Below, piece by piece: positions 1 to 64,000 of a DNA stretch of 64,000 nt (position 1 is its first letter; every line of letters starts with the position of its first letter). The stretch lies in IMG/VR virus record IMGVR_UViG_3300022468_000500; one strand, given 5' to 3'. The stretch is from a virus. Its lineage: Duplodnaviria; Heunggongvirae; Uroviricota; Caudoviricetes. Under the pieces are notes generated by a model, which did no database searches, was not told the origin of the DNA, and saw only the letters and a program-made list of their open reading frames with translations. Made by a program: the position numbers and the translations under genes.

Positions 1-12
1 GGTAATGGATTC

Positions 13-384
13 TCACTCCATGAGTCCATCAGAAATACCAATACCGAATACGTACTTTAGATGTGAACCTGCATGATCTGCAGATACAGTGCCTAGATTG
101 TAATTCGTGTACTGGCCTTCATCAAAAGCACGTAGTGCCCTTAGATTGCCGATCTTCTTGCTGAATACATCATCCTTGCTGCAATACACAGCAGAGACTT
201 GATAGTTACGACAGTTTTTCATGTCTGGACGTAATGGAAGATAAGCGATAGTCAGACCTCCCTTAGGTGTGCCTGAGTGTCGGTTAAATACGTGTGCAAG
301 ACGTACTCCTTGACCACGTACTAGGTTTTCTAGCAGATAGTCGTATTCGTCTGCATGATTTAGCATAAATTCTTTAATATTCAT
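13..384 (-). CDS. hypothetical protein
   Basis: 123-aa ORF; stop overlaps start of downstream ORF by 11 nt (operon-like packing). Confidence 0.4.
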   Translation of the reverse strand: MNIKEFMLNHADEYDYLLENLVRGQGVRLAHVFNRHSGTPKGGLTIAYLPLRPDMKNCRNYQVSAVYCSKDDVFSKKIGNLRALRAFDEGQYTNYNLGTVSADHAGSHLKYVFGIGISDGLME

Positions 385-886
385 AGTTCTTCTTTAGGGT
401 TTCTAGAGAGATTGGAGTAAAGTTGATCTGTTCCACGGATACGCAAATATACCGTGGATCAGGGACACCATCTAACATCACCTTGTTAGAGTGCAGGTGT
501 CCATGAATGTTCGCCTTCCAACGAGAAAGCGATTGAGGGTGAATGGGAATGTGTGTAAGAATGAACTTATCTAGTTGATGGCAGGCACGCACATCCTTAA
601 AATAAGGAGTGTAAGCGCTCAGCTTTTCAATATCGTGGTTACCCTTGATAAGTACCTTTTCGCCGTTAACGCGACCAAAGAATGGGATATTTCGCTTGTG
701 CATAGCAAGATCACCCAGTACGTATACCTTGTCTTGCGGACGTACTGCACTATTCCAGTTCTGTTCTAGTGCAGCATCCATTTCTTCTACACTAGTAAAG
801 GGACGAAGCGAATCGCCTTCGTTAGTCTTAAAATTAAGACAGTTAGCATGCCCAACGTGTAGGTCGGCAATCAGAAAGATATTCAT
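374..886 (-). CDS. calcineurin-like metallophosphoesterase (Ser/Thr phosphatase-like)
   Basis: Motifs DLHVGH, GDL, GNHD, GHLH in canonical order. Confidence 0.7.
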   Translation of the reverse strand: MNIFLIADLHVGHANCLNFKTNEGDSLRPFTSVEEMDAALEQNWNSAVRPQDKVYVLGDLAMHKRNIPFFGRVNGEKVLIKGNHDIEKLSAYTPYFKDVRACHQLDKFILTHIPIHPQSLSRWKANIHGHLHSNKVMLDGVPDPRYICVSVEQINFTPISLETLKKNYEY

Positions 887-1073
887 GTAAAAACCATTAT
901 GTAAAAAGCTACAGATGTTAGAGTTACTACTAATATGAACTTCAACATGACTTTGTATTATTGTTTGAAGTAATAATTATACTAAATTATTACTGTTGAA
1001 TCAAGTATAAAATTATCTAATCAAATACGATTCACTATTTGATTAGATAGCCGACGTATCGGCTATCTTTGTA

Positions 1074-1913
1074 TTACTTACGAGTATCTACAATCGGAGT
1101 GTTGGCACCAATAACCGTTGCACGGCTACCATTCCAACGTTGTGCTTCGATATAATCAATAAGGTCTTTGCTAATAGACTGTGCTACTAGACGGTTGGCT
1201 TTTGCTTCCCCTTCTGCAGCAATTACCTTAGCGTCTGCTTCACCACGAGCCTTTTCTCGTTCGATTTGAGCTTGCGCAGTAGCAGTCTGTAGTTCGTTTT
1301 CACGTTGTTGAGCAGCTTGTGTAGCCTCAATCTTCTTATTAATAGCGCTAGTAATATTAGGCGGTAGACGTAGTGAACTTACTAGATAAATCTTTTCAAC
1401 GTCGATGCCGATATCAGCTACCTGAGAACGTACACGATTAGTAACCGAAGTCATAAGGGCCTCTTTAGAAGGGCCATTAATTTCTGCAACATCCATCTTT
1501 GAGGATTCGGCGTTCATTGCATCACGAACCATATTACGCAGGTATAGGTCAGAGATTTCATTAATACCTTTACGATACTTTTGAAATACAGTATCTGCCT
1601 TATCAGCCCGTACAGAGAACGTAATACCTACGTCAGCATTGATCTGCGTACCCTCACGGTCTTGGAATCCAATAGATTCGTCCCGACCATTAGCATTAGC
1701 CCAAGTATCTGTTTGCGAGAATGTTGGAAATAGATACATTTCCTCGTTCCAGCCAAGCCAGTATTTACCTGGCCCCACTACTTCACCAGTGACGCCTTTA
1801 TCGCCACCATACATATCGAATTTAACACCAACGTTACCTGCTGGTACCTTACTGCACGCGGCTAGAAAAGCCAGAAGCATAACCGCGAAAGCTAGACGAA
1901 TTGAACGAATCAC
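1074..1913 (-). CDS. SPFH/band-7 domain lipoprotein
   Basis: Signal peptide with lipobox LAAC; A/Q/E-rich coiled C-terminus typical of prohibitin/HflC-like proteins. Confidence 0.5.
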   Translation of the reverse strand: MIRSIRLAFAVMLLAFLAACSKVPAGNVGVKFDMYGGDKGVTGEVVGPGKYWLGWNEEMYLFPTFSQTDTWANANGRDESIGFQDREGTQINADVGITFSVRADKADTVFQKYRKGINEISDLYLRNMVRDAMNAESSKMDVAEINGPSKEALMTSVTNRVRSQVADIGIDVEKIYLVSSLRLPPNITSAINKKIEATQAAQQRENELQTATAQAQIEREKARGEADAKVIAAEGEAKANRLVAQSISKDLIDYIEAQRWNGSRATVIGANTPIVDTRK

Positions 1914-2158
1914 TGTGATTTTTCCTTTTTGTTACGGAATAGAAAATAATAAAGAGCGGAAACTGGGATGCTTAGCATAATTACTAAAGCAATTAATACT
2001 GGTACTGTGCCTTTAGCTGACATTAGCCAAGGCAGCAAGAAACCGAATAAAATTACTATAGTGATAAAACCCAGTAAACTTAAGAAGAACTTTGTTTTAG
2101 TCATTGTTGATTTATTAGGAGGTCCTCGAAACATCTTGTTGAAGAATAGTAAAAACAT
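1910..2158 (-). CDS. small membrane protein
   Basis: Two hydrophobic helices; start overlaps upstream ORF stop. Confidence 0.4.
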   Translation of the reverse strand: MFLLFFNKMFRGPPNKSTMTKTKFFLSLLGFITIVILFGFLLPWLMSAKGTVPVLIALVIMLSIPVSALYYFLFRNKKEKSQ

Positions 2159-2213
2159 TATATGATTTCCGAATCAATGAAGTAATTATACGCCAATTGA
2201 CCTCACTCTTCAA

Positions 2214-2252
2214 GTAAGAAAACCCAGACTTCATTTGGTAAAGTCTGGGTTT
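2214..2252. terminator. bidirectional rho-independent terminator
   Basis: aaacccagactt...aagtctgggtttt perfect 12-bp stem flanked by A and T runs. Confidence 0.6.
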
Positions 2253-2366
2253 TGTTAACATTTATCCGCTTACTTTATGCGGAGACCACTACGCGGGCCA
2301 GTGTAATTACGCGGACGCCGAGACATAGTCTCACCTGTAACGCCAACAGGACCTAAGGTAGGTTAG

Positions 2367-2702
2367 TTAAGACTCTGAGCCAGGCTTAGAGTCTAATACT
2401 TCTTGCAGCACACTATTAATGAAATCTACGTGTGCTGATGCCACTTTTAGATAATCAATAACATCCTGCTTATTTCTAGGGATTTTGAACTTTAGTTCAT
2501 CTACTACGTCTAAGGGCTTAGGGTAGTGTGCTACACCATACTTATCAATTACAGGTTCATCTTGTGTATCTGTAAATATAGACGCGGTCCATGCTACTGT
2601 GCCTTCAATAGCAGCCTGATGTTCTGGAGGACAGCTAGTGTACTCAGCGTCCTTAAAAGTAATTAATACTGGAATCAACCAGGCACTAGGTTTTAGTTGC
2701 AT
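2367..2702 (-). CDS. hypothetical protein
   Basis: 111-aa ORF. Confidence 0.4.
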   Translation of the reverse strand: MQLKPSAWLIPVLITFKDAEYTSCPPEHQAAIEGTVAWTASIFTDTQDEPVIDKYGVAHYPKPLDVVDELKFKIPRNKQDVIDYLKVASAHVDFINSVLQEVLDSKPGSES

Positions 2703-2765
2703 TTTATAAATATAATAGATCAGGCCTCGGGACTCAAACCCGCTTGGTTTAAAGGATGTGCCTCA

Positions 2766-2840
2766 CCTGAATAAATGGTAGTCAGTGGGAATTTCGAAAT
2801 CCCGACCTTCGCCGTGTAAAAGCGTTGCTCTGCCTCTGAG
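2766..2840 (-). tRNA. trnV(uac): tRNA-Val(UAC) candidate
   Basis: Hand-folded cloverleaf: acceptor AGTCGGT/ACTGACT, D stem GCTC/GAGC, anticodon loop TTTACAC, T-loop TTCGAAA, encoded CCA. Confidence 0.55.
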
Positions 2841-2856
2841 CTAACCGACTATTATT

Positions 2857-3342
2857 TTAGAATGAAGTAGAAGTAGGTTGTGGTTGAACGAATTCACCAC
2901 CACGAACTTGTAGGAAAACGTAATACTTACCAGGATTCAGTGTTGCTAGACGCTTAGCTTCTTGACGAGCTAGTGCAGCTGTAGTGTGTACAACTGGTTC
3001 TGCAGACATTGAAAATCCACCGCTTACGCTAAAAGATGCAACGATAAAACCGTTTGCATTAGTGGCTTGTAGTAGTGCTTGTACGCTGTTGATTGAAGTC
3101 TTGTTCATAGTATTTGAATCGTATAGTTTAGGGTTGTAATTAGGAGCATAACCAGATTTAGCGATTACATATACACAATTGCTAGCTGGTTTAGGGAAAG
3201 ACTGATTGACGTAGTCAAGTAATTGTTGATCGGTAGCATGTTTTAGACACTGAATAGTGCCTGCTGGCGAATAGCTAGAACGTGTTACAGGGTTGTATAA
3301 ATATACAACATGAGTAACTAGATTTTTATTATTAATATTCAT
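2857..3342 (-). CDS. hypothetical protein
   Basis: 161-aa ORF. Confidence 0.4.
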   Translation of the reverse strand: MNINNKNLVTHVVYLYNPVTRSSYSPAGTIQCLKHATDQQLLDYVNQSFPKPASNCVYVIAKSGYAPNYNPKLYDSNTMNKTSINSVQALLQATNANGFIVASFSVSGGFSMSAEPVVHTTAALARQEAKRLATLNPGKYYVFLQVRGGEFVQPQPTSTSF

Positions 3343-3354
3343 AGTTGTTGTTAT

Positions 3355-3430
3355 TGGAGCAATCTGTCGGACTCGAACCGAACTACGGATGGGTGGAAGC
3401 CATCAATGTAACCATCAACACTTAGATTGC
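3355..3430 (-). tRNA. trnG(ucc): tRNA-Gly(UCC)
   Basis: Acceptor GCAATCT/AGATTGC perfect; anticodon stem GATGG/CCATC with loop CTTCCAC; T-loop TTCGAGT; encoded CCA. Confidence 0.7.
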
Positions 3431-3435
3431 TTATG

Positions 3436-3512
3436 TGGTATGAGCATAGGGATTCGAACCCTAATCCTCTGGATGGCAACCAGAGATAATAGCCAGGTTA
3501 TACGATGCCCAC
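3436..3512 (-). tRNA. trnG(gcc): tRNA-Gly(GCC) candidate
   Basis: T arm TAGGG-TTCGAAT-CCCTA; anticodon stem TCTGG/CCAGA with loop TTGCCAT; acceptor has G-U pairs; CCA encoded. Confidence 0.55.
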
Positions 3513-3519
3513 ATAATTA

Positions 3520-3825
3520 TTAAAAAGGAATGTCGTCGTCGAAATCGTCAAAACCATAACGATTGCCATAGTGCATATCTTTAGGAATCCAAGGTTTAAT
3601 CTCTTCTTTAAGATACTGTTCCATGTCTTTCTTAGTCTTTTCCGACGCAATCATTTCAGATACGATAGGATCGAACTTAGTTCCTGCATTCCTCTGTAGC
3701 CATAGAATATAATCAGGATCAGACGTTATAATCGAGTCAACGCGACATTTTGTGTATTTGCCAAACGTAAAGAAGTCAAATGGACCTAAACTTGCAGGCT
3801 TTAACTTTGTAAAAGACTTAGACAT
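3520..3825 (-). CDS. hypothetical protein
   Basis: 101-aa ORF. Confidence 0.4.
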   Translation of the reverse strand: MSKSFTKLKPASLGPFDFFTFGKYTKCRVDSIITSDPDYILWLQRNAGTKFDPIVSEMIASEKTKKDMEQYLKEEIKPWIPKDMHYGNRYGFDDFDDDIPF

Positions 3826-4034
3826 TACAGTTTAATATCAATACTACCGACCGCTTCTTTGTAAGCGTTTTTACAAGTTACAAAAGCATTACCAGATGGA
3901 CTGATAAGAATCTCGAATACGCCCTCACGATCTTTACAAATACTGAGAGCTTTATTAAGAGTGTGCTGACCTATATACTTGCTGCAACCAACAAGACTGC
4001 ACGCCAAAATCAATGAAGTAATTATCGTTTTCAT
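3825..4034 (-). CDS. small lipoprotein
   Basis: Likely start at MKTIITSLILACSLVGC (signal plus lipobox); ORF-track N-extension probably not translated. Confidence 0.4.
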   Translation of the reverse strand: MKTIITSLILACSLVGCSKYIGQHTLNKALSICKDREGVFEILISPSGNAFVTCKNAYKEAVGSIDIKL

Positions 4035-4152
4035 AGACATAATTATACAGAATTTGGATATACAGATCAAGTGTAAATTTTCTAATCTAATACTTATCTA
4101 AAGATCGTTAGATAAGTATTAGATTAGAAGGCACCAGAGTGCCTTCTGTATA

Positions 4153-5523
4153 TTAACCTACACGTGCACGAATTTCTGCAAACGTTGTAGTGTTAACTAA
4201 ATCGCCATTTACATAGCGAGTACGTAGTTGATCGTGTTCTAGCGCTTCATCGGTTAGTGGCACATTGACCAGTTCACCTGCGTCATTACGGACCACACAG
4301 AATAGCCCACGTAGGCTAGACTTTCCGGAGTCAGTAATAGGGTCCTTATAAACGTCACGCCATTCAGACTCACCAGCTACCTTAATAGCTGAGCACTTCA
4401 TAGCAAACTTACAGGTGTCACGATTTACCATTTGTAGTAGTGCACCACCTTGACCGAACAATACGTTATCAGCACTAAATCCAGCCATCTTCATGCAAAA
4501 AAGAATGGAACGAATGTTAGCGTGGTTGATACCATCGCCTTGTAGTACACGAACATTATTCAGTACACGATAGCCCTTACTATTAGTAGTGCTACCAAAA
4601 TACTTTTCTAGGATGTATAGACACTTTACTACCACTTCACTAGGTTCGCCCGAGTCGGGTCGAACAACAAGCATAGCACCACTAGCAAGGACTTCGTCCT
4701 TTAGCACAGTACCCCATAGCTTGCAGGCTTCGTAGATATTATAGCTATCACTAACTGCTGATACAATACCTCCTTGCACAGCATTCTTACGAACCATATT
4801 GCGGTAGGCTTCTACTTCGTTTTCACGACCCCAGCTGGTCACAGTGCTGTGTTCCATAGCAGGTACAGAAAAAGCTACATTGGTATCGCCATATACTTCT
4901 TCAATGTCTAGCATTGAGATAGCAGTATCTGTACCACGGAATACTGCTAAGTGAGCTGAGCCGCCAATACGTGCACTTTCGCCGCTAGAAACGCCGCGAG
5001 CACCGAAATCATGTAGTTTGAAGTCGATAATGCTAGGATCGCCTGTTTCTTCTAGGTACTTCTCGATAATACGACGACTAGCTAGACTATTAGACGCTAC
5101 CGTAGTAGGGTACCAAATAGCACGTAGCAGCATAGTTTCGAAGAAACTAGTTAGCCAACCAGACTTCCAATCAGTATTAACTACTGTTAGCATCACGGTA
5201 CCTGGCTTTACGATAGTACCCTCATCTAGTGCCTTGATATGTAGAGGTAATACGCCACCATATTCATTAACAATGTAATCCCAGCCAGCACGGTTAAACG
5301 GTTCGCCATGTGCTGTGATAATACGTTCTGCCTGATCTACTTCGGCCTTAGTAATAGGATTAGCAAGCCAGGTCTTGAGGAAACGTTGCGTTCCCATCAT
5401 TACGAGTTCATCATACTCCCCGCCCCGAGAAGCAATGTATGAATAAACATATTCAGTACCTGGAGGATACTGATTAAACTGAGAGAACTTATAACTATCA
5501 GCCTCTAGAATTCGATTTTGCAT
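4153..5523 (-). CDS. nadV: nicotinamide phosphoribosyltransferase (NAMPT/NadV)
   Basis: Near-complete set of NAMPT signature blocks: DSYK, YPPGT, KLHDFGARGVSS, GTDT, SVPAMEHSTVTSWG, SDSYNIY, RPDSGEP, NSKGY, QGDG, FGQGGALLQ. Confidence 0.92.
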   Translation of the reverse strand: MQNRILEADSYKFSQFNQYPPGTEYVYSYIASRGGEYDELVMMGTQRFLKTWLANPITKAEVDQAERIITAHGEPFNRAGWDYIVNEYGGVLPLHIKALDEGTIVKPGTVMLTVVNTDWKSGWLTSFFETMLLRAIWYPTTVASNSLASRRIIEKYLEETGDPSIIDFKLHDFGARGVSSGESARIGGSAHLAVFRGTDTAISMLDIEEVYGDTNVAFSVPAMEHSTVTSWGRENEVEAYRNMVRKNAVQGGIVSAVSDSYNIYEACKLWGTVLKDEVLASGAMLVVRPDSGEPSEVVVKCLYILEKYFGSTTNSKGYRVLNNVRVLQGDGINHANIRSILFCMKMAGFSADNVLFGQGGALLQMVNRDTCKFAMKCSAIKVAGESEWRDVYKDPITDSGKSSLRGLFCVVRNDAGELVNVPLTDEALEHDQLRTRYVNGDLVNTTTFAEIRARVG

Positions 5524-5544
5524 AGTAAAAACTCCTTTTACTTA

Positions 5545-5736
5545 TTAATAATTTTTAACAATTACTTTATTGCCACAAGCCGGGCACCTAATAAAGTAAA
5601 CACGTTCACAGCCCCCGCCCCAGTCTTTATCGTCGTAGTATTGAACTTCAGACTGGACGTATTCTAGCTTACTAGAGCAGTTACGGCAAGTGCACTTGCG
5701 AACAAATTTATCATTCTTTCCAACAATGGCTACCAT
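5545..5736 (-). CDS. zinc-ribbon protein
   Basis: CxxC...CPACG pattern. Confidence 0.4.
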   Translation of the reverse strand: MVAIVGKNDKFVRKCTCRNCSSKLEYVQSEVQYYDDKDWGGGCERVYFIRCPACGNKVIVKNY

Positions 5737-5994
5737 TTACAGCTTTCGATAAGTTAGCACAATGAAGTTAGTATAATCACTAGAATCATATGAATCGTAC
5801 GTAAGACATTCGGTGTGAATGTACTCTGAAGTAATCCTAATATCTTCAGGTGTAGCGTCTGGCCAATTATTTTTGATAACCTGCATAATAGCTGCTAAAT
5901 CGTAATCATCTGCAGCATTCAAATAAATTACTGTATCAGTATTGTCTGGCCAGTAATCCTTAATACACCCATTATTGCGATATGAATAACCCAT
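5737..5994 (-). CDS. hypothetical protein
   Basis: 85-aa ORF. Confidence 0.35.
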   Translation of the reverse strand: MGYSYRNNGCIKDYWPDNTDTVIYLNAADDYDLAAIMQVIKNNWPDATPEDIRITSEYIHTECLTYDSYDSSDYTNFIVLTYRKL

Positions 5995-6061
5995 TGCTTT
6001 CCTTTATCACTGTATAGACTATATTATACAGAAATACAGTCTATACTTCAAGACAATAATA

Positions 6062-7105
6062 TCAAACGCGAACGAATGATTGAATAATGTCGTAGTGATC
6101 CTCAAACAAATTAGCTGACTTAACTTGGCTGATCGGTACCCATTCAGCCTTTGCGGCGTCATCCATGCCTTTGACCTTTGGTAGGTCAATGCTATCTGTT
6201 AGCTTAATGAAATGAGCGTGTGTAATCGTACGACCACGGGCACTACGATCAATGTGATCAAACACCTTAGTAGTTACAATACTACCTTTTAGCACCTTGT
6301 CTGGTACTTTTAGACCAGTTTCTTCACGTAGTTCACGAATACAAGCAGATTCAATACTTGCATCTGTACCGGCATTGAAGAACCCACCAGGCAGTGCCAT
6401 TAAACCTTTGCCTGGTTCTGACTTGCGCTCAATCATTAGTACGTGACCAGATTGAACAACTACCGCATCTACAGTAACGAACACAGGAGGATAAGCTAGA
6501 CCCTCGAACTGTTTCTTGTAAGCTGTAATGTACTCACGTTCACGAATAAGTTGATCGTATTCTTTACTATTTAGGAAACCTGACAGAAACGGCATCGAAC
6601 TTGTGGGAATCACACCTTCGATGAACTTTAGGTTCACATTGCGACGGAAATAAATATCGCGAATAGTGCTGGCATCAAGCGGTTCTAGGAGCTCAACATT
6701 TTCTTGCTCCCATTGTGGAAACCACCGTAGGTAATCGCTAGAGCTATCCTTAATATGGCCTATTACACCGATGCGATCACCAGTATAACTGTACTTACCT
6801 ACTAGTTGCTGAATACGAGAAATCCAAGCATTATCATCATAAGCAGTGTCAATGTTACCTAGAATGGTAAACGATGCGTCATATGTTTCGCTTAGACGAC
6901 GCTCTTTAATCGCTCCAATTATTAGTGCTTGGCGCTCAACGAAATTAAACGGATTTTTGTAGGTACGTGGACGATCAACTGATCCCACAATGACAATAAC
7001 GCGCTTGGCAAGTTGCGCAGCGCGTTTCAGGGTTTCTACGTGCGCACTATGTAACATTTGGAAACGTCCAATATACACTAATACGTCATACTTCTTTTGG
7101 GTCAT
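6062..7105 (-). CDS. nadM: bifunctional NMN adenylyltransferase / Nudix ADP-ribose pyrophosphatase (NadM-like)
   Basis: N-terminal nucleotidyltransferase motif GRFQMLHSAH; C-terminal Nudix box GGFFNAGTDASIESACIRELREETGL. Confidence 0.85.
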   Translation of the reverse strand: MTQKKYDVLVYIGRFQMLHSAHVETLKRAAQLAKRVIVIVGSVDRPRTYKNPFNFVERQALIIGAIKERRLSETYDASFTILGNIDTAYDDNAWISRIQQLVGKYSYTGDRIGVIGHIKDSSSDYLRWFPQWEQENVELLEPLDASTIRDIYFRRNVNLKFIEGVIPTSSMPFLSGFLNSKEYDQLIREREYITAYKKQFEGLAYPPVFVTVDAVVVQSGHVLMIERKSEPGKGLMALPGGFFNAGTDASIESACIRELREETGLKVPDKVLKGSIVTTKVFDHIDRSARGRTITHAHFIKLTDSIDLPKVKGMDDAAKAEWVPISQVKSANLFEDHYDIIQSFVRV

Positions 7106-7193
7106 TCTAAACTCCTTAGAACGTGGTTAATAATAAAGACGGTGTTGGTTATGTTGTTTTAACAACTTGGCAGAATCCGTCAACTGCGCATTT

Positions 7194-7267
7194 TGGTAGC
7201 AAGGTAAGGAATCGAACCTTCGTCGCTCGATTATCAGTCGAGTGCTCTGCCATTGAGCTACAATGCC
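7194..7267 (-). tRNA. trnI(gau): tRNA-Ile(GAU)-like with acceptor-stem mismatches
   Basis: D arm TAGCTCAATGGCAGAGC, anticodon stem CTCGA/TCGAG loop CTGATAA, T-loop TTCGATT, CCA encoded; acceptor GGCATTG vs CCTTGCT has two internal mismatches. Confidence 0.45.
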
Positions 7268-7273
7268 ATTGTT

Positions 7274-7348
7274 TGGTAGGGTCGCTGAGATTCGAACTCA
7301 GTTCTCATCCGTTAAGAGCGGAGGCTTCACCGTCAAAGTTTCGTCCCT
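7274..7348 (-). tRNA. tRNA candidate (anticodon possibly CUU, Lys)
   Basis: T arm CTGAG-TTCGAAT-CTCAG, acceptor AGGGACG/CGACCCT (one mismatch), CCA encoded; anticodon assignment uncertain. Confidence 0.4.
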
Positions 7349-7351
7349 ATG

Positions 7352-7537
7352 TTACATTTTATCCGGATCGGTAGCGTTTTCTAGATTTTTTAGAATATCC
7401 TCTAAAGCATCAGCAGTATATGGTTGGTCTTTATCAGTAAGAGCACCACCCATAGTCACCACATCGGCTACTAAAGCTACAGGAGTAGTAACTACACCTA
7501 GAGCTGCTTTAGTTAGAGAATTAAATAGGCCAAACAT
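7352..7537 (-). CDS. hypothetical protein
   Basis: 61-aa ORF. Confidence 0.3.
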   Translation of the reverse strand: MFGLFNSLTKAALGVVTTPVALVADVVTMGGALTDKDQPYTADALEDILKNLENATDPDKM

Positions 7538-7689
7538 TTATTTACCTTTAAAATTATATTGCGACATACAAATACCGAGCTATGCTCGTACAAGATTCAT
7601 CTCTCTGCATGCTATTACTGTGTTCTTGTCACACGCAAATAGAAAAAACGAGAACAAATCGCATTAGAAAGAGCACCAGCTCATAAGCC

Positions 7690-7760
7690 TAGGAATCGAA
7701 CCGCGGCCTCTTGGGTTTTGGTAAGAGAAGTATCTAACACTATCACTACGTTTATATGAA
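7690..7760 (-). ncRNA. degenerate tRNA-like element
   Basis: TTCGATTCC T-loop motif but no consistent cloverleaf. Confidence 0.25.
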
Positions 7761-7804
7761 ATAGGTGAGAACAGTAAAGTTGGGTATTGTCCTCCTTGAC
7801 CACT

Positions 7805-7885
7805 AGGACACGATGGAATCGAACCATCTCGGGCTTTTAATACCAATAAAAATGAAGTAACCAACTTAAACACTACACCATATGA
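7805..7885 (-). ncRNA. tRNA-like element (T arm GATGG-TTCGATT-CCATC) with unresolved 5' half
   Basis: Perfect T arm; 5' region carries the GTAGTGT...GTTACTTC box seen in other tRNA-like elements here. Confidence 0.3.
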
Positions 7886-7994
7886 AAACATTAGTATTGC
7901 TTTCATATGATGTAAACATCATATGCTTTCGTTCGACAATTTCCGGCTCTAATTGCCGTATGTGGTTCACGAAAAAGTTTATAAAAGATACTTG

Positions 7995-8069
7995 CTGGGT
8001 AGACTGGGGTCGAACCAGTGACCTAACGGTTAACAGCCGTTCGCTACTACCAACTGAGCTACAACCCAG
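7995..8069 (-). tRNA. trnN(guu): tRNA-Asn(GUU)
   Basis: TAGCTCAGTTGGTAG D arm, anticodon stem AACGG/CCGTT loop CTGTTAA, T arm ACTGG-TTCGACC-CCAGT; CCA not encoded. Confidence 0.65.
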
Positions 8070-8079
8070 CAAGTATCTT

Positions 8080-8769
8080 TTAAAATTTTTGATAAACAGT
8101 AAACCCTTTGCAAGACTTACGTGTTCCTGCTAGCATTCTTGACACATTTGAAGAATGATTAGTTGTACCTAAATATTCTCTGCAAAAGTCTTTTATACAA
8201 AATAACTCTATTAGTGAGTTATCAGGAGCTTTTAATATAGCTATAGCGTTTTGCCTATATTTATCAGTATTACTTCTTGTTTTCGAAGTCATTAAATGAT
8301 ATTCTTTAGAATACTTTTTTAACCATAAGTGATTTTTACTGTTATGCATATCACTTACTAAGGTAGTAGGTACTCTACATTTGGCAGCTATTTGTGGAAT
8401 TGTTAACTCACCTTTATACAACAGTGAAAAAACTCTTAAAATAGTTATACCTGAGTACTTTGATGCATTACTATTAGGACCAAAACCTACTATACCGGGT
8501 GCTACTATACATAAGCCGGAATTTAATGCATTGAATTCATTTGTCCAAAAAACTTCTTTGTTCGGTAGTTCGTCTATACTACATTCTTCTAAAATTATGA
8601 AATCTGGGTTACCATATTTGTTGTATGCATCTTGTACTTTATAGTTAGAATGCTTATTTGTATTCAGTTTTCTAAAATGTTCGGACTTTCTTTGGGTTAG
8701 ATTTTGAGATAAACCTATGTAAATTAAATCCTGTTCCCACCAATATAAAGCATATATTCCTGAATTCAT
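8080..8769 (-). CDS. GIY-YIG homing endonuclease
   Basis: MNSGIYALYWW...LIYIGLSQNLTQRKSEH GIY-YIG motif; start placed at internal Met matching the 53122..53751 paralog and clearing the adjacent tRNA. Confidence 0.7.
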   Translation of the reverse strand: MNSGIYALYWWEQDLIYIGLSQNLTQRKSEHFRKLNTNKHSNYKVQDAYNKYGNPDFIILEECSIDELPNKEVFWTNEFNALNSGLCIVAPGIVGFGPNSNASKYSGITILRVFSLLYKGELTIPQIAAKCRVPTTLVSDMHNSKNHLWLKKYSKEYHLMTSKTRSNTDKYRQNAIAILKAPDNSLIELFCIKDFCREYLGTTNHSSNVSRMLAGTRKSCKGFTVYQKF

Positions 8770-8770
8770 A

Positions 8771-8847
8771 TGGTCCCTAACGTAGGATTCGAACCTACAT
8801 CCCACGGCTTCGTAGACCGGGATACTCTCCAATTGTACTAATCAGGG
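8771..8847 (-). tRNA. trnR(acg): tRNA-Arg(ACG)
   Basis: Acceptor CCCTGAT/GTTAGGG, anticodon loop CTACGAA, T arm GTAGG-TTCGAAT-CCTAC, CCA encoded. Confidence 0.65.
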
Positions 8848-8908
8848 ATTATTGGTTTTTGATATATCAATTATACTTGAAAACTCAATAGAAATCAAGT
8901 ATGAATTT

Positions 8909-8985
8909 TGGTAGTCATAGGAGGAATCGAACCTACCAACCTTCTCCGTATGAAGGAGCTGCTCCACCGTTTGAGCTATACGACC
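8909..8985 (-). tRNA. trnM(cau): tRNA-Met(CAU)
   Basis: D arm GCTC-AAACGGTG-GAGC, anticodon stem CTCC/GGAG loop TTCATAC, CCA encoded. Confidence 0.6.
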
Positions 8986-9231
8986 TTAAAAAATAACTTT
9001 TGATACTTCGAAACAATGAAGAACGTGAAAGTCGTAGCCTTCTGCAGCTAGCCACCTATTTATTTCTGTAATAGGTTTACCACTAAAAGTGAAGTCGATA
9101 CACTGCTCTTCTGTGCATGTAATATCGTAGTCCTTCATGAGCTGATAAAGACCAGAAAGGTAATTTTCTGCTTTTACAAACTCCACAATAAGACCATCAT
9201 CTTCTAAAAGCTTAAATACGAATTGTTTCAT
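8986..9231 (-). CDS. hypothetical protein
   Basis: Start moved to internal Met (MKQFVFKLL); ORF-track N-extension is tRNA-Cys sequence. Confidence 0.35.
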   Translation of the reverse strand: MKQFVFKLLEDDGLIVEFVKAENYLSGLYQLMKDYDITCTEEQCIDFTFSGKPITEINRWLAAEGYDFHVLHCFEVSKVIF

Positions 9232-9239
9232 AGTGTTTT

Positions 9240-9314
9240 TGGAACCGCCTCTCAGAATCGAACTGAGCTTCAACCGGTTTGCAATCGGTGACCTGGCCAA
9301 CTGGTTCAGGCGGC
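9240..9314 (-). tRNA. trnC(gca): tRNA-Cys(GCA)
   Basis: Acceptor GCCGCCT/AGGCGGT, anticodon loop TTGCAAA, T arm CTCAG-TTCGATT-CTGAG, CCA encoded. Confidence 0.65.
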
Positions 9315-9320
9315 ATTAAT

Positions 9321-9563
9321 TCAAAGTTCTAGTACAGAAACCCAGTCTTCGTCGGTCATGTACGTTTCCACGAATTCGTCCACACTAGACATATGTGGAA
9401 GTGTGCCATCTGTATACATTTGTAATAGCTCTGCATTATTCAAATGTACAATTACAGCATGAATATCACTATTCGCTTCAACTATTTCATGTATTAGAGC
9501 ACCTTCAAATAAATCAAAGCGTGCTACTGCGAATTTCATAAGTCGGTTTCCAGAGTTTTGCAT
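9321..9563 (-). CDS. hypothetical protein
   Basis: 80-aa ORF. Confidence 0.3.
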   Translation of the reverse strand: MQNSGNRLMKFAVARFDLFEGALIHEIVEANSDIHAVIVHLNNAELLQMYTDGTLPHMSSVDEFVETYMTDEDWVSVLEL

Positions 9564-9891
9564 ATTTAACTACGTTAGGGTATTCAAATCTAGGGCACAA
9601 AACTGCTGCAACAATTGTCATACCATAGTTGCGTTCAGTGGTTAGAGACACCTGCTCTTCTTTCATAATTCTGTTCATTTCGGCTTGATTAACCTTGCAT
9701 ACGCACTTCTTATAGCTTTCGCGCAGCCAGTGCTTATACTCAGGAATATTCTCAAAATGCCTGTGTGCTGATAATACAGCATGTGCCACAACGACTGGAA
9801 CCATGTGGTCGTCTACAGTGTCTAGAACAAAGATATACTCTTTTAGCTTACTTAGTTCTGCTGTTAGTTCATCAACTTCTGTCTGTGTCAT
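9514..9891 (-). CDS. hypothetical protein
   Basis: 125-aa ORF. Confidence 0.4.
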   Translation of the reverse strand: MTQTEVDELTAELSKLKEYIFVLDTVDDHMVPVVVAHAVLSAHRHFENIPEYKHWLRESYKKCVCKVNQAEMNRIMKEEQVSLTTERNYGMTIVAAVLCPRFEYPNVVKYAKLWKPTYEIRSSTL

Positions 9892-9897
9892 ATTATT

Positions 9898-9972
9898 GGT
9901 TGCGTACCCCTGAATCGAACAGGTCCTGAGGCTTATGAGACCCCTGTGCTTCCATCACACCCGGCCGCGTTA
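9898..9972 (-). ncRNA. tRNA-like element (T-loop TTCGATT, CCA-like end) without foldable acceptor
   Basis: 3' half is tRNA-like; no complementary 5' acceptor found. Confidence 0.25.
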
Positions 9973-10401
9973 AATTTCTAAATAATCGAAGTCTCTATTA
10001 TACGCTGATTTGACGAGTCCGTCAAGCCAGAATTTTGTCAACTTGTCGCAAGCTACTCTAGCTTGAAATAATAGTGCATCCATCTCAAATGGTTGCGATC
10101 TAAAATACTTACGAATAGCTGTGTTATACTCAAATTGATCGAACATAGATAGATCACTACCGGTAGATAAATCGAATCTACCAGTTAAATGCTGAGTATA
10201 ATGCCTGTACTCATGAGCCATAATACTAGCAAGTGTAACTTGCCCTTCATTTTCCCTGTCTACTACGACTAGGTCCCGTGAACCAGTATTGTAGTATCCG
10301 CTGTACTTCTGACCTGTATAAGGCTCTATGATTACTCGTGGAGGGTCGATACCTTTTCTTTCTGAGAGAGGTATCCATGTCAGACGTTCTGTTGAATACA
10401 T
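9970..10401 (-). CDS. HExxH-motif protein (possible zinc metallopeptidase)
   Basis: MAHEYRHY motif. Confidence 0.4.
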   Translation of the reverse strand: MYSTERLTWIPLSERKGIDPPRVIIEPYTGQKYSGYYNTGSRDLVVVDRENEGQVTLASIMAHEYRHYTQHLTGRFDLSTGSDLSMFDQFEYNTAIRKYFRSQPFEMDALLFQARVACDKLTKFWLDGLVKSAYNRDFDYLEI

Positions 10402-10472
10402 AGGTTATTGTCCGTAAAACATTAATTATACAGACAATAAGCAATGAAATCAAGTATTTAATTTCAAATTTA

Positions 10473-10565
10473 TGGCGGAAGGAGTGAGACTCGAACTCAC
10501 ACACCCATTTCTGAGCCTTCGGTTTTCAAGACCGCTGCCGCTAGACCAACTCGGCTAACCCTTCC
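10473..10565 (-). tRNA. trnS(uga): tRNA-Ser(UGA), class II
   Basis: 93 nt with long variable arm; acceptor GGAAGGG/TCCTTCC; D arm GCCGAGTTGGTCTAGCGGC; anticodon stem CGGT/ACCG loop CTTGAAA; CCA encoded. Confidence 0.65.
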
Positions 10566-10567
10566 AT

Positions 10568-10828
10568 TTATCCTCTAACAGTAGAGGTTACTTTAACCTC
10601 TACTGTTGTATTCAACTTTACATTAAGTTCTTCGCCAAGAGCGTAAAACTTAACAGCTTTTTTATTTACGTATTCTTGTAGCAGATTAACATCTGAAACC
10701 ATAGCAAATTTTTCTACAGTTACTGGATAACTGGCATTATAACTACCACGATTACCCTCATATGGATCATAATGATGCTCTGTCTCTTGCCACGTAACTA
10801 AAAATTTATTCGGTTTGTTGCTTAGCAT
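10568..10828 (-). CDS. hypothetical protein
   Basis: 86-aa ORF. Confidence 0.35.
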   Translation of the reverse strand: MLSNKPNKFLVTWQETEHHYDPYEGNRGSYNASYPVTVEKFAMVSDVNLLQEYVNKKAVKFYALGEELNVKLNTTVEVKVTSTVRG

Positions 10829-11396
10829 ACTCTTTTTCTAATGCTTCGGCACGTAGATGCAGTCGAAGCTCAACTTCGTCGCTATGCATCCAAATGTCCT
10901 TATTATCTAGTAGACTTTGAATTTCTTCCGGTGTTAGGAAATGCTTGTAAATATCGCCTAGGAACTTAGTAGACCATTCACGTTCAAATACTGCCTGGTC
11001 GTATTGTTCTCCACCTTTACCTACAATGCCACCGCTATAGTTGTGGAACATCCATAAAGAATGAGGAGTAATTTCCCAAGAATCAGCACATAGGAAGATC
11101 ATAGTTCCAGCACTCATGCAAGAACCCTCAACACTACAGGTAACGTGTGCTTGTGTCTCGCCTAGAACTCTAGTAAATTGAAGAGCTGTATCTACATCGC
11201 CACCACCAGTATTAAGGTGGATTTTAACGCTATCATCAGGACCGGCATGACGAATTTCGTTAAACCATTCTACATAGTTATCTGGACTAAGAATAGGACC
11301 ACTAAGATAGTATTCCAGGCTTTGTGCTAGATTACGCTTAAATGAGTTACTACCCATTCCACTTAACATTGCTAATCCATCTAGGTTATCGTCCAT
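10806..11396 (-). CDS. ClpP-like serine protease (S14 family)
   Basis: HLNTGGGDVDTALQ...GSCMSAGTMIF resembles the ClpP core around the active-site Ser. Confidence 0.55.
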   Translation of the reverse strand: MDDNLDGLAMLSGMGSNSFKRNLAQSLEYYLSGPILSPDNYVEWFNEIRHAGPDDSVKIHLNTGGGDVDTALQFTRVLGETQAHVTCSVEGSCMSAGTMIFLCADSWEITPHSLWMFHNYSGGIVGKGGEQYDQAVFEREWSTKFLGDIYKHFLTPEEIQSLLDNKDIWMHSDEVELRLHLRAEALEKEYAKQQTE

Positions 11397-11617
11397 AGTA
11401 GCCCTTATTATAATTATGAAAATGACTAGGCCGGTGGGGTATCCGCTCTTTCGATTCAGTCGAGGTCGCTGCCCATCCTCCGTTTGCTTTCCTTACCTAA
11501 TCGTGCTAGCAATTCTTGATACCCAAGCTAATAGTATCACGTCCTAGTGGCCTAGAGACTTATGGATGCTCTAGAGGAATTTAAACAGGGATTGCAACCT
11601 GTTCGAGCTATTTTCTT

Positions 11618-11692
11618 TGGTACTGCGTACGAGAGTCGAACTCGTGTGAACGGAATGAAAGCCCGCTATCCTAACCACTAGATGAACGCAGT
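11618..11692 (-). tRNA. trnE(uuc): tRNA-Glu(UUC)
   Basis: Perfect acceptor ACTGCGT/ACGCAGT; D arm TC-ATCT-AGTGGTT-AGGAT like E. coli tRNA-Glu; anticodon loop CTTTCAT; CCA encoded. Confidence 0.65.
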
Positions 11693-11697
11693 ATATA

Positions 11698-11777
11698 TGG
11701 TGCTCCCACCGGGAATCGAACCCGGTTCTCTCAGGTGAAAGCTGAGGATCCTATTACCATATGTAGACGACAGGAGC
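11698..11777 (-). tRNA. second tRNA-Glu(UUC)-like gene with enlarged D-loop
   Basis: Acceptor GCTCCTG/TGGGAGC, anticodon stem CTCAG/CTGAG loop CTTTCAC, T arm CCGGG-TTCGATT-CCCGG, CCA encoded; 80 nt. Confidence 0.45.
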
Positions 11778-11784
11778 ATATTGT

Positions 11785-12099
11785 TTAAATTTCGAGCCAG
11801 GTATCATCGCCGCCTACGCGGAGACCATCGTGCTCGTCGGGGTTGTAATCTTCGAAATGGCCTTCGATATTATCAGTGTAATGATCATCGCTATAATCAG
11901 CTTCTTCATCATAATCCTCAGACATTTCAGACTCAGGGTAGTACCCGAATGATTCAGCATGTTGCTTTGCAGCTTCCCATGCGTAATCATCCAGTTCATC
12001 TTGAGTCATGTCAACAGGAACGAGATAGAATTCTGCGCTATCAGTGCCTGCACAGCCTGCGTACATACGCAGAACCATTTTCTTAAATTCTTGTTGCAT
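11785..12099 (-). CDS. highly acidic small protein
   Basis: About 35% D/E with aromatic residues (DELDDYAWE...EDYDEEADYSDDHYTD); DNA-mimic-like composition. Confidence 0.45.
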   Translation of the reverse strand: MQQEFKKMVLRMYAGCAGTDSAEFYLVPVDMTQDELDDYAWEAAKQHAESFGYYPESEMSEDYDEEADYSDDHYTDNIEGHFEDYNPDEHDGLRVGGDDTWLEI

Positions 12100-12290
12100 G
12101 ATATTCTTTAATTATTGAAAGATATAATTATATCTAATTTATACTGTTTGTTCAAGACAAAATTTATAATGCTGAGTCCGACTATACGAAGGTTTCAGCC
12201 TCGCATTTCTACATATGCCTATACACCTAGTCAGGGCTTTAATGCTGTAACTTCGTGACTAGCGAAGTGCGGGCTCACCATTATAAATTT

Positions 12291-12379
12291 TGGCGGAAGA
12301 TAGAGGGTTCGAACCTCTGCGCCCCGTTAGGGACTTCGGCTTAGCAAGCCGACGCTTTTACCAATTCAGCCAATCTTCC
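12291..12379 (-). tRNA. trnS(gcu): tRNA-Ser(GCU), class II
   Basis: Perfect acceptor GGAAGAT/ATCTTCC, anticodon stem TCGGC/GCCGA loop TTGCTAA, long variable arm, CCA encoded. Confidence 0.65.
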
Positions 12380-12595
12380 GAATATACGAGAACAAGTCGA
12401 AAATACTACAACGGCTTGCGCCACTCGTGTCCTAAACCACTAGACGATAACGGCTTATACTGCCGTTACGGGGATTCGAACTCCGGTTCCGAGTTTGAAA
12501 TGAAGTAAGTATTACCTACACTACGTATGTATGAGAATGTGAGAACAAAGCAACAACAGAGATTTTAGCGCTCTAACCAACTGGGCTACTCGGGC

Positions 12596-12690
12596 TATGT
12601 GCCCAAGGTAGGATTCGAACCTACGACCTCTCGATTAATAGTCGAAGTAACTGTTATCTAACACTACACATAAAAACTGCACAAGAACAG
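12596..12690 (-). ncRNA. tRNA-like element (candidate Y-RNA-like module) downstream of the Ro60 gene
   Basis: Perfect T arm GTAGG-TTCGAAT-CCTAC and GTGTAGTGT/GTTACTTC box but no canonical acceptor or anticodon arm. Confidence 0.3.
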
Positions 12691-12767
12691 AGCTAAACAG
12701 AAATGCTTTCGGCTGGGACCAGCTGCTATACCAATTCGCATACTCCGCAGGTTTTACGCCACGAGAG

Positions 12768-12850
12768 GTAGGACTCGAACCTACAAACGCTTGTTTGAAG
12801 TAACCGTTTATTTCACTATGTGCGTATGAGTTAGCCTAGAATAAGTTAGT
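12768..12850 (-). ncRNA. tRNA-like element (candidate Y-RNA-like module)
   Basis: T arm GTAGG-TTCGAGT-CCTAC; anticodon arm replaced by tetraloop hairpin AAAC-AAGC-GTTT; GAAGTAAC box. Confidence 0.3.
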
Positions 12851-13076
12851 ATAGTGCAATGCCACCAGATGGCAATTTTTCCTGAAGAGAAAAATAAAGA
12901 ATCGAACTTTGAAGTAACTATACAATTCGCAAAGGCTTAGAAAATGGTAGCAACAGTAATGAAATAGTGTGTTTCTGCATAGGTGAAGTAACTATTTCGG
13001 ACAGCATACCATGTTCTAAGCCTTCGCAGGCTTAGAGTACCACTCTTAATAGGACTGACTACCTACACGTGTGGAT

Positions 13077-14402
13077 TTATAGACCAGAAGCTTCTAGCTC
13101 CTGGATGTAAGAGATAACAGCTTCTGAGAAGCCATTAACCTTTTCGTAACCAGCAACGTTGCCAACACCGTTTTGGCAATTGGATACGTTAACAATATAG
13201 TTCTTACCACCGTTCTTAGCTGCTGGCAGTGGATCATGTGTTTGTTCGTCAGTGAACACGATAACACGAGCATGTGGATAGCGAGAGTGAACGTCGCGAA
13301 CCGCAGTACCTAGGTGAGTGCCTCCGTGAGGTTGGCTAGCACTTAGTTGCTCACGTAGTGCGAAACCGCGACCTGCGTTATTCAGATACTTGATCTGATT
13401 AGAGAAAGTAGCAATGGTCACATCTTCACAGATTTCCTGTGCAAGCATAGCTAGAGCAGCAGCTGCATCGAAACGATCTAGCTCTGACTTATCGCTAACC
13501 TTAGGGCCGAACATAGAACGGGACACGTCTACTAGTAGAACGGTCTTACCACGTAGCTTAGGCAGATCAGTACATGACTTGAACATCATGCCTTCTAGCA
13601 GTTCGCTAAGCTGAGGTACATGCTGACGAGCAGCAACGTAACGGAAAGGCAGAACCTTAGATACGTTAACAGTACTTGCGTATTCAGCCATTAGCTGCAT
13701 AGAAACACCACTTTGTACCATATTACGAAGGTTACGGATGAATGCAAGAGCACCCAGCTTGTTTTCCTTCATAAGACGAGTGAACGTCAGACCCTTATCC
13801 GCACCAGCAGACAGTTCAACTTCCCAAGTATCTGGAGTTACCAGAGCCTTATCGGCTACCTTCTTGAACAGGATTTCCTGTTCTGCAGAAGCTGGCTTAG
13901 GGTGAGTCAGGAACATAACATCACGAATGGTGATGGCAGCAGAATTCTTATCCCACTTAGCTAGGCTGTATTCATTGAACTTAGCGAATGCCATTGCCAG
14001 GCCCTTGCGGACTTGGTTGGAGATAGCGCACTTCTTTTCCTGCCAGTAAAGTGCTAGGAAAGTACCCATTTCGTCTGGACGCTGAATCACGGTAGCCAGA
14101 TCAGCTGCCTTCAGGTTACCACGACGAGCTAGTTCACGAGCCAGCAGCAGAGGTACGTGACGAAGATTGTGCTTCGTACGCGCTTCGATCATAAGCTCAG
14201 CTACAGCAGTAGGATGACACTTAGGAACAAGCGTAGAAATTAGTTGTGCTGAAGTAACACCGTCAACATAGAAGGTATCTTCGAACAGCATAGAAGCTAG
14301 CACCATACGACGCAGCTTAACCATATCAGGTTCAGTACGCGTTGCTAGGCCTTCATAGTTTTTAACCATAGGAGCTACAACACGACGATTTACATTAGCC
14401 AT
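13077..14402 (-). CDS. rsr: Ro60-like TROVE-domain protein with C-terminal vWA domain (Rsr ortholog)
   Basis: 441 aa; N-terminal helical TROVE-like region; C-terminal vWA with MIDAS motif DVSRSM, as in Ro60 and Rsr. Confidence 0.75.
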   Translation of the reverse strand: MANVNRRVVAPMVKNYEGLATRTEPDMVKLRRMVLASMLFEDTFYVDGVTSAQLISTLVPKCHPTAVAELMIEARTKHNLRHVPLLLARELARRGNLKAADLATVIQRPDEMGTFLALYWQEKKCAISNQVRKGLAMAFAKFNEYSLAKWDKNSAAITIRDVMFLTHPKPASAEQEILFKKVADKALVTPDTWEVELSAGADKGLTFTRLMKENKLGALAFIRNLRNMVQSGVSMQLMAEYASTVNVSKVLPFRYVAARQHVPQLSELLEGMMFKSCTDLPKLRGKTVLLVDVSRSMFGPKVSDKSELDRFDAAAALAMLAQEICEDVTIATFSNQIKYLNNAGRGFALREQLSASQPHGGTHLGTAVRDVHSRYPHARVIVFTDEQTHDPLPAAKNGGKNYIVNVSNCQNGVGNVAGYEKVNGFSEAVISYIQELEASGL

Positions 14403-14691
14403 TTTAATTTGCTTTCTTTTTGTTAAATTTAGTTAGTTTTAGAGATAGATGTTAATCGTAAACAGTTGCACACTTATTTAATTTTTAGCCAGATAACTCA
14501 GTGCATAAAACTGGGGTTCTTGTTTTAACTGTCAAGTCAGGTTGCTAACAAATTATTTCTAATAGTCAGCGGCTAGTATAATGAAGTAACTGTATTTAAT
14601 GAAACTGCTTTCGCTCATCTCAAACTGCAATACTATCTTCTAAAACATTAATTATACAGATTTTTGATTATGATTTCAAGTTTAAATTTAC

Positions 14692-14947
14692 TATGGTCAC
14701 TCAACGCTTGAATTTGAGGTCGCCCCGCTCTTCATGGCTGGTCCTTGCATTAGCCGGCTTTTCAAGTATTTCAGTTGTTCCACTGTAGCGACTGTGACCA
14801 TATCTAGTAACACTAATTAGGAGTAAGGCTCAACTTAAACCTCCCACACTGCACAGGTTCTTTACCCTATTGTGCCCCGTCTTTCACAGCAGTAGTTGAG
14901 CTTCTGCTGTACCTCACAGATAAGTGTTAATTAGTGTTACTAGATAT
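14692..14947 (-). ncRNA. highly structured nested-hairpin RNA element upstream of the Ro60 gene (Y-RNA candidate)
   Basis: 18-bp perfect inverted repeat atctagtaacactaatta / taattagtgttactagat enclosing about 95 nt with inner IR gctcaact/agttgagc; additional IR atggtcac/gtgaccat. Confidence 0.4.
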
Positions 14948-15023
14948 GGTAGGTGTGGAGGGATTCGAACCCTCGGTAGTCCGGTTAAAAGCCGGGTGCT
15001 TTAAGCCTCTAAGCTACACACCA
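14948..15023 (-). tRNA. trnK(uuu): tRNA-Lys(UUU)
   Basis: D stem GCTT/AAGC, anticodon loop CTTTTAA, T arm GAGGG-TTCGAAT-CCCTC, CCA encoded; T1-T72 terminal mismatch. Confidence 0.55.
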
Positions 15024-15041
15024 ATAATTTTGTTGAACGAT

Positions 15042-15242
15042 TTAGCCGTCCCAACCTTCGTCAATGTTGATAGTGATTCCGTCGCCTTCTACAATATAAC
15101 CGTCACCTTCGTCCATAGCAATGTCCTTTCGGTTTAGTTCTCCGCGCTCGCTCTTGTAGGGTCGAGTGTGAGACCCTGCATGACGCCGCATTGCATGCGC
15201 AACATAAGGATTGCGTTGTTTAATCTTTAATTGTTTGCCCAT
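15042..15242 (-). CDS. hypothetical protein
   Basis: 66-aa ORF. Confidence 0.3.
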   Translation of the reverse strand: MGKQLKIKQRNPYVAHAMRRHAGSHTRPYKSERGELNRKDIAMDEGDGYIVEGDGITINIDEGWDG

Positions 15243-15384
15243 TATATTTCCAAAGAATAAGAATTATACATGAAAGGGAAACTTTAATCAAGAATAAATT
15301 TTCGCAACCCTTATATTGTTTTACTGTTTTGTCCAGCGAATATAAGTATTATACGCGCTTTATAGACACAAATCAAGTGTAAAT

Positions 15385-15864
15385 TTAGCCAATCAAATCG
15401 CCTAAATTATTAATTGTTTTATCCACTAGTATGTTAGGAGTACGATACAGGGGATGGCAATCGTGATACGCAGTTATTGTCAATCTAGTAGGGTATGAGA
15501 TTCTTGGCTCATTGCTGATAGTCCAAGGACCCCAGTCTAATCTACCAGTAATACGGTAGTAGCCTAATGAATCTTTTTTAACTACTTCTACAGGAATTGG
15601 TGTACTCGAAACACCACGTAAATCTGTAAGCACTGCATAGGCGCCGACAAACGAACAAGTTCGAGTTTTCATCATGTTGCCATATACAACGATGACGCCT
15701 TCTTTTGTAATTGGATATGCATCCACTACTTTGAACTCAGTTAGTACTGGCATCCATCTTTGTTCAACAGATGGGCCATAAGCCAACACACTAAATAGCA
15801 TCATAAGCGCTAGTAGTACTGTTGTAATAGCGGCTAACAGAGCACGAATAAATCTGGTTTTCAT
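15385..15864 (-). CDS. membrane-anchored protein
   Basis: N-terminal hydrophobic helix ALLAAITTVLLALMMLFSVLAY. Confidence 0.4.
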   Translation of the reverse strand: MKTRFIRALLAAITTVLLALMMLFSVLAYGPSVEQRWMPVLTEFKVVDAYPITKEGVIVVYGNMMKTRTCSFVGAYAVLTDLRGVSSTPIPVEVVKKDSLGYYRITGRLDWGPWTISNEPRISYPTRLTITAYHDCHPLYRTPNILVDKTINNLGDLIG

Positions 15865-16064
15865 GCTGGTAACACCTTTAATCCGTATTTAAATATCCAG
15901 GCTAACAAGGCGAGTACGGCACTGCCTAGTGTTAAAATGCCCCAAATTAGAGCTTTATCTCTATCTGATTGCAAACTTTTCAGTTGCTGGTTAGTAGTAC
16001 TGAGTTGTGCTTGTAAAGTCTTTACTTGCTCCTGCAAAACAGCTATGTTGACTTGGTCCGACAT
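15861..16064 (-). CDS. small coiled-coil membrane protein
   Basis: N-terminal heptad-rich segment plus C-terminal TM helix; overlaps downstream ORF start. Confidence 0.4.
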   Translation of the reverse strand: MSDQVNIAVLQEQVKTLQAQLSTTNQQLKSLQSDRDKALIWGILTLGSAVLALLAWIFKYGLKVLPA

Positions 16065-16172
16065 TAGACTTCTCCCTAAAGGTTTCTGTGCTCATATTTG
16101 TGATCCTTAAAAAGATGCACGAACAAAAGCACGCCAGGCATTTCTACCTAGCGTGCTATTACTCGTTATGAG

Positions 16173-16248
16173 TGGCAGGGGACCTAGGACTCGAACCTAA
16201 ACCGTGACAGTCAAAGTGTCATGTGCTGACCAATTACACTAATCCCCA
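16173..16248 (-). tRNA. trnQ(uug): tRNA-Gln(UUG)
   Basis: Anticodon stem TGACA/TGTCA loop CTTTGAC, T arm TTAGG-TTCGAGT-CCTAG, CCA encoded. Confidence 0.6.
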
Positions 16249-16251
16249 GTA

Positions 16252-16728
16252 TTACACATCCCAGGCAGTCTTACCGACGTACCCAGAATTCCTAGCAGGA
16301 AAAGACTTCATTAATTCGTCTAATCCTGCGTTTACTTCTAGTACAAGCGTTGGATGCATGTACTCAAAATTGTCTGGAACATTCCAGACAACAGACTTTC
16401 GTTCAATATCTTCGTTATATCCTGTACCTGCAAAAGTACGAAGCGTTTGTACCTTGTTTTCTTCGTTAACAAAAACAATCTTTTGAGCCCACTCGATAAG
16501 ATTCGCACTAACAGGTACTAGGGCATACGTAGCAGAGCCAGCAGCACGAGCATTAACACCACGTCCACTAGAAACGGTAGCTGCTGTAGCAGAGCGAAGG
16601 ATGCCAGCACTGCATACGAATAGCACGCGAGGAAAACTTCCTTGATACGGATTATCATATGGAGCAGTCAGTTCAAAAATCTTATCAGTTAATGTTTGTT
16701 GTGTCATATAAAACTTTTTTCCAGCCAT
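16252..16728 (-). CDS. low-molecular-weight protein tyrosine phosphatase-like (CX5R P-loop)
   Basis: VLFVCSAGILRSATAA matches the LMW-PTP/ArsC CX5R(S) signature. Confidence 0.6.
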   Translation of the reverse strand: MAGKKFYMTQQTLTDKIFELTAPYDNPYQGSFPRVLFVCSAGILRSATAATVSSGRGVNARAAGSATYALVPVSANLIEWAQKIVFVNEENKVQTLRTFAGTGYNEDIERKSVVWNVPDNFEYMHPTLVLEVNAGLDELMKSFPARNSGYVGKTAWDV

Positions 16729-16960
16729 TCAACTTCAATGTTTTAGATGGTGGTTCATCATTAAGCCAGCTAACTGTTAGATACCTATTTCTAGTTGTTT
16801 GTACTAGATCATCAGTTAGTTTGACGATTTTTGAAGTCCAAATACGTTGTCTTTTTGTTGATTTCTTTTTTGATGAATACTTTAAAGGTAGACCAGATAG
16901 GGTCATTTCCCCTAACTCGTTTTCATCTAAATAACATTGTTCTAAAATTATTGTATTCAT
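16685..16960 (-). CDS. hypothetical protein
   Basis: 91-aa ORF. Confidence 0.35.
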   Translation of the reverse strand: MNTIILEQCYLDENELGEMTLSGLPLKYSSKKKSTKRQRIWTSKIVKLTDDLVQTTRNRYLTVSWLNDEPPSKTLKLNGWKKVLYDTTNIN

Positions 16961-17049
16961 AATAATTGGTGGAATATATCGGACTACGTAGTTACCGACA
17001 ATCTAGGGCTACTGCCTAAATCAGTTCGACGTTACTGCTATCCCATAAA

Positions 17050-17125
17050 TGGTGGACCGTGTGGGAATCGAACCCACCGATAACTGCTTGCAAAGCAGTC
17101 AAGAACCCCAGCTCAATCACAGCCC
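17050..17125 (-). tRNA. trnA(ugc): tRNA-Ala(UGC)-like
   Basis: Anticodon stem ACTGC/GCAGT loop TTTGCAA, T arm GTGGG-TTCGATT-CCCAC, acceptor GGGCTGT/ACGGTCC with G-U pairs; irregular D arm. Confidence 0.5.
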
Positions 17126-17317
17126 ATTTAATTCATAACACTGGTAGGTACTTTTAGCACTCTGGGCACATAAGTAGTTTAGGTCAACGTATGACGTATC
17201 TGCTTCTTACGAAATCGGATTGCAAGCCCAATATACAGAACCTATGCATCACCCGTACACTATCCTAGGTTGTACGTTCTTTAGCATTAACTATGTTCAC
17301 CAGTGTGATGAATTAAA

Positions 17318-17402
17318 TGGTCGGAATGGTAGGATTCGAACCTACGTGTGCATTACGCCTTGCTCCCAAAGCAAGTGACTAACCAGACTAGCCTACACTC
17401 CG
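17318..17402 (-). tRNA. 85-nt tRNA with Pro(UGG)-type anticodon loop and a 13-nt variable arm
   Basis: Acceptor CGGAGTG/CATTCCG, D stem GGCT/AGTC, anticodon stem CTTGC/GCAAG loop TTTGGGA, T arm GTAGG-TTCGAAT-CCTAC, CCA encoded. Confidence 0.45.
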
Positions 17403-17568
17403 ATATCCTAGTTATCCGATCTAGGAACGTCGCCATGCTAATTTTAGCTGACTAGGGCCGAACTCTCATCCACCTGTTGTTTCGTCTTATTTATCGCACA
17501 ACAACTATTGCGATTTATATAATTATACAATGTTTGAAAGATCAGATCAAGTCTGAATTTTCAATGCC

Positions 17569-18045
17569 TTACCAGTAATAAGGGACACTGGTCTCACCAC
17601 GAGCAACTCTAGGAGTTTCTACATCCAATAGTTCCAGCTTTACGAAGTTTTCATCAGTTAAGCTGTACCAAGTGTACTCGTAATTGCAAATAGTGATCCA
17701 AGAGTATCCTGAAGCACTAATATCTGCTTTTTGGACTTCGCGTTCCCACATGCGTCCTTTACGACGAAGTGGGCGGTTAACTAAAGTACGAACCCACCAG
17801 CCGGGAGTTTCGCCAACCCATTGATATTCACTGCTATAGTCTTTACGTTTTTTCTTCGTGAAGACTCCGGGCTTTTCTACGCTAAATGAACGCTCGATCT
17901 CGTAGGGAGCACACTCTACGTAACGACCAGTACTGTAATTGTATTCTCTGTTAACAACTGCAGTATAAGGTACGCGTTCATATTCGTCAATTGCGTGATC
18001 AGGAAAACGTAGTTTCCAGTGACGATCTTTGTAAGTTCTGCTCAT
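17569..18045 (-). CDS. hypothetical protein
   Basis: 158-aa ORF. Confidence 0.4.
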   Translation of the reverse strand: MSRTYKDRHWKLRFPDHAIDEYERVPYTAVVNREYNYSTGRYVECAPYEIERSFSVEKPGVFTKKKRKDYSSEYQWVGETPGWWVRTLVNRPLRRKGRMWEREVQKADISASGYSWITICNYEYTWYSLTDENFVKLELLDVETPRVARGETSVPYYW

Positions 18046-18093
18046 ATATGCTCCTGTAAAATTGAAATTTAATACAATCGCATAATGTTCTCC

Positions 18094-18555
18094 TTACGGT
18101 TTAAATTTGTGTAGATACACTGTATTATTAGATAGTGTTTGTTCAATAATGGCTAGAACAACTTGCTCATTTAATCCGCCTAGCCCTGCTCCGATCAGAT
18201 AGGGAATATGAATCGGTAGCTTAGTACCTTTTACGGTTTCAAGGCAAGACTCTAGTGCGTCATAACTAGCATACTTTTTACCATCTTTACCATAAAATTC
18301 TTGGGTAAAGCAATTAGCAATGTAAAACTCTTTATTTCGGAAATCGGGGTAGTACGTTACCACTCTTCCTAATAAATTCTCTGAATCATGCCAATACTTT
18401 TTACATAACGCAGCATACGGAATAAATATGTTTGGATACTTATCACGTAGCTGTTTGGCTACACCACTACCCATTACGCCTTGGCAATTAACACCTTGAA
18501 GGATAACACCTTCAACTACATCACATATATTACTGTTTTCTTTAATTTCAATCAT
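18094..18555 (-). CDS. macro domain protein (TARG1/OARD1-like ADP-ribose processing)
   Basis: GVNCQGVMGSGVAKQ and IGAGLGG motifs resemble the HCISEDCRMGAGIA and glycine-rich loops of TARG1-type macrodomains. Confidence 0.55.
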   Translation of the reverse strand: MIEIKENSNICDVVEGVILQGVNCQGVMGSGVAKQLRDKYPNIFIPYAALCKKYWHDSENLLGRVVTYYPDFRNKEFYIANCFTQEFYGKDGKKYASYDALESCLETVKGTKLPIHIPYLIGAGLGGLNEQVVLAIIEQTLSNNTVYLHKFKP

Positions 18556-19187
18556 TCTACTGTGAATTTATTATGTTTTCTGCTATTATCTGCTAAACTA
18601 AGGTATTGTAAATTCTCCAAAACGTGTAAGCCACTAACTAATTCGCCTTGAAGCGGTACAATATGATCTACTGTCATATTCTGCGGACAATTATTATAAA
18701 ACTGTTTAATTAAATCTAACTGTGCCCAAGTAGGCGTTCTTAGTAGCTTATTAGATCTGTATTCAGATTGTCTGCCTGCTTGTGTAGATCCAGTAGTACT
18801 TGTATGGCAGGTTTTGCAATAAGCATTGATGCCATTTTTCTGAGATTTATTAGCTCTAAATTCAGAATACTCGTACACGTTTTTGCAATGACTACAATAT
18901 TTATGCCCTACACTATTTAGTATATATGTACATGGCTTACAACCCGTAGTAGTAATAACACGGCCAGGAAATAATTTTTTAAGCAGTTTTGCTGTAGAAT
19001 TGACTGATAACCCTAATTGATTAAGATTATACGTATGTTGGGATATAGTCTTGATAAAGTGTTCTACTGATAGCGGACACTCTTTATTACCATATTTACG
19101 CGCGTTATTGCCAGCTTCTTCTATTATAGAAATATAATTAGCGGAAACTATACCTATAGCTTCCGATATTGCAGTTAGTTTATCCAT
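18552..19187 (-). CDS. HNH homing endonuclease
   Basis: Cys-rich zinc-finger region plus DHIVPL...N...N HNH core. Confidence 0.7.
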   Translation of the reverse strand: MDKLTAISEAIGIVSANYISIIEEAGNNARKYGNKECPLSVEHFIKTISQHTYNLNQLGLSVNSTAKLLKKLFPGRVITTTGCKPCTYILNSVGHKYCSHCKNVYEYSEFRANKSQKNGINAYCKTCHTSTTGSTQAGRQSEYRSNKLLRTPTWAQLDLIKQFYNNCPQNMTVDHIVPLQGELVSGLHVLENLQYLSLADNSRKHNKFTVE

Positions 19188-19259
19188 TGAGGTCTCCGTT
19201 ATAACATTAATAGTATATTATAACACTAAACTCATGAATTGTCTACTCCAAATTTTGTG

Positions 19260-19340
19260 TGGTACCGAGGGTGGGAATCGAACCCACATTAACTACCTTA
19301 TCTGGATAGTGCTTACGAGTGTATAAGGCTCGCCCTTAGG
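19260..19340 (-). ncRNA. tRNA-like element (intact T arm GTGGG-TTCGATT-CCCAC and CCA end, no pairing 5' acceptor)
   Basis: 3' half is tRNA-like; 5' half does not pair. Confidence 0.25.
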
Positions 19341-19368
19341 CCAATATTAGCAACCCCGGAGTATGTTT

Positions 19369-19445
19369 TGGTACCAAGGGACGGAATCGAACCGCCGACG
19401 CATAGATTTTCAATCTACCGCTCTTCCGTCTGAGCTACCGAGGTA
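19369..19445 (-). tRNA. trnF(gaa): tRNA-Phe(GAA) with two acceptor-stem mismatches
   Basis: Aligns position-by-position to E. coli tRNA-Phe (TAGCTCAGACGGAAGAGC, loop TTGAAAA, T-loop TTCGATT, CCA); acceptor ACCTCGG/CCTTGGT mismatched at 4-69 and 5-68. Confidence 0.55.
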
Positions 19446-19772
19446 TTAAATGTCAATAAATTCGATTGGAAGACGTAACTGCATTGCTAGACTAAGTTCT
19501 GCACGTACACCTGTTGATTCGTCCCATCCTGGGAAACGAATAATAATTACCTTATCACAGCGACGCATTAAGTCAACACAGAAGTCTTGCCAGAAATGGT
19601 AATCAGTACCTAGATTAGGATTTTCTAAGCAAGCATAGTGATTAACTAGACCTGAAACTAGGAATTGTCCCTGGTTAGCTAACATATAGTCAGCACTAAT
19701 GCGGGCAATATCTCGCATTAGTTGGTTTTTATCAGAAATGTTACTATATGGAGCGCAGACGTATGCTAGCAT
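19446..19772 (-). CDS. hypothetical protein (possible nucleoside 2-deoxyribosyltransferase-like fold)
   Basis: VIIIRFPGWDESTG...E pattern. Confidence 0.3.
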   Translation of the reverse strand: MLAYVCAPYSNISDKNQLMRDIARISADYMLANQGQFLVSGLVNHYACLENPNLGTDYHFWQDFCVDLMRRCDKVIIIRFPGWDESTGVRAELSLAMQLRLPIEFIDI

Positions 19773-20251
19773 TAATTAAACCATTCAGGTGGATTACGAT
19801 TAGTCCAAGTCGCAATATCGCGCTTGTCGCGACAGTAGTAAGCGCGATAAGCGTCTACTACGTCAGGAATTTGTTTAAAATCATCATGAACACACTTAGG
19901 TGGTTCAGTAAATGGTACGTTAGGAATATCCGGATATGGCCAATCACGTACTTTTAAAATAGTAGCATGAGTTTTGTTATGGTCATAACGATATTGTGCT
20001 TCTTCGTTAAGAGCATCCATTAAATCCATTAAGTACAGATAATTATTAATGGAAGAACGAACCCAAATAGCACAGGGATGATTTTTGTGAGTTAACCTAT
20101 AAAGATTAGGAATAGACTCAGGCTCATAATGATGTAGATGAAGAGCGGAAGCTAATAGCTGACCACCTTCTAGAATCATTTTATTCACATGCTTATCACA
20201 ATGTGCTTGAGCGCATTTTGTAATGTCTCGATCAAGATAAAATATGTTCAT
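19772..20251 (-). CDS. conserved Cys/His-rich phage protein
   Basis: N-terminal MNIFYLDRDITKCAQAHCDKHVNKMILEG block; family not assigned. Confidence 0.4.
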   Translation of the reverse strand: MNIFYLDRDITKCAQAHCDKHVNKMILEGGQLLASALHLHHYEPESIPNLYRLTHKNHPCAIWVRSSINNYLYLMDLMDALNEEAQYRYDHNKTHATILKVRDWPYPDIPNVPFTEPPKCVHDDFKQIPDVVDAYRAYYCRDKRDIATWTNRNPPEWFN

Positions 20252-20299
20252 AGCCTATATTATACAAAATATGAACAATCCAAACAAGAAAGAAAATCT

Positions 20300-20380
20300 T
20301 GGGGTGAACCGGGGAATCGAACCCTCTCTACCTGTTTCACAGACAAGTGTGCGACCACTACACTAGGAACACTATAAAAC
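20300..20380 (-). ncRNA. degenerate tRNA-His(GUG)-like element
   Basis: Anticodon stem CTTGT/ACAGG loop CTGTGAA and TAGTGTAGTGGT D region, but weak T stem and non-pairing acceptor. Confidence 0.3.
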
Positions 20381-20394
20381 TTATATTTTACTCT

Positions 20395-20480
20395 ACTTAA
20401 GGGATTGAACCTTAATGAATCCACTCAACCTGCGTATAATTGTGGAACGCCTGACGTTATAGAGTAAAATAAAAATTCTG
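20395..20480 (-). ncRNA. tRNA-like element with 10-bp terminal stem
   Basis: T arm TTAAGG-TTCAATC-CCTTAA; termini ttttactcta / tagagtaaaa pair over 10 bp. Confidence 0.25.
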
Positions 20481-20486
20481 ACCTCT

Positions 20487-20580
20487 AAGGAGTGGACTCG
20501 AACCACTGACCTTTACGTTGGATTTAAATTGCATATGCAAACCGTAACGCTCTTCCATCTGAGCTACCATGAGGATTTGG
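20487..20580 (-). ncRNA. tRNA-like element with palindromic insert in the anticodon region
   Basis: Canonical D arm TAGCTCAGATGGAAGAGC and T arm AGTGG-TTCGAGT-CCACT, but stem TTACG/CGTAA encloses 28 nt (ATTTAAAT plus TTGCATATGCAA palindromes); acceptor halves do not pair. Confidence 0.3.
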
Positions 20581-20673
20581 CCGTTTAGTCCGATAACGTC
20601 CAAGAGTCGCCGACCCTCTACTATGTAGAACGTCTTTCTAGCCTAAGCTAAGGACGCACGTAGCCCTATTTTG

Positions 20674-20757
20674 TGGTACGACCGGAGAGACTCGAACTCT
20701 CACTCCGAAGAATCAGGACCTAAACCTGACGCGGCTACCAAATTACGCCACGGTCGC
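20674..20757 (-). tRNA. trnL(uag): tRNA-Leu(UAG), class II
   Basis: Acceptor GCGACCG/CGGTCGT, anticodon stem TCAGG/CCTGA loop TTTAGGT, variable hairpin CTTCGGAG, T arm GAGAG-TTCGAGT-CTCTC, CCA encoded. Confidence 0.65.
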
Positions 20758-20767
20758 ATTAATGTAT

Positions 20768-20995
20768 TTAAAAGTCGTAGTCATCTACTTCAGCAGAAGT
20801 AATATTTACAACAATTTGTTTGTGATCAGTTTGGTCTTGGTCTACACCATCCCAATCGACTTCAATAGGTGTGATAGCCATACCTTTTAGGACACTAAAC
20901 TTCACTTTTCCATCCATCATTTGTTTACTAAGCCAGTTAGTGAAGGCAACGGCTTCAGCCTGATTTTCGAACGATTCAATTACTACTTTACACAT
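20768..20995 (-). CDS. hypothetical protein
   Basis: 75-aa ORF. Confidence 0.3.
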   Translation of the reverse strand: MCKVVIESFENQAEAVAFTNWLSKQMMDGKVKFSVLKGMAITPIEVDWDGVDQDQTDHKQIVVNITSAEVDDYDF

Positions 20996-21411
20996 TATAC
21001 AAGCCTTGGAATTGATATAGCACAGTGTACCATTGCCGACTTATTGTAGTCGTTAAAGGCAGACTTTGTAACCATATCTAGCATGGTTGCTGTTGTAGGA
21101 ACGATGCCTTGTTCTTTTTCTTCAATATCATCTACGTTGTAATTACCACCGTAGAAAAACGTTGTAGTAAAATAGTGGTTGCCGTCATCACCGAAGATAA
21201 TTCCAGCGTAAATAGGAACTAACTGTTGTGGGTCTAACGTAATTCCTACTTCTTCGTAGACTTCACGTACTACTGCCTGTACATCAGTTTCACCATCGTC
21301 TACTTTTCCGCCAGGAAAGCCTACTAGGTCAGAGTCTCTGCGAGTGACTGCTAGAATTTCGTCTGAACCTGACGGGATGATTGCACAAACTGCACGTTTT
21401 ACTTGTCGCAT
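20995..21411 (-). CDS. Nudix hydrolase
   Basis: Nudix box GGKVDDGETDVQAVVREVYEEVGI. Confidence 0.75.
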   Translation of the reverse strand: MRQVKRAVCAIIPSGSDEILAVTRRDSDLVGFPGGKVDDGETDVQAVVREVYEEVGITLDPQQLVPIYAGIIFGDDGNHYFTTTFFYGGNYNVDDIEEKEQGIVPTTATMLDMVTKSAFNDYNKSAMVHCAISIPRLV

Positions 21412-21881
21412 ACTAGCATATCCCTTACTTTATCTAAGACTTTGCCCATTAAGTTCTGGCCTAACCATGTTTCTTCGTTTTGCGCCCTAGGGTCGCTGGC
21501 CGTTAGCCCAATACCCCAGATACAGTCGTAAGGGCTTGCTTCCACCATTGTAGTGCCGACCGTAACTAATAGTGCTTCTTTTAGCTTGGGATTTTGTGAA
21601 AATTTAGCGTAAAGGCCGTCCACCATTATGCCAAATCTAACCTTAGACCAGACTGCGTCGTCGTAGTTTCGTACTTGACGCCCTAAATTCTTTTGAGTCT
21701 GAGGATCATCAGTTAGCATAATTAGCTCAGCTGTTGGTATATCTCCAAAAACTACAGCCTTCATAAACATCATATACTGTTCACCACGAGTAAACGTAGT
21801 ACCATCGACTACAAACACACTAGGATACCAGTTAGAGAATGGTGTTCTGTTATTCCAGAAAAATGTAAATTGTTTATTCAT
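21399..21881 (-). CDS. NADAR-domain protein (YbiA-like N-glycosidase)
   Basis: FFW...PFSNW...GEQYMMFMKA...LGRQVRNYDD...EASPYDCIWGIG pattern matches the DUF1768/NADAR family. Confidence 0.75.
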   Translation of the reverse strand: MNKQFTFFWNNRTPFSNWYPSVFVVDGTTFTRGEQYMMFMKAVVFGDIPTAELIMLTDDPQTQKNLGRQVRNYDDAVWSKVRFGIMVDGLYAKFSQNPKLKEALLVTVGTTMVEASPYDCIWGIGLTASDPRAQNEETWLGQNLMGKVLDKVRDMLVCDK

Positions 21882-22022
21882 AATTTGTATCGTTTTGCTT
21901 TCTCATCCAGTCTCCGTACTGGTCGGCATTTAGGCGGATGTATACACTATTACAGGGCTGTTTCTTCCCTAACCTAAATCTCGATGACCGCCCGATCCTA
22001 GTCACTTCGGAAACGATAAATT

Positions 22023-22105
22023 TTGGTACCCCCGCTCGGGTTCGAACCGAGAAAAACCCACGGTCTAAACGTGGTAGCTGTGCCAATTTGCATTTGTCAC
22101 AGGGG
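22023..22105 (-). ncRNA. irregular tRNA-Leu(UAG)-like element with enlarged D region
   Basis: T arm CTCGG-TTCGAAC-CCGAG, anticodon stem CCACG/CGTGG loop TTTAGAC, acceptor GCCCCTG/CGGGGGT; D region about 6 nt too long. Confidence 0.35.
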
Positions 22106-22115
22106 CATTAATTTT

Positions 22116-22199
22116 TGGTACGAGGGACGGGACTCGAACCCGTACGCACAAGGCGGCAGAGTTTAAGTCTGCTGAGGCTACCTGATTACTCCACCCTCG
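22116..22199 (-). tRNA. trnL(uaa): tRNA-Leu(UAA), class II
   Basis: Acceptor GCGAGGG/CCCTCGT, anticodon stem GCAGA/TCTGC loop CTTAAAC, long variable arm, T arm ACGGG-TTCGAGT-CCCGT, CCA encoded. Confidence 0.65.
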
Positions 22200-22520
22200 C
22201 ACATAATGAAACCTGCTAGTCTACCGAACTAGCTTCTCCTTTCGTACCATCACAGTATTAAGGCTTCGTCAAGCCCGAAAGCGCATTGAATATATGCTAA
22301 GGTTTAATTATGTGCACTAAGCCAAAGTCGAGAACAACTTAATGCGTGTAAGATAGTTTTAAAACAACCGATGAACCAATTACGGGCTCTGGAGACTCTT
22401 ACGTTTTCCTGCTAATTAGGCAGGCCTCTATTCATAGTTAGGTGAGTCGCAGCATTCTCACTAATTACGGACCTACTACTGTTCTGATACCCTTAAGTGG
22501 CCACAATACGGGTCAGCGTA

Positions 22521-22901
22521 CTAACTAATAACTTTACGCCCGTGGGTTAAAGTTATTAACTCACCACGTTTACTTTCTTGCCAAGTCTTAGACCAAGGGC
22601 CACGAATACTAAAAGCCCAAGACGTATCTCGTGCTAGAATTTTATGGAAACATCCACGAGGGGTCCATTTGGGAATAAAACTCGGTTCCCAATCTTTGAA
22701 GCCACCTTCTACGAATACTTCCCGTACTGAACCTGATAACCACCAAGTCAGTGCGTTAAAGGCATGATTGTGAAAGGCTTCACGACTTCCCTTAGAAAAT
22801 CGTAGAAACACAATGGAAAATCCAGCTTTCCATTCGATCAACCAGTAACCTGTAACACCAGAATCTTTGCCACCATCGTGGCTCTTTTTAAAGAATTCCA
22901 T
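22521..22901 (-). CDS. hypothetical protein
   Basis: 126-aa ORF. Confidence 0.4.
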   Translation of the reverse strand: MEFFKKSHDGGKDSGVTGYWLIEWKAGFSIVFLRFSKGSREAFHNHAFNALTWWLSGSVREVFVEGGFKDWEPSFIPKWTPRGCFHKILARDTSWAFSIRGPWSKTWQESKRGELITLTHGRKVIS

Positions 22902-22915
22902 AATATTAATAAATT

Positions 22916-23005
22916 TGGTGGAGGCGGAAGGACTTGAACCTTCACAGTCTTATTTGTGTGCGGCTGATTTACAGTCAGTTGAGCTCTCCAGCGCTCAGCA
23001 CCTCC
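22916..23005 (-). tRNA. trnY(gua): tRNA-Tyr(GUA), class II
   Basis: Acceptor GGAGGTG/CGCCTCC, D stem GAGC/GCTC, anticodon loop CTGTAAA, long variable arm, T arm GAAGG-TTCAAGT-CCTTC, CCA encoded. Confidence 0.65.
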
Positions 23006-23319
23006 AAAGAATCCACAAGCTCAATGGTGGCTTGTGAATCAGAATTTTTCAATTTTTCAACAAATGACTCGTAAACGTATGCAATACTAGCAGACATTCG
23101 CTGCGATGTTTTATATAGCTGGTATACTGATTCTGTTGGACCAGTTACTAGGTAATACTCGCCTTTATCTTCAACTTTAGTGATTCCGCTGTTGAGTTTC
23201 CACGAAGTACCTTGAGTGTATCCGCCTGCCCAACCAGCAAGAATTTTATTTACCACCCCATACTGGGGTGAACGGAACCGGACAACCACCCAGCAGTCAG
23301 GAGTGTAAACGTTGTTCAT
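22975..23319 (-). CDS. hypothetical protein
   Basis: 114-aa ORF; last 30 nt overlap the 5' part of tRNA-Tyr. Confidence 0.4.
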   Translation of the reverse strand: MNNVYTPDCWVVVRFRSPQYGVVNKILAGWAGGYTQGTSWKLNSGITKVEDKGEYYLVTGPTESVYQLYKTSQRMSASIAYVYESFVEKLKNSDSQATIELVDSLEVLSAGELN

Positions 23320-23325
23320 TTTAAA

Positions 23326-23634
23326 CTACCATTTAATTAGTGTGGTATGCATTAGAGACTGATGCTCTGGAATATTGAATCCAGCTGCTAATAGTTCTTC
23401 TTTTACTTTATCAGTCAGCCAATAATTCTCTATATAAGCGTATTTATTGCCTGTTTTACTGCAACGTTTAATATCGCCAAAAACTCTTTTTCTAGCTTTC
23501 TTTTGATGATTTACCGAAGTCTTAGCGTTTCTAAGTTCTATAGCTTTATTAAGAAGTCTTGGATTTAAACCGCCGAAGCGCATCCGCATCAAGACTAGCA
23601 TAAGTGCGAAATTTATCTTTGCCAACTTCATCAT
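23326..23634 (-). CDS. hypothetical basic protein
   Basis: 102-aa ORF, K/R-rich. Confidence 0.35.
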   Translation of the reverse strand: MMKLAKINFALMLVLMRMRFGGLNPRLLNKAIELRNAKTSVNHQKKARKRVFGDIKRCSKTGNKYAYIENYWLTDKVKEELLAAGFNIPEHQSLMHTTLIKW

Positions 23635-23888
23635 AGAATTTTTCTGCCATGTTACGGAGAGAATTAGCTCGATCAGCAGTTAGCACAGGCTCGTAGCGCC
23701 ACATGAACGCATCAACCAGAAATTCTTTGCTATACGCTGCTGCCATTACATTCTCCGATTTAAAGAATAATTATATAACGATTAAGCTGCGTAATCAAGT
23801 AAAGAGTTTTGAATGTCACATAGTGACAATTATCGAAAAGAGTAGTAATTATACAGCATTGATCAGCTAGGGTCAAGTGTAAATTTTA

Positions 23889-24182
23889 CTATCTGCTTAA
23901 CTTCCAATTAATAACTCTTTCCCAGAATGATGGTTTTACTACTATAGGTCGATTCTGATAATCAGTAATAATTTTTGAAATGTCTACTACTGCTTGGTCA
24001 ATAACGTCTTCATCTACAGAGTAGAGTACATAGCAAGTAACACTGGGATTACGGCTGGTACCATATTCCATTTTAGACAATACTTCGATTCCGGTATTGC
24101 TATAACCTTTTAGCCTACAGTATTTATCTATCGCTTCGGTTAATTCTCCTGGCACGGAGAATGTATAGGTATTATTGGACAT
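23889..24182 (-). CDS. hypothetical protein
   Basis: 97-aa ORF. Confidence 0.35.
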   Translation of the reverse strand: MSNNTYTFSVPGELTEAIDKYCRLKGYSNTGIEVLSKMEYGTSRNPSVTCYVLYSVDEDVIDQAVVDISKIITDYQNRPIVVKPSFWERVINWKLSR

Positions 24183-24188
24183 AATGTT

Positions 24189-24264
24189 TGGTACCTCGTG
24201 AGAGACTCGAACTCCCGACCAATGATGTAGAAGATCACGGCTCTATCCACTGAGCTAACGAGGT
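24189..24264 (-). tRNA. trnR(ucu): tRNA-Arg(UCU)
   Basis: Perfect acceptor ACCTCGT/ACGAGGT, D arm GCTC-AGTGGATA-GAGC, anticodon loop CTTCTAC, CCA encoded. Confidence 0.7.
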
Positions 24265-24349
24265 TTGTTAAGTAATAATTATACAGATTTAAACAAACTG
24301 AATCAAGTCAATTTGTTTAAATCTGAACAGTCCGGAGACTGTTCAATTA

Positions 24350-24556
24350 TCAGATTTGATGCGCTAAAATCAATATCATTAACACATATAAGACTAATGT
24401 AAATACTGCTTGCAAGAAAGATGAAACAGCGCTTTCTTTGTCGTATGCACGCACGTACTGACCCATCTCCTTAAGATGAATACGTATAGCATTGAATGTA
24501 AGGTACGATCCAGCCAAAGCTAAGATAATACCACATACTACGTCAAAAGTACTCAT
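24350..24556 (-). CDS. small membrane protein
   Basis: Two hydrophobic helices. Confidence 0.35.
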   Translation of the reverse strand: MSTFDVVCGIILALAGSYLTFNAIRIHLKEMGQYVRAYDKESAVSSFLQAVFTLVLYVLMILILAHQI

Positions 24557-24876
24557 TCTACGCTTTCTGCAGAATTAACATAAGGATAGAAGTTACGTTG
24601 TTGCACTTCGTCCTGTACGTATTCCCACATTTCGTGTTCTGGAGTCAGTTCCTCTATTGAGTTCACCGAATGTGCCGCATCCTCTTCTAGCTCACCACCA
24701 TCCTCGCGATCTTCTTCATATTCAGTAGAAAACAGATCACGCATGTCCTGATCCATGAACTGCTCAGCCAATTCCTCTGCTTGAGCTTCATTTCGTGCGT
24801 AGACTAAGCAATGTGACGCACCACCACACCATTGCGAAGATTCGTAAGAGAGGATGAAAAGCTTTACGTCAGACAT
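24553..24876 (-). CDS. acidic protein
   Basis: D/E-rich 107-aa ORF. Confidence 0.4.
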   Translation of the reverse strand: MSDVKLFILSYESSQWCGGASHCLVYARNEAQAEELAEQFMDQDMRDLFSTEYEEDREDGGELEEDAAHSVNSIEELTPEHEMWEYVQDEVQQRNFYPYVNSAESVE

Positions 24877-24941
24877 TTTTGTTTATTTGTTGTGTTAAAG
24901 AATAATTATACAATATCTTAGCAGCACACTCAAGTATAAAA

Positions 24942-25172
24942 TTATACTTGTTTTGAGAAAGATATTTTGTAGGTAACAGACTCTAAAGTTTTTAGCACTT
25001 CAGGATAATGGTCGTAAAACCTAATAAAATTGTCAGCTGCTTCTTTAGTTTTGAAGAAATTAGCTCCCTCAATACTGGCCCTGTATACGTGGCCTCTGTG
25101 ATCTAAAGCCACGTATTTATCAGTACCAATAAAGTGCACTACTGTTCTAGTAATTACATCTACTAATTCCAT
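24942..25172 (-). CDS. hypothetical protein
   Basis: 76-aa ORF. Confidence 0.35.
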   Translation of the reverse strand: MELVDVITRTVVHFIGTDKYVALDHRGHVYRASIEGANFFKTKEAADNFIRFYDHYPEVLKTLESVTYKISFSKQV

Positions 25173-25639
25173 TACTTATCCAGTGCATCTAGTTCTACAT
25201 AGAAAATATGGTAACCAGCGGTACGTGCAATATCCTTTTCGGTTACGCCCTTTAGACGACGAATATCGCTGTTATGACGTAGGTCACACTTCTTGACCTT
25301 AATTGCGTCTTTATTAGCAACTACACGTTGCTTATACTCATCATGAGTTTCGCCAGGCATTTTGGTTAGAGCACGAACAGCCGTAATTACACGGTCAGAC
25401 ATACCTTCTTCACGTAGACGTTTAAAAGTAAACCTCTTATTATCTTCTACTACGTCATGTAACAGTGCAATACACTGTAGTTCTTCATCATCTGTCTTTA
25501 GATAATGCATGACTTTCATAGGATGAAGGATATAAGGATGTCCGCCTTTATCAAACTGTCCTTCATGTGCTTCCATCGCAAGACGAAGCGCCGTTTCTAA
25601 CATTGTACGTTTTTGCATTTTAGATTTCCGTATAGTCAA
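25172..25639 (-). CDS. HD-domain (p)ppGpp hydrolase-like protein (small alarmone hydrolase-like)
   Basis: HEGQFDKGGHPYILHP...IALLHDVVED matches the SpoT/RelA-type HD hydrolase motifs. Confidence 0.65.
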   Translation of the reverse strand: MTIRKSKMQKRTMLETALRLAMEAHEGQFDKGGHPYILHPMKVMHYLKTDDEELQCIALLHDVVEDNKRFTFKRLREEGMSDRVITAVRALTKMPGETHDEYKQRVVANKDAIKVKKCDLRHNSDIRRLKGVTEKDIARTAGYHIFYVELDALDK

Positions 25640-25847
25640 TTCTCAGATACACCATTTCTACCGTTTCACGTTCTTCTGCAGACATTGGGTAATTAACAAC
25701 TTCTCCACTAGAAGAAAAGTACTTGGCTTTTACTATGTCTACTGGATATGGTCTATTTTCGTAAAACGGTGGCTTTTCAGCAGCCACATAACTACGAGTA
25801 CCAATATAGCGAAGAACTATAACTTCCCGATCTGCAATGTGCGGCAT
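25620..25847 (-). CDS. hypothetical protein
   Basis: 75-aa ORF. Confidence 0.3.
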   Translation of the reverse strand: MPHIADREVIVLRYIGTRSYVAAEKPPFYENRPYPVDIVKAKYFSSSGEVVNYPMSAEERETVEMVYLRIDYTEI

Positions 25848-25907
25848 ATAGTTATTTCCTAAAATTAAATTATACAGCTTTTAAGTATATAATTCAAGAA
25901 TGAAATG

Positions 25908-26126
25908 TCAGTCGCCATACCAAGAACTACAAATATGACAGATAGGGCTACCATCTAAATCGGGCTTTAGTTCTTTTGGTTTCAACCAGGTATTACAGCT
26001 AGAGCAGCATGTTAATGTTGTATTTGTAGCTACGAACTCCACATTGGTACCTAGCAGCTTTGCAGCTTCACGAATAGGTAAGTTAGTACGGTATAGAGTA
26101 CGATCAATCTCAGACATTACGGTCAT
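25908..26126 (-). CDS. zinc-finger protein
   Basis: CCSSC...CHIC pattern. Confidence 0.35.
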   Translation of the reverse strand: MTVMSEIDRTLYRTNLPIREAAKLLGTNVEFVATNTTLTCCSSCNTWLKPKELKPDLDGSPICHICSSWYGD

Positions 26127-26766
26127 CTTGGGTATAGCGGTCTTTGTGTAGAATAAAAGTTAGTAAGAATAGAACATTGCAACCAACGTGTGCAATGTGG
26201 CTTAGACCACTCTCTGGATCATTGTCTTCGCCTCTAACCCATGCAAACAAGTGTCTTAGCATGGCATTAAAAGGTCTGGTCCACTTAAACCCGTTACCTT
26301 TAGCCCAATTGTTCTTATCGTATTTAGCTGCACCAAATTCTAGAACTTTAAGAATTTCTTCTGTTGCATCTAATGGTAGTAAGCTCCAATCGGCTTTACC
26401 ATGATCAAACTTAACAGCTACTAAAGGAATATCTGCCGCAGTAGTTCCTGTAGGCTGGACTTTCTCTGATTCTTCTACTAGGTCCATAGCTATATCTAAA
26501 ATACTAGTAGGTACTGGTTCTGCCTTATACATTGCTGGAACTTCAGTAATTACTTCATGGGAAGCTAAAGTTGGCAGATTTACTAGTGTAGGGTCTGGTT
26601 CTACACCTATGGCATTTAGATACGTGTCTGTTACTTCTTCGAAACTAGCAATACCATCTAGTAAAGTATCAGGCACTTCTGGTAACGGTGTGACCTTTGG
26701 CGGTTCTGTAGCTAAAAATTGTAATGGACGTGTTAGGTCAAACGGTTTGTGTTTCATGGTGAACAT
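26110..26766 (-). CDS. phage nucleotide-pyrophosphohydrolase-like domain protein
   Basis: C-terminal block YDKNNWAKG...LRHLFAWVRGEDNDPESGLSHIAHVGCNVLFL resembles a conserved phage MazG-like domain. Confidence 0.35.
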   Translation of the reverse strand: MFTMKHKPFDLTRPLQFLATEPPKVTPLPEVPDTLLDGIASFEEVTDTYLNAIGVEPDPTLVNLPTLASHEVITEVPAMYKAEPVPTSILDIAMDLVEESEKVQPTGTTAADIPLVAVKFDHGKADWSLLPLDATEEILKVLEFGAAKYDKNNWAKGNGFKWTRPFNAMLRHLFAWVRGEDNDPESGLSHIAHVGCNVLFLLTFILHKDRYTQDDRNV

Positions 26767-26815
26767 AATAATAAAACGGGCACAGGCATAATTATACTAC
26801 TAATTGTGCCTATTG

Positions 26816-27049
26816 TCAAGACTGTATTTCTTTTGGTAGGAACAGCTTAGGTAACCTACATTTGTTGTGTTTCATCAGAGCTGTTAGCTCTTTATTAATC
26901 TCAGGCTTTGGTAACCCTTTTTCTCTATAATAAGCAAAGTAGATTGGTAAGAGTTTGTCAGTGATAAGCTCTTCCAAGCCCTGCACGTATTCGGTAGTAT
27001 GTTTCATAAGCCCAGTTAATATTAGGTGGATTTTGTAATTATAACACAC
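26816..27049 (-). CDS. hypothetical protein
   Basis: 77-aa ORF; last gene of the minus-strand block. Confidence 0.35.
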   Translation of the reverse strand: MCYNYKIHLILTGLMKHTTEYVQGLEELITDKLLPIYFAYYREKGLPKPEINKELTALMKHNKCRLPKLFLPKEIQS

Positions 27050-27152
27050 GAGGTCGTAATGATCAATATAAAAATTTTAATGGCCATTGGCGCAAGCGCA
27101 ATACGTTTAGCTGCATAAACCGTAACTACTACATATACCTTTGGCAATTTCG

Positions 27153-27181
27153 CACTTGACTTTGTTGTGTCGATATAGTAT
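27153..27181 (+). promoter_or_regulatory. sigma70-like promoter TTGACT-N17-TATAAT at the strand-switch
   Basis: ttgactttgttgtgtcgatatagtataat upstream of the first plus-strand gene. Confidence 0.55.
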
Positions 27182-27248
27182 AATTAATGTTCATTAGGTA
27201 GAGATACATCTTCCTTTAACAATTGTTTTTAACATTCAAGGATTTACA

Positions 27249-27494
27249 ATGTTGCTGATTCAACGCCTAACACAAGGTTCTGTGCGCGTTACTGAAACAG
27301 ATGAATATGGCTTAGTTACTAAGCTGGAGCATGTGCCACCAACTTCTCTAGAACTTCAAGCTGCTAGGGCGTTGATTCGGGATCAGCAGATTATTGAAGG
27401 ATTGCTGAACATGCTACAACAAGCAGCTACTGATCTTCATAATTCCGAACAACGTTTCGCTGATCTAGTTAACGGAGCAAATCGTGCAAATTGA
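27249..27494 (+). CDS. hypothetical protein
   Basis: 81-aa ORF. Confidence 0.35.
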   Translation: MLLIQRLTQGSVRVTETDEYGLVTKLEHVPPTSLELQAARALIRDQQIIEGLLNMLQQAATDLHNSEQRFADLVNGANRAN

Positions 27495-27655
27495 TACATA
27501 CACTAAAGTTGAAGGAAAGCTGATAAAGTGGGAAGTAGTAGCTAATAGCTACGATGAAGCTATTAGTGCAGTAAAGCAAGTAATGCAACTACCTCGCACT
27601 AAACCTGTTCTAGCTTCTGTATACCTAGGCCCTGCTCAACAAGAACTATTCTAAA

Positions 27656-27877
27656 ATGATTTTTAAACCTAAAGCACAAAAACTACTTATTACTGAGATT
27701 GAGGAAGCTGAACGTAATTTGCTTCGGGCCACTATCAATCAACAAAAGGCTGTTACAGCCATTACCAACGCAGAGGCTGACTTAATGATTAAGAATGCAG
27801 AACTCGCGTATTACAAAGGGCTAGTATCCTCTCTTAAAGGAATGCAAGTTACTAATTATCAATCAACAAATGATTAA
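27656..27877 (+). CDS. hypothetical coiled-coil protein
   Basis: 73-aa ORF. Confidence 0.35.
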   Translation: MIFKPKAQKLLITEIEEAERNLLRATINQQKAVTAITNAEADLMIKNAELAYYKGLVSSLKGMQVTNYQSTND

Positions 27878-27906
27878 GGAGTAATAATACTCCTATAAGG
27901 AGTATT

Positions 27907-28338
27907 ATGAAAAAATCCATTTTAGCACTTATTGCGGCTTTGTGCTTTACAATGTCTAATGCTAACGAGCCTTCGCTCGTTAGCCATGAAGAAGTAGAAT
28001 GCCTAGCCAAAAATATCTACTACGAAAGTAGAGGCGAAGGCCGAATAGGTATGCTAGCTGTTGGGCAGGTTACACTTAATCGTACAAAACATCCAAACTT
28101 TCCAAATACTATATGCGGAACAGTTTACCAAAAGTATCAGTTTAGCTGGACTCAGACCAGAGAGGGTCGTAGAAACCCTACTCACTTCGCTAAGGCTAAA
28201 GCTATTGCAGTAGAGGTACTGTCAGGGGAGCACGAGTTAAAAGACTTTCCTGCGCTTTACTTCCATAACAATTCAGTTACCCCTAAATGGCGTCTCAAGA
28301 AAGTAGCTATTATCAAAAACCACCACTATTACAAATAA
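27907..28338 (+). CDS. SleB/CwlJ-like cell-wall hydrolase with signal peptide
   Basis: NIYYESRGEG...AVGQVTLNR...FPNTICGTVYQKYQFSWT matches the SleB hydrolase signature; N-terminal signal peptide. Confidence 0.6.
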   Translation: MKKSILALIAALCFTMSNANEPSLVSHEEVECLAKNIYYESRGEGRIGMLAVGQVTLNRTKHPNFPNTICGTVYQKYQFSWTQTREGRRNPTHFAKAKAIAVEVLSGEHELKDFPALYFHNNSVTPKWRLKKVAIIKNHHYYK

Positions 28339-28530
28339 TATGATTCTCTCTATTAAAGAAGCTGCTGCTTTGCTTACAAAAATGGCTAAATACGTACCTG
28401 ATGAAGATGTGGAACTTAAGTTCCTAGAAGGCCTTCCAGTAGAGGTACAACCTAAGAAGCCTAAAGACATTTTGTTCGCTGAATTGGTACCAGGAGAGCC
28501 TATTCTCAGGGTAAATCGTCCTCATTAATT

Positions 28531-29283
28531 ATGAAAATTCAACTTGTTTCCGACCTGCATTTAGAGTTTTATCGAGATCATTGGAATGATCATCCTATCT
28601 TCATAAATCATGAATGGCCTAATGCTGATGTAATCGTAGTTGCCGGAGACTTTGCTGTAGGTCCTAGTTCTGTAATTGCGGGCCTACAGAAGCTACGTAA
28701 AGTATACAAAAATGTTATTTACGTACCAGGCAACCACGAGTATTATGGCTATCGTGTTCGTGAATTCGATGCTGTACTACAAAACCTTAATAATGAAGGT
28801 ATTCATTTCCTAAACCCTGGAAATGTTAAAATTGGCGATACGACGTTTATTGGAGCCTGTCTGTGGACTAACTTCCGTGACGATCATTTTGCTAAATTAG
28901 CTGCTAAAGATATTATTAGTGATTTCTATCATATTAAAGAGTTTAGCACTAGTGCTGCCGTAGGTCTGTACACTGCGCATCTTGACTATATCAAGCGAAT
29001 GTACGAGGCTACTCCAGGTAAGAAAGTGATTATTACTCATTTTCTTCCTGCTATTGAAGCTATCGATCCTCAGTATATGAGGAATCCTGATTCTTCGTTA
29101 AATAAGTATTTTGCTAATGATCTAGGTGACTGGATTGCTGACATGCAAGATACCACTTGGATGTTTGGTCATACCCATTCGAGTGTAGATAAGCTTCTAG
29201 GGGATACTAGAATTGTTGCAAATCCTTACGGCTATTATCCTGAGGCTGTAAACAAAAACTTTAAGGTAGATTTCGTATTATGA
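28531..29283 (+). CDS. calcineurin-like metallophosphoesterase
   Basis: SDLHLE, VAGDFA, GNHEYYG, GHTHSS motifs. Confidence 0.7.
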   Translation: MKIQLVSDLHLEFYRDHWNDHPIFINHEWPNADVIVVAGDFAVGPSSVIAGLQKLRKVYKNVIYVPGNHEYYGYRVREFDAVLQNLNNEGIHFLNPGNVKIGDTTFIGACLWTNFRDDHFAKLAAKDIISDFYHIKEFSTSAAVGLYTAHLDYIKRMYEATPGKKVIITHFLPAIEAIDPQYMRNPDSSLNKYFANDLGDWIADMQDTTWMFGHTHSSVDKLLGDTRIVANPYGYYPEAVNKNFKVDFVL

Positions 29284-29488
29284 TCACAATCCCTGACTTA
29301 CAATATGCACATTGGTTGAGCCTAGAAGGCAAGAGTTCGGAACTTTCAGCATTGCTGGATAAACTTCTAGCTAGGCTGGAACAGAATAAGCCTACTAATT
29401 CTGATTAATTATAAAGCCCGATTAATTCGGGCTTTATTCTATAATTTCTTATTTGATTTTATAGAATAAAGTCTGTATAATTGTTTAT

Positions 29489-29812
29489 ATGAGCGATACA
29501 CGATTTAAAATTCAAGCAACTTGTTACGATGCTAAAGGCAGGATTCTGTCGAAAGGTCGTAATCAATATAATAAAACCCATCCACTTCAGGCTCATTTTG
29601 CCAAACTAGCAGGCGAGCCCTACAAGATTTATCTCCACGCAGAAATTGCAGCTATTCTTAAAGCAGGGGGTAAAAAGATTCATACTATTAAAGTAGAACG
29701 CTATACTAGTGATGGCTGTTCTGCTAATGCTCAACCCTGTCCAATTTGTCAAATGGCTATTAAGGCCTTTGGCATCAAACGTATTGAATATACAAATGAC
29801 TACAAGCCCTGA
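29489..29812 (+). CDS. CMP/dCMP deaminase-family zinc enzyme
   Basis: HAE...PCPICQ zinc-binding signature. Confidence 0.65.
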   Translation: MSDTRFKIQATCYDAKGRILSKGRNQYNKTHPLQAHFAKLAGEPYKIYLHAEIAAILKAGGKKIHTIKVERYTSDGCSANAQPCPICQMAIKAFGIKRIEYTNDYKP

Positions 29813-30062
29813 CACTTTTTGTATTAGCATTCGACACACTTTACCTGATGAAGTAGCTGTAGAAATTACTGATCGTATTACTGGTATCTTTAGCTATAAT
29901 ACTGTAAAGGTAAAAGAACTCGACTTAGATAAGCTCGAACAAGAGCTACTCGTCACGATTCGAGCATTTAAAGCAAAGAATCGTGACGACTGGGGTGATA
30001 TTTATCGACTTACTAAAGATAGTACCAATCCCTGGCTAAAAGGTAATACTAATGAACAATGA
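29796..30062 (+). CDS. hypothetical protein
   Basis: Start placed at MTTSPD overlapping the upstream stop (ATGA-type junction). Confidence 0.35.
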   Translation: MTTSPDTFCISIRHTLPDEVAVEITDRITGIFSYNTVKVKELDLDKLEQELLVTIRAFKAKNRDDWGDIYRLTKDSTNPWLKGNTNEQ

Positions 30063-30258
30063 TGTTGATTCAACAGCAACTACTGCTGTTGACAAAGGTT
30101 ACCACTGGAAACGTATTACTAAAGATACTCCGCGTGGACAGAAATACCAGCTTATTAATCGAGCTGCAGGCGTAGCCATTTACTCTATTCTTAGAGAGAA
30201 TGACACGTTTTTCACACATTACGCTAAGCTACCAACGTTTGAGGATGACGATGTTTAA
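30052..30258 (+). CDS. hypothetical protein
   Basis: 68-aa ORF. Confidence 0.3.
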   Translation: MNNDVDSTATTAVDKGYHWKRITKDTPRGQKYQLINRAAGVAIYSILRENDTFFTHYAKLPTFEDDDV

Positions 30259-30511
30259 ATTTATTTTCTATATTACGCTAGCTGCGGCAATAGCTGGCAC
30301 AGCTTGTGGTAAACGAGAAAGTACTCCTAAAGTTGATACGTCTTGGGGTATAGATAAGTGCATAATGAAAGAAGAATTTAGAATGTGTGTTGCATCTTTA
30401 GGCAAGACTAGTCCTATTCCTAAAGATGCCGTAGAGCAGTGCGAAAGTGCTGCTAGAACTTTGTCACGTACTCGTGAATATCTTATTATTCCTGAATGTA
30501 AAGGCTACTAA
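30251..30511 (+). CDS. small lipoprotein
   Basis: MFKFIFYITLAAAIAGTAC signal peptide with lipobox. Confidence 0.4.
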   Translation: MFKFIFYITLAAAIAGTACGKRESTPKVDTSWGIDKCIMKEEFRMCVASLGKTSPIPKDAVEQCESAARTLSRTREYLIIPECKGY

Positions 30512-30665
30512 ATGAAAGGTGTTCAATATAAAAAGCATTTTCTAGCCAAAGGTTCTGATGCCTATGAAATGCTAGAAGCGTCTAAGAAGGATCCAGATGT
30601 TCTTAAAAAGCTGGACAAACATCTTAAAGACGTAGATCAACGTGCAAAGGACTTACTAACTCGAT

Positions 30666-30851
30666 ATGACAAAACGTAAATCTTACAACGAAATTGTTAA
30701 AACTTCTATGCTTGTTAGCTGTCTAGAATACGACGCTAATGGGGCTATCTACTTTCAAGAAAAGTGGGTAGATGAAAATACAGTATATTTAGCAATGTTT
30801 CCTCCTGGGTATGTACTACCAATGACTATTGAAAGTTACCAACTTGACTGA
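30666..30851 (+). CDS. hypothetical protein
   Basis: 61-aa ORF. Confidence 0.3.
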   Translation: MTKRKSYNEIVKTSMLVSCLEYDANGAIYFQEKWVDENTVYLAMFPPGYVLPMTIESYQLD

Positions 30852-31077
30852 TAAAGTATACGGACCTTATAAAGTTACTTTTGCCGGACCCGGCGTTTAC
30901 GCCAGTATTGGGGAATTACCACCAGAATTAGAAGGCAAATCAGTACTTTTAAAAGTTTTAGACGAAGACCTTTACAACTCTGCTGTGCGCACATTGCATA
31001 GCTTAGGCTATACTTACCATAATGGTGAAATGTGGAAGCCTCCACTCGGAAAAAGACAAGAATATGTTACACGCTAA
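30829..31077 (+). CDS. hypothetical protein
   Basis: 82-aa ORF. Confidence 0.3.
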   Translation: MKVTNLTDKVYGPYKVTFAGPGVYASIGELPPELEGKSVLLKVLDEDLYNSAVRTLHSLGYTYHNGEMWKPPLGKRQEYVTR

Positions 31078-31261
31078 TTTAGCTTACACACTAGCGCTTC
31101 CCTTGGAATCCGATAAACTAGATTATCTTATTAAAGGTAATCTAGATACTCGTCGTTTCAGTGTAGGTCGAATCTCTACAAAAGCACAAGAAGAATTAAC
31201 CATTTTAGGTTACAAAGTAGTGTATGATCCTAAGCGGGATGAATACATGGTTTCATGGTAA
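31022..31261 (+). CDS. hypothetical protein
   Basis: 79-aa ORF. Confidence 0.3.
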   Translation: MVKCGSLHSEKDKNMLHANLAYTLALPLESDKLDYLIKGNLDTRRFSVGRISTKAQEELTILGYKVVYDPKRDEYMVSW

Positions 31262-31269
31262 GGAAATAA

Positions 31270-32067
31270 ATGATTTCAGCAAAAGTAATTAAAGACTCAG
31301 TAAATTTACATGGTAATCGAATTACCACTATGGAGATTGAAGCCCATCGAATGATTTGGGCAGAATTCATGACCCATCGAGCTTTCTCTCGTAATGCTTC
31401 CAGTTCACGAGCCATTCCTGTGGAACAGGTAATTAAGCGTGTACGTGAAGCGCCTGCTATGCCAGTATTCTGGGGTAAAAATCAGCCAGGTATGCAAGCA
31501 GCAGTAGAAATTACCGGTGACGAGCTAGAAGAAGCTCAGAAGGTCTGGATTTCAGCTGCAATGGCTGCTGCAAAATATTCAGAAGATATGGTACGTCTAG
31601 GCATTCATAAGCAGATTGCTAATCGTATCACTGAACCGTTCACGTTCATTAAAGCTGTAGTAACTGCTACCGACTGGGATAACTTCTGGAACCTTCGTTG
31701 TCACAAAGATGCTCAACCAGAAATTCGTGCTTTAGCTGATTTGATGCATACTGCGTACGTAGAGTCAATTCCGCATGGGTTAGCACAGGGCGAGTGGCAC
31801 CTGCCCTATATTGACGAAACTGATATTGATATGGCAGGTTACACTCTTGACGAGCAGATCGCTATCTCTGTATCAGCATGCGCCCAAGTATCTTATCGTA
31901 AGAATGATCTTAGTCTAGAAAAGGCTACTAAAATCTTTGATATGCTACTGAAGGCCGAAGTTCCTCATGCTAGCCCATTTGAACATGTAGCAATGGCTAG
32001 TTATGGTGAGCAATATTTTGCCAACTTCTGTGGTTGGGAATCTTATCGTTATCAATTAGGATGGTAA
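31270..32067 (+). CDS. thyX: flavin-dependent thymidylate synthase ThyX
   Basis: ThyX signature RHRAFSRNASSSR (RHRxxxxxS) and typical length. Confidence 0.8.
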   Translation: MISAKVIKDSVNLHGNRITTMEIEAHRMIWAEFMTHRAFSRNASSSRAIPVEQVIKRVREAPAMPVFWGKNQPGMQAAVEITGDELEEAQKVWISAAMAAAKYSEDMVRLGIHKQIANRITEPFTFIKAVVTATDWDNFWNLRCHKDAQPEIRALADLMHTAYVESIPHGLAQGEWHLPYIDETDIDMAGYTLDEQIAISVSACAQVSYRKNDLSLEKATKIFDMLLKAEVPHASPFEHVAMASYGEQYFANFCGWESYRYQLGW

Positions 32068-32071
32068 ATAA

Positions 32072-32338
32072 ATGAACGCAAGAGACGCTTATAAAAAGAC
32101 AATTGATTCAGATTTAGATCGAATTCAGTCTGTTATCAATCAAGCTGCAGCAGATGGTAGGCACGAAACACTATATCGTTCTGAAAACCCTTTTAAGTTA
32201 GAAGTCACTGAAGCTCTAGAGGAAGCTGGTTACGTACTAACTCGGTATGCTCCTACTCCAATGGATCGTACTGATGTATATGAACGTGCTAATTCATATA
32301 AGTATGTGCTAGGTATTTCTTGGTACAACCCAGAATGA
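32072..32338 (+). CDS. hypothetical protein
   Basis: 88-aa ORF. Confidence 0.35.
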   Translation: MNARDAYKKTIDSDLDRIQSVINQAAADGRHETLYRSENPFKLEVTEALEEAGYVLTRYAPTPMDRTDVYERANSYKYVLGISWYNPE

Positions 32339-32724
32339 ATAACGATGAACTAAAAGATAATTTAGCAGTTGATCTATTAGCTGTTCAAATTAAACGTAAA
32401 CTAGCTAAGGCTCGTGAAGACGGTAAAGGTGGTTGGGATACGGATAGTTGTCCTAACGAGTACCTTAGCGGGCTACTTCAGTGCAACGTGGAAAGCGGTG
32501 ACCCTGTAGACGTAGCAGCCTACTGCGCCTTTTTAGTAGCTCGTGGTGAAACTATCAAAGTTAAAACGCAAGAGCAGGCTAGACTTGATAAGCTAGAAAA
32601 GAGTTATACAGAATTGGGGAGACAGTTAGATGCTTTTGTGAAATCTGCTAATAAGTTAGTATTAAAGCTAGAAAGTATGGAGAATCTAGATGGTTCTGCC
32701 ATTAAGATTCTAGCCGATAATTAA
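32320..32724 (+). CDS. hypothetical protein
   Basis: 134-aa ORF. Confidence 0.35.
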   Translation: MVQPRMNNDELKDNLAVDLLAVQIKRKLAKAREDGKGGWDTDSCPNEYLSGLLQCNVESGDPVDVAAYCAFLVARGETIKVKTQEQARLDKLEKSYTELGRQLDAFVKSANKLVLKLESMENLDGSAIKILADN

Positions 32725-32730
32725 TCATAT

Positions 32731-32768
32731 AAGCCCTCATCATTTTTAGTGGTGAGGGCTTTTTTACT
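32731..32768 (+). terminator. rho-independent terminator
   Basis: agccctcatc...ggtgagggc stem followed by tttttt. Confidence 0.6.
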
Positions 32769-32821
32769 TGATTTTTTCCTAAAAACAGCGTATAATATAG
32801 AATAATTCGGAGCGGAATAGC

Positions 32822-33082
32822 ATGATAAATATACTTAGTTTACCACTTATTTATTGGGTTGTATATGGTTTAGTAGTAGCTTTACCAATTATGGTACTTA
32901 CGGTTACTAGAGTGTTTAAAGAAGATATCACTGTAGCCGGTTTTATACTTCTAACTTTTGTTGCGGTTATACCAGGTACTGGATTTGGTATTAGCGCACT
33001 GATTGTTATGTTATACGTGTTTAGCAAAATCTTAAACCTACCTATCTCGTCTAAGATTCTATTTAAGAAGGTTAAGAAATGA
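32822..33082 (+). CDS. small membrane protein
   Basis: Three hydrophobic segments. Confidence 0.35.
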   Translation: MINILSLPLIYWVVYGLVVALPIMVLTVTRVFKEDITVAGFILLTFVAVIPGTGFGISALIVMLYVFSKILNLPISSKILFKKVKK

Positions 33083-33339
33083 AATTTGATAAATCTATGA
33101 TTGGTCGCCGTGTAATGGAAAATAGCACTGGTGATGAAGGTATTGTTGAGTGTGAACGAGAACGTTACATTAATGACCCGTGCGATAGGGTATTCGTAAA
33201 ATGGGAAACAGGGGCTGAAAGAGGTTACAGGCTACATATACTTTTGGACAGTCTTACATTTGTTGATTCTGTCGCAGCTAGTCCAGAACCTGAATTTATT
33301 GAAATCAACGGCAAACGCTACAAATTGGTACCGGTATGA
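33079..33339 (+). CDS. small protein, tandem paralog A
   Basis: MKFDKSMIGRRVMEN...YKLVPV; paralog of the next ORF. Confidence 0.4.
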   Translation: MKFDKSMIGRRVMENSTGDEGIVECERERYINDPCDRVFVKWETGAERGYRLHILLDSLTFVDSVAASPEPEFIEINGKRYKLVPV

Positions 33340-33605
33340 AATTTACTGAAGATATGATCGGTCGTCGTATAAAAGAAATCGGCACAGGCGATGAAGGGAT
33401 AATTTTTTCTGTATTCAAGGACAAATTTGGAACTATTGATTCTGAATGTGTATACGTTCAGTGGAGCTCTGGTGATTACACTGGAGAAACTTTACACATT
33501 TTACTTAATGAAGTTGTATTTATTGATTCTACAGCGAGCACACCCGATGCTAATGCTGTACTTGTAGAAATCGCCGGCGTTAAGTATAGATTGGTACCAG
33601 TATGA
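33336..33605 (+). CDS. small protein, tandem paralog B
   Basis: MKFTEDMIGRRIKEI...YRLVPV. Confidence 0.4.
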   Translation: MKFTEDMIGRRIKEIGTGDEGIIFSVFKDKFGTIDSECVYVQWSSGDYTGETLHILLNEVVFIDSTASTPDANAVLVEIAGVKYRLVPV

Positions 33606-34009
33606 ACTTTATTGAAAACGTAAGCATGGAAAACATCAAACGTGCATGTCACTTTGATCCTGGTCCAAATTCTATGCTTATTCAAATTGTGGACCCCGAT
33701 CACGATTTTCCAGAACCTCTCTTTAAGTTCAAAGCTGTACATAAGTTCAAGTTTTGGGACGAGGAAGAGCCTGGTGACTGCACGATTTCGGATGGACAAG
33801 CTCTAGCTATTGCACAATGCCTGCGTCAAGCTCTTGCTGCACGTATGAACGTAATTGTTCATTGCCATGCAGGTCTTTGCCGTAGCGGAGCTGTTGCAGA
33901 ATGCGGAATCTTTATTGGGTTCCAAGATACGGAAGTTAAGCGCATTCCTAACTTGCTCGTGAAGGGTAAGATTATGAAAGCACTAGGATTTAGTTATGAA
34001 ACTGATTAA
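33602..34009 (+). CDS. dual-specificity/tyrosine protein phosphatase
   Basis: VIVHCHAGLCRSGAV = HCX5R(S) catalytic loop. Confidence 0.7.
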   Translation: MNFIENVSMENIKRACHFDPGPNSMLIQIVDPDHDFPEPLFKFKAVHKFKFWDEEEPGDCTISDGQALAIAQCLRQALAARMNVIVHCHAGLCRSGAVAECGIFIGFQDTEVKRIPNLLVKGKIMKALGFSYETD

Positions 34010-34286
34010 AGACTTACTAGAAATTATTAGAGCTCAGCAGGAATACATTGATGCTATTCCTACTGAAACAGCTGCAGTCTTTCCAGCTATGCCGGGCTTT
34101 GACCGTGATTGGGCTGATACGGTTGTATCAGATGCGGAACTTGTACTAAAGCATATGGCTGATGTAGAGTGCGCAATTTGTGGAGATGGATCAGCTAGGG
34201 TCCAGGTAACTCGCTACTGTTCAGAATGTACTAGCGACTATGCTGGTGTCTCAGAGTATCTAGCTTCAAAGATTTTAAGCAAATGA
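33996..34286 (+). CDS. hypothetical Cys-rich protein
   Basis: 96-aa ORF. Confidence 0.3.
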   Translation: MKLIKDLLEIIRAQQEYIDAIPTETAAVFPAMPGFDRDWADTVVSDAELVLKHMADVECAICGDGSARVQVTRYCSECTSDYAGVSEYLASKILSK

Positions 34287-34552
34287 AATCATACGTTCAA
34301 CCTGTACCAGACCACTGTGATCGCATTATCTGGCGTGGTCATTATTACCATTTACCTTTATGTACAAAAGATACTATCAATATTGTGACACCTGTGGCTG
34401 GCTCCGAGGACACGACGTTGGATGCCCACGAGACCCATATAACCCTTAAGTGGTGTAAGGAATGCGGAGAAGGAGTTACAAACTTCTGTAGGTCTAAAAT
34501 GGATGATGAATGTCCAATGAACTTTAGTAAGCCACCAAATGCAAAACTGTGA
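34283..34552 (+). CDS. hypothetical Cys-rich protein
   Basis: 89-aa ORF. Confidence 0.3.
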   Translation: MKSYVQPVPDHCDRIIWRGHYYHLPLCTKDTINIVTPVAGSEDTTLDAHETHITLKWCKECGEGVTNFCRSKMDDECPMNFSKPPNAKL

Positions 34553-34736
34553 ACATCGTTTTATTACTAGCACCTTTGAACTAGGTGTGCATTGCTCTAC
34601 ATGTAAAGAACCTCTAGTGGGCTTCTTTTGGCCTGTGTCTCGTAATACACTGGCTGGTAAACTGTTGTACAGTATGTACAAAGACACTGACCAAAAAGAA
34701 CAGGAAAAGTTAGATGACTTCATTAAACACGGATGA
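34539..34736 (+). CDS. hypothetical protein
   Basis: 65-aa ORF. Confidence 0.3.
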   Translation: MQNCEHRFITSTFELGVHCSTCKEPLVGFFWPVSRNTLAGKLLYSMYKDTDQKEQEKLDDFIKHG

Positions 34737-34989
34737 ACTACCTTTCAAACACATTGATTTAAATTGCACAGACCCTGCTCTATTATGGGCTGAGATTTTC
34801 CACTTACGTGAAGCTATCTCTGGTCCTCCAGGCTTTGTTTCTTGGAAGGATGCTGCAACATATGAGCGTTCTCTTAGAAAGAAAATAGAATCTAATATTC
34901 CTGAGTTTATGCAAGTTAGTATGGCTCCTACATATGAGTTTGCTAACGGTTGGAATGCTTGCGTATCCACTATGAAAGCTATTAAATGA
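34714..34989 (+). CDS. hypothetical protein
   Basis: 91-aa ORF. Confidence 0.3.
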   Translation: MTSLNTDELPFKHIDLNCTDPALLWAEIFHLREAISGPPGFVSWKDAATYERSLRKKIESNIPEFMQVSMAPTYEFANGWNACVSTMKAIK

Positions 34990-35125
34990 AAAAGACGGTT
35001 CTAGCAGTATCAATTGCCGCTATGCTTGGTGGTTTAGCATTTCCGGGACAAACCGAGTATGGATTTGCTATACACTATTACTATCCACGAGACTATAGCT
35101 TTGGCGAATTAGCACTAAAATATTT

Positions 35126-35392
35126 ATGATTTACCCTTGTACTTATCCGAAATGTAACTGTGGGCATGCTGATGGCCCTCCTTGCGAAGCCGATCATGCT
35201 TCACTGGTTGAGGAGCTGCAACGGCAGGTTGGCGCAGAGATGATTAATATTACTACCACAGTTTGGTATACTGATGAATGGTTAGCTATTCCCGGTATTT
35301 GGCAATCTGTGGCGAATGAACGTGATCGACTAAAGGCTGAAGTGGATACATTAAGAGCGGAACTTGATACAGCTAGAGGTAACTGGAAATGA
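35126..35392 (+). CDS. hypothetical protein
   Basis: 88-aa ORF. Confidence 0.3.
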   Translation: MIYPCTYPKCNCGHADGPPCEADHASLVEELQRQVGAEMINITTTVWYTDEWLAIPGIWQSVANERDRLKAEVDTLRAELDTARGNWK

Positions 35393-35637
35393 TGACAGAA
35401 GAAGAAATCAGAAAGATCGTAGAGTTATGCGCTGCAGTATGTGACAGCCGTTCTAGGTCTTTGAGCCGTGACAATTTATTCGTTGCGGCAAACGAGGCTA
35501 ATAAATGCGCAGGTACTGTGCGTGCTGAGGTAGGGTCTATTCTATATAAGATGTTGTCTCAGACCGATGCATGTTGGTGTTGCAAAGATGGCTACGCAGG
35601 TCAATATTGCACTGTTTGTAAATCTGTTAAGTATTAA
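35389..35637 (+). CDS. hypothetical Cys-rich protein
   Basis: 82-aa ORF. Confidence 0.3.
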   Translation: MMTEEEIRKIVELCAAVCDSRSRSLSRDNLFVAANEANKCAGTVRAEVGSILYKMLSQTDACWCCKDGYAGQYCTVCKSVKY

Positions 35638-35638
35638 A

Positions 35639-35866
35639 ATGGATAAAGAAACTAAAAATGTTATTTCCCTAGGTATCATATGTGCGGCACTAGGTGCTGC
35701 TTTGGGGTTTGGTTGGGGCTTTATTCATGGAGCTGGATACATTCGTGAAAAGTGTGAAACAACTAATGTGTTCTATTATAAGCACACCAACACTACGTAC
35801 TATTGCGCTAGCGAACAACAACTAAAGGAAGTACAAAATGATCTCAGTACGCGTCGTACAAGATAA
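35639..35866 (+). CDS. small membrane protein
   Basis: Start placed at MDKETKNV; hydrophobic ISLGIICAALGAALGFGWGFI. Confidence 0.35.
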   Translation: MDKETKNVISLGIICAALGAALGFGWGFIHGAGYIREKCETTNVFYYKHTNTTYYCASEQQLKEVQNDLSTRRTR

Positions 35867-36083
35867 ATTTGAGCCTAATAAGACTTATCCAGTTATTACG
35901 CCTGGTGGTATTAAAGAGCTATCAGGCGAACAAATTCTAGCTCGTCAGCGTGAAGAGAAAATAATCTTGACTAAAGCGGACTATTTTGATATAATTAATG
36001 AAATCAAAGCGATAAAGGAAAAATTAAATGAGCTTCAAAATGGCAGATACGGATGTAGTAAAGACTGCAGTAACTGCGGCTAA
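35838..36083 (+). CDS. hypothetical protein
   Basis: 81-aa ORF. Confidence 0.3.
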   Translation: MISVRVVQDKFEPNKTYPVITPGGIKELSGEQILARQREEKIILTKADYFDIINEIKAIKEKLNELQNGRYGCSKDCSNCG

Positions 36084-36618
36084 AAACTCTCTTAATCCTG
36101 GATGGCACGACTACGTAGCTAATGCTCGTGACTTTAGAGTAGACACTTTCGTGGTACCTAAAAGCGGTTTTGGCCTGACGGACGTAGGTGTTCGAGTAAC
36201 ACATATCCCAAGTGGTAAATTTGTTGAAAGCTGTAAAGAACGTAGTCAGCTTAGAAACAGAGATGCTGCATTCAGTGAACTTATTGAAATTCTAAAGGAA
36301 GATAACAAAGTGCAAACTGTCCCAATTACTACACCTAAAATTCCTAGTAAATCCGTAGTGCTGGACATGTATGAGACTGCCACTACTAAGTGGCTCGATA
36401 AAGCTATTGACACCATTTCGGAGCTGTTAAAGTCTCCTAAATGGATTTTTGAAAATGCTCAAACAGGTCCTACTCGTTGGCAACTTAATCTTTCTGGTTA
36501 TCCATCTAATGGAGATATTAAAGCGCTAGGTAAGGAACTGAATGATGCTGGGTGGCTTACGTTCGAAATTCGACAAAGTAATGAAGGTAACACTCAAGTA
36601 ATTCTGTATAAGGATTAA
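36028..36618 (+). CDS. release-factor (RF-1/PCRF) domain protein lacking the GGQ motif (ArfB/PrfH-like)
   Basis: SGFGLTDVGVRVTHIPSGKFVESCKERSQLRNRDAAFSEL aligns to the RF catalytic domain ([41 protein letters not shown]) with GGQ replaced by GFGL. Confidence 0.55.
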   Translation: MSFKMADTDVVKTAVTAAKNSLNPGWHDYVANARDFRVDTFVVPKSGFGLTDVGVRVTHIPSGKFVESCKERSQLRNRDAAFSELIEILKEDNKVQTVPITTPKIPSKSVVLDMYETATTKWLDKAIDTISELLKSPKWIFENAQTGPTRWQLNLSGYPSNGDIKALGKELNDAGWLTFEIRQSNEGNTQVILYKD

Positions 36619-36620
36619 TC

Positions 36621-36809
36621 ATGGCAAGTAAAGATTCATTGCTACGAGCAGTAAAAAACTATGAAGAACTGATTGATTGGCTTGGTGAGGCTGTCGCGCC
36701 TCAAGTTTCGGGCGAACCACGAACTAAAGTGCTACAGGCAATTAAACTAGGTTACAAAGATGTGGCTGTTCTAACAACATTTATTGAGGATAATGTAGAT
36801 GAATCCTAA
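36621..36809 (+). CDS. hypothetical protein
   Basis: 62-aa ORF. Confidence 0.3.
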   Translation: MASKDSLLRAVKNYEELIDWLGEAVAPQVSGEPRTKVLQAIKLGYKDVAVLTTFIEDNVDES

Positions 36810-37032
36810 TATTGCTGGCCAAGCCTATATTTTGCGAGGAGTAGCACTACAGGTAGCAAAAGAGACTTACAAGGACTTTCTAAGTACTCTAGAGGCTGAA
36901 GCCCTTAAAGGTAACTTTCAATTAGTGGTTCCCAAAAGTCTTATAAAAGATGATAGCCTATTAAACGTGCTAATTCATCTAGGCTACGATGTTGAATCAC
37001 ATACCTCAGAAACTGTAGCAATTAGATGGTAG
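36799..37032 (+). CDS. hypothetical protein
   Basis: 77-aa ORF. Confidence 0.3.
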   Translation: MNPNIAGQAYILRGVALQVAKETYKDFLSTLEAEALKGNFQLVVPKSLIKDDSLLNVLIHLGYDVESHTSETVAIRW

Positions 37033-37274
37033 CACCTAAACACAGCCAACTAACTGTTCTACAAGCGGCCAAGCTGCTTGTAGAAACAGACTTAGCTTGG
37101 GAAGACATTTCTGAGCAAACCAAGATACCTGTAGCGACACTAAGGGACATTGCAGCCAAGAGACGCTACAATGTCCCTTTTTCAGTTGAACAAATGACAA
37201 AAGTTAGGAAACCTAGAGATGGAATCACCTTCGACTTGCTCCAATACGCCTTCCTCCCACGTTCTGGTGATTGA
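37026..37274 (+). CDS. hypothetical protein
   Basis: 82-aa ORF. Confidence 0.3.
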   Translation: MVAPKHSQLTVLQAAKLLVETDLAWEDISEQTKIPVATLRDIAAKRRYNVPFSVEQMTKVRKPRDGITFDLLQYAFLPRSGD

Positions 37275-37536
37275 CACACCTAAAACCCGTACTGCTACTT
37301 TTACTAGCATGTTTGAGCAGTGCTATCTGGGTAAAGGTAACACAGTAGTTGTAAGTACACCAGAACTAAACATTGAGCGTGTCATTACAGCTATTAATAA
37401 GTCCATGATTTTTATTGATGAATGCCCACCATGCCAACCCGCCGTAATAACTAATCAGGACGATCATCGTTCCAAGGACAACTTCCGACCAGCCAGTGAC
37501 TGGAACTACCTGCAACTAAGGAAAAAGAAATGGTAA
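37219..37536 (+). CDS. hypothetical protein
   Basis: 105-aa ORF. Confidence 0.3.
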   Translation: MESPSTCSNTPSSHVLVIDTPKTRTATFTSMFEQCYLGKGNTVVVSTPELNIERVITAINKSMIFIDECPPCQPAVITNQDDHRSKDNFRPASDWNYLQLRKKKW

Positions 37537-37823
37537 AGACTAAGCAAGAATTATACAAAGAGTTTGATGTTGCTAGACGTGAACTGAACGCTGCTCAAGC
37601 GCATGAACGTGAGTACCTAAAGCAACTACACCAACACATTCAGCAATCTCTGGAAAATAAGGCCTTCGAGATAGCAAAGCTCAAAGGCCCGTACCCTTTC
37701 CTCGATATTACTTACTGTGATTTTTATTTTATGGACTCTGGAATTGATGTTTCAATGTACGACGGTAATGGTGACTACGTAGACGAATGCCTAGTAACTT
37801 GGGAAGAATTAAATGCAGACTAA
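37530..37823 (+). CDS. tandem paralog family member 1
   Basis: C-terminal DECLVTWEELN shared with members 2 and 4. Confidence 0.45.
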   Translation: MVKTKQELYKEFDVARRELNAAQAHEREYLKQLHQHIQQSLENKAFEIAKLKGPYPFLDITYCDFYFMDSGIDVSMYDGNGDYVDECLVTWEELNAD

Positions 37824-38103
37824 AGACACATACTTTCAATTCGTCAGCGAACAAACAGCACTGCGTGAAAAGTTCTACAGTGACATAAAAGACCTTCATG
37901 CTAAATACGATAGTATTGAAAAGAAACTAAAGGCTAAGGCTTTTGAGGTTTCCGAGCTCAAAGAGCAGCGTATTCTACTAAGTGATGATGACGTACGCTT
38001 CTACTTCCACAATCATGGAGTCGAAGTAGTTATGGTAGATTACAACGGTGATTACATTGACGAATGCCTAGTAACCTGGGAACAACTAAATGACCCTACA
38101 TGA
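37813..38103 (+). CDS. tandem paralog family member 2
   Basis: ...VDYNGDYIDECLVTWEQLNDPT. Confidence 0.45.
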   Translation: MQTKDTYFQFVSEQTALREKFYSDIKDLHAKYDSIEKKLKAKAFEVSELKEQRILLSDDDVRFYFHNHGVEVVMVDYNGDYIDECLVTWEQLNDPT

Positions 38104-38359
38104 GCAATTTGTAACTACAAAACAAAAGCTAGCTGAACTTCATAGGCAGTGGTGTCAAACATACGCTGCACGTGCTGACACCTCAGAGCTAGATAAAAAG
38201 ATTTACGAGCTGAACCGTGAGGTTGCATGGGTGTATTACCATGTACGTAACAATCTAGCACTTGACGCTAAGGACGAGCTGTTCATGACGCCTGATTGTG
38301 TCTCTGTTAGGTACAGTTATCAAGCTACTACGATGTATAAATGGAGTGACGTAGAATGA
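38090..38359 (+). CDS. tandem paralog family member 3
   Basis: Starts MTLHEQF from the conserved junction ctaaatgaccctacatgagcaat. Confidence 0.45.
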   Translation: MTLHEQFVTTKQKLAELHRQWCQTYAARADTSELDKKIYELNREVAWVYYHVRNNLALDAKDELFMTPDCVSVRYSYQATTMYKWSDVE

Positions 38360-38637
38360 CCCTACATGAGCAATACCTAGCGTTTGCTTCAGCTAGTAAA
38401 ATTTTAATTGATGAAGAGAACCGCAAGTATGAGGCTCTTATTAAAGAACACAACAACATTGAGGATAGATTGGCTGTTGCAGCAGTAGCTTTTCTAAATC
38501 GTACTGGTGTTCCTGTAGCTAAGGAAGACTTAGAGTTTTACTTCAGCGATAGAGGTGTTGATGTTGGAATTTTCCAGGAAGATAAATTAGTAGCCGAACA
38601 CCTAGTAACTTGGGAGAAACTAAATGACCCTACATGA
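38356..38637 (+). CDS. tandem paralog family member 4
   Basis: MTLHEQY...HLVTWEKLNDPT. Confidence 0.45.
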   Translation: MTLHEQYLAFASASKILIDEENRKYEALIKEHNNIEDRLAVAAVAFLNRTGVPVAKEDLEFYFSDRGVDVGIFQEDKLVAEHLVTWEKLNDPT

Positions 38638-38899
38638 GCAATTTCAAAGACTAAAGCTAGACGAAGGCATCCTGACTAAAGAATGGAAACGCATCTTCGA
38701 TCAAAACCCTCAACAAGCTGAAGACTTCTATCTAGAGCATATTGACCCTGTTCAATTAAAGCTACTGGCTCTAGAGAAAGAAGTGCTAAAAGCTCTAAAG
38801 TACGATGCAGGCACAGAGATTGTACTTAGTCACAGCCTAATCAGCGTATACCCTAAGGCTTTCCACAATGGCTACCACTATCACTGGACGATGGTATGA
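38624..38899 (+). CDS. tandem paralog family member 5
   Basis: MTLHEQF... Confidence 0.45.
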   Translation: MTLHEQFQRLKLDEGILTKEWKRIFDQNPQQAEDFYLEHIDPVQLKLLALEKEVLKALKYDAGTEIVLSHSLISVYPKAFHNGYHYHWTMV

Positions 38900-39219
38900 C
38901 CCTACGTGAGCAATTCAAGAAGCTTAAAAACGACTTACAGTCCAGTCTGCCTGACCTGGATATTCATACTGTAACCTTCAGCGATGCAGGAATCACTTAC
39001 AAAGATTGGTTCGGTCAACCAAAGCAGATCAGCTGGGGTCGGGTTGACACGCTAGACTTCAGAACTCTGGCAATTGAGCGAGCTAGAGTAATGTACAAAG
39101 TCACAGAAAACCCTAAGGCAATCGCTATTTCTGATAAAGAGGTCGAGCTAGAATTCTCCAATTTTAGGGTTATCCTCACTAAAGAGTTTTTGCTAGACAA
39201 AGCTGTAGTTTATCGCTAA
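38896..39219 (+). CDS. tandem paralog family member 6
   Basis: MTLREQF... Confidence 0.45.
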   Translation: MTLREQFKKLKNDLQSSLPDLDIHTVTFSDAGITYKDWFGQPKQISWGRVDTLDFRTLAIERARVMYKVTENPKAIAISDKEVELEFSNFRVILTKEFLLDKAVVYR

Positions 39220-39244
39220 TTCCATATGCTGAGAAAAATGAGCT

Positions 39245-39272
39245 TGCTAAATATCTTTGCGTGTGATATAAT
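39245..39272 (+). promoter_or_regulatory. promoter TTGCTA-N16-TATAAT with extended -10
   Basis: ttgctaaatatctttgcgtgtgatataat. Confidence 0.5.
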
Positions 39273-39561
39273 TTATTATAAGATTAGCTAGACAAGATAA
39301 TCAAAGAAATACACTAAACCGAAAATCTTAAGATTTTACAAATTGCTCCCCAGCTCGCGTCCCCAAAAGCAATTTGAAAAAACTCCAAAGATTTCTCGGT
39401 TTTGGAGTATTTCGTAAGAAAGAGCGAATAGCCACGTGTTATTAAAATAACATTAAAAATTCACATTATTTATGTTTTAATCCATAAATTTTTACTTACT
39501 ACGGGCCAACGCGCTCGTTTTGCTTTTTCTGCTTTCAAAATCTAAGACGAAAATAACATTC

Positions 39562-39590
39562 TTGATCGCATTGACCCGCTCTGATATAAT
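39562..39590 (+). promoter_or_regulatory. consensus promoter TTGATC-N17-TATAAT
   Basis: ttgatcgcattgacccgctctgatataat; followed by hairpin ctagccacatcttgatcggctag plus tctttt at 39622-39652. Confidence 0.6.
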
Positions 39591-39650
39591 TTACTCATGC
39601 GACAAACATCGCATACCCTCTCTAGCCACATCTTGATCGGCTAGGGTCTT

Positions 39651-39678
39651 TTACACCAATTCCTAGCTCTTGTATAAT
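39651..39678 (+). promoter_or_regulatory. promoter TTACAC-N16-TATAAT with extended -10
   Basis: ttacaccaattcctagctcttgtataat upstream of the 39743 gene. Confidence 0.5.
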
Positions 39679-39742
39679 TTTAGCTAGCAAGCTTTTAAAA
39701 ATTAGCAATGCAAGATAAGCTAGGGTCACAAAGGAAAATTAA

Positions 39743-40633
39743 ATGTCAACTAAATTATCTCGAATCAACTGGCCTGCCCTAGCTGCCACACTAACCCCAC
39801 ATTTACCAGATTTACACTTTCTAAAGACCAATCCGAATATTCTAGATGTTCATGTCATTAGTAAAGACCCAGACGTAATGCCTCAACTCATGTTCCTGAT
39901 TGGGAATAGGTTCAAACCTATAATGAGTACTGAAACTGGTAAATATAGTTTTGCAGCTACTTCAGCAGAAATGGTACGTGCAGTTCAAGCCCAAGAAGTA
40001 ACTTGGGATGGTACAAAAAACTCTAGTCCTATTAGCTTTAACGCTCTACGTGGAATGCTGATGCTAATGAAGATTAACCCACGCGGAGTTATCATGCCTG
40101 CAGGGACGACTCAATCAAAAGCGCCCGGAACAGGCTTTTGTAGCTTCGTACCTCTAATTTTAGCAGCTTGGAAACGTCATCAAAAAATTAAATACAGTGA
40201 GTGGGACTGGCAAGAACCTCTAGAAGCTCGTAGAAAGCTCCTAGATAAGGACTTTGCTGAGTACTCTGAATACTTTAATAAGCCAGAAGTAATTGATCAA
40301 TTTAGTGTAGAAGAACTACAACAGTTCAGAGATCAAGCACGTGTAGTAGCCAGTACTGGCAGAATTAACGCGCCAGAAGCTACTGCGATCATTACTAAAC
40401 AACGCGACCCAGCATTTAAGAGTCTGCCCAAACTACTACAATTCAGCCTATTACAATTATGGGCTTGTTGCCCTCATCTTTGGAACGAGAGTATGGTTAC
40501 TAATATTCTAAGTCTAGATGAGCCTCTAGTTTCGAATTACAGTGAATTTAGCAAAGCACTATTCGAAGCCCCGAGTTACAATGAGCCTACTTCAGCTGAA
40601 GTGTCGAATGTGGACTACTCACAAGCATTTTAA
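39743..40633 (+). CDS. hypothetical protein
   Basis: 296-aa ORF behind three tandem promoters. Confidence 0.45.
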   Translation: MSTKLSRINWPALAATLTPHLPDLHFLKTNPNILDVHVISKDPDVMPQLMFLIGNRFKPIMSTETGKYSFAATSAEMVRAVQAQEVTWDGTKNSSPISFNALRGMLMLMKINPRGVIMPAGTTQSKAPGTGFCSFVPLILAAWKRHQKIKYSEWDWQEPLEARRKLLDKDFAEYSEYFNKPEVIDQFSVEELQQFRDQARVVASTGRINAPEATAIITKQRDPAFKSLPKLLQFSLLQLWACCPHLWNESMVTNILSLDEPLVSNYSEFSKALFEAPSYNEPTSAEVSNVDYSQAF

Positions 40634-40636
40634 CAC

Positions 40637-40936
40637 ATGGACAAAAAACAACAATTAGAGTACATGGTAGAGCAATATAAGGCAGGAAAGCCTGTAGAGG
40701 AAATTGCACTACATCTAGAAACTACACCTCGTAGCGTTATCGCGCGCTTAAGTGCACACGGATGTTACGTCAAAAAGGTTTACAAGACGAAACAAGGCGA
40801 AGAACCTAGGTCTAAAGCCGACATGGTCGAAGCGATCGCCACATTACTAGGGGTTAATCTCGACCTCCTAGAGAGCATGGAAAAATGCAATAAAAGTGTA
40901 TTAAAACTATTAGAAAACGCACTAACTCCTAAATAA
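40637..40936 (+). CDS. A2-like HTH DNA-binding protein (paralog 1 of 4)
   Basis: Shares the TPRSVIARLS...KKVYKTKQGEE...KCNKSVLKLL architecture with 44139..44447, 46167..46568 and 50716..51063. Confidence 0.5.
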   Translation: MDKKQQLEYMVEQYKAGKPVEEIALHLETTPRSVIARLSAHGCYVKKVYKTKQGEEPRSKADMVEAIATLLGVNLDLLESMEKCNKSVLKLLENALTPK

Positions 40937-40966
40937 ATAAAGCCCCTGAATCGTGAGACTCAGGGG
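40930..40966 (+). terminator. rho-independent terminator
   Basis: agcccctgaatcgtgagactcaggggct followed by ttttc. Confidence 0.6.
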
Positions 40967-41247
40967 CTTTTTCATTATTAAGCGGTATTATTCAAGTCCG
41001 CCGTTCAAGCAGATAATTTTTGGCGCCCACAGCGAGAAAGGGCGCAGAACAGATTTAAAAAATAATTCTCGCGGGTATATTGACCTACCCAACTTCTGCG
41101 GACAGCTCCGCCTAACAATTTTATTGACATAATGGCTCCATAATTTGCCCTTTCGACCCTATCTGATCGAATCTCACTCATACTCATAAATTGCTCCCGC
41201 CCTGTGAAAATTTTCAAAAGCTGAGCAGAGTAATCGCACGGTAAAGG

Positions 41248-41331
41248 CAGAGTAAAAATAAACTTTACTCTGCGATTACTCTGTGATATAATAGCAGAGT
41301 AAAAAATAATTTTACTCTGCACTTTACTCTG
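41248..41331 (+). promoter_or_regulatory. operator-flanked promoter: two 25-bp palindromes bracketing a tgatataat -10
   Basis: cagagtaaaaataaactttactctg (41248-41272) and cagagtaaaaaataattttactctg (41295-41319) flank TATAAT at 41287-41292; extra half-site tttactctg at 41323-41331. Confidence 0.55.
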
Positions 41332-41343
41332 CAAGGATTTCCC

Positions 41344-41724
41344 ATGAATGAACTAACTTTCCCAAAATTCTACAATGTTGATGAACTTCTACGTATGCTC
41401 GTGGAGGGTCAGGATGTGCTAGAATTCACAGGCTACGCCAGTGAAGCCGCACTAGCCAAAGCACTAAGCAAATACTGCCCAAATAGACCAGCTAAGGCCG
41501 GCGTACTTGCCTACTTACGATCACTGAGCCCCAAAACAACAAAACCAGGCTTAGGTACGCCAATGACAAGAATAGTAAAAGGCAAAGAATATGTGTACGC
41601 TTTATTAGACGGTGATAACATAAGCTATGTACGTCCAGTAGAAAGTGACCCAGATTACGAAGATCGTATCATGCACTACAAGAAAGACCTAGGCCTTAGT
41701 GTATTCGACGAACTGCCCGCGTAA
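41344..41724 (+). CDS. hypothetical protein
   Basis: 126-aa ORF downstream of the operator-flanked promoter. Confidence 0.4.
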   Translation: MNELTFPKFYNVDELLRMLVEGQDVLEFTGYASEAALAKALSKYCPNRPAKAGVLAYLRSLSPKTTKPGLGTPMTRIVKGKEYVYALLDGDNISYVRPVESDPDYEDRIMHYKKDLGLSVFDELPA

Positions 41725-41854
41725 CGATTAAAATTACGGAGGTTTAGCACTTGAATTGGCGCAGCCACACTTTATTATAGCACGGCGGCCGCGGCTTTGT
41801 CAACTGCATAATTCAAAGAGACTCTCCAATTGGTAAAACAAACGAGCAAAACAA

Positions 41855-41925
41855 AGCCCACTAAGATAGCAAGTCTTAGTGGGCTTTGAACAGTCGGGAT
41901 GGCCATCCCTGTCAGTTTTTTACGC
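41855..41925 (+). terminator. tandem terminator hairpins
   Basis: aaagcccactaag...cttagtgggctttg, then gggatggccatccc followed by tgtcagtttttt. Confidence 0.5.
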
Positions 41926-44138
41926 AAAATAATAAGTAAATGTAGACACCAGACCACCCATTACAGATGCCAGGGAATCGATACCCTGATACTTCTTATT
42001 ACTTCACTTGGCTGAATCATCACAGCCCTGTACGTAGCCAGTACTCGGGAGCATGTTAGGGACATTGCTCAACCCACCTAGGATTTTACGTACTTGTTGT
42101 ACGGATGACTTATTATAGGCCATCTGCCCTCAGATTTCACCAGAGGTTAGTAACGTTAGCAGGTGTTAGCTTCCTGATAAAGCTGAATTTGGCCCAGCTA
42201 TAGGCTAACTAGTTTACTAGTATATAGCGTCTTTTACAGCTTAACGCCGCTGTTTGAGTTATACGTACTCCACGCATCTGCGTACTTCATGGCGAACCTT
42301 CGGCAGAGAGTGCATGTTCTGACCCTGTCTTATCTATCTAGTAAATAAGGAGTCACAGTAGACGACCACCACTGAGTTGCTATTTAGAGTCGTACAACCA
42401 CCGACTAGAGGAGCCATATTTTTTGTCTGGGCCGCGACAGAGGACAATTGTTTTTACCGGTCAGCATGCATGACCGCTAGTAGTTTAACGCCCGGTAGCT
42501 GGGCGGCCAGCTCCTACTTAATTCGGCAGCTGGACGGTAGATTGATATAAAGCACATATGACTCTAGGAGACTTGCCGCGATACACCAATAATGCTAGTA
42601 GGTAAACCATTCCATACATTTCCCGGTTGAAAGTCCGGACGACTTAGGTTAGTCGATAGCATAGATATATTCTCTTAAGAGTATGTCACTAGCTAGTGAC
42701 TCTATATCCTGACCCTAGGTGAGCAAGTCGTGAACCAGTGTGGGCCGGTTCAGCAAGACTCGCCCGAGAGCTAGAGTTTCGAGCATTTTAGCAATCTACG
42801 CATACTGGGTTATGCGCAAGTAGGGGAGAACTACTATGCAAGGCTGCTCATCATCAGAGGGTCACCTTAACTCAAAACTTATTGGTCCACGCAGTACGAG
42901 TCGTCTAGTCGAGGTTACTGATCTTGTGTACCGCTTAACCAGTATGTAAATGTTTCATGTTCCAGGTATAATAAGGTCTGCCGACCTCGTTAACATTTCA
43001 CACTACAATCATTCACTCCATAGGCCGATACAGACTCGCCAGTAGCTGTCTTTCGATCTTACTCTAGCAACGGCAGCTGCCACTGCGTGGGCCAATAAGA
43101 CCTGGCACTTAAGCCAGAACTCACTGGGGCTGTGCACCGGTTTTAGTACCTGCACAATTAAGGACGTTACCGCTGTCCACCAATCAACCGTTCGGGTAAG
43201 CCATTACTAGGTTGATTTAATTAATAAATTGTCATTATAATTGAAGAACGACAGGGCGGTTATTTTAGACTGCCCGCGCGCTACGATGAGCGACTAAAAA
43301 TAGACTTTGCCAATTGACGAAACATCGACTAAAATACCATGACCTATTTGAGACAAGCGCTCGCTACAACATGGTAGAGTCATCTATACTTTGCCGTATT
43401 TCAAGTCAGACAGCTTCATAGTAAACAGTTAACTTCATTGCGTTGGTCTACTTACGGCACAGCAGCTACGGCGGCTCAGATTAGACACTAGTTAGGTTGG
43501 TGAAGTTCGTTACGGTCTGCTGTCTGACTTTATATATCAATTATACAGTCTTTAAGTAATCAAGGCAAGTAAGAATTTTCTGAGTACGTTACGAATCATC
43601 GTATTGCCTTGACATACATTATTATACCAAATTACACAACACAGATCAAGTTCAAATTCTAAATCCTTTATGATAAACAACTGAACAAAACCTAAATTCC
43701 TCTTATATACTCTAAATTAATCTCTAATAAGATCGTTTATCGCATATCGTCCGCCTTTCTCGGTTGTTTTTGATATTCTCTTTATCACTAAAGAAACTTT
43801 ATTATACAGCGCTTTGGCTGTCTTATCAAGTACAAAATTCGAAATGCTTCGGTCAAGCCACCCACAATATCTAAAGTCTAAGTAGTTAGATATTTCCAAT
43901 CAGGCCGGAATCGCCGTGGTCGCTTGCCGAAGCTCTGAGGTGTGTCATTAATAACCTCATTGGTTTCTACTCTGACCCTATCTGGTTTGGATGGGGCACC
44001 ATCGTGGTGAAAGGACACTTGAAGGAGGTAATATGAAAATGGCAACCAAGGATAACCGCCAGGAAACTTTAGTTATTTCATAAGCTACGCGGCCAAGACG
44101 CAGCACCAGTAGTGTCAGAGTAGAAAGCGATGAAATCA

Positions 44139-44447
44139 TTAGAAGCTTAGAGAACCTGGTTGCTTATTCCTAAGAGAAGCAAGTACAAGTTCTAACGCTT
44201 CGTGGTTAGCTTTTTCTAGTGATGCAATTTTAGCACGATCGCAGCCAGAGATACCTGCAATACGATCCACCAGATCAGCTTTAGTTGTTCGTGAAGTTTT
44301 GTTAGGATTACTAGAGATAGGTTTGCCGTTGCTTAGGTACATAGCGACAGTGCCGGCCGTGATACCACAGATTCTAGCAATATCGCTGACAGCAGCACCA
44401 TCAAACCACAGCGAATTAACTCTGTCTCTCATCTGGTCTACTGTCAT
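44139..44447 (-). CDS. A2-like HTH DNA-binding protein (paralog 2 of 4)
   Basis: ICGITAGTVAMYLS...KADLVDRIAGISG...LEKANHEALELVL parallels the other paralogs. Confidence 0.45.
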   Translation of the reverse strand: MTVDQMRDRVNSLWFDGAAVSDIARICGITAGTVAMYLSNGKPISSNPNKTSRTTKADLVDRIAGISGCDRAKIASLEKANHEALELVLASLRNKQPGSLSF

Positions 44448-44448
44448 A

Positions 44449-44679
44449 CTAGCTATTCCTCGACTTTATATATCTATTATACGCTGATTTACCAAGAGAG
44501 TCAAGTAAACTTTTATCAATCTCAATCAGTGTAAACTCTTTTTGTCTCGCTAAGCCTATATTATACAGATTTGTAGTTCGCTTTGCAAGATCAGAATTTG
44601 AAACGTAATCAGTGTAGTATTCCCCACTGAATGGGCAAAGCGCTATAGTTTTTACTTGTCTGTTATTCATATTGCCCAA
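44449..44679 (-). CDS. hypothetical protein
   Basis: 76-aa ORF. Confidence 0.3.
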   Translation of the reverse strand: MGNMNNRQVKTIALCPFSGEYYTDYVSNSDLAKRTTNLYNIGLARQKEFTLIEIDKSLLDSLGKSAYNRYIKSRNS

Positions 44680-44839
44680 ATCACTGTAATCTAGCCTATA
44701 TTATACAATAAATGACAAAATCAGTCAAATTTATGATTTTAAACGTGTTTTTGGCCTAAAAATTAACAATTTTGCATGTTTTTCGCTGTTTTTGTGAATT
44801 TAACCTCATAATTATGCGCTTATTTCGTTCAAAATACGA

Positions 44840-45110
44840 AGTTTTTGCACTTGAACCTAGCTGATCTAGATGCCAAGGATTAGCACTAGCTTTCATTTTC
44901 ACATGAGTTTATCCACTAACCCGCACGTAATGCCAAGATTTTGCACTTGCCAAGGTTTTGCACTGGCGCAACCCACCTAACCGGTGAGTTGCAACTAAGA
45001 CGACTTGGTCGCGACTTGAGCGTATACGTCGCGAATTGAACGTATGAGGCACGAATGCAGTATTTTAGTCGTAACGCATACGTATTAGTCACGAATTAAA
45101 CGTATGAGTC
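44840..45110. repeat. direct-repeat cluster (TTTTGCACT / TGCCAAG repeats, DnaA-box-like tttatccac, four about 20-bp iteron-like repeats GTCGCGAMTTGARCGTAT)
   Basis: ttttgcact at 44843, 44938, 44956; tgccaag at 44871, 44931, 44949; tttatccac at 44908; tandem gtcgcgacttgagcgtat / gtcgcgaattgaacgtat / gtcgtaacgcatacgtat / gtcacgaattaaacgtat at 45009-45109. Confidence 0.5.
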
Positions 45111-45198
45111 GTGACCGATCAGTCACCGCACCAGATATGACCCACCCATTATAGCACGAAAAACAATACCCCTACGAAAAATAAGTTATAAATATTCC

Positions 45199-45227
45199 TT
45201 GCACAAGCCTGGAGCTTGAGGTATAAT
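45199..45227 (+). promoter_or_regulatory. cassette promoter TTGCAC-N17-TATAAT (copy 1 of a repeated unit)
   Basis: Preceded by conserved ccctacgaaaaataag UP-like block. Confidence 0.55.
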
Positions 45228-45233
45228 TTTGGC

Positions 45234-45300
45234 GCACCCAAATGCGAATGATTCTCATTCGCTGCCTGGCCGAATAAGAATCATTCCACCAGGTACACGT
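45234..45300 (+). ncRNA. candidate small RNA (promoter-hairpin-terminator cassette copy 1)
   Basis: Begins a few nt after the -10; contains hairpin gcgaatgattctcattcgc; ends at terminator 45301-45333. Confidence 0.3.
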
Positions 45301-45333
45301 AAAAAAGCCCGGACAATCCGGGCTTTTGTCTTT
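45301..45333. terminator. bidirectional rho-independent terminator
   Basis: aaaaaagcccggacaatccgggcttttgtcttt. Confidence 0.65.
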
Positions 45334-45679
45334 AAAAATCATATTCGTCAAAATACGGGGCATAGCTTTTACCCGTATGTCGATCAATAAAATTCGGGTT
45401 AATACCACGCCATTTATTAGCCCAGTATTTAGCGCTGCGTTCGTTCAGAAAAACCTGAACTGGCCTAGCGTCATATTCATAACCGGTAACGCCACGGTCG
45501 GCCATCGAGAATTCCGGTCGATAAGATTTTGTCTTAAAGATGGAATAAAAGGTATCATTCCAATCCTTCGGAACCCTTGCGCGAATAATAACCTTTTTAG
45601 GGTTACCACAATGATCCAAAACCCAAACGGATTTACCGGCTTTAATGTCGGCTTTGCGTGCGAGTGAATGACGGGACAT
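45332..45679 (-). CDS. hypothetical protein
   Basis: 115-aa ORF; first gene of the high-GC module. Confidence 0.4.
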   Translation of the reverse strand: MSRHSLARKADIKAGKSVWVLDHCGNPKKVIIRARVPKDWNDTFYSIFKTKSYRPEFSMADRGVTGYEYDARPVQVFLNERSAKYWANKWRGINPNFIDRHTGKSYAPYFDEYDF

Positions 45680-45687
45680 ATAACCCC

Positions 45688-45918
45688 CTAATTTAAGACA
45701 ATGGGAAACTTAACAACCCGTTGAAGCCATATAACCTCAACGCGGGAATAATCCGTATAGTTATCAATGCCAGCATTGAAAAACCGGAATTTATCCAAGT
45801 AATCCGCCGCTTTGTTGATAATCAATGCGCGGGCATCCTGAACTGACAAACCGTTAAATTCGGTAATCCCGCCCATTTCATCAAAGTTAACCGTCAGCAT
45901 CGCCATGATTAAAACCAA
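45688..45918 (-). CDS. hypothetical protein
   Basis: 76-aa ORF. Confidence 0.35.
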   Translation of the reverse strand: MVLIMAMLTVNFDEMGGITEFNGLSVQDARALIINKAADYLDKFRFFNAGIDNYTDYSRVEVIWLQRVVKFPIVLN

Positions 45919-46092
45919 TTAATCGAGGGGAAAACCATGGACAGATAGCCCAAAATCGTAAAGAGCCCCAAAACGGTAAAAATCAAACCAACGGCTTTAG
46001 AAAACAAATTCTGGCCAGAAAAAAGAAACCACAAACCAAACACAAACATAGCCAGAAAATCGAGAATGAGAATCAGTTGCAAAGACATAATG
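45913..46092 (-). CDS. small membrane protein (59 aa)
   Basis: My own translation MSLQLILILDFLAMFVFGLWFLFSGQNLFSKAVGLIFTVLGLFTILGYLSMVFPSINWF; below the ORF-track cutoff. Confidence 0.3.
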
Positions 46093-46166
46093 CCCCCATG
46101 AAAAAATCTTTTGCATGGCTATTATACCATGCAAAAGGGTTTTTCAACCCTTTTGTTTTTGCCCGG

Positions 46167-46568
46167 TTATTCCGGGGCATGCCCGTTATCGGCGGCCATC
46201 TGGTCGGCGGTGGCGTCATCGTGCGCCGTGCTGACGGATTCAGACAGGGCCTTGAAAATGGCGGCCAGTGCGGTTTTGTTGCATTTCGTCAGCGAATCGG
46301 TGTCGTTTTCGTTCAGGCGGAGAATCGCGCCGATTGCGTCCGCGTGGTCATCCTTTTTAACCGAAGGTTCCCCGTTTTTGGTGGTGTAAGCCTTCTTTTT
46401 GTAAACCCCTTCGCGCGACAGCTTCGCCACGATGGAGCGGGCGGTCTTGCCCAGTTCAGCGGCCAGCTTTTCCACGGTTTCCGCCGTAGGGTTTGCCACG
46501 TAGGCTTGCACCATGCTGGCGGTTTGTTCAGCGGTATAGTTCACGGCCTTTTCAGTCTTAGCGGTCAT
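46167..46568 (-). CDS. A2-like HTH DNA-binding protein (paralog 3 of 4)
   Basis: VEKLAAELGKTARSIVAKLSREGVYKKKAYTTKNGE...TKCNKTALAAIFKAL. Confidence 0.55.
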   Translation of the reverse strand: MTAKTEKAVNYTAEQTASMVQAYVANPTAETVEKLAAELGKTARSIVAKLSREGVYKKKAYTTKNGEPSVKKDDHADAIGAILRLNENDTDSLTKCNKTALAAIFKALSESVSTAHDDATADQMAADNGHAPE

Positions 46569-46744
46569 TTTGAAGCATCCTTAAAAATGGATTGTAACAC
46601 AAAATCTTAGGTTTTATTTTTTTATCGCCCTTTGCTGCGATATGGGTTTATTATAACACGGTTTTTTAGCGCTTTGCAAGTATTTTCGGAATTTATTTTT
46701 TCTTTCCTTTTCTCGCGTTGTGCCAGTTTCCCGGCATGTGTAGA

Positions 46745-46775
46745 TTATACATGAATCCCGCCGCCAGGTATGACC
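46745..46775 (-). promoter_or_regulatory. minus-strand promoter with extended -10 (plus-strand catgtgtagattatacatg)
   Basis: Reverse complement reads ...catgtataatctacacatg; same box recurs at 49975. Confidence 0.4.
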
Positions 46776-46993
46776 CTACGAAAAATAGGTTTTTATTGAC
46801 AATGCACCAGGTTTAGCGTATGCATGCGGCCAGGCCTACTGCTATCATTTTAATAGCAAAATCGGCGCCTGCCCTATTATAGCACACAAACCTGGCCCTG
46901 TGTCAATACCCTACAAAAATAAAGTTATTGACAAGTCGCCAGGCTTGATGTACCAAAAATTTGTAAATGATTCTCATTCCACCAGGTACACGT

Positions 46994-47023
46994 AAAAAAG
47001 CCTCGATTAATCGAGGCTTTTTA
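46994..47023. terminator. bidirectional rho-independent terminator
   Basis: aaaaaagcctcgattaatcgaggcttttta. Confidence 0.65.
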
Positions 47024-47374
47024 GTAACTGGGGGCCATTATACCATCATATTCTACGCCAGTTTCTAAGGATAGTAGCTTTGCCAGTGATTTAAATTCTT
47101 TACCATGCCCATAATCCCAAAATCCGTTTTCGGCTTGCCATGCGTGAATTAACTCATGCAAAATAACTTTAATTGGATCATGCGCTTTAATCGAATAGTC
47201 GATTACATGATGTTGCCCGAATTTTTCAGTGTATGCAAAGGTATAGTAACCTAACGCAGTATGCGCAACTTTATCGACTTGCTTTCTTATTATCCGCTTA
47301 TGTTCTTTATAAACGATGCGCCGTTTTAGGTCCAAAACCTTAAGCGCCTTTTTAACCAGTTTACTGTTTTCCAT
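47021..47374 (-). CDS. SprT-like zinc metalloprotease-motif protein
   Basis: HELIHAWQAENGFWDYGHGKEF; paralog of 51182..51583. Confidence 0.5.
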   Translation of the reverse strand: MENSKLVKKALKVLDLKRRIVYKEHKRIIRKQVDKVAHTALGYYTFAYTEKFGQHHVIDYSIKAHDPIKVILHELIHAWQAENGFWDYGHGKEFKSLAKLLSLETGVEYDGIMAPSY

Positions 47375-47412
47375 AATAGATAATGCCCCGGATTATCTCC
47401 GGGGCATCCTCA

Positions 47413-49143
47413 TTACATGAAAATAATCTGTCGCTGGCCGTTAACGTAGGTTACCACGTTTGCAAGCTGCCAGCTACTGGGGCCAATGTTATAACCCATT
47501 TCCAGCGAACCCGATACGCCCGCAGTGTAGCATGCGCCGGTAATGCTGGGGGTGTGTGTATGGCCCGTATTCATGGGGATTCCCAATGTACGGAACTGGG
47601 CAGGGCTGCCCCGGCTGCCGTTGATACCCGTATGTCCATGACAGCCCATTTCAACGCCCGCCATCATAACGGATTCGTCAGTTTCATGGAATACGATTTG
47701 TTGCGAGTATCGGCCACCCCCGATTTCATAATATGCGAATTTCAGCATATTAAAATCAGAATTGCCAGTTTCTGCAATATGCGTATAAAGTGCAGTAGTG
47801 CAGCGCAAGTAAGTCAGCGCGTTTACTGGGTCCGTTTTGAAGTCGGCATTTTTCAGCCACGTATTAATCGCCAGATCATGATTCGATTCGATAACGTGGA
47901 CATTTACCCCAGTTTCTGCAATCGCGTCAATAATGCGCGCCACGGTTTTAACGTCGCCCTCTACCGTATTATTAGCCACGGTTTGCGCGAACATAAAAGC
48001 GCAATCCTTAACGTTATGATGGTTCCGGCTGGAAAAATCCATTACATCATGCAAAAGCACGTTTTCAGGCTGAAACCGGGCAATTTCAGCGCGGATTTTA
48101 TCGAGATTTTCAGCAGTCATTTTTTCCGCGTGAATATCCCCGAATTGCAGCGCTTTTACATCGCCATCTGTCTGGTTAAATGCCCCTTGCGCATTAAAAA
48201 ACATATCCTCATCAAAGAAACCGGTAGATTCTGGCATCAGCTCCAATTGACGCACCACGGCCGGACCAGTACCGCGAGTATCGACAACCAAAGCGCCAAT
48301 GTTATGTTCAGTAGCGGCCACCGCGCCAGCTTTGCGCGTGATGTAATTACGCTTTGTAATGCTGCCCGTCGAATACAGCACCTTACCGCGTGCATGCTTG
48401 AGCGAAGCCGTGCATTTGAGGGAGATTTTCACAGCCGGGATGATAATGTCAATGCCTGCGGGCGTGATACCCTCGAAACCCGAAAGCGGATTTTTTGCCG
48501 TGGGCAGTACGTTTGCCTGTGCAACAAAATCAATTTTGCCCGCGATACGGATTTGTTCATTGACAATGTATTGCACAATTTCAGGGGCATAATAAATGCC
48601 ATCCTCGAATTGTTCCACGGATTGGAACCCGTTTTTGTTGTACGTGGTTTTTGCCACCAGCAACCGCGCGCCAGTATGTTCACAGTAAGAACGCAGCGCA
48701 CCCAGCATTACCGCATCCACATCGGTGTTATTTTGCGCCGTAGTTACCACGTACAACCCAGCAGGCAATTCGGTCACATGCGCGCCGGCATCATCTACGC
48801 CAGCAGAAACCGGCTTTGCTGCGTCCTTTTCTTGCTTTTCGATGGCTTTGCGCGCCTTATCCTGTGCCACCAGATGACGCCGCAGGGTTTCGCTTTCCAG
48901 AATCGCATTAACTGCCTCGATTGGCTGATTTTCGTAATCGGCCAATTGCATCATTTCCTTGACAATTTCGGCCTTTTTATCGGCCTTCTTTGCGCGGAAA
49001 TAGCCCAGAGTTTGCGCAGTAATGATAACTTCTTTTTCGTTCATGGTTAGCCTTAAAATACCGGATACCGCCGGATTATCGCGGATTGTAGCGTTTTGCT
49101 GCAATGAGGAAATTATAACACGGTTTTTTGAGGAAACCGCCAA
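47413..49143 (-). CDS. A1: A1-like large metallophosphoesterase-domain protein (T5 pre-early A1 analogue)
   Basis: 576 aa; C-terminal half has ordered calcineurin-like motifs GDIHA, HDVMDFS, ESNHD, CHGHTG, GHTHTPS; size and context resemble T5 A1. Confidence 0.65.
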   Translation of the reverse strand: MAVSSKNRVIISSLQQNATIRDNPAVSGILRLTMNEKEVIITAQTLGYFRAKKADKKAEIVKEMMQLADYENQPIEAVNAILESETLRRHLVAQDKARKAIEKQEKDAAKPVSAGVDDAGAHVTELPAGLYVVTTAQNNTDVDAVMLGALRSYCEHTGARLLVAKTTYNKNGFQSVEQFEDGIYYAPEIVQYIVNEQIRIAGKIDFVAQANVLPTAKNPLSGFEGITPAGIDIIIPAVKISLKCTASLKHARGKVLYSTGSITKRNYITRKAGAVAATEHNIGALVVDTRGTGPAVVRQLELMPESTGFFDEDMFFNAQGAFNQTDGDVKALQFGDIHAEKMTAENLDKIRAEIARFQPENVLLHDVMDFSSRNHHNVKDCAFMFAQTVANNTVEGDVKTVARIIDAIAETGVNVHVIESNHDLAINTWLKNADFKTDPVNALTYLRCTTALYTHIAETGNSDFNMLKFAYYEIGGGRYSQQIVFHETDESVMMAGVEMGCHGHTGINGSRGSPAQFRTLGIPMNTGHTHTPSITGACYTAGVSGSLEMGYNIGPSSWQLANVVTYVNGQRQIIFM

Positions 49144-49159
49144 ACCTGAAAATTATTTT

Positions 49160-49636
49160 TTAATGCCCCTGTTTCGATGGTACATAAACCCCACGGATTC
49201 CGAAGCGGTCGCAAACTGCTTTCAGGTATTGGATATTATCTTCATAAAAGACAAAATCCGCAGCCTTAAAAGGTTTCAGGTTGAAAAACCGCGCCAGTCC
49301 GTTGATTTTCAGGGTTTTCCCCGATTGATTATCCCCCGGCTTACGTGAGATAAAATGATCTGGCATGCCCAGCACGTTATTCACAAATTCCCAATCGGGG
49401 GCATGCATTTCACGCGCAGTAGCGATAACCGTAAAGCAATTTTCATCGCGCAGGTCCGCCCGGTATTGTTCCGCAAGGGGCAAAAGGGAATCATCCATTG
49501 CCAGATGCTGATTTTCGCGCCAATGCGCTAAGTCGATGCGTTCGCCCGCATCATCAATAATGGTCCGATAACGATGGCTGGAATCCACAATTGTCCCATC
49601 CATATCGTAAATTGCAACACGATTAATTTTAGCCAT
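49160..49636 (-). CDS. dmp: HAD-family 5'-deoxynucleotidase-like protein (dmp-like)
   Basis: IYDMDGTIVDS HAD motif I; start placed at MAKINRVAIYDMDG. Confidence 0.65.
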   Translation of the reverse strand: MAKINRVAIYDMDGTIVDSSHRYRTIIDDAGERIDLAHWRENQHLAMDDSLLPLAEQYRADLRDENCFTVIATAREMHAPDWEFVNNVLGMPDHFISRKPGDNQSGKTLKINGLARFFNLKPFKAADFVFYEDNIQYLKAVCDRFGIRGVYVPSKQGH

Positions 49637-49643
49637 GATTGAA

Positions 49644-49907
49644 TTATACCACGTAGTTAAAGAAGCCAATAACGTTTGCCGTGAAATAAACCCCTTGCAG
49701 CGCAATAAAATTACGCTGGCGATACATCACAGCAGAGAAAAGGAGACAAGCGCTAGACAGAAGAAAAAACGGATACCCGTATTTTCCCAATGCAAGGGCC
49801 ACCAAAAACGCGCCAATAATACCGGCTGCGGTTCCAATGGTTTCAATGAATTTAAGTTTAGTCATAATAAGCTGCAATAGCCCCATTATATTCTGCCACG
49901 GTTGCAA
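49644..49907 (-). CDS. small membrane protein
   Basis: Two or three hydrophobic helices. Confidence 0.35.
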   Translation of the reverse strand: MQPWQNIMGLLQLIMTKLKFIETIGTAAGIIGAFLVALALGKYGYPFFLLSSACLLFSAVMYRQRNFIALQGVYFTANVIGFFNYVV

Positions 49908-50034
49908 AAGTCAAGCCCTTTTCCTTCGCCCATTTTGCGAACTCCTGGTGCTCTTTCGTGCTGTATCGTTTTGTCATGTGTAGATTATAGCGAGAAAATC
50001 CAGCGTATTTTTAACCCTACAAAAATAAGCTATT

Positions 50035-50063
50035 ATTAAATTCCTTGCACGCGCCAGGTTTGT
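50035..50063 (+). promoter_or_regulatory. cassette promoter TTGCAC-N17-TATAAT (copy 3)
   Basis: taaccctacaaaaataagc UP block, extended -10 tgatataat; transcript region has hairpin gctatcaaaatgatagc. Confidence 0.5.
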
Positions 50064-50177
50064 GTGATATAATTTTGGCGCACCCATGCTATCAAAATGA
50101 TAGCTTGAAAAGATATGACCCACCCATTGTACCATAAAAGACGCCTAAAATAATAACCCTACAAATAATAAGTCTCT

Positions 50178-50206
50178 TGCACGCGCCAGGAATACGTGCT
50201 ACAATT
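50178..50206 (+). promoter_or_regulatory. cassette promoter TTGCAC-N17-TACAAT (copy 4)
   Basis: taaccctacaaataataag UP block; followed by gcgaatgataatcattcgc hairpin and gcaaagccctttcgggctttgc hairpin (50248-50295). Confidence 0.5.
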
Positions 50207-50294
50207 ATGACGTGGTAATGTGGGCCCAAAATCGGCGCACCCAAATGCGAATGATAATCATTCGCATTTGATGCAAAGCCCTTTCGGGCTTTGC

Positions 50295-50645
50295 TTATGA
50301 GGCACCGAAGAACCAAGCGATAGTATCCGCTTCGTTTTCAAGATTCATATCAATATTTTGACCACCGGATTCAGTGCGGCGAGACATAGTTTGCTCGTTA
50401 AACCAGCGATCGAGCGCCAAATACTGGCCCACCTTAACGCGGAATTTGTCGTCTTTGCTGCATTGTGCTACAGCAAAACGCACGAATTCAGAATCGAGAC
50501 GGTTAGGTACAGCCGGGACCACAACCACCACAATCCCATGGTCCGGGTAAGTGAACATTGCACCACCCGCCGCCAGCAGTTGTTTTTTCAAAAACTTGCG
50601 TTCGTCGCGTTGTTCAGCGGTCAACTTAGGGGTATTCTTTGCCAT
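50295..50645 (-). CDS. hypothetical protein
   Basis: Start placed at MAKNTPKLTAEQ. Confidence 0.4.
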   Translation of the reverse strand: MAKNTPKLTAEQRDERKFLKKQLLAAGGAMFTYPDHGIVVVVVPAVPNRLDSEFVRFAVAQCSKDDKFRVKVGQYLALDRWFNEQTMSRRTESGGQNIDMNLENEADTIAWFFGAS

Positions 50646-50715
50646 GATTGAAAATTTCCAGAAAAAGTTAAAAAGGTTTCTGCTACGTGGGCACAATGGC
50701 CCACGGCGGCCAGGA

Positions 50716-51063
50716 TTAGTCGTTCAAGGGCTTGCTATTCGCCAGGGCAAGCATTACCGCTTTCAGCGCGGTCTTGTTCGCCTTAGTCAACGAATCTGTA
50801 TCAGCTTCGGACAGCTTGAGGATTCGCCCGATGGTTTCGGCGTGAGTGTCTTTCTTAACCGGCTTTTCGCCAGTCTTCGAGACATATTCTTTCTTTTTGT
50901 AAATGCCCATACGGGACAGCTTCGCCACAATCGAGCGGGCCGACTTGCCCACCAGTTCACCCAGTTGTTCTACGGTGTAGCTACCGGATGTGTAACCATC
51001 ACGCAGGATGGTTTCTTGTTCAGCGGTGTAGTTCGCTACCTTTTCAGCTTTTGCGGTTGCCAT
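50716..51063 (-). CDS. A2-like HTH DNA-binding protein (paralog 4 of 4)
   Basis: LGELVGKSARSIVAKLSRMGIYKKKEYVSKTGE...TKANKTALKAVMLAL. Confidence 0.55.
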   Translation of the reverse strand: MATAKAEKVANYTAEQETILRDGYTSGSYTVEQLGELVGKSARSIVAKLSRMGIYKKKEYVSKTGEKPVKKDTHAETIGRILKLSEADTDSLTKANKTALKAVMLALANSKPLND

Positions 51064-51181
51064 TATCGAAGCTCCTGTTAGGATGTATCACGATTTACGG
51101 GTTTTATGCAGTTCCCGATTACTGCCTATGTGTCTATTATATCCCTGTTTTCCCTACTTTGCACAATCTTTTTATTTTATT

Positions 51182-51583
51182 TTATTTTATTTTCAGATTG
51201 TGATAAGTATTAGGGGGCAATCCATATTGCACCATCATGGATTTCCATAACGGGCCGTGGGCTTGTCGTTTAGTGGCAGGCGCCGTCCAGCACCCGTACA
51301 GCAAACGGTCAGCCGCATGGATTAATTCATGGGCTAGAATTTCCAGCACCATTTTACGTTTATTTTCCTCGAACTGATACAGCTTAAAGCTCAGTTCAAT
51401 AAAGCTCGCATCATGCTCGCACCATCCCGCAGTCGTGCGCAAGCGTGCATTAATTCTAAGCTCGGGCGCTTTATGTGCTGCCAGTGCTGGCCATAAGCGA
51501 ATCATTCGCGCCCAATGCTTACCCACATATGGGATAACTTCAGCATACATCTGATCTTTAGTCATGCTGATATTATACCCCAT
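51182..51583 (-). CDS. SprT-like zinc metalloprotease-motif protein
   Basis: LAHELIHAADRLLYGCW. Confidence 0.5.
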   Translation of the reverse strand: MGYNISMTKDQMYAEVIPYVGKHWARMIRLWPALAAHKAPELRINARLRTTAGWCEHDASFIELSFKLYQFEENKRKMVLEILAHELIHAADRLLYGCWTAPATKRQAHGPLWKSMMVQYGLPPNTYHNLKIK

Positions 51584-51970
51584 TCGACCCTATCTGATTC
51601 AGTGTTACAAACTGTTACACCTATCAACGCGCATCCATAAAGCCACGTTCCCATTCATGCCATTCTGCCGTGCCCATAGCATAAGGGTTAGAGTGTGTAC
51701 GCTGTACGCCTGCGGGTTGATTCTTAATAATCATCCACGTATTGCGCCCGCCGATGTATGCTTGGGACATAGTGTTACCCTTAGTTGTATCGTTGCACAT
51801 GATACGATTATATCACGGTTTCATTACGCATACAAAGTAGTATGCGAAAGGTCCGCCGATAAGTACAGCCATAAGGCATGCATGTATCAGATCACGCGCC
51901 AGGTACTGCAGTTCTTTTTTCATCATGGTATGAATTCTAACACAGAAAAATTGAAATTTGCAAAAGAAAA

Positions 51971-52047
51971 GTGTAACAGTTTGGGGTGACAGCTTTACAA
52001 ACTGTTACACATTATTCCTTGCGAAATTTTGTCAGGTGTGGTACAAT
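51971..52047 (+). promoter_or_regulatory. 12-bp inverted-repeat operator (gtgtaacagttt ... aaactgttacac) followed by promoter TTGCGA-N17-TACAAT
   Basis: IR at 51971-52010; -35 at 52019, -10 at 52042 with TG extension; TGTTACA half-sites also at 51604 and 51614. Confidence 0.45.
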
Positions 52048-52183
52048 AGTAGAGGGGATATTAGACTGTTGTTTCCATACCACACCGGTGGCCCTCCGTC
52101 ACGTAAACTTATAGAATTTTTCCACAAAAGTATTTTGTACGCAGAAGCATAGCTAGACGCCCCAATCGCCCCATATTCCCCAA

Positions 52184-52699
52184 TTACCACCTACGCCCCA
52201 ACCATGCTTCCATTTTCTCAAACTCAGGTTTGGAAATATTCAACGCCTGAAGCCACCCCTCGAAGTATTCCACAAGTTGATCGCTTTTCTCATGCGTCCC
52301 AAGATGATACTTCCTGAAGTCCTTGTAGTTCTGTACTTTGTCGGCACACAGCATATCATTCACAGCCGGTATAACTGATAGCTTGATAGGTTTCCCAACT
52401 TCCCCAAGAAGATGCCGATTAGTCACATTGCGGTACTCTAGAGCGTAGAATAACACATTTTTGCTCATGTATTCTCCCACTAGCGCAATGTTATTCTTTA
52501 GGTCCTCGTCATTCTGCAGCATAGGGTGGACGATGTAAGCTGCAATAGCTTCATCGTCTTTAATGTTAAGGTACCTTAACATTAAATCTGCACCTTCATG
52601 AATGTGATTCATTAAAGGCACCTTACTTCTAGCGGTCGTTCTATTTCCATAGAAAACTCTAATAAGTTTATATGCCTTCTTTATCTCTTCATAGTACAC
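52184..52699 (-). CDS. hypothetical protein (possible HD-like fold)
   Basis: 171-aa ORF; HIHEGADLM...IVHP weak HD-like pattern. Confidence 0.35.
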   Translation of the reverse strand: MYYEEIKKAYKLIRVFYGNRTTARSKVPLMNHIHEGADLMLRYLNIKDDEAIAAYIVHPMLQNDEDLKNNIALVGEYMSKNVLFYALEYRNVTNRHLLGEVGKPIKLSVIPAVNDMLCADKVQNYKDFRKYHLGTHEKSDQLVEYFEGWLQALNISKPEFEKMEAWLGRRW

Positions 52700-52846
52700 G
52701 TAAAAATCTCCCTAGTTTAGTCCACCAATGATTTTGTAGATTAGTATGTGCGATACTCAGTTGAATGTGGTCGTTAAACATCTTAACGAATCCAGGATTA
52801 TCAAACAGCTTTAGCATATCATCGTATGCTTTGTCTAGTTGTTCAG

Positions 52847-53152
52847 TCATAGCGGTTTTCTAAAGTCCAACTGTGGGTAGATTCCTTCACACGTATTACT
52901 AATAGGCCTAGGTCTAGTTACTCGCATATCTACTGTAATAGGCTTTTTTGGACGCAGAAAGAAATCTATTACCGTAGATTTACTAAGCCTAGCATTAAAT
53001 TCATCTTCAGTAATTCGTTGCTCATACCACGACCACTTGAAGTTCTTACGATCCCAGCCGTCGGGGTCCATGACTACATGTTGATGGATTTCGTTCCATT
53101 CTTCGCTTGTTTTTAGATCAATCATAGTTTTGCTCTCATCTTTTTGTACCAT
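52847..53152 (-). CDS. hypothetical protein
   Basis: 101-aa ORF. Confidence 0.35.
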   Translation of the reverse strand: MVQKDESKTMIDLKTSEEWNEIHQHVVMDPDGWDRKNFKWSWYEQRITEDEFNARLSKSTVIDFFLRPKKPITVDMRVTRPRPISNTCEGIYPQLDFRKPL

Positions 53153-53751
53153 GGTAATTTATTGAAAGTGTTGATAGCTTTCATCCGCTCCCAGAAAACC
53201 TCATCTAGTGCACGGTACATGTCTCTAGCAGCTTTTAGTTCTGCTCTTAGCTTGTTAATAATCTCAGGGTCTTTTAGCTGATTTTCAGCATCAATAGCTC
53301 TAGCTTCTTGTTCATCAGCATAGTATCCTACCTTATCTAGTTGTTCCTCTAAGCTAGTAATTTCGACCCTACACGAGCGAAGATCAGCAGTAACTTCTTT
53401 ATAGGTATTTAAAACCTTCTCAATAGGGTCAAACGTACTAGAGTTTTGTAGAAGGTAGCTTACTGCTTCCCAGTTGTAGCGATCTGGCTTAGGGTAGTTA
53501 GTATTAAGCTGAGGACGTAGAGCGTGGATGAAATATGCTTCAAACATGTCTAGGTAGTCTGGATGACAGTTTAGCATCACGGTAAAGTGTGCTACTCCTA
53601 GGTTCATGTTGTAAGCTACCTGAAGCTTACGAGCTGCTCTATTCATCAGAAAGTCTTTTTGATGCTCGTCCCATCTAGTGCCGAGGTTGATTGACTGTCC
53701 GATGTAGAACTCCCCTCTAGGAAATTCTATCTTATAAATGCCTGAGTTCAT
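53122..53751 (-). CDS. GIY-YIG homing endonuclease
   Basis: MNSGIYKIEFPRGEFYIGQSINLGTRWDEH. Confidence 0.7.
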   Translation of the reverse strand: MNSGIYKIEFPRGEFYIGQSINLGTRWDEHQKDFLMNRAARKLQVAYNMNLGVAHFTVMLNCHPDYLDMFEAYFIHALRPQLNTNYPKPDRYNWEAVSYLLQNSSTFDPIEKVLNTYKEVTADLRSCRVEITSLEEQLDKVGYYADEQEARAIDAENQLKDPEIINKLRAELKAARDMYRALDEVFWERMKAINTFNKLPWYKKMRAKL

Positions 53752-53930
53752 TACTTTCCTTAAAATGATATTATACGACTTTTCAGAAAGGGTTACAAGA
53801 TAGAAATTTTTGTTGTACTTGCTTGTGTTGGTTCTGAACCGAAATTATTAGGTTGTTTACGTGGTCTCGGTGGCTAGAATTATTGGGAACTCCGTGATAC
53901 TTGAGTGCAATATTCTTGCTTGCGAGTTGG

Positions 53931-53965
53931 TCGTTGAACGTGTATAATTTATCCTAGACGTTGTA
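53931..53965 (+). promoter_or_regulatory. promoter TTGCGA-N17-TGTATAAT for the late-module first gene
   Basis: ttgcgagttggtcgttgaacgtgtataat; strong RBS ggagg 8 nt before ATG 53990. Confidence 0.5.
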
Positions 53966-53989
53966 AATTAACGTCTAAATGGAGGTATT

Positions 53990-54967
53990 ATGGAACAACA
54001 ACTCCCAATTCTATCTGAAGAGGTAGATAAGGAATGCAAACCATACGATACGTATGGTTTGAAAACGAAGGAAGACAAAATGGAACATATTGTAACACAG
54101 GCACCTAGTAATGATGCTGCCCTAATTGCTGCACTAACCGCTAATCGTGGTGGTGGTGACGGCCTAGGTTTTGGCGGCATGGGTATGGGCGGCCTGTTAG
54201 TCGGCGCTCTATTAGGAAGCAACGGAGGTCTCTTCGGCGGCAACCGTAACAACGTAGAAGGCGTAGTAACGCCTACAATGCTATCTAGCTCACTAGATGG
54301 CGTAATGGCCAACAGCAACAACACGGCTATTCAAACCAAGCTAGGTACTATTGAAGCAGCTATCCCTTATAACGAAGCACAAATGCAACTAGCTTTAGCT
54401 GGTAGTACTGCAAGTATTCTAGGTGCTGCACAGCAAAATGCACTATCTATTGCTAATGGTGTCGCTAACACGAACCAGTCAATTAACAACGCTATTGCGA
54501 CTTCTCTAGAGTCACAAAACCGTCTAAAAGACAATATTACTAGCACAGGTGCAGCTAATCTAGCCGCAACTAACCAAGTAGGTAACCAGGTACAGCAAAA
54601 TGCGTTCATTCTTGCCCAAGCTATTACAAATGATGGCGAGCGTACTCGTGCTCTTATTACTAGCCAGTATGAAGCTAATCTACAGCGTGAACTAACAGTA
54701 GCACAAAATGCTCTAACAGAACAGCGTAATGCTGCTCGTGTTCGTGAAGTAGAAGTGAATGTTACAAACAACGCTACAGCTACTGCTCAACAATCACAAG
54801 CGCAATATCAACAACAGCAACAATTACAACTATTAGTGCAACAAAATGCTCTAATTAGTAATCTAGCTAATGATATTCAAATGGTACGTCAAGGTCAAAC
54901 TATTTTCAATAGTGGAACCATGGCAGCTAGTGGTACTCAAGCAGCCGCTAACACACGCGTGAACTAA
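53990..54967 (+). CDS. low-complexity Gly/Gln/Asn/Ala-rich protein (structural or decoration candidate)
   Basis: 325 aa with GGGDGLGFGGMGMGG glycine block and long Q/N/A-rich region; own promoter and terminator. Confidence 0.4.
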   Translation: MEQQLPILSEEVDKECKPYDTYGLKTKEDKMEHIVTQAPSNDAALIAALTANRGGGDGLGFGGMGMGGLLVGALLGSNGGLFGGNRNNVEGVVTPTMLSSSLDGVMANSNNTAIQTKLGTIEAAIPYNEAQMQLALAGSTASILGAAQQNALSIANGVANTNQSINNAIATSLESQNRLKDNITSTGAANLAATNQVGNQVQQNAFILAQAITNDGERTRALITSQYEANLQRELTVAQNALTEQRNAARVREVEVNVTNNATATAQQSQAQYQQQQQLQLLVQQNALISNLANDIQMVRQGQTIFNSGTMAASGTQAAANTRVN

Positions 54968-54969
54968 GA

Positions 54970-55003
54970 TAAATAAGCCTCCTCTTTAGGAGGCTTATTT
55001 TTT
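54970..55003 (+). terminator. rho-independent terminator
   Basis: aagcctcctctttaggaggctt followed by attttttgg. Confidence 0.65.
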
Positions 55004-55064
55004 GGCTTGACATTTTTTAGGGTACGTGATAGACTAAGGGGAATGAGATTTTCGGAGAATAATA

Positions 55065-55562
55065 ATGAGTACTACTAAGAATCTGCCAGCTAGAACCCCT
55101 GCAGAAGTTTTAACAATAGCACCTGAAGCACTAGAAGTAGCTAATACTTATCTTCAGTACCAAGACATTAAAGAAACAGCAAGATTATGCGACATTCCTA
55201 CTCAGCTTGTAGCTGAGATATTGTCGCGTCGTGAAGTTAAGGCTTATATTGATGAAGTCTTTATTAACGTAGGTTTTAACAACAGGTTTAAAGCCCGTGC
55301 TGCAATGGATGCTTTGCTTACTAAGAAGTTCCAAGAAATGGAAGAAGCTGACGTTGGTAGCAGCAAAGATATTACAGAATTAATGGCATTGTCACATAAA
55401 ATGACAATGGACCACATTAACGCCCAGATTAAGTTAGAAGAACTGAAAGAAAAGAACATTAAGAATCAATTAAATGTTCAGATTAACAATAATGCCGAGG
55501 GTGGTGGAAGTTCATACGAAAAACTACTACACGCCCTAATGGGTGAAGGAAGAACAGTCTAA
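55065..55562 (+). CDS. terminase small subunit candidate
   Basis: 165-aa ORF immediately upstream of and abutting the large terminase; helical, HTH-like N-terminus. Confidence 0.45.
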   Translation: MSTTKNLPARTPAEVLTIAPEALEVANTYLQYQDIKETARLCDIPTQLVAEILSRREVKAYIDEVFINVGFNNRFKARAAMDALLTKKFQEMEEADVGSSKDITELMALSHKMTMDHINAQIKLEELKEKNIKNQLNVQINNNAEGGGSSYEKLLHALMGEGRTV

Positions 55563-56881
55563 TGCTATTTATCTCTAGACCCGACATTAGCCCAGATACG
55601 CTTACAGAGTACCCACAGTCTACTAGGTTCATTAAGCTACCTATTAAACCGTATCTGAAGCTATTACCTGCTAAGGACCCTGACACAGGACTTCCTTCTA
55701 ATGCATGGGAACAAATCAATCGCCCTCAAACAGCACTAATTAATGCGTTAAATAATCCGGCTTACCGTTTTATTTGCGCAGCTTTGTCACGTCGTCTTGG
55801 TAAGACCTACATTTGTAATATTGTAGCACAACTTGTAGTACTAGTACCAGGCAGTAACGTACTTATTATTTCCCCTAACTATTCTCTATCTAGTATTTCG
55901 TTCGAACTACAAAGAACACTAATTAAACAGTTCGACCTAGAAGTAACCCGTGACAACTTAAAAGATAAGGTTATTGAATTAGCAAATGGCTCCACAGTAC
56001 GTATGGGTTCCGTTGGTACTGTAGACTCTGTACTAGGTCGTTCTTATGACCTAATTCTGTTTGACGAAGCAGCTATTTCTGAACATGGCGAAGAAGCCTT
56101 CAACATTCAATTACGTCCGACCCTAGATAAGCCAGGTGCTAAAGCTGTATTCATTTCTACTCCTCGTGGTAGAATGAATTGGTTCTCAAAGTTCTTTGAT
56201 CGCGGACTTTCTGACGAGTACCCAGAATGGTGCTCACTACAAGCAGACTATACTGAAAATCATCGTATGTCTGAAAAGGACGTAGCAGAAGCCAGAAAGA
56301 GTATGTCTAAAGCCGAATTCGAACAAGAATACATGGCTTCATTCACTAGCTTCCAAGGACAGATTTTCAACTTTGACCCTACTCATGTACAGGATTATGC
56401 ACCCGAAGATAAGGCAGAACCATTAGCAGGTCTAGACCCAGGCTATAAAGACCCTACTGCTATGGTAGTTATAATGTACCATCCGATTACAGATTTGTAT
56501 TGGATTGTAGACGAGTACCAAGAAGAAGGACTTACTACAGCTGTACACGTAGAAACTATAAAACCTCTTCTGGAAAAATGGGAGGTAGACACAGTTTTCG
56601 TAGATAGTGCAGCAGCCCAATTTAGTGCCGACTTAGCTTATGAGTACGATATTGCTACTGCCAAAGCTAAAAAGGACGTACTACCAGGTATTGCCAAAGT
56701 TCAGAATATCATTGAACAAGGAAAACTACGTGTAGCCCCACACTGTACTAACGTTCTAGCTTGTCTAGACCAATACAGATGGGACCCTAAGGATAGCTTA
56801 CAGAAAGAGCGTCCAGTACACGACAAGCATTCACATATGGCAGATGCCATCAGGTACTGCGTGTACTCGTTTGTAACGTAA
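55562..56881 (+). CDS. terL: terminase large subunit
   Basis: 439 aa; Walker A-like ALSRRLGKT; ATPase then nuclease-domain layout; located before portal. Confidence 0.8.
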   Translation: MLFISRPDISPDTLTEYPQSTRFIKLPIKPYLKLLPAKDPDTGLPSNAWEQINRPQTALINALNNPAYRFICAALSRRLGKTYICNIVAQLVVLVPGSNVLIISPNYSLSSISFELQRTLIKQFDLEVTRDNLKDKVIELANGSTVRMGSVGTVDSVLGRSYDLILFDEAAISEHGEEAFNIQLRPTLDKPGAKAVFISTPRGRMNWFSKFFDRGLSDEYPEWCSLQADYTENHRMSEKDVAEARKSMSKAEFEQEYMASFTSFQGQIFNFDPTHVQDYAPEDKAEPLAGLDPGYKDPTAMVVIMYHPITDLYWIVDEYQEEGLTTAVHVETIKPLLEKWEVDTVFVDSAAAQFSADLAYEYDIATAKAKKDVLPGIAKVQNIIEQGKLRVAPHCTNVLACLDQYRWDPKDSLQKERPVHDKHSHMADAIRYCVYSFVT

Positions 56882-56911
56882 AAATATCCCTCCGCAAAAA
56901 TGAGCTTGACC

Positions 56912-56945
56912 TCACACGTTTACTAGGTTATAATTTGAACATCAC
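56912..56945 (+). promoter_or_regulatory. promoter TTGACC-N17-TATAAT in front of the HNH gene
   Basis: ttgacctcacacgtttactaggttataat. Confidence 0.5.
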
Positions 56946-56966
56946 GAAAATTGCATAAGAAAAATA

Positions 56967-57386
56967 ATGGCAGTTAACACTAATAAACGTATACCGGTCA
57001 AGCACATCCGGGATGGGGCTAAAGCAGCCTATAACAAACAGGCTCACTGCTACATTTGTGGCACTAGTGAAGAATTAGAATTGCATCACACGCACTCTCT
57101 TACCCTGCTACTAAATAAGTGGGCAAAAGAAAAAGGCTATGATCTTTCGACTGACGAGCTAGTTTTAGCTATTAGAGACGAGTTTATTCAGGAACACCGT
57201 TACGAGTTATACGATGCAGTTTATACCTTATGTAATCCGCATCATGTAAAACTTCACAGTGTGTACGGAAAAGCTCCTCCACTAAGTACGGCGGATAAAC
57301 AAAGCAAATGGGTAGAAGTTCAAAAGTCCAAGTTCGATGGTACGTATGTAGCACCTAAGACTTCGTTATTTGGAGCCTTTACATAA
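56967..57386 (+). CDS. HNH homing endonuclease
   Basis: CYICGTSEELELHHTHSL ... CNPHHVKLH HNH zinc-finger core. Confidence 0.75.
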   Translation: MAVNTNKRIPVKHIRDGAKAAYNKQAHCYICGTSEELELHHTHSLTLLLNKWAKEKGYDLSTDELVLAIRDEFIQEHRYELYDAVYTLCNPHHVKLHSVYGKAPPLSTADKQSKWVEVQKSKFDGTYVAPKTSLFGAFT

Positions 57387-57395
57387 GGACGAATA

Positions 57396-58589
57396 ATGGG
57401 ATTTTGGAACAATATCAGAACCAAGCTTAATCCTGCGCAAGTAGAGATTAATAGAGAGCAAGGTGATCAAGGCAGTGATCAAAAGATTACTTACTTACAA
57501 GCCTTCGATAAATTAGAATCAGTAAATCGCGGCGTTAATATGATTGTTAACGCTTGCGCATCTTTAGAGTACGATGTTAAGGATAAGCTCCCTGATAGCG
57601 TAGCTCCTACACTAAGACAAAAAGCTGTACATCAGCTACTAAATTTCAGACCTAACCCTTACCAATCTATTCAGGATTTAAGAACCGCAGTGTTCCTAGA
57701 CTTTATTTTAGAAGGTAACGGTTTCATGTATTACGACGGTGCGTTCTTATACCACCTACCTGCTAAGTCAGTAGAAGTCCTTTCAGATCCATTAACCTTT
57801 GTAAAAGGGTATAAGTATGGTGAAACGACCTTCAAAGCAGATGAAGTAATTCATATCAAAGATTCAAGTTCAACGTCAATTTACCGTGGCACTTCTAGAT
57901 TGAAGTCTGCGGAACGCAACATTGAAATTCTGTACTCGATGCAGAAATTCCAGCAACAATTCTTTGATAACAATGCGATCCCTGGTCTTGTGTTTAGTTC
58001 CGAAAATACTCTTAGTAACATTGCTAAAGAAAAGACCATATCGCATTGGCTTCAAAAGTTTAGTCCCAAAAATGGTGCTAGACGGCCAATGATTCTAGAT
58101 AGCGGGTTAAAGCCAGTTAAAATCTTTGAAACAAACTTCAAAGAAATGGACTTTGACGTATCTATCAAAACACACGATGTAAAAATATTAAAGAGTCTAG
58201 GAGTACCTCCAGTACTACTAGATGGCGGCAATCAAGCCAATATTTCTCCAAACATGCGCCTGTTCTACTTAGAAACAGTATTGCCAATCGTACGTAAGTA
58301 CGTATCAGCATTAGAACGCTACTTTGGTTACGACATTGAAGCTATTACAACAACAGTTTCAGCATTACAGCCTGAACTAAGAGAATTAGGAGCCTTCCAT
58401 ACTGGTCTAGTAAATGGTGGCGTTATTACCCCTAATGAAGCACGTGCAGAGTTACGCTTCAAGCCTATCGCAGGACAGGATGAAATCAGAGTACCTGCAA
58501 ATATTGCTGGGTCCGCTGCTAACCCTTCTGAAGGCGGGCGTCCTGCCGGTAAAAAGCCGACAGCAGCACCAGACGAAGAAGACAACTAA
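57396..58589 (+). CDS. portal protein candidate
   Basis: 397-aa ORF between terminase and capsid genes; acidic Gly/Pro-rich C-terminus. Confidence 0.6.
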   Translation: MGFWNNIRTKLNPAQVEINREQGDQGSDQKITYLQAFDKLESVNRGVNMIVNACASLEYDVKDKLPDSVAPTLRQKAVHQLLNFRPNPYQSIQDLRTAVFLDFILEGNGFMYYDGAFLYHLPAKSVEVLSDPLTFVKGYKYGETTFKADEVIHIKDSSSTSIYRGTSRLKSAERNIEILYSMQKFQQQFFDNNAIPGLVFSSENTLSNIAKEKTISHWLQKFSPKNGARRPMILDSGLKPVKIFETNFKEMDFDVSIKTHDVKILKSLGVPPVLLDGGNQANISPNMRLFYLETVLPIVRKYVSALERYFGYDIEAITTTVSALQPELRELGAFHTGLVNGGVITPNEARAELRFKPIAGQDEIRVPANIAGSAANPSEGGRPAGKKPTAAPDEEDN

Positions 58590-58597
58590 GGACTCTT

Positions 58598-60535
58598 ATG
58601 AAAACTAAGGCGTTTGCCAAAGATAAGATTCTACACCTTGATAGCGTATTCCTAAAAGAAGATTCGGCCGAAGGCCCAGTTTTTATTAGCGGATACGCTT
58701 CTACTGTAGATATCGATAGAGCTAATGACGTTGTTCCTGCTCATGTGTGGGCTAAGGGCATCGAAAATTACCTAAAGAATCCAGTTATTCTAGCGCAACA
58801 TGACCATTCAAAGCCGATCGGTAGAATGGAAGAGCATAGAATTGACGAAAAGGGCCTGTGGATTAAGGCCAGAATCTCCCCTGCAGCAGAACATTATTTT
58901 GGACTAATTAAAGACGGTGTAGTTACCGCCTTCAGTATTGGTTTCAGAGTTCTAGACGCTGCTTACGATCACATTACAGATGTATTTGTGGTAAAAGAGC
59001 TAGAGCTTACTGAAATCAGTGCAGTAGCTGTCCCTTGTAACCCTAACACGCTGTTTAGTTTATCAAAAGCATTTGATAGCGAACAAGCGTATAACGATTT
59101 TAAAAAGCAATTCACACCCGAAAGCTCGTCAGCTAAAGGGCTCGACTCCTCAACGGAAGTGGATAGCACAAACCCTAAAAAGGAATTTAATATGAATGAA
59201 GACGAAATCAAGGCTATGGTAGCTGCTGCTGCTAAACAAGCTGCTGCCGATGCACTGGCAACTAAGGCTAAGGCTGATGCCGAAGCTGCTGCAGCTGCTA
59301 AGGCTAAGGCCGATGCTGATGCTGAAATTGAAGCTCGCGTAAAGGCAGCTGTAGCTGCTTCTGTAAGCTCAGGTCAATCCGGTGCAGAAAAGCTACTAGC
59401 TGAAGTTGAAAAGCGTATCAACGACGCTACCGAAGCTAGCAAAAATGTTCTAGCTGGTCTAGAAGCTGAACTAGCTCAAAAGGCTAGCGAACTAAAGGCT
59501 ATCCAAGAATCAAAGATGAAGTTTGGTCAAGATGGCGCAGGTTCTACTTATACAGAACGTGAAACAGCTTTCCTACTAAGTAAGATGAGCGGTAAGAGCA
59601 TTGAAGCAACCAAGTATGGCCGCTCAGTGATCGAAAAGGCTGGTCCTCACCAAGCAAGTCAAACATGGGAAACAGAAGTATCCCTAAACATGGAAAACGA
59701 AGTACGTCGTCGTCTAGTAGTAGCTCCTACGCTACGTCAGATTCAGATGGCTACTAACGTAATGACCCTACCTATCAACCCAGAAGCTGGTTATGGTACA
59801 TGGGTAACGAACGCACAGTTCGGTACCTCTGCTTCAGCTGGTGCGGCTCAAACCCATCAACTAAAAGAACTAACTATCAACGCGTACAAACTAGCTACTA
59901 GTGAATACCTAGCTTACGAAGAAGAAGAAGATAGCCTATTAGTGCTAACTCCTATCATCCGTGACGCTATGATTCGCCGTGTTGCTAAGTCCGTTGATAA
60001 GGCATTCCTAGTAGGCGTAGGTTCAGGTGCTGATCCAGTTAAGGGTCTAGCTATGTTCGACACAGTATCAGCTGTTACGTCACCAGTTGCTAATAAGGCA
60101 ACCGTTGCTAACATGATTGCTCTACGTAAGGACCTAGGTGCATGGGGTCTATCTCCATCAGAACTAGTGTATGTAGTTTCTACAGACGTTTACTACGATC
60201 TATTAGAAGACACGCTATTCCAGACAGTAGATAAGATCGGCGATAAGGCTACTCTACTAACTGGTCAAATCGGTGCTATTGGTAACACTCCAGTTATCGT
60301 AAGTGCTGAACTACCAGCTAAGGCTTCTGGTTCTACTGGTGCTGCTACTAACGTAGGCGCTCTAGTTTATCACAATGGTAACTTCCTAGTAGGTAACCAA
60401 CGTGGTATGCGTTTTGATACACAAGACCTAGTTGAAACACAACGTAAGGTAATGGTAGCTAGTCTACGTACTGGTCTACAACAAGTTACTACTAACCTAG
60501 GCGGTGCAGTATCCGCTTTCCGTTGGGTAGTGTAA
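58598..60535 (+). CDS. fused prohead protease - scaffold(delta) - major capsid protein
   Basis: 645 aa without internal stop: N-terminal about 190 aa HK97-type prohead protease-like; central A/K/E-rich coiled segment; C-terminal about 330 aa capsid-like; strong terminator follows. Confidence 0.65.
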   Translation: MKTKAFAKDKILHLDSVFLKEDSAEGPVFISGYASTVDIDRANDVVPAHVWAKGIENYLKNPVILAQHDHSKPIGRMEEHRIDEKGLWIKARISPAAEHYFGLIKDGVVTAFSIGFRVLDAAYDHITDVFVVKELELTEISAVAVPCNPNTLFSLSKAFDSEQAYNDFKKQFTPESSSAKGLDSSTEVDSTNPKKEFNMNEDEIKAMVAAAAKQAAADALATKAKADAEAAAAAKAKADADAEIEARVKAAVAASVSSGQSGAEKLLAEVEKRINDATEASKNVLAGLEAELAQKASELKAIQESKMKFGQDGAGSTYTERETAFLLSKMSGKSIEATKYGRSVIEKAGPHQASQTWETEVSLNMENEVRRRLVVAPTLRQIQMATNVMTLPINPEAGYGTWVTNAQFGTSASAGAAQTHQLKELTINAYKLATSEYLAYEEEEDSLLVLTPIIRDAMIRRVAKSVDKAFLVGVGSGADPVKGLAMFDTVSAVTSPVANKATVANMIALRKDLGAWGLSPSELVYVVSTDVYYDLLEDTLFQTVDKIGDKATLLTGQIGAIGNTPVIVSAELPAKASGSTGAATNVGALVYHNGNFLVGNQRGMRFDTQDLVETQRKVMVASLRTGLQQVTTNLGGAVSAFRWVV

Positions 60536-60547
60536 TTTAAATTAAGG

Positions 60548-60580
60548 ATCTGGTTTCAACCAGATCCTTTTAACAAGGCC
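60548..60580 (+). terminator. rho-independent terminator after the capsid gene
   Basis: ggatctggtttcaaccagatcc followed by ttttaac. Confidence 0.6.
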
Positions 60581-60609
60581 TCAATAGCCTTGTTAAAAGG
60601 AGAACAAAC

Positions 60610-61170
60610 ATGGGACTTCCCTTAGTAACTTTAGCCGAATATAAAGCGTATGCAGGGATCGCTAACCCAAAAGAAGATGCTGATATTGAGCTCCTTATAG
60701 TCAAGATCAGTGCATACGTTAAAAACCTATGCCGCAGAACTTTTATCGACTATGCTAGCACTCCAAAAGTAGAGATTCATAGTGGCGGTTTCAGTAACAT
60801 TATTACTGAAGAATACCCTATCTTATCTGTAAATAGCGTAGAATCAAGCTCTGATTACGGAGCTACTTATACAGCTTACACTGACTTCGTACACGATAAA
60901 CGTAGAGATGAAATCGTGTGCACCAATGGGATTTTTCCAGAAGGTGTTAACGCATTAAAGGTTACATACACTGCCGGGTTCGCCGCAATACCTGAAGACT
61001 TAAAACTAGCTGTATTTGACTTAATTACTTACTACCGTAAGAATGATTCTAGTATTCACTCGACTAAAGCACCAGGCACAAATGCTGTGCAGATTGAATA
61101 CATTACTAGTTCCGCCTTACCTATTCATATTCGTAGAGTGCTTGAACTATATATAGCGGATTACACATGA
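60610..61170 (+). CDS. head-tail connector/adaptor candidate
   Basis: 186-aa ORF directly after the capsid gene. Confidence 0.35.
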   Translation: MGLPLVTLAEYKAYAGIANPKEDADIELLIVKISAYVKNLCRRTFIDYASTPKVEIHSGGFSNIITEEYPILSVNSVESSSDYGATYTAYTDFVHDKRRDEIVCTNGIFPEGVNALKVTYTAGFAAIPEDLKLAVFDLITYYRKNDSSIHSTKAPGTNAVQIEYITSSALPIHIRRVLELYIADYT

Positions 61171-62366
61171 GAGCAGATAAAGTAGTAGCCCATTTGCTAG
61201 ACATTATTAAAAAGGACTTTAAAGTACCTTCTAATGATGACTATCACGTAATTGATGTATCTTACCAGACATTAAAAGTATCAGATATTAATCTGACCCT
61301 AGCTGATCACAAGCTACTACTTGACGCTTTCCAAGAAGATTTTGTATTTAGTGTAAACTTATCAAAATCAGTTCGTATAATTAAGGACATAGCAACTTCA
61401 AAAGACTTTATTACTTTTGTAAACGACCCAACCTATGGTCAGTTTATTCTAGGTAGAAGTTTTAGTACTATGCAGACCAAAGTTGCAGCTATTTTACAAA
61501 GAGTAAACGCTAGTGCAGCTTTTTCTGGCGGAGAAGGTATAGCAGGTGTAGAGCTTGGACCACCGACACCTTTATCTACTAAAGCAGTCAAACTTATCTC
61601 TAGACTACCGCTAAGTGCGGCCAAACCAATACTACGAGAATTAGACGAACTTTATAGCACGTACAATATTACAGCCTCCTATGCTTTCGATAAGAGCGAA
61701 GTAGACCTAAGTAATATTTTAGGTACTGCTGCCATTATAGTTAGTATTAGAAGTGAAGCATTTAGCTCAGCGTATAAGCAAGCAGAAGCTAAACTAGTTA
61801 AGAGTATAGTTAAATATGTATCATCGGAAGAATTCGTTGACGGTTTAGTAACTTCAACGCAAGGATTCGATTCCATAGTTAATAATATTGCCTCTCTAGT
61901 AGTAAAAGCAGTTTCTGGTAAGCCTATAGCTCCTAAACAAAAAGAAAAAGCCACTTCTAAGGGCAACGTTAAACCCAAGCACGTACCACAAGCATCAGTT
62001 AGCAGGTTACCCCCGTTACGAGATAAATCAGGTAAGTTCTATTCTTTAGCCAGTTTACAAGTATTACTAGATTTAATGCTTGCTGACCAAGTTAAAAAGA
62101 ACATGGGTGACGGTACTAGAAAAGATATTTTAAACTACAGAACTGGCAGATTTGCCGAATCTGTAAAAGTTGATAGGCTTACACAGTCTAAAACAGGTAT
62201 GATTACTGCGTTTTACACGTATATGAAATACCCGTATCAAACATTCGAGCCTGGATTCAGACAAGGTAGTCCAGCATCTAGAAACCCAAAGTTACTGATA
62301 AGCAAATCTATTCATGAAGTAGCAGCTACTCAGGTAGCTAACAGACTAAGAGCATTACCAGTATGA
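61167..62366 (+). CDS. structural-module hypothetical protein
   Basis: 399-aa ORF, overlapping starts and stops within the late operon. Confidence 0.35.
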   Translation: MRADKVVAHLLDIIKKDFKVPSNDDYHVIDVSYQTLKVSDINLTLADHKLLLDAFQEDFVFSVNLSKSVRIIKDIATSKDFITFVNDPTYGQFILGRSFSTMQTKVAAILQRVNASAAFSGGEGIAGVELGPPTPLSTKAVKLISRLPLSAAKPILRELDELYSTYNITASYAFDKSEVDLSNILGTAAIIVSIRSEAFSSAYKQAEAKLVKSIVKYVSSEEFVDGLVTSTQGFDSIVNNIASLVVKAVSGKPIAPKQKEKATSKGNVKPKHVPQASVSRLPPLRDKSGKFYSLASLQVLLDLMLADQVKKNMGDGTRKDILNYRTGRFAESVKVDRLTQSKTGMITAFYTYMKYPYQTFEPGFRQGSPASRNPKLLISKSIHEVAATQVANRLRALPV

Positions 62367-63094
62367 GTATAGGTATTTATAGACTAGTATTTAGTGGCAC
62401 TACTAAGTGTTATATAGGACAGTCCGTAAACATAGAAAAAAGATACTTGCAACATATTCAGTCTTTTAAAAATAGAACTGCCACTAAAAAGCTAATTGAT
62501 GCTCATACTTTATATGGGTTACCTACATTAGAAATTTTAGTAGAATGCGAGATAATAGAACTTAATGATAACGAAGAGTTAGCTATCAGTATCTTTGATG
62601 CTGTAAATAACGGGTTTAACACATACAGTAGTGCCACAGAAACACCATATGGCAAAGGCTTAGACGCAGGTAATTCTAAATATACAGAAAATGAGTTGCG
62701 TCAGGCATACTTACTGTTAGATACTCAATATAGTCTAACATATCAGGAGATATCAGATAAAGTCGGTATACCTAGCTATATAGTAGCTAATTTGGCAAGA
62801 GGGGATAGCCATGAGTGGCTAAAACTTGAATACCCTGAAATAGCCGCGTATCTGGCCTCCGATACCGCAAAAGCCGTAAGGAGAGACATAAGTAGTACGG
62901 CTATAATGACTAAAAATTCTGCTAGTGCACGTGGTATTCAATATCCATCATTGAAACATAAAGATGGTAGAATAGCTTCTAATATTGAAAATATGCGACA
63001 ATTTGCTAGAGATAACGATCTTAGAGCAAATCACTTAAATGAAGTGGTGCATAGAAAGAGAAAATCATGCGGAGGATGGTCACTAAATGAGTAG
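62363..63094 (+). CDS. GIY-YIG homing endonuclease
   Basis: MSIGIYRLVFSGTTKCYIGQSVNIEKRYLQH. Confidence 0.7.
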   Translation: MSIGIYRLVFSGTTKCYIGQSVNIEKRYLQHIQSFKNRTATKKLIDAHTLYGLPTLEILVECEIIELNDNEELAISIFDAVNNGFNTYSSATETPYGKGLDAGNSKYTENELRQAYLLLDTQYSLTYQEISDKVGIPSYIVANLARGDSHEWLKLEYPEIAAYLASDTAKAVRRDISSTAIMTKNSASARGIQYPSLKHKDGRIASNIENMRQFARDNDLRANHLNEVVHRKRKSCGGWSLNE

Positions 63095-63569
63095 AAGAAC
63101 ATCTATAGTTAATGCTATTGTAGAAAAGCTTAAAATAATTGATGGTACTGGAGATTTTAAAACTAATCTATACGATCAAGCACATGCTAAACTTGTATTT
63201 TGGGATAGCGTGGCCACTATGCCATCTGTTTATGCAGTGGCCGGAGCAGAACAGCGTGAGTATCTACCGGGTAATTTTGCTTGGGGATTCTTAAACGTAG
63301 CTCTTAAAGTGTATTGTAAAGGCGAAACCGCCCAAAAAGAGCTCGAAGATCTTTTAGAAGATATTGAGCGTGTTATCAATGCTAACCGAGTACTACAATA
63401 TGGGCCTTCAGTTCCTGCGTATACTCCGCCAGACCCTGTACCGCCTACAGTTTATGAAGGCGAAACTACAGAGATTCTGATAACTTCTATAATTACTGAT
63501 GAAGGTTTATTGGACCCATACGCAGTAGGGGAAGTTAATCTTCAAGTACGTTATCAAATAGTAATTTGA
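63087..63569 (+). CDS. structural-module hypothetical protein
   Basis: 160-aa ORF. Confidence 0.35.
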   Translation: MSRRTSIVNAIVEKLKIIDGTGDFKTNLYDQAHAKLVFWDSVATMPSVYAVAGAEQREYLPGNFAWGFLNVALKVYCKGETAQKELEDLLEDIERVINANRVLQYGPSVPAYTPPDPVPPTVYEGETTEILITSIITDEGLLDPYAVGEVNLQVRYQIVI

Positions 63570-63656
63570 TAGCCCTGATAGAGTAATAATACCGCCGCAG
63601 ATAAATATCTAGCTAGAGTAACACTGCTCTATCCTATATAAAAAGGAAATGAAATA

Positions 63657-64000
63657 TGTCATTTAATCTAATCCGTAATAGTCGTGTATTCTTCACGACT
63701 AACGTGAATGCGGAAACTGGTGTAGTTAATACTACTGGTTTCCTGCCAACTAACACTCGTGAAATTCAAGTGCTAGACGGTTTTAGTTTCAGTCAGAATA
63801 CGACAAGTGAAACTGTTACGCTAAACGAAGCAGGTGCGCTACCTGTTCGTGGTCAGCGTTCCTTCAACACCGCTCTAGAACCCGTGGACTTCAGCTTCTC
63901 TACTTATATGCGTCCTGCTGATGGTGGAGTTAACATTACAGCCGAAGAAAGCGTACTATGGAACTCACTACTAGGTACAGGTAATATTGGTGGTGCAGGT
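63657..64000 (+). CDS. partial CDS (N-terminal 114 codons), tail-tube-like candidate
   Basis: ATG at 63657 after RBS aaggaaatg; runs off the window end; position after head-completion genes. Confidence 0.3.

Follow-up and report, generated by a model that had tools for sequence, protein, structure and literature searches.

Outward-facing promoter-palindrome units in the pre-early region of an uncultivated T5-like phage lineage

The pre-early region of an uncultivated T5-like lineage appears to harbour near-consensus sigma-70 promoters that form a large family not described before, here called outward units. Since the outward orientation is kept in more than 100 related phage contigs, the units would be a conserved part of the start of infection in this phage group. 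As to their function we favour, as a serious though tentative possibility, short, convergent, non-coding RNAs with a cis-acting role at transcription-unit boundaries. The window, i.e., the whole stretch of DNA analysed, comprises 64,000 nucleotides. All six sites of the preliminary description, here named A to F, are indeed present in it, at the positions given there.

The pre-early module and its units

Judged from sequence, the pre-early (first-step-transfer) module of a distant T5-like phage, itself uncultivated, occupies 45.1-52.1 kb. This context had escaped the preliminary description, as had the likeness to the nick site and the injection-stop repeats of T5. The minus strand carries all module genes, which are dmp, A1, two A2-like and two SprT-like ones; the late genes lie on the plus strand of the window. 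The A1 (DNA transfer protein) homologue (47413..49044, minus strand; phrog_1745, E=1.5e-155) is ~40% identical to A1 of T5 and BF23. The homologue of dmp, a 5'-deoxynucleotidase, is found at 49160..49636 (minus strand; PF26880 on orthologues), an A2-like DNA-binding protein at 46167..46568 (minus strand; PF26822, weak, on orthologues) and a second A2-like paralogue at 50716-51063. The earlier statement that all protein genes of the module are on the minus strand holds for every plausible gene in 45.3-51.6 kb.

By their motifs, A, D and E are good sigma-70 promoters. Unit A (45170..45334, plus strand) has a CCCTACGAAAAATAAG block, the promoter TTGCAC-17-TATAAT (45199-45227), GGCGCACCC at 45231-45239, the palindrome GCGAATGA-N3-TCATTCGC (45244-45262) and a bidirectional terminator (45303-45334); its predicted RNA comprises ~100 nt, and orthologues occur in the relatives L010 and L011. 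Unit D (50015..50104, plus strand) combines a CCCTAC block with TTGCAC-17-TGaTATAAT (50045-50073), GGCGCACCC (50077-50085) and the palindrome GCTATCAaaaTGATAGC, i.e., GCTATCA-aaa-TGATAGC (50088-50104). It lacks a terminator of its own, faces the E-left promoter ~50 bp apart, and its predicted transcript of ~220 nt runs through E. Unit E (50157..50297, plus strand) has the CCCTAC block and TTGCAC-17-TGcTACAAT (50177-50205), but here GGCGCACCC (50234-50242) follows 28 nt past the -10 and not beside it. Its 29-nt perfect palindrome (50242-50270) contains GCGAATGA-N3-TCATTCGC at 50247-50265; an end hairpin (50273-50294) without a good T-run abuts the stop codon of the gene 50295-50645, and the predicted RNA is ~88 nt long. 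After the palindrome, A and E would each stop at a terminator hairpin.

Promoter F (52019-52047, plus strand; TTGCGA-17-TGgTACAAT) forms the outermost divergent pair (51934..52047) with a minus-strand promoter at 51963-51934. It shares with the other units the promoter only; the CCCTAC block and the GGCGCACCC box, both said to be part of each copy, are absent from F. Between the two promoters lie TGTTACA-type repeats, and the same tgtaacagtttgtaaca block is found upstream of the units of relatives.

B and C lack a credible -10. Unit B (46774..46830, plus strand) has the CCCTAC block and TTGACA (46796-46801) followed by TATGCA at the -10 position. Unit C (46909..47022, plus strand), previously taken for intact, is equally degenerate: its CCCTAC block and TTGACA (46928-46933) are followed by the hexamer TACCAA, which is no real -10, a remnant palindrome AATGATTCTCATT (46966-46978) and a terminator (46995-47022). 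The -10 is likewise absent from the orthologues of B and C in L010 and L011. As the sequences are still conserved after loss of the -10, something besides outward transcription appears to be selected at B and C as well. The sole sense-oriented family member of the window, B' (46841..46906, minus strand), consists of TTGACA-19-TGcTATAAT, GGCGCC and the palindrome GCTATTAaaaTGATAGC, with orthologues in L010, L011 and L013.

Pairing of the units with a minus-strand promoter, back-to-back, was confirmed for A to E, yet there is no single partner box: catgtgtagattata is found at B and D only, A and E are paired with a different promoter, TG(c/g)TA(T/C)AATGGGTGGGTCATATC, and C stands back-to-back with B'. 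The sense promoters, all on the minus strand, are TGCTATAAT plus GGGTGGGTCATATCTGG beside A (45134..45157; same box in L010, L011 and L013), TATAATCTACACATG at 46735..46749 (invariant in L010 and L011), TATAATCTACACATG again beside D (49975..49989), and TGGTACAAT plus GGGTGGGTCATATC (50112..50135), back-to-back with E and face-to-face with D. In the promoter at 46735..46749 the -10 is located six nt ahead of an ATG, possibly a leaderless start.

Chance does not readily produce such repeats. With up to two mismatches, CCCTACRAAAAATA is matched six times versus 1.4 expected, five of the six on the plus strand within the module, and none of 100 shuffles reached six. For GGCGCACCC there are three matches, all on the plus strand, versus 0.13 expected.

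Conservation and predicted transcripts

Relatives were represented by 120 IMG/VR loci carrying the 17-mer TGGTATAATTTTGGCGC. In 118 of these, the units are opposite to dmp (131:1), A2 (about 150:5) and SprT (125:1) and co-directional with TerS (115:1), TerL (104:1), the nickase (64:0) and portal (59:0). These counts do not represent independent events, as the motif was itself used to retrieve the loci and orthology links many of the units. A promoter pattern omitting GGCGC yielded 341 outward versus 25 sense matches, and GGCGC lies within 12 nt in 313 (92%) of these near-consensus outward promoters; even the full consensus TTGACA-17-TGgTATAAT is present in relatives. The cassettes share 77-87% identity with their L010/L011 orthologues, synonymous sites (third codon positions of identical residues) 56-75%, a sign of purifying selection on the cassettes. 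The distance from a unit to the stop codon of the convergent ORF has a median of 150 nt (300 nt or less in 98 of 126). In the next 1 kb beyond the units, ORFs cover 63% of the opposite strand versus 26% of the same strand, and no coding capacity was found downstream of the units.

Perfect inverted repeats of 6 bp or more lie within 45 nt in 102 of 136 units. In a second set such repeats accompany 18 of 24 units, whereas the rate at other GGCGC sites is 13.8% (Fisher p=4e-10). The stems are perfect and typically 10-12 bp long; the A...T polarity of bidirectional terminators prevails over the mirror form (92 vs 22). Of 136 units, 34 have a terminator-like site in the next 120 nt, versus 11 of 240 controls. 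By strict criteria only 45% of the units have a terminator within 400 nt, and the transcripts of some may extend far into antisense territory. The predicted RNAs of A and E adopt two-hairpin folds (z about -6), and those of relatives are as short as ~35 nt.

Comparison of 480 distinct units shows only three shared features, namely the promoter, a GGCGC box and a perfect palindrome of whatever sequence; the palindromes differ in sequence and the RNAs in length and body, and the hairpins differ even among units of one genome. On the outward strand, palindrome mismatches are G:T in three and A:C in 12 cases; a strand-specific RNA signature was not detected in the palindromes, and base composition accounts for the folding-energy gap between the strands (p=0.40). 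The Rfam search that had been recommended for the units returned no family. Because the RNA bodies are unconserved and the palindromes lack a strand-specific RNA signature, an sRNA family of common sequence is not supported. What survives of the earlier proposal are short non-coding transcripts, suggested by strong, conserved plus-strand promoters, the lack of downstream coding and mostly short predicted products.

Transcripts at unit boundaries

In the favoured reading every unit points "outward", i.e., against dmp, A1, A2 and SprT and in the same direction as the terminase and head genes. It lies just past the 3' end of a pre-early gene; as a rule the promoter of the following pre-early unit stands back-to-back with it, and the two share an A/T-rich upstream block. 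Upon DNA entry, host RNA polymerase would bind, start at or beside the GGCGC box and copy the perfect palindrome beginning 5-9 nt later. In most cases the palindrome itself would end transcription, or else the converging gene's bidirectional terminator would. The resulting non-coding RNAs would measure ~35-220 nt and overlap the converging mRNA in its 3' terminator only. Each pre-early unit might be closed in two ways: the convergent polymerase could interfere head-on with read-through, and the short RNA could pair, in the manner of lambda OOP, with the hairpin at the 3' end of the converging mRNA.

OOP, an antisense RNA acting in cis, is short, has a promoter and a terminator of its own and is made opposite cII; it is a single unit and overlaps ~50 nt of coding sequence. 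The presumed transcripts resemble it in being short and non-coding, in starting from a constitutive host-type promoter, in converging on the 3' end of an early gene and in ending at a terminator. Unlike OOP, the units come several to a genome, their overlap would comprise the shared terminator hairpin only, and the promoter, not the RNA, is conserved.

Some observations lie beyond a pure boundary model. Tandem arrays of units occur in relatives, and the strict conservation of GGCGC and of the relatives' spacer CGGGCCAAAATTATG is left unaccounted for.

Alternative readings

The GGCGC box, cut G/GCGC on the plus strand (slash: cut), might instead be the recognition site of a T5-type HNH nicking endonuclease of the phage, and the palindromes might be equivalents of the injection-stop repeats of T5 and BF23. 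We consider this unlikely; the resemblance itself was unexpected. The units would then primarily be DNA-level signals of first-step-transfer DNA, promoter-coupled or not, and the strand nicked, at the start site, would be the non-template one. For T5 the nick consensus is given as 5'-N Pu/pGCGC N-3' (NC_005859 annotation) and also as R/GCGCRGG (PMC3517423). GGCGC matches its core (R/GCGC) on the equivalent strand. The three distinct annotated major sites of T5 that were examined, at 9748 (present again in the right terminal repeat), 22336 and 39746, read A/GCGCAGGG on the late-gene strand; in the window the late-gene strand is the plus strand, where GCGCACCC occurs four times versus none on the minus strand. 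The one-strand rule (115:1 with the terminase) is also what nick sites require. A candidate enzyme is encoded at 56967..57386 (plus strand), between TerL and portal, the position of the T5 nicking endonuclease; this HNH protein is 63% identical to a PF26848-flagged protein of L013 and 46% to T5.153.

The closest known region is that of the T5/BF23 injection stop with the 7.9% major nick in the left terminal repeat: it belongs to the same compartment, non-coding first-step-transfer DNA of the Demerecviridae type, and has a GCGC-containing box followed by palindromes on the same strand relative to the late genes. Behind the 7.9% nick, T5 carries a palindrome and the repeats AATGCGAATGATAAT and AATGATTCTCATTT, which the palindromes of A, C and E match exactly. 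The palindrome AAATGCGAATGA-N3-TCATTCGCATTT is nearly the same in the window and BF23 (unit E versus the injection-stop repeat: 26/27 bases, E=1e-7), and exact 13-15-mers are shared with T5. The surroundings of this nick also resemble the inner module edge (44931..44995, plus strand; conserved in L010), where TGCCAAGATTTTGCACT occurs twice, followed by a promoterless GGCGCA box and the hairpin tGGCGCAACCCACC-taa-CCGGTGAGTTGC (44964-44995). Next to it lies an injection-stop-like non-coding block of GTCGCGAATTGAACGTATAC-like direct repeats of ~20 nt (45008..45130), with four perfect copies in L010.

However, only RGCGC(R) is in common with the T5 nick sites; their extension GG reads CC here and is unconserved in relatives. 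Nor is there a strand bias of the bare motif in the window (GGCGC 17 vs 37, GGCGCA 9 vs 11). T5 nick sites are promoterless and genome-wide, and the T5 repeats form a single array, whereas the GGCGC boxes with their palindromes are dispersed over the pre-early region only, a strong outward promoter being joined to each. Relative to the late genes, the pre-early genes are oriented opposite to those of T5. The box is locked 1-4 nt past a -10 in hundreds of units, which argues for its being part of the promoter or of the initial transcribed sequence.

Abundant trans-acting small RNAs, which might for example regulate host mRNAs or act as decoys of a defence sensor, a host RNase or an RNA-binding protein, are improbable too. 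Very strong promoters, short terminated predicted products without ORFs, a common GGCGC at the 5' end and long perfect stems that would form stable, double-stranded RNA-like hairpins would suit them. Yet a conserved single-stranded "seed" or body is missing, and two copies of the window are promoter-dead but conserved. Together with the variable hairpins, the lack of a strand-specific signature and the empty Rfam search, this speaks against them, and we do not think that a trans-acting sRNA of defined sequence is the function.

It is quite unlikely, though compatible with other roles, that the units matter mainly as recombination cassettes, i.e., short homologies mediating gain, loss and swapping of small pre-early genes, like the PeSLs (promoter-early stem-loops). 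In PeSLs, terminator and promoter are oriented with the genes, whereas here the strongest and most conserved promoter points the opposite way and is joined to the GGCGC box and a perfect palindrome, features that the cassette reading leaves unaccounted for. In its favour, gene content beside unit A varies (a 115-aa and a 59-aa gene in the window, none in L010, an 82-aa gene in L011). PeSLs are described as small repeated terminator/promoter motifs between variable early genes of T4-type phages (PMC2839356, PMC4122927), and to that extent they are resembled by the units, composite repeats in a large virulent phage whose neighbouring early genes are small and variable.

Very improbable is control by antitermination: the units would make short RNAs until a phage factor binds, e.g., at the spacer or start region, and read-through would then shut off the pre-early genes by antisense or feed toward the terminase and head genes. 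In lambda, the constitutive late promoter PR' yields a short RNA terminated at tR' until Q acts. The units share with it the strong promoter firing into a nearby terminator and the co-orientation with the terminase and head genes; upstream of TerS, the median distance to the nearest unit is 1.3 kb, and spacer and start region are highly conserved among relatives. However, no Q-like antiterminator or pause element was found, in 59 of 83 loci the nearest unit is separated from TerS by an opposite-strand pre-early gene, the late operon of the window has its own promoter (53920-53948), and the window's spacer departs from the clade consensus. A sponge for host RNA polymerase, as once suggested, is quantitatively implausible, as each cell would have a single DNA molecule with a few such promoters. 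The spacers have a further feature in common: each contains CCWGG, which in A, D, E and B' is placed 9 nt ahead of the -10.

The phage and its pre-early module

DNA transfer by T5-like phages is a two-step process, and the takeover of the cell by the first 8% of the DNA relies on host RNA polymerase alone. The organisation of the first-step-transfer (FST) segment, the transfer pause and the purpose of the strand-specific nicks have been open questions since the 1960s-70s.

The units discussed here lie among minus-strand genes. These encode a homologue of the T5 A1 'DNA transfer protein' (47413-49044; phrog_1745, E=1.5e-155), a dmp-type 5'-deoxynucleotidase (49160-49636), two A2-like DNA-binding proteins (46167-46568 and 50716-51063), two SprT-like proteins (47021-47374 and 51182-51583) and small membrane proteins. 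This is the gene set of the pre-early FST segment of T5; orthologues of module genes in contigs L010 and L011 of close relatives carry PF26880 and PF26822. The doubled A2-like and SprT-like paralogues share this one module with two main palindrome types. Elsewhere in the window, 21 tRNA genes (2.7-24 kb) are on the minus strand, and the genes for the terminase large subunit (TerL), portal and protease-capsid (55.5-60.5 kb) are on the plus strand. The stretch from the pre-early module to the terminase operon includes a GIY-YIG homing-endonuclease-like gene (53122-53751, minus).

Megablast of 45.1-52.1 kb and 26-37 kb against deposited phages yielded no match, nor did blastn with the family's consensus unit against deposited sequences, and for A1 the identity to isolate proteins does not exceed about 42% across most of its length. 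Because the module holds the T5 FST gene set and no deposited phage is close, the window, judged by its sequence, comes from a distant, uncultivated T5-like phage, with the units inside its pre-early module.

The units in the window

Five units point outward, i.e., against the pre-early genes and on the plus strand: A (45170-45334), B (46774-46830), C (46909-47022), D (50015-50104) and E (50157-50297). They are accompanied by an outermost promoter, F (52019-52047). The units of the preliminary description are indeed there, and their shared blocks are far more frequent than chance would allow. Their description as promoters holds for A, D, E and F, which fit the sigma-70 pattern (TTGACA-like -35 and TATAAT-like -10, 16-18 bp apart, with an optional TGn and an A/T-rich upstream element); in B and C, TTGACA is not accompanied by a credible -10. 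A, D and E are good predicted promoters with 17-bp spacers by the bacterial housekeeping consensus. In these three the promoter is followed by GGCGCACCC and then by a perfect palindrome that starts a few nucleotides past GGCGC. A and D have TATAATTTTGGCGC in common. In E the box is found 28 nt downstream, and F, which is devoid of it, shares the promoter only. An exact 24-mer of unit A had no match in IMG/VR.

A hairpin followed by a terminator had also been claimed. This applies to A and E, which close with a strong terminal hairpin adjoining the stop codon of the converging gene, but not to D, which has no terminator of its own and reads through E. The predicted RNAs of A (about 100 nt) and E (about 88 nt) form two hairpins each, with z around -6. 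The single back-to-back partner box on the minus strand turned out to be three kinds of partner: TATAATCTACACATG, the promoter opposite B and D (46735-46749 and 49975-49989); TGnTAYAATGGGTGGGTCATATC, the one opposite A and E; and B' (46906-46841), a sense-oriented member of the unit family itself. D and the left promoter of E stand face to face, about 50 bp apart, with a palindrome in between.

Both minus-strand TATAATCTACACATG copies place the -10 hexamer six nucleotides 5' of an ATG, which suggests that the mRNAs from these promoters would be leaderless; both copies are invariant in L010 and L011. The module's intergenic DNA (45208-51899), 1.8 kb, has 13 CCWGG sites (Dcm/EcoRII type), as compared to 73 in the whole 64 kb; in A, D, E and B' such a site occupies a fixed place in the spacer, 9 nt 5' of the -10. 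The outermost divergent promoter pair is flanked by TGTTACAAACTGTTACA-type repeats (51603-51619 and 51993-52009), and the block tgtaacagtttgtaaca is common to these repeats and to DNA upstream of many outward units of IMG/VR relatives.

Conservation and orientation in relatives

A protein search with A1 led to relatives with 84-85% identity, whose contigs L010 and L011 are syntenic with the window and have units A, B/B', C and D all at matching places. The cassettes are 77-87% identical to theirs, as opposed to 56-75% for third positions of identical residues in the flanking genes, a difference that places the non-coding units, on sequence comparison, under purifying selection. In both contigs A and D have a better -10 (TGgTATAAT) and contain the exact 17-mer TGGTATAATTTTGGCGC; C is without a -10 there as well. 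The stretch from palindrome to terminator varies in length and sequence. More distant relatives (L004, L005, L008, L012, L013 and L015; A1 51-66% identical) have the same type of unit: TTGACA-17-(TG)nTAnAAT, GGCGC after 1-4 nt, and a perfect inverted repeat a few nucleotides on. Nearly all of these units are opposite to the A1 strand, and their palindromes are mutually unrelated in sequence.

The exact 17-mer is present in at least 120 IMG/VR stretches, 118 of the 120 listed having homologues of the dmp, A2, SprT or terminase genes of the window. These loci were retrieved by the motif, which means that the presence of a unit is given by construction, its orientation not. Among the matches listed, units lie opposite to dmp 131 times and on its strand once; the corresponding figures are 151-155 and 1-5 for A2-like genes, 125 and 1 for SprT, 1 and 115 for TerS, 1 and 104 for TerL, 0 and 64 for the nickase homologue and 0 and 59 for the portal, many of the units counted being orthologous and so not independent. 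The window conforms: units, TerL and portal are on the plus strand, dmp, A1, A2 and SprT on the minus strand. Even when GGCGC is left out of the pattern, the relatives have 341 distinct outward promoters versus 25 sense ones, and 313 of the 341 have GGCGC within 12 nt past the -10.

In 102 of 136 units an inverted repeat that is perfect over 6 bp or more is found within 45 nt, usually starting 5-9 nt past the first G; in a larger set of units from relatives, 329/480 have a perfect inverted repeat shortly after GGCGC. The perfect stems are usually 10-12 bp long and have the A...T polarity of bidirectional terminators more often than the mirror form (92 versus 22). The units point towards gene 3' ends, with the stop codon of the convergent ORF at a median 150 nt; in the next 1 kb, ORFs cover 63% on the opposite strand versus 26% on the same one. 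Of 136 units, 34 are followed within 120 nt by a terminator-like site, compared with 11 of 240 random controls.

By tblastn (E<=1e-3), A1 of the window matched none of the 120 listed 17-mer loci. At L036 (6658-8398), the single locus inspected, dmp and SprT have no ORF of A1 size between them, where A1 lies in the window and in L010-L015.

The units can be ranked with the known promoter/terminator cassettes and short antisense transcription units of phages; their architecture is strikingly conserved and undescribed. The pre-early genes, in the window and in over 100 metagenomic contigs related to it, are not driven by the strongest promoters predicted in their segment; these form a stereotyped set that would fire the opposite way, into palindromes and terminators.

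Possible roles of the units

Units of promoter-quality sequence, conserved, strictly outward in orientation, placed at gene 3' ends, followed by palindromes and terminators and devoid of coding capacity may well act in cis. Host polymerase would fire from them upon DNA entry, and the short RNAs would end at the palindrome or at a bidirectional terminator. The convergent units would thereby close each pre-early transcription unit, both by interfering with read-through and by pairing, in the manner of OOP, with the 3' hairpin of the mRNA that converges on them, and the A/T-rich upstream block may serve both the unit and the next sense promoter. This is the account we favour, at slightly less than an even chance. 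It leaves the invariant GGCGC box and the conserved spacer of the relatives unexplained, and likewise the tandem arrays of units and the conservation of the promoter-dead B and C. If the units are merely boundary elements, they are a tidy, modest addition to the grammar of phage gene regulation. They also offer a ready set of self-terminating promoter cassettes of very high predicted strength.

By their logic, the closest known systems are lambda OOP, the T4-type PeSL cassettes and lambda PR'-tR', none of which fits as a family. Lambda OOP RNA is short, runs from its own promoter to its own terminator and is complementary to a convergent mRNA in the 3' part of the latter. The predicted geometry of the units is compatible with this; the predicted overlap extends across the shared terminator only. 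The T4-type PeSL combines a stem-loop terminator with an early promoter and is repeated between variable small ORFs (PMC2839356, PMC4122927). Here, every boundary, read on the sense strand, does run from terminator via spacer to promoter, but the conserved strong promoter is antisense.

By sequence, the closest known elements are the injection-stop repeats and the nick site of T5/BF23, which do not fit as a family either; the architecture of the units touches the old nick and injection-stop problems. The GGCGC box might be the target of a T5-type nicking endonuclease of the phage. In T5, late genes and all nicks are annotated on one strand, the counterpart of which is the plus strand of the window. 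The annotated T5 consensus is N-Pu|pGCGC-N, and the three distinct major nick sites examined, all from the annotation, read A|GCGCAGGG. The Pu|GCGC core recurs as tttG|GCGCa in A and D, atcG|GCGCa in E and actG|GCGCa at 44964. The T5 consensus has also been given as R/GCGCRGG (PMC3517423); where this extended form has GCGCRGG, the window has GCGCACC and the relatives have GCGC(C/A) followed by variable bases. That the likeness to T5 is limited to RGCGC(R) counts against a nick site. A homologue of the nicking endonuclease is encoded at the syntenic position (56967-57386), with 63% identity to an L013 protein flagged PF26848 and 46% to T5.153; its assignment relies on precomputed matches and pairwise identity, because a Pfam search misses PF26848 even in T5.153.

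The 7.9% nick of T5 is inside the injection-stop region and has downstream of it a palindrome and repeats, among them AATGCGAATGATAAT and AATGATTCTCATTT, which are identical to arms of the A, C and E palindromes. E matches the BF23 injection-stop repeat in 26/27 bases (E=1e-7), AATGATTCTCATT occurs exactly in T5 (9587-9668) and in units A and C, and exact AATGA-N3-TCATT is confined, in both phages, to these elements. The start box and one palindrome type are common to the units and the T5/BF23 region. The T5/BF23 repeats cluster in one array, in untranslated DNA at the inner end of the terminal repeat, and would act in cis to halt DNA transfer. Of the units, only A adjoins a repeat-rich non-coding block, and the others are dispersed. 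This block (44931-45130), at the inner edge of the pre-early module, contains two copies of TGCCAAGATTTTGCACT, direct repeats of about 20 nt (four perfect copies in L010) and, preceded by ttttgcac repeats, a promoterless GGCGCA-plus-hairpin box, GGCGCAACCCACC-taa-CCGGTGAGTTGC (44964-44995). It resembles the T5 nick context and looks like the counterpart of the injection-stop region.

In hundreds of units the box is tied in place to the -10, and T5 nick sites have no promoter; both facts speak against a nick site. The boxed units comply with the one-strand rule, yet bare GGCGC or GGCGCA, tried as a proxy for nick sites, has no strand bias in the window, and promoter orientation alone predicts the same compliance. 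We consider the box an improbable nickase target. Its strong form, in which GGCGC at every outward start is nicked and packaged DNA therefore arrives with non-template-strand breaks beside injection-stop-type palindromes, is quite improbable. If true, it would couple the strand-specific nicks and the repeat-rich injection-stop region of T5 to binding of host RNA polymerase in the first-injected DNA. Promoters might then be pre-opened only on incoming DNA, and template-strand breaks might block pre-early transcription heading into DNA not yet injected. The units provide a concrete, sequence-defined handle for work on how the pre-early genes are regulated and, possibly, on what the nicks do.

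That the palindromes are operators of a single repressor, e.g., A2, can be rejected as a general account, for one genome has several unrelated palindromes at the same position; those of the AATGA-N3-TCATT type may have such a role. Another palindrome, TTTTGCATGG-TATAATAGC-CATGCAAAA (46108-46137), surrounds a minus-strand -10 just downstream of an A2-like gene, is kept in both L010 and L011, and resembles an operator. That the units directly drive the terminase operon is mostly untenable: in 59 of 83 loci, genes on the opposite strand lie in between, and in the window this operon has a separate promoter at 53920. This promoter (53920-53990) reads TTGCGA-17-TGtTATAAT and precedes a palindrome, TAGACGTT-N7-AACGTCTA, and a ribosome-binding site; promoter-proximal palindromes thus appear to be a general habit of this phage.

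The family of sRNAs proposed in the preliminary description, if understood as trans-acting and sharing functional sequence, is not supported. Common to the units are promoter, GGCGC box and a perfect palindrome only; RNA length (about 35-220 nt) and body vary. Palindrome imperfections, read on the outward strand, are A:C in 12 cases and G:T in 3, and a small advantage of the opposite strand in folding energy disappears after control for composition (p=0.40); mismatch spectrum and folding energy thus give no sign of selection on the hairpins as outward-strand RNA specifically. Rfam 15 recognised only tRNAs across the window and nothing at E<0.1 or at gathering score in 44.8-52.3 kb; the units themselves matched no family (gathering score; E<=1). 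Small ORFs 3' of the promoters can be rejected as genes: their ATGs are inside the palindrome, they lack a ribosome-binding site, and they are not conserved from the window to L010. Short non-coding transcripts as such are still the straightforward prediction. A sponge of host RNA polymerase can be dismissed on stoichiometric reasoning.

Some further repeats deserve mention. An A/T-rich promoter family, AAATTTanACTTGAt ... TGTATAAT, is found on the minus strand at 958-25907 and 43526-44508, 5' of tRNA and small genes; it is probably an early promoter class, distinct from the pre-early units. Four copies of AATGACCCTACATGAGCAAT follow one another about every 268 nt (38089-38914), and a GACCCTATCTGATC-type motif is present at 41151, 51582 and 53361, and also in L010.
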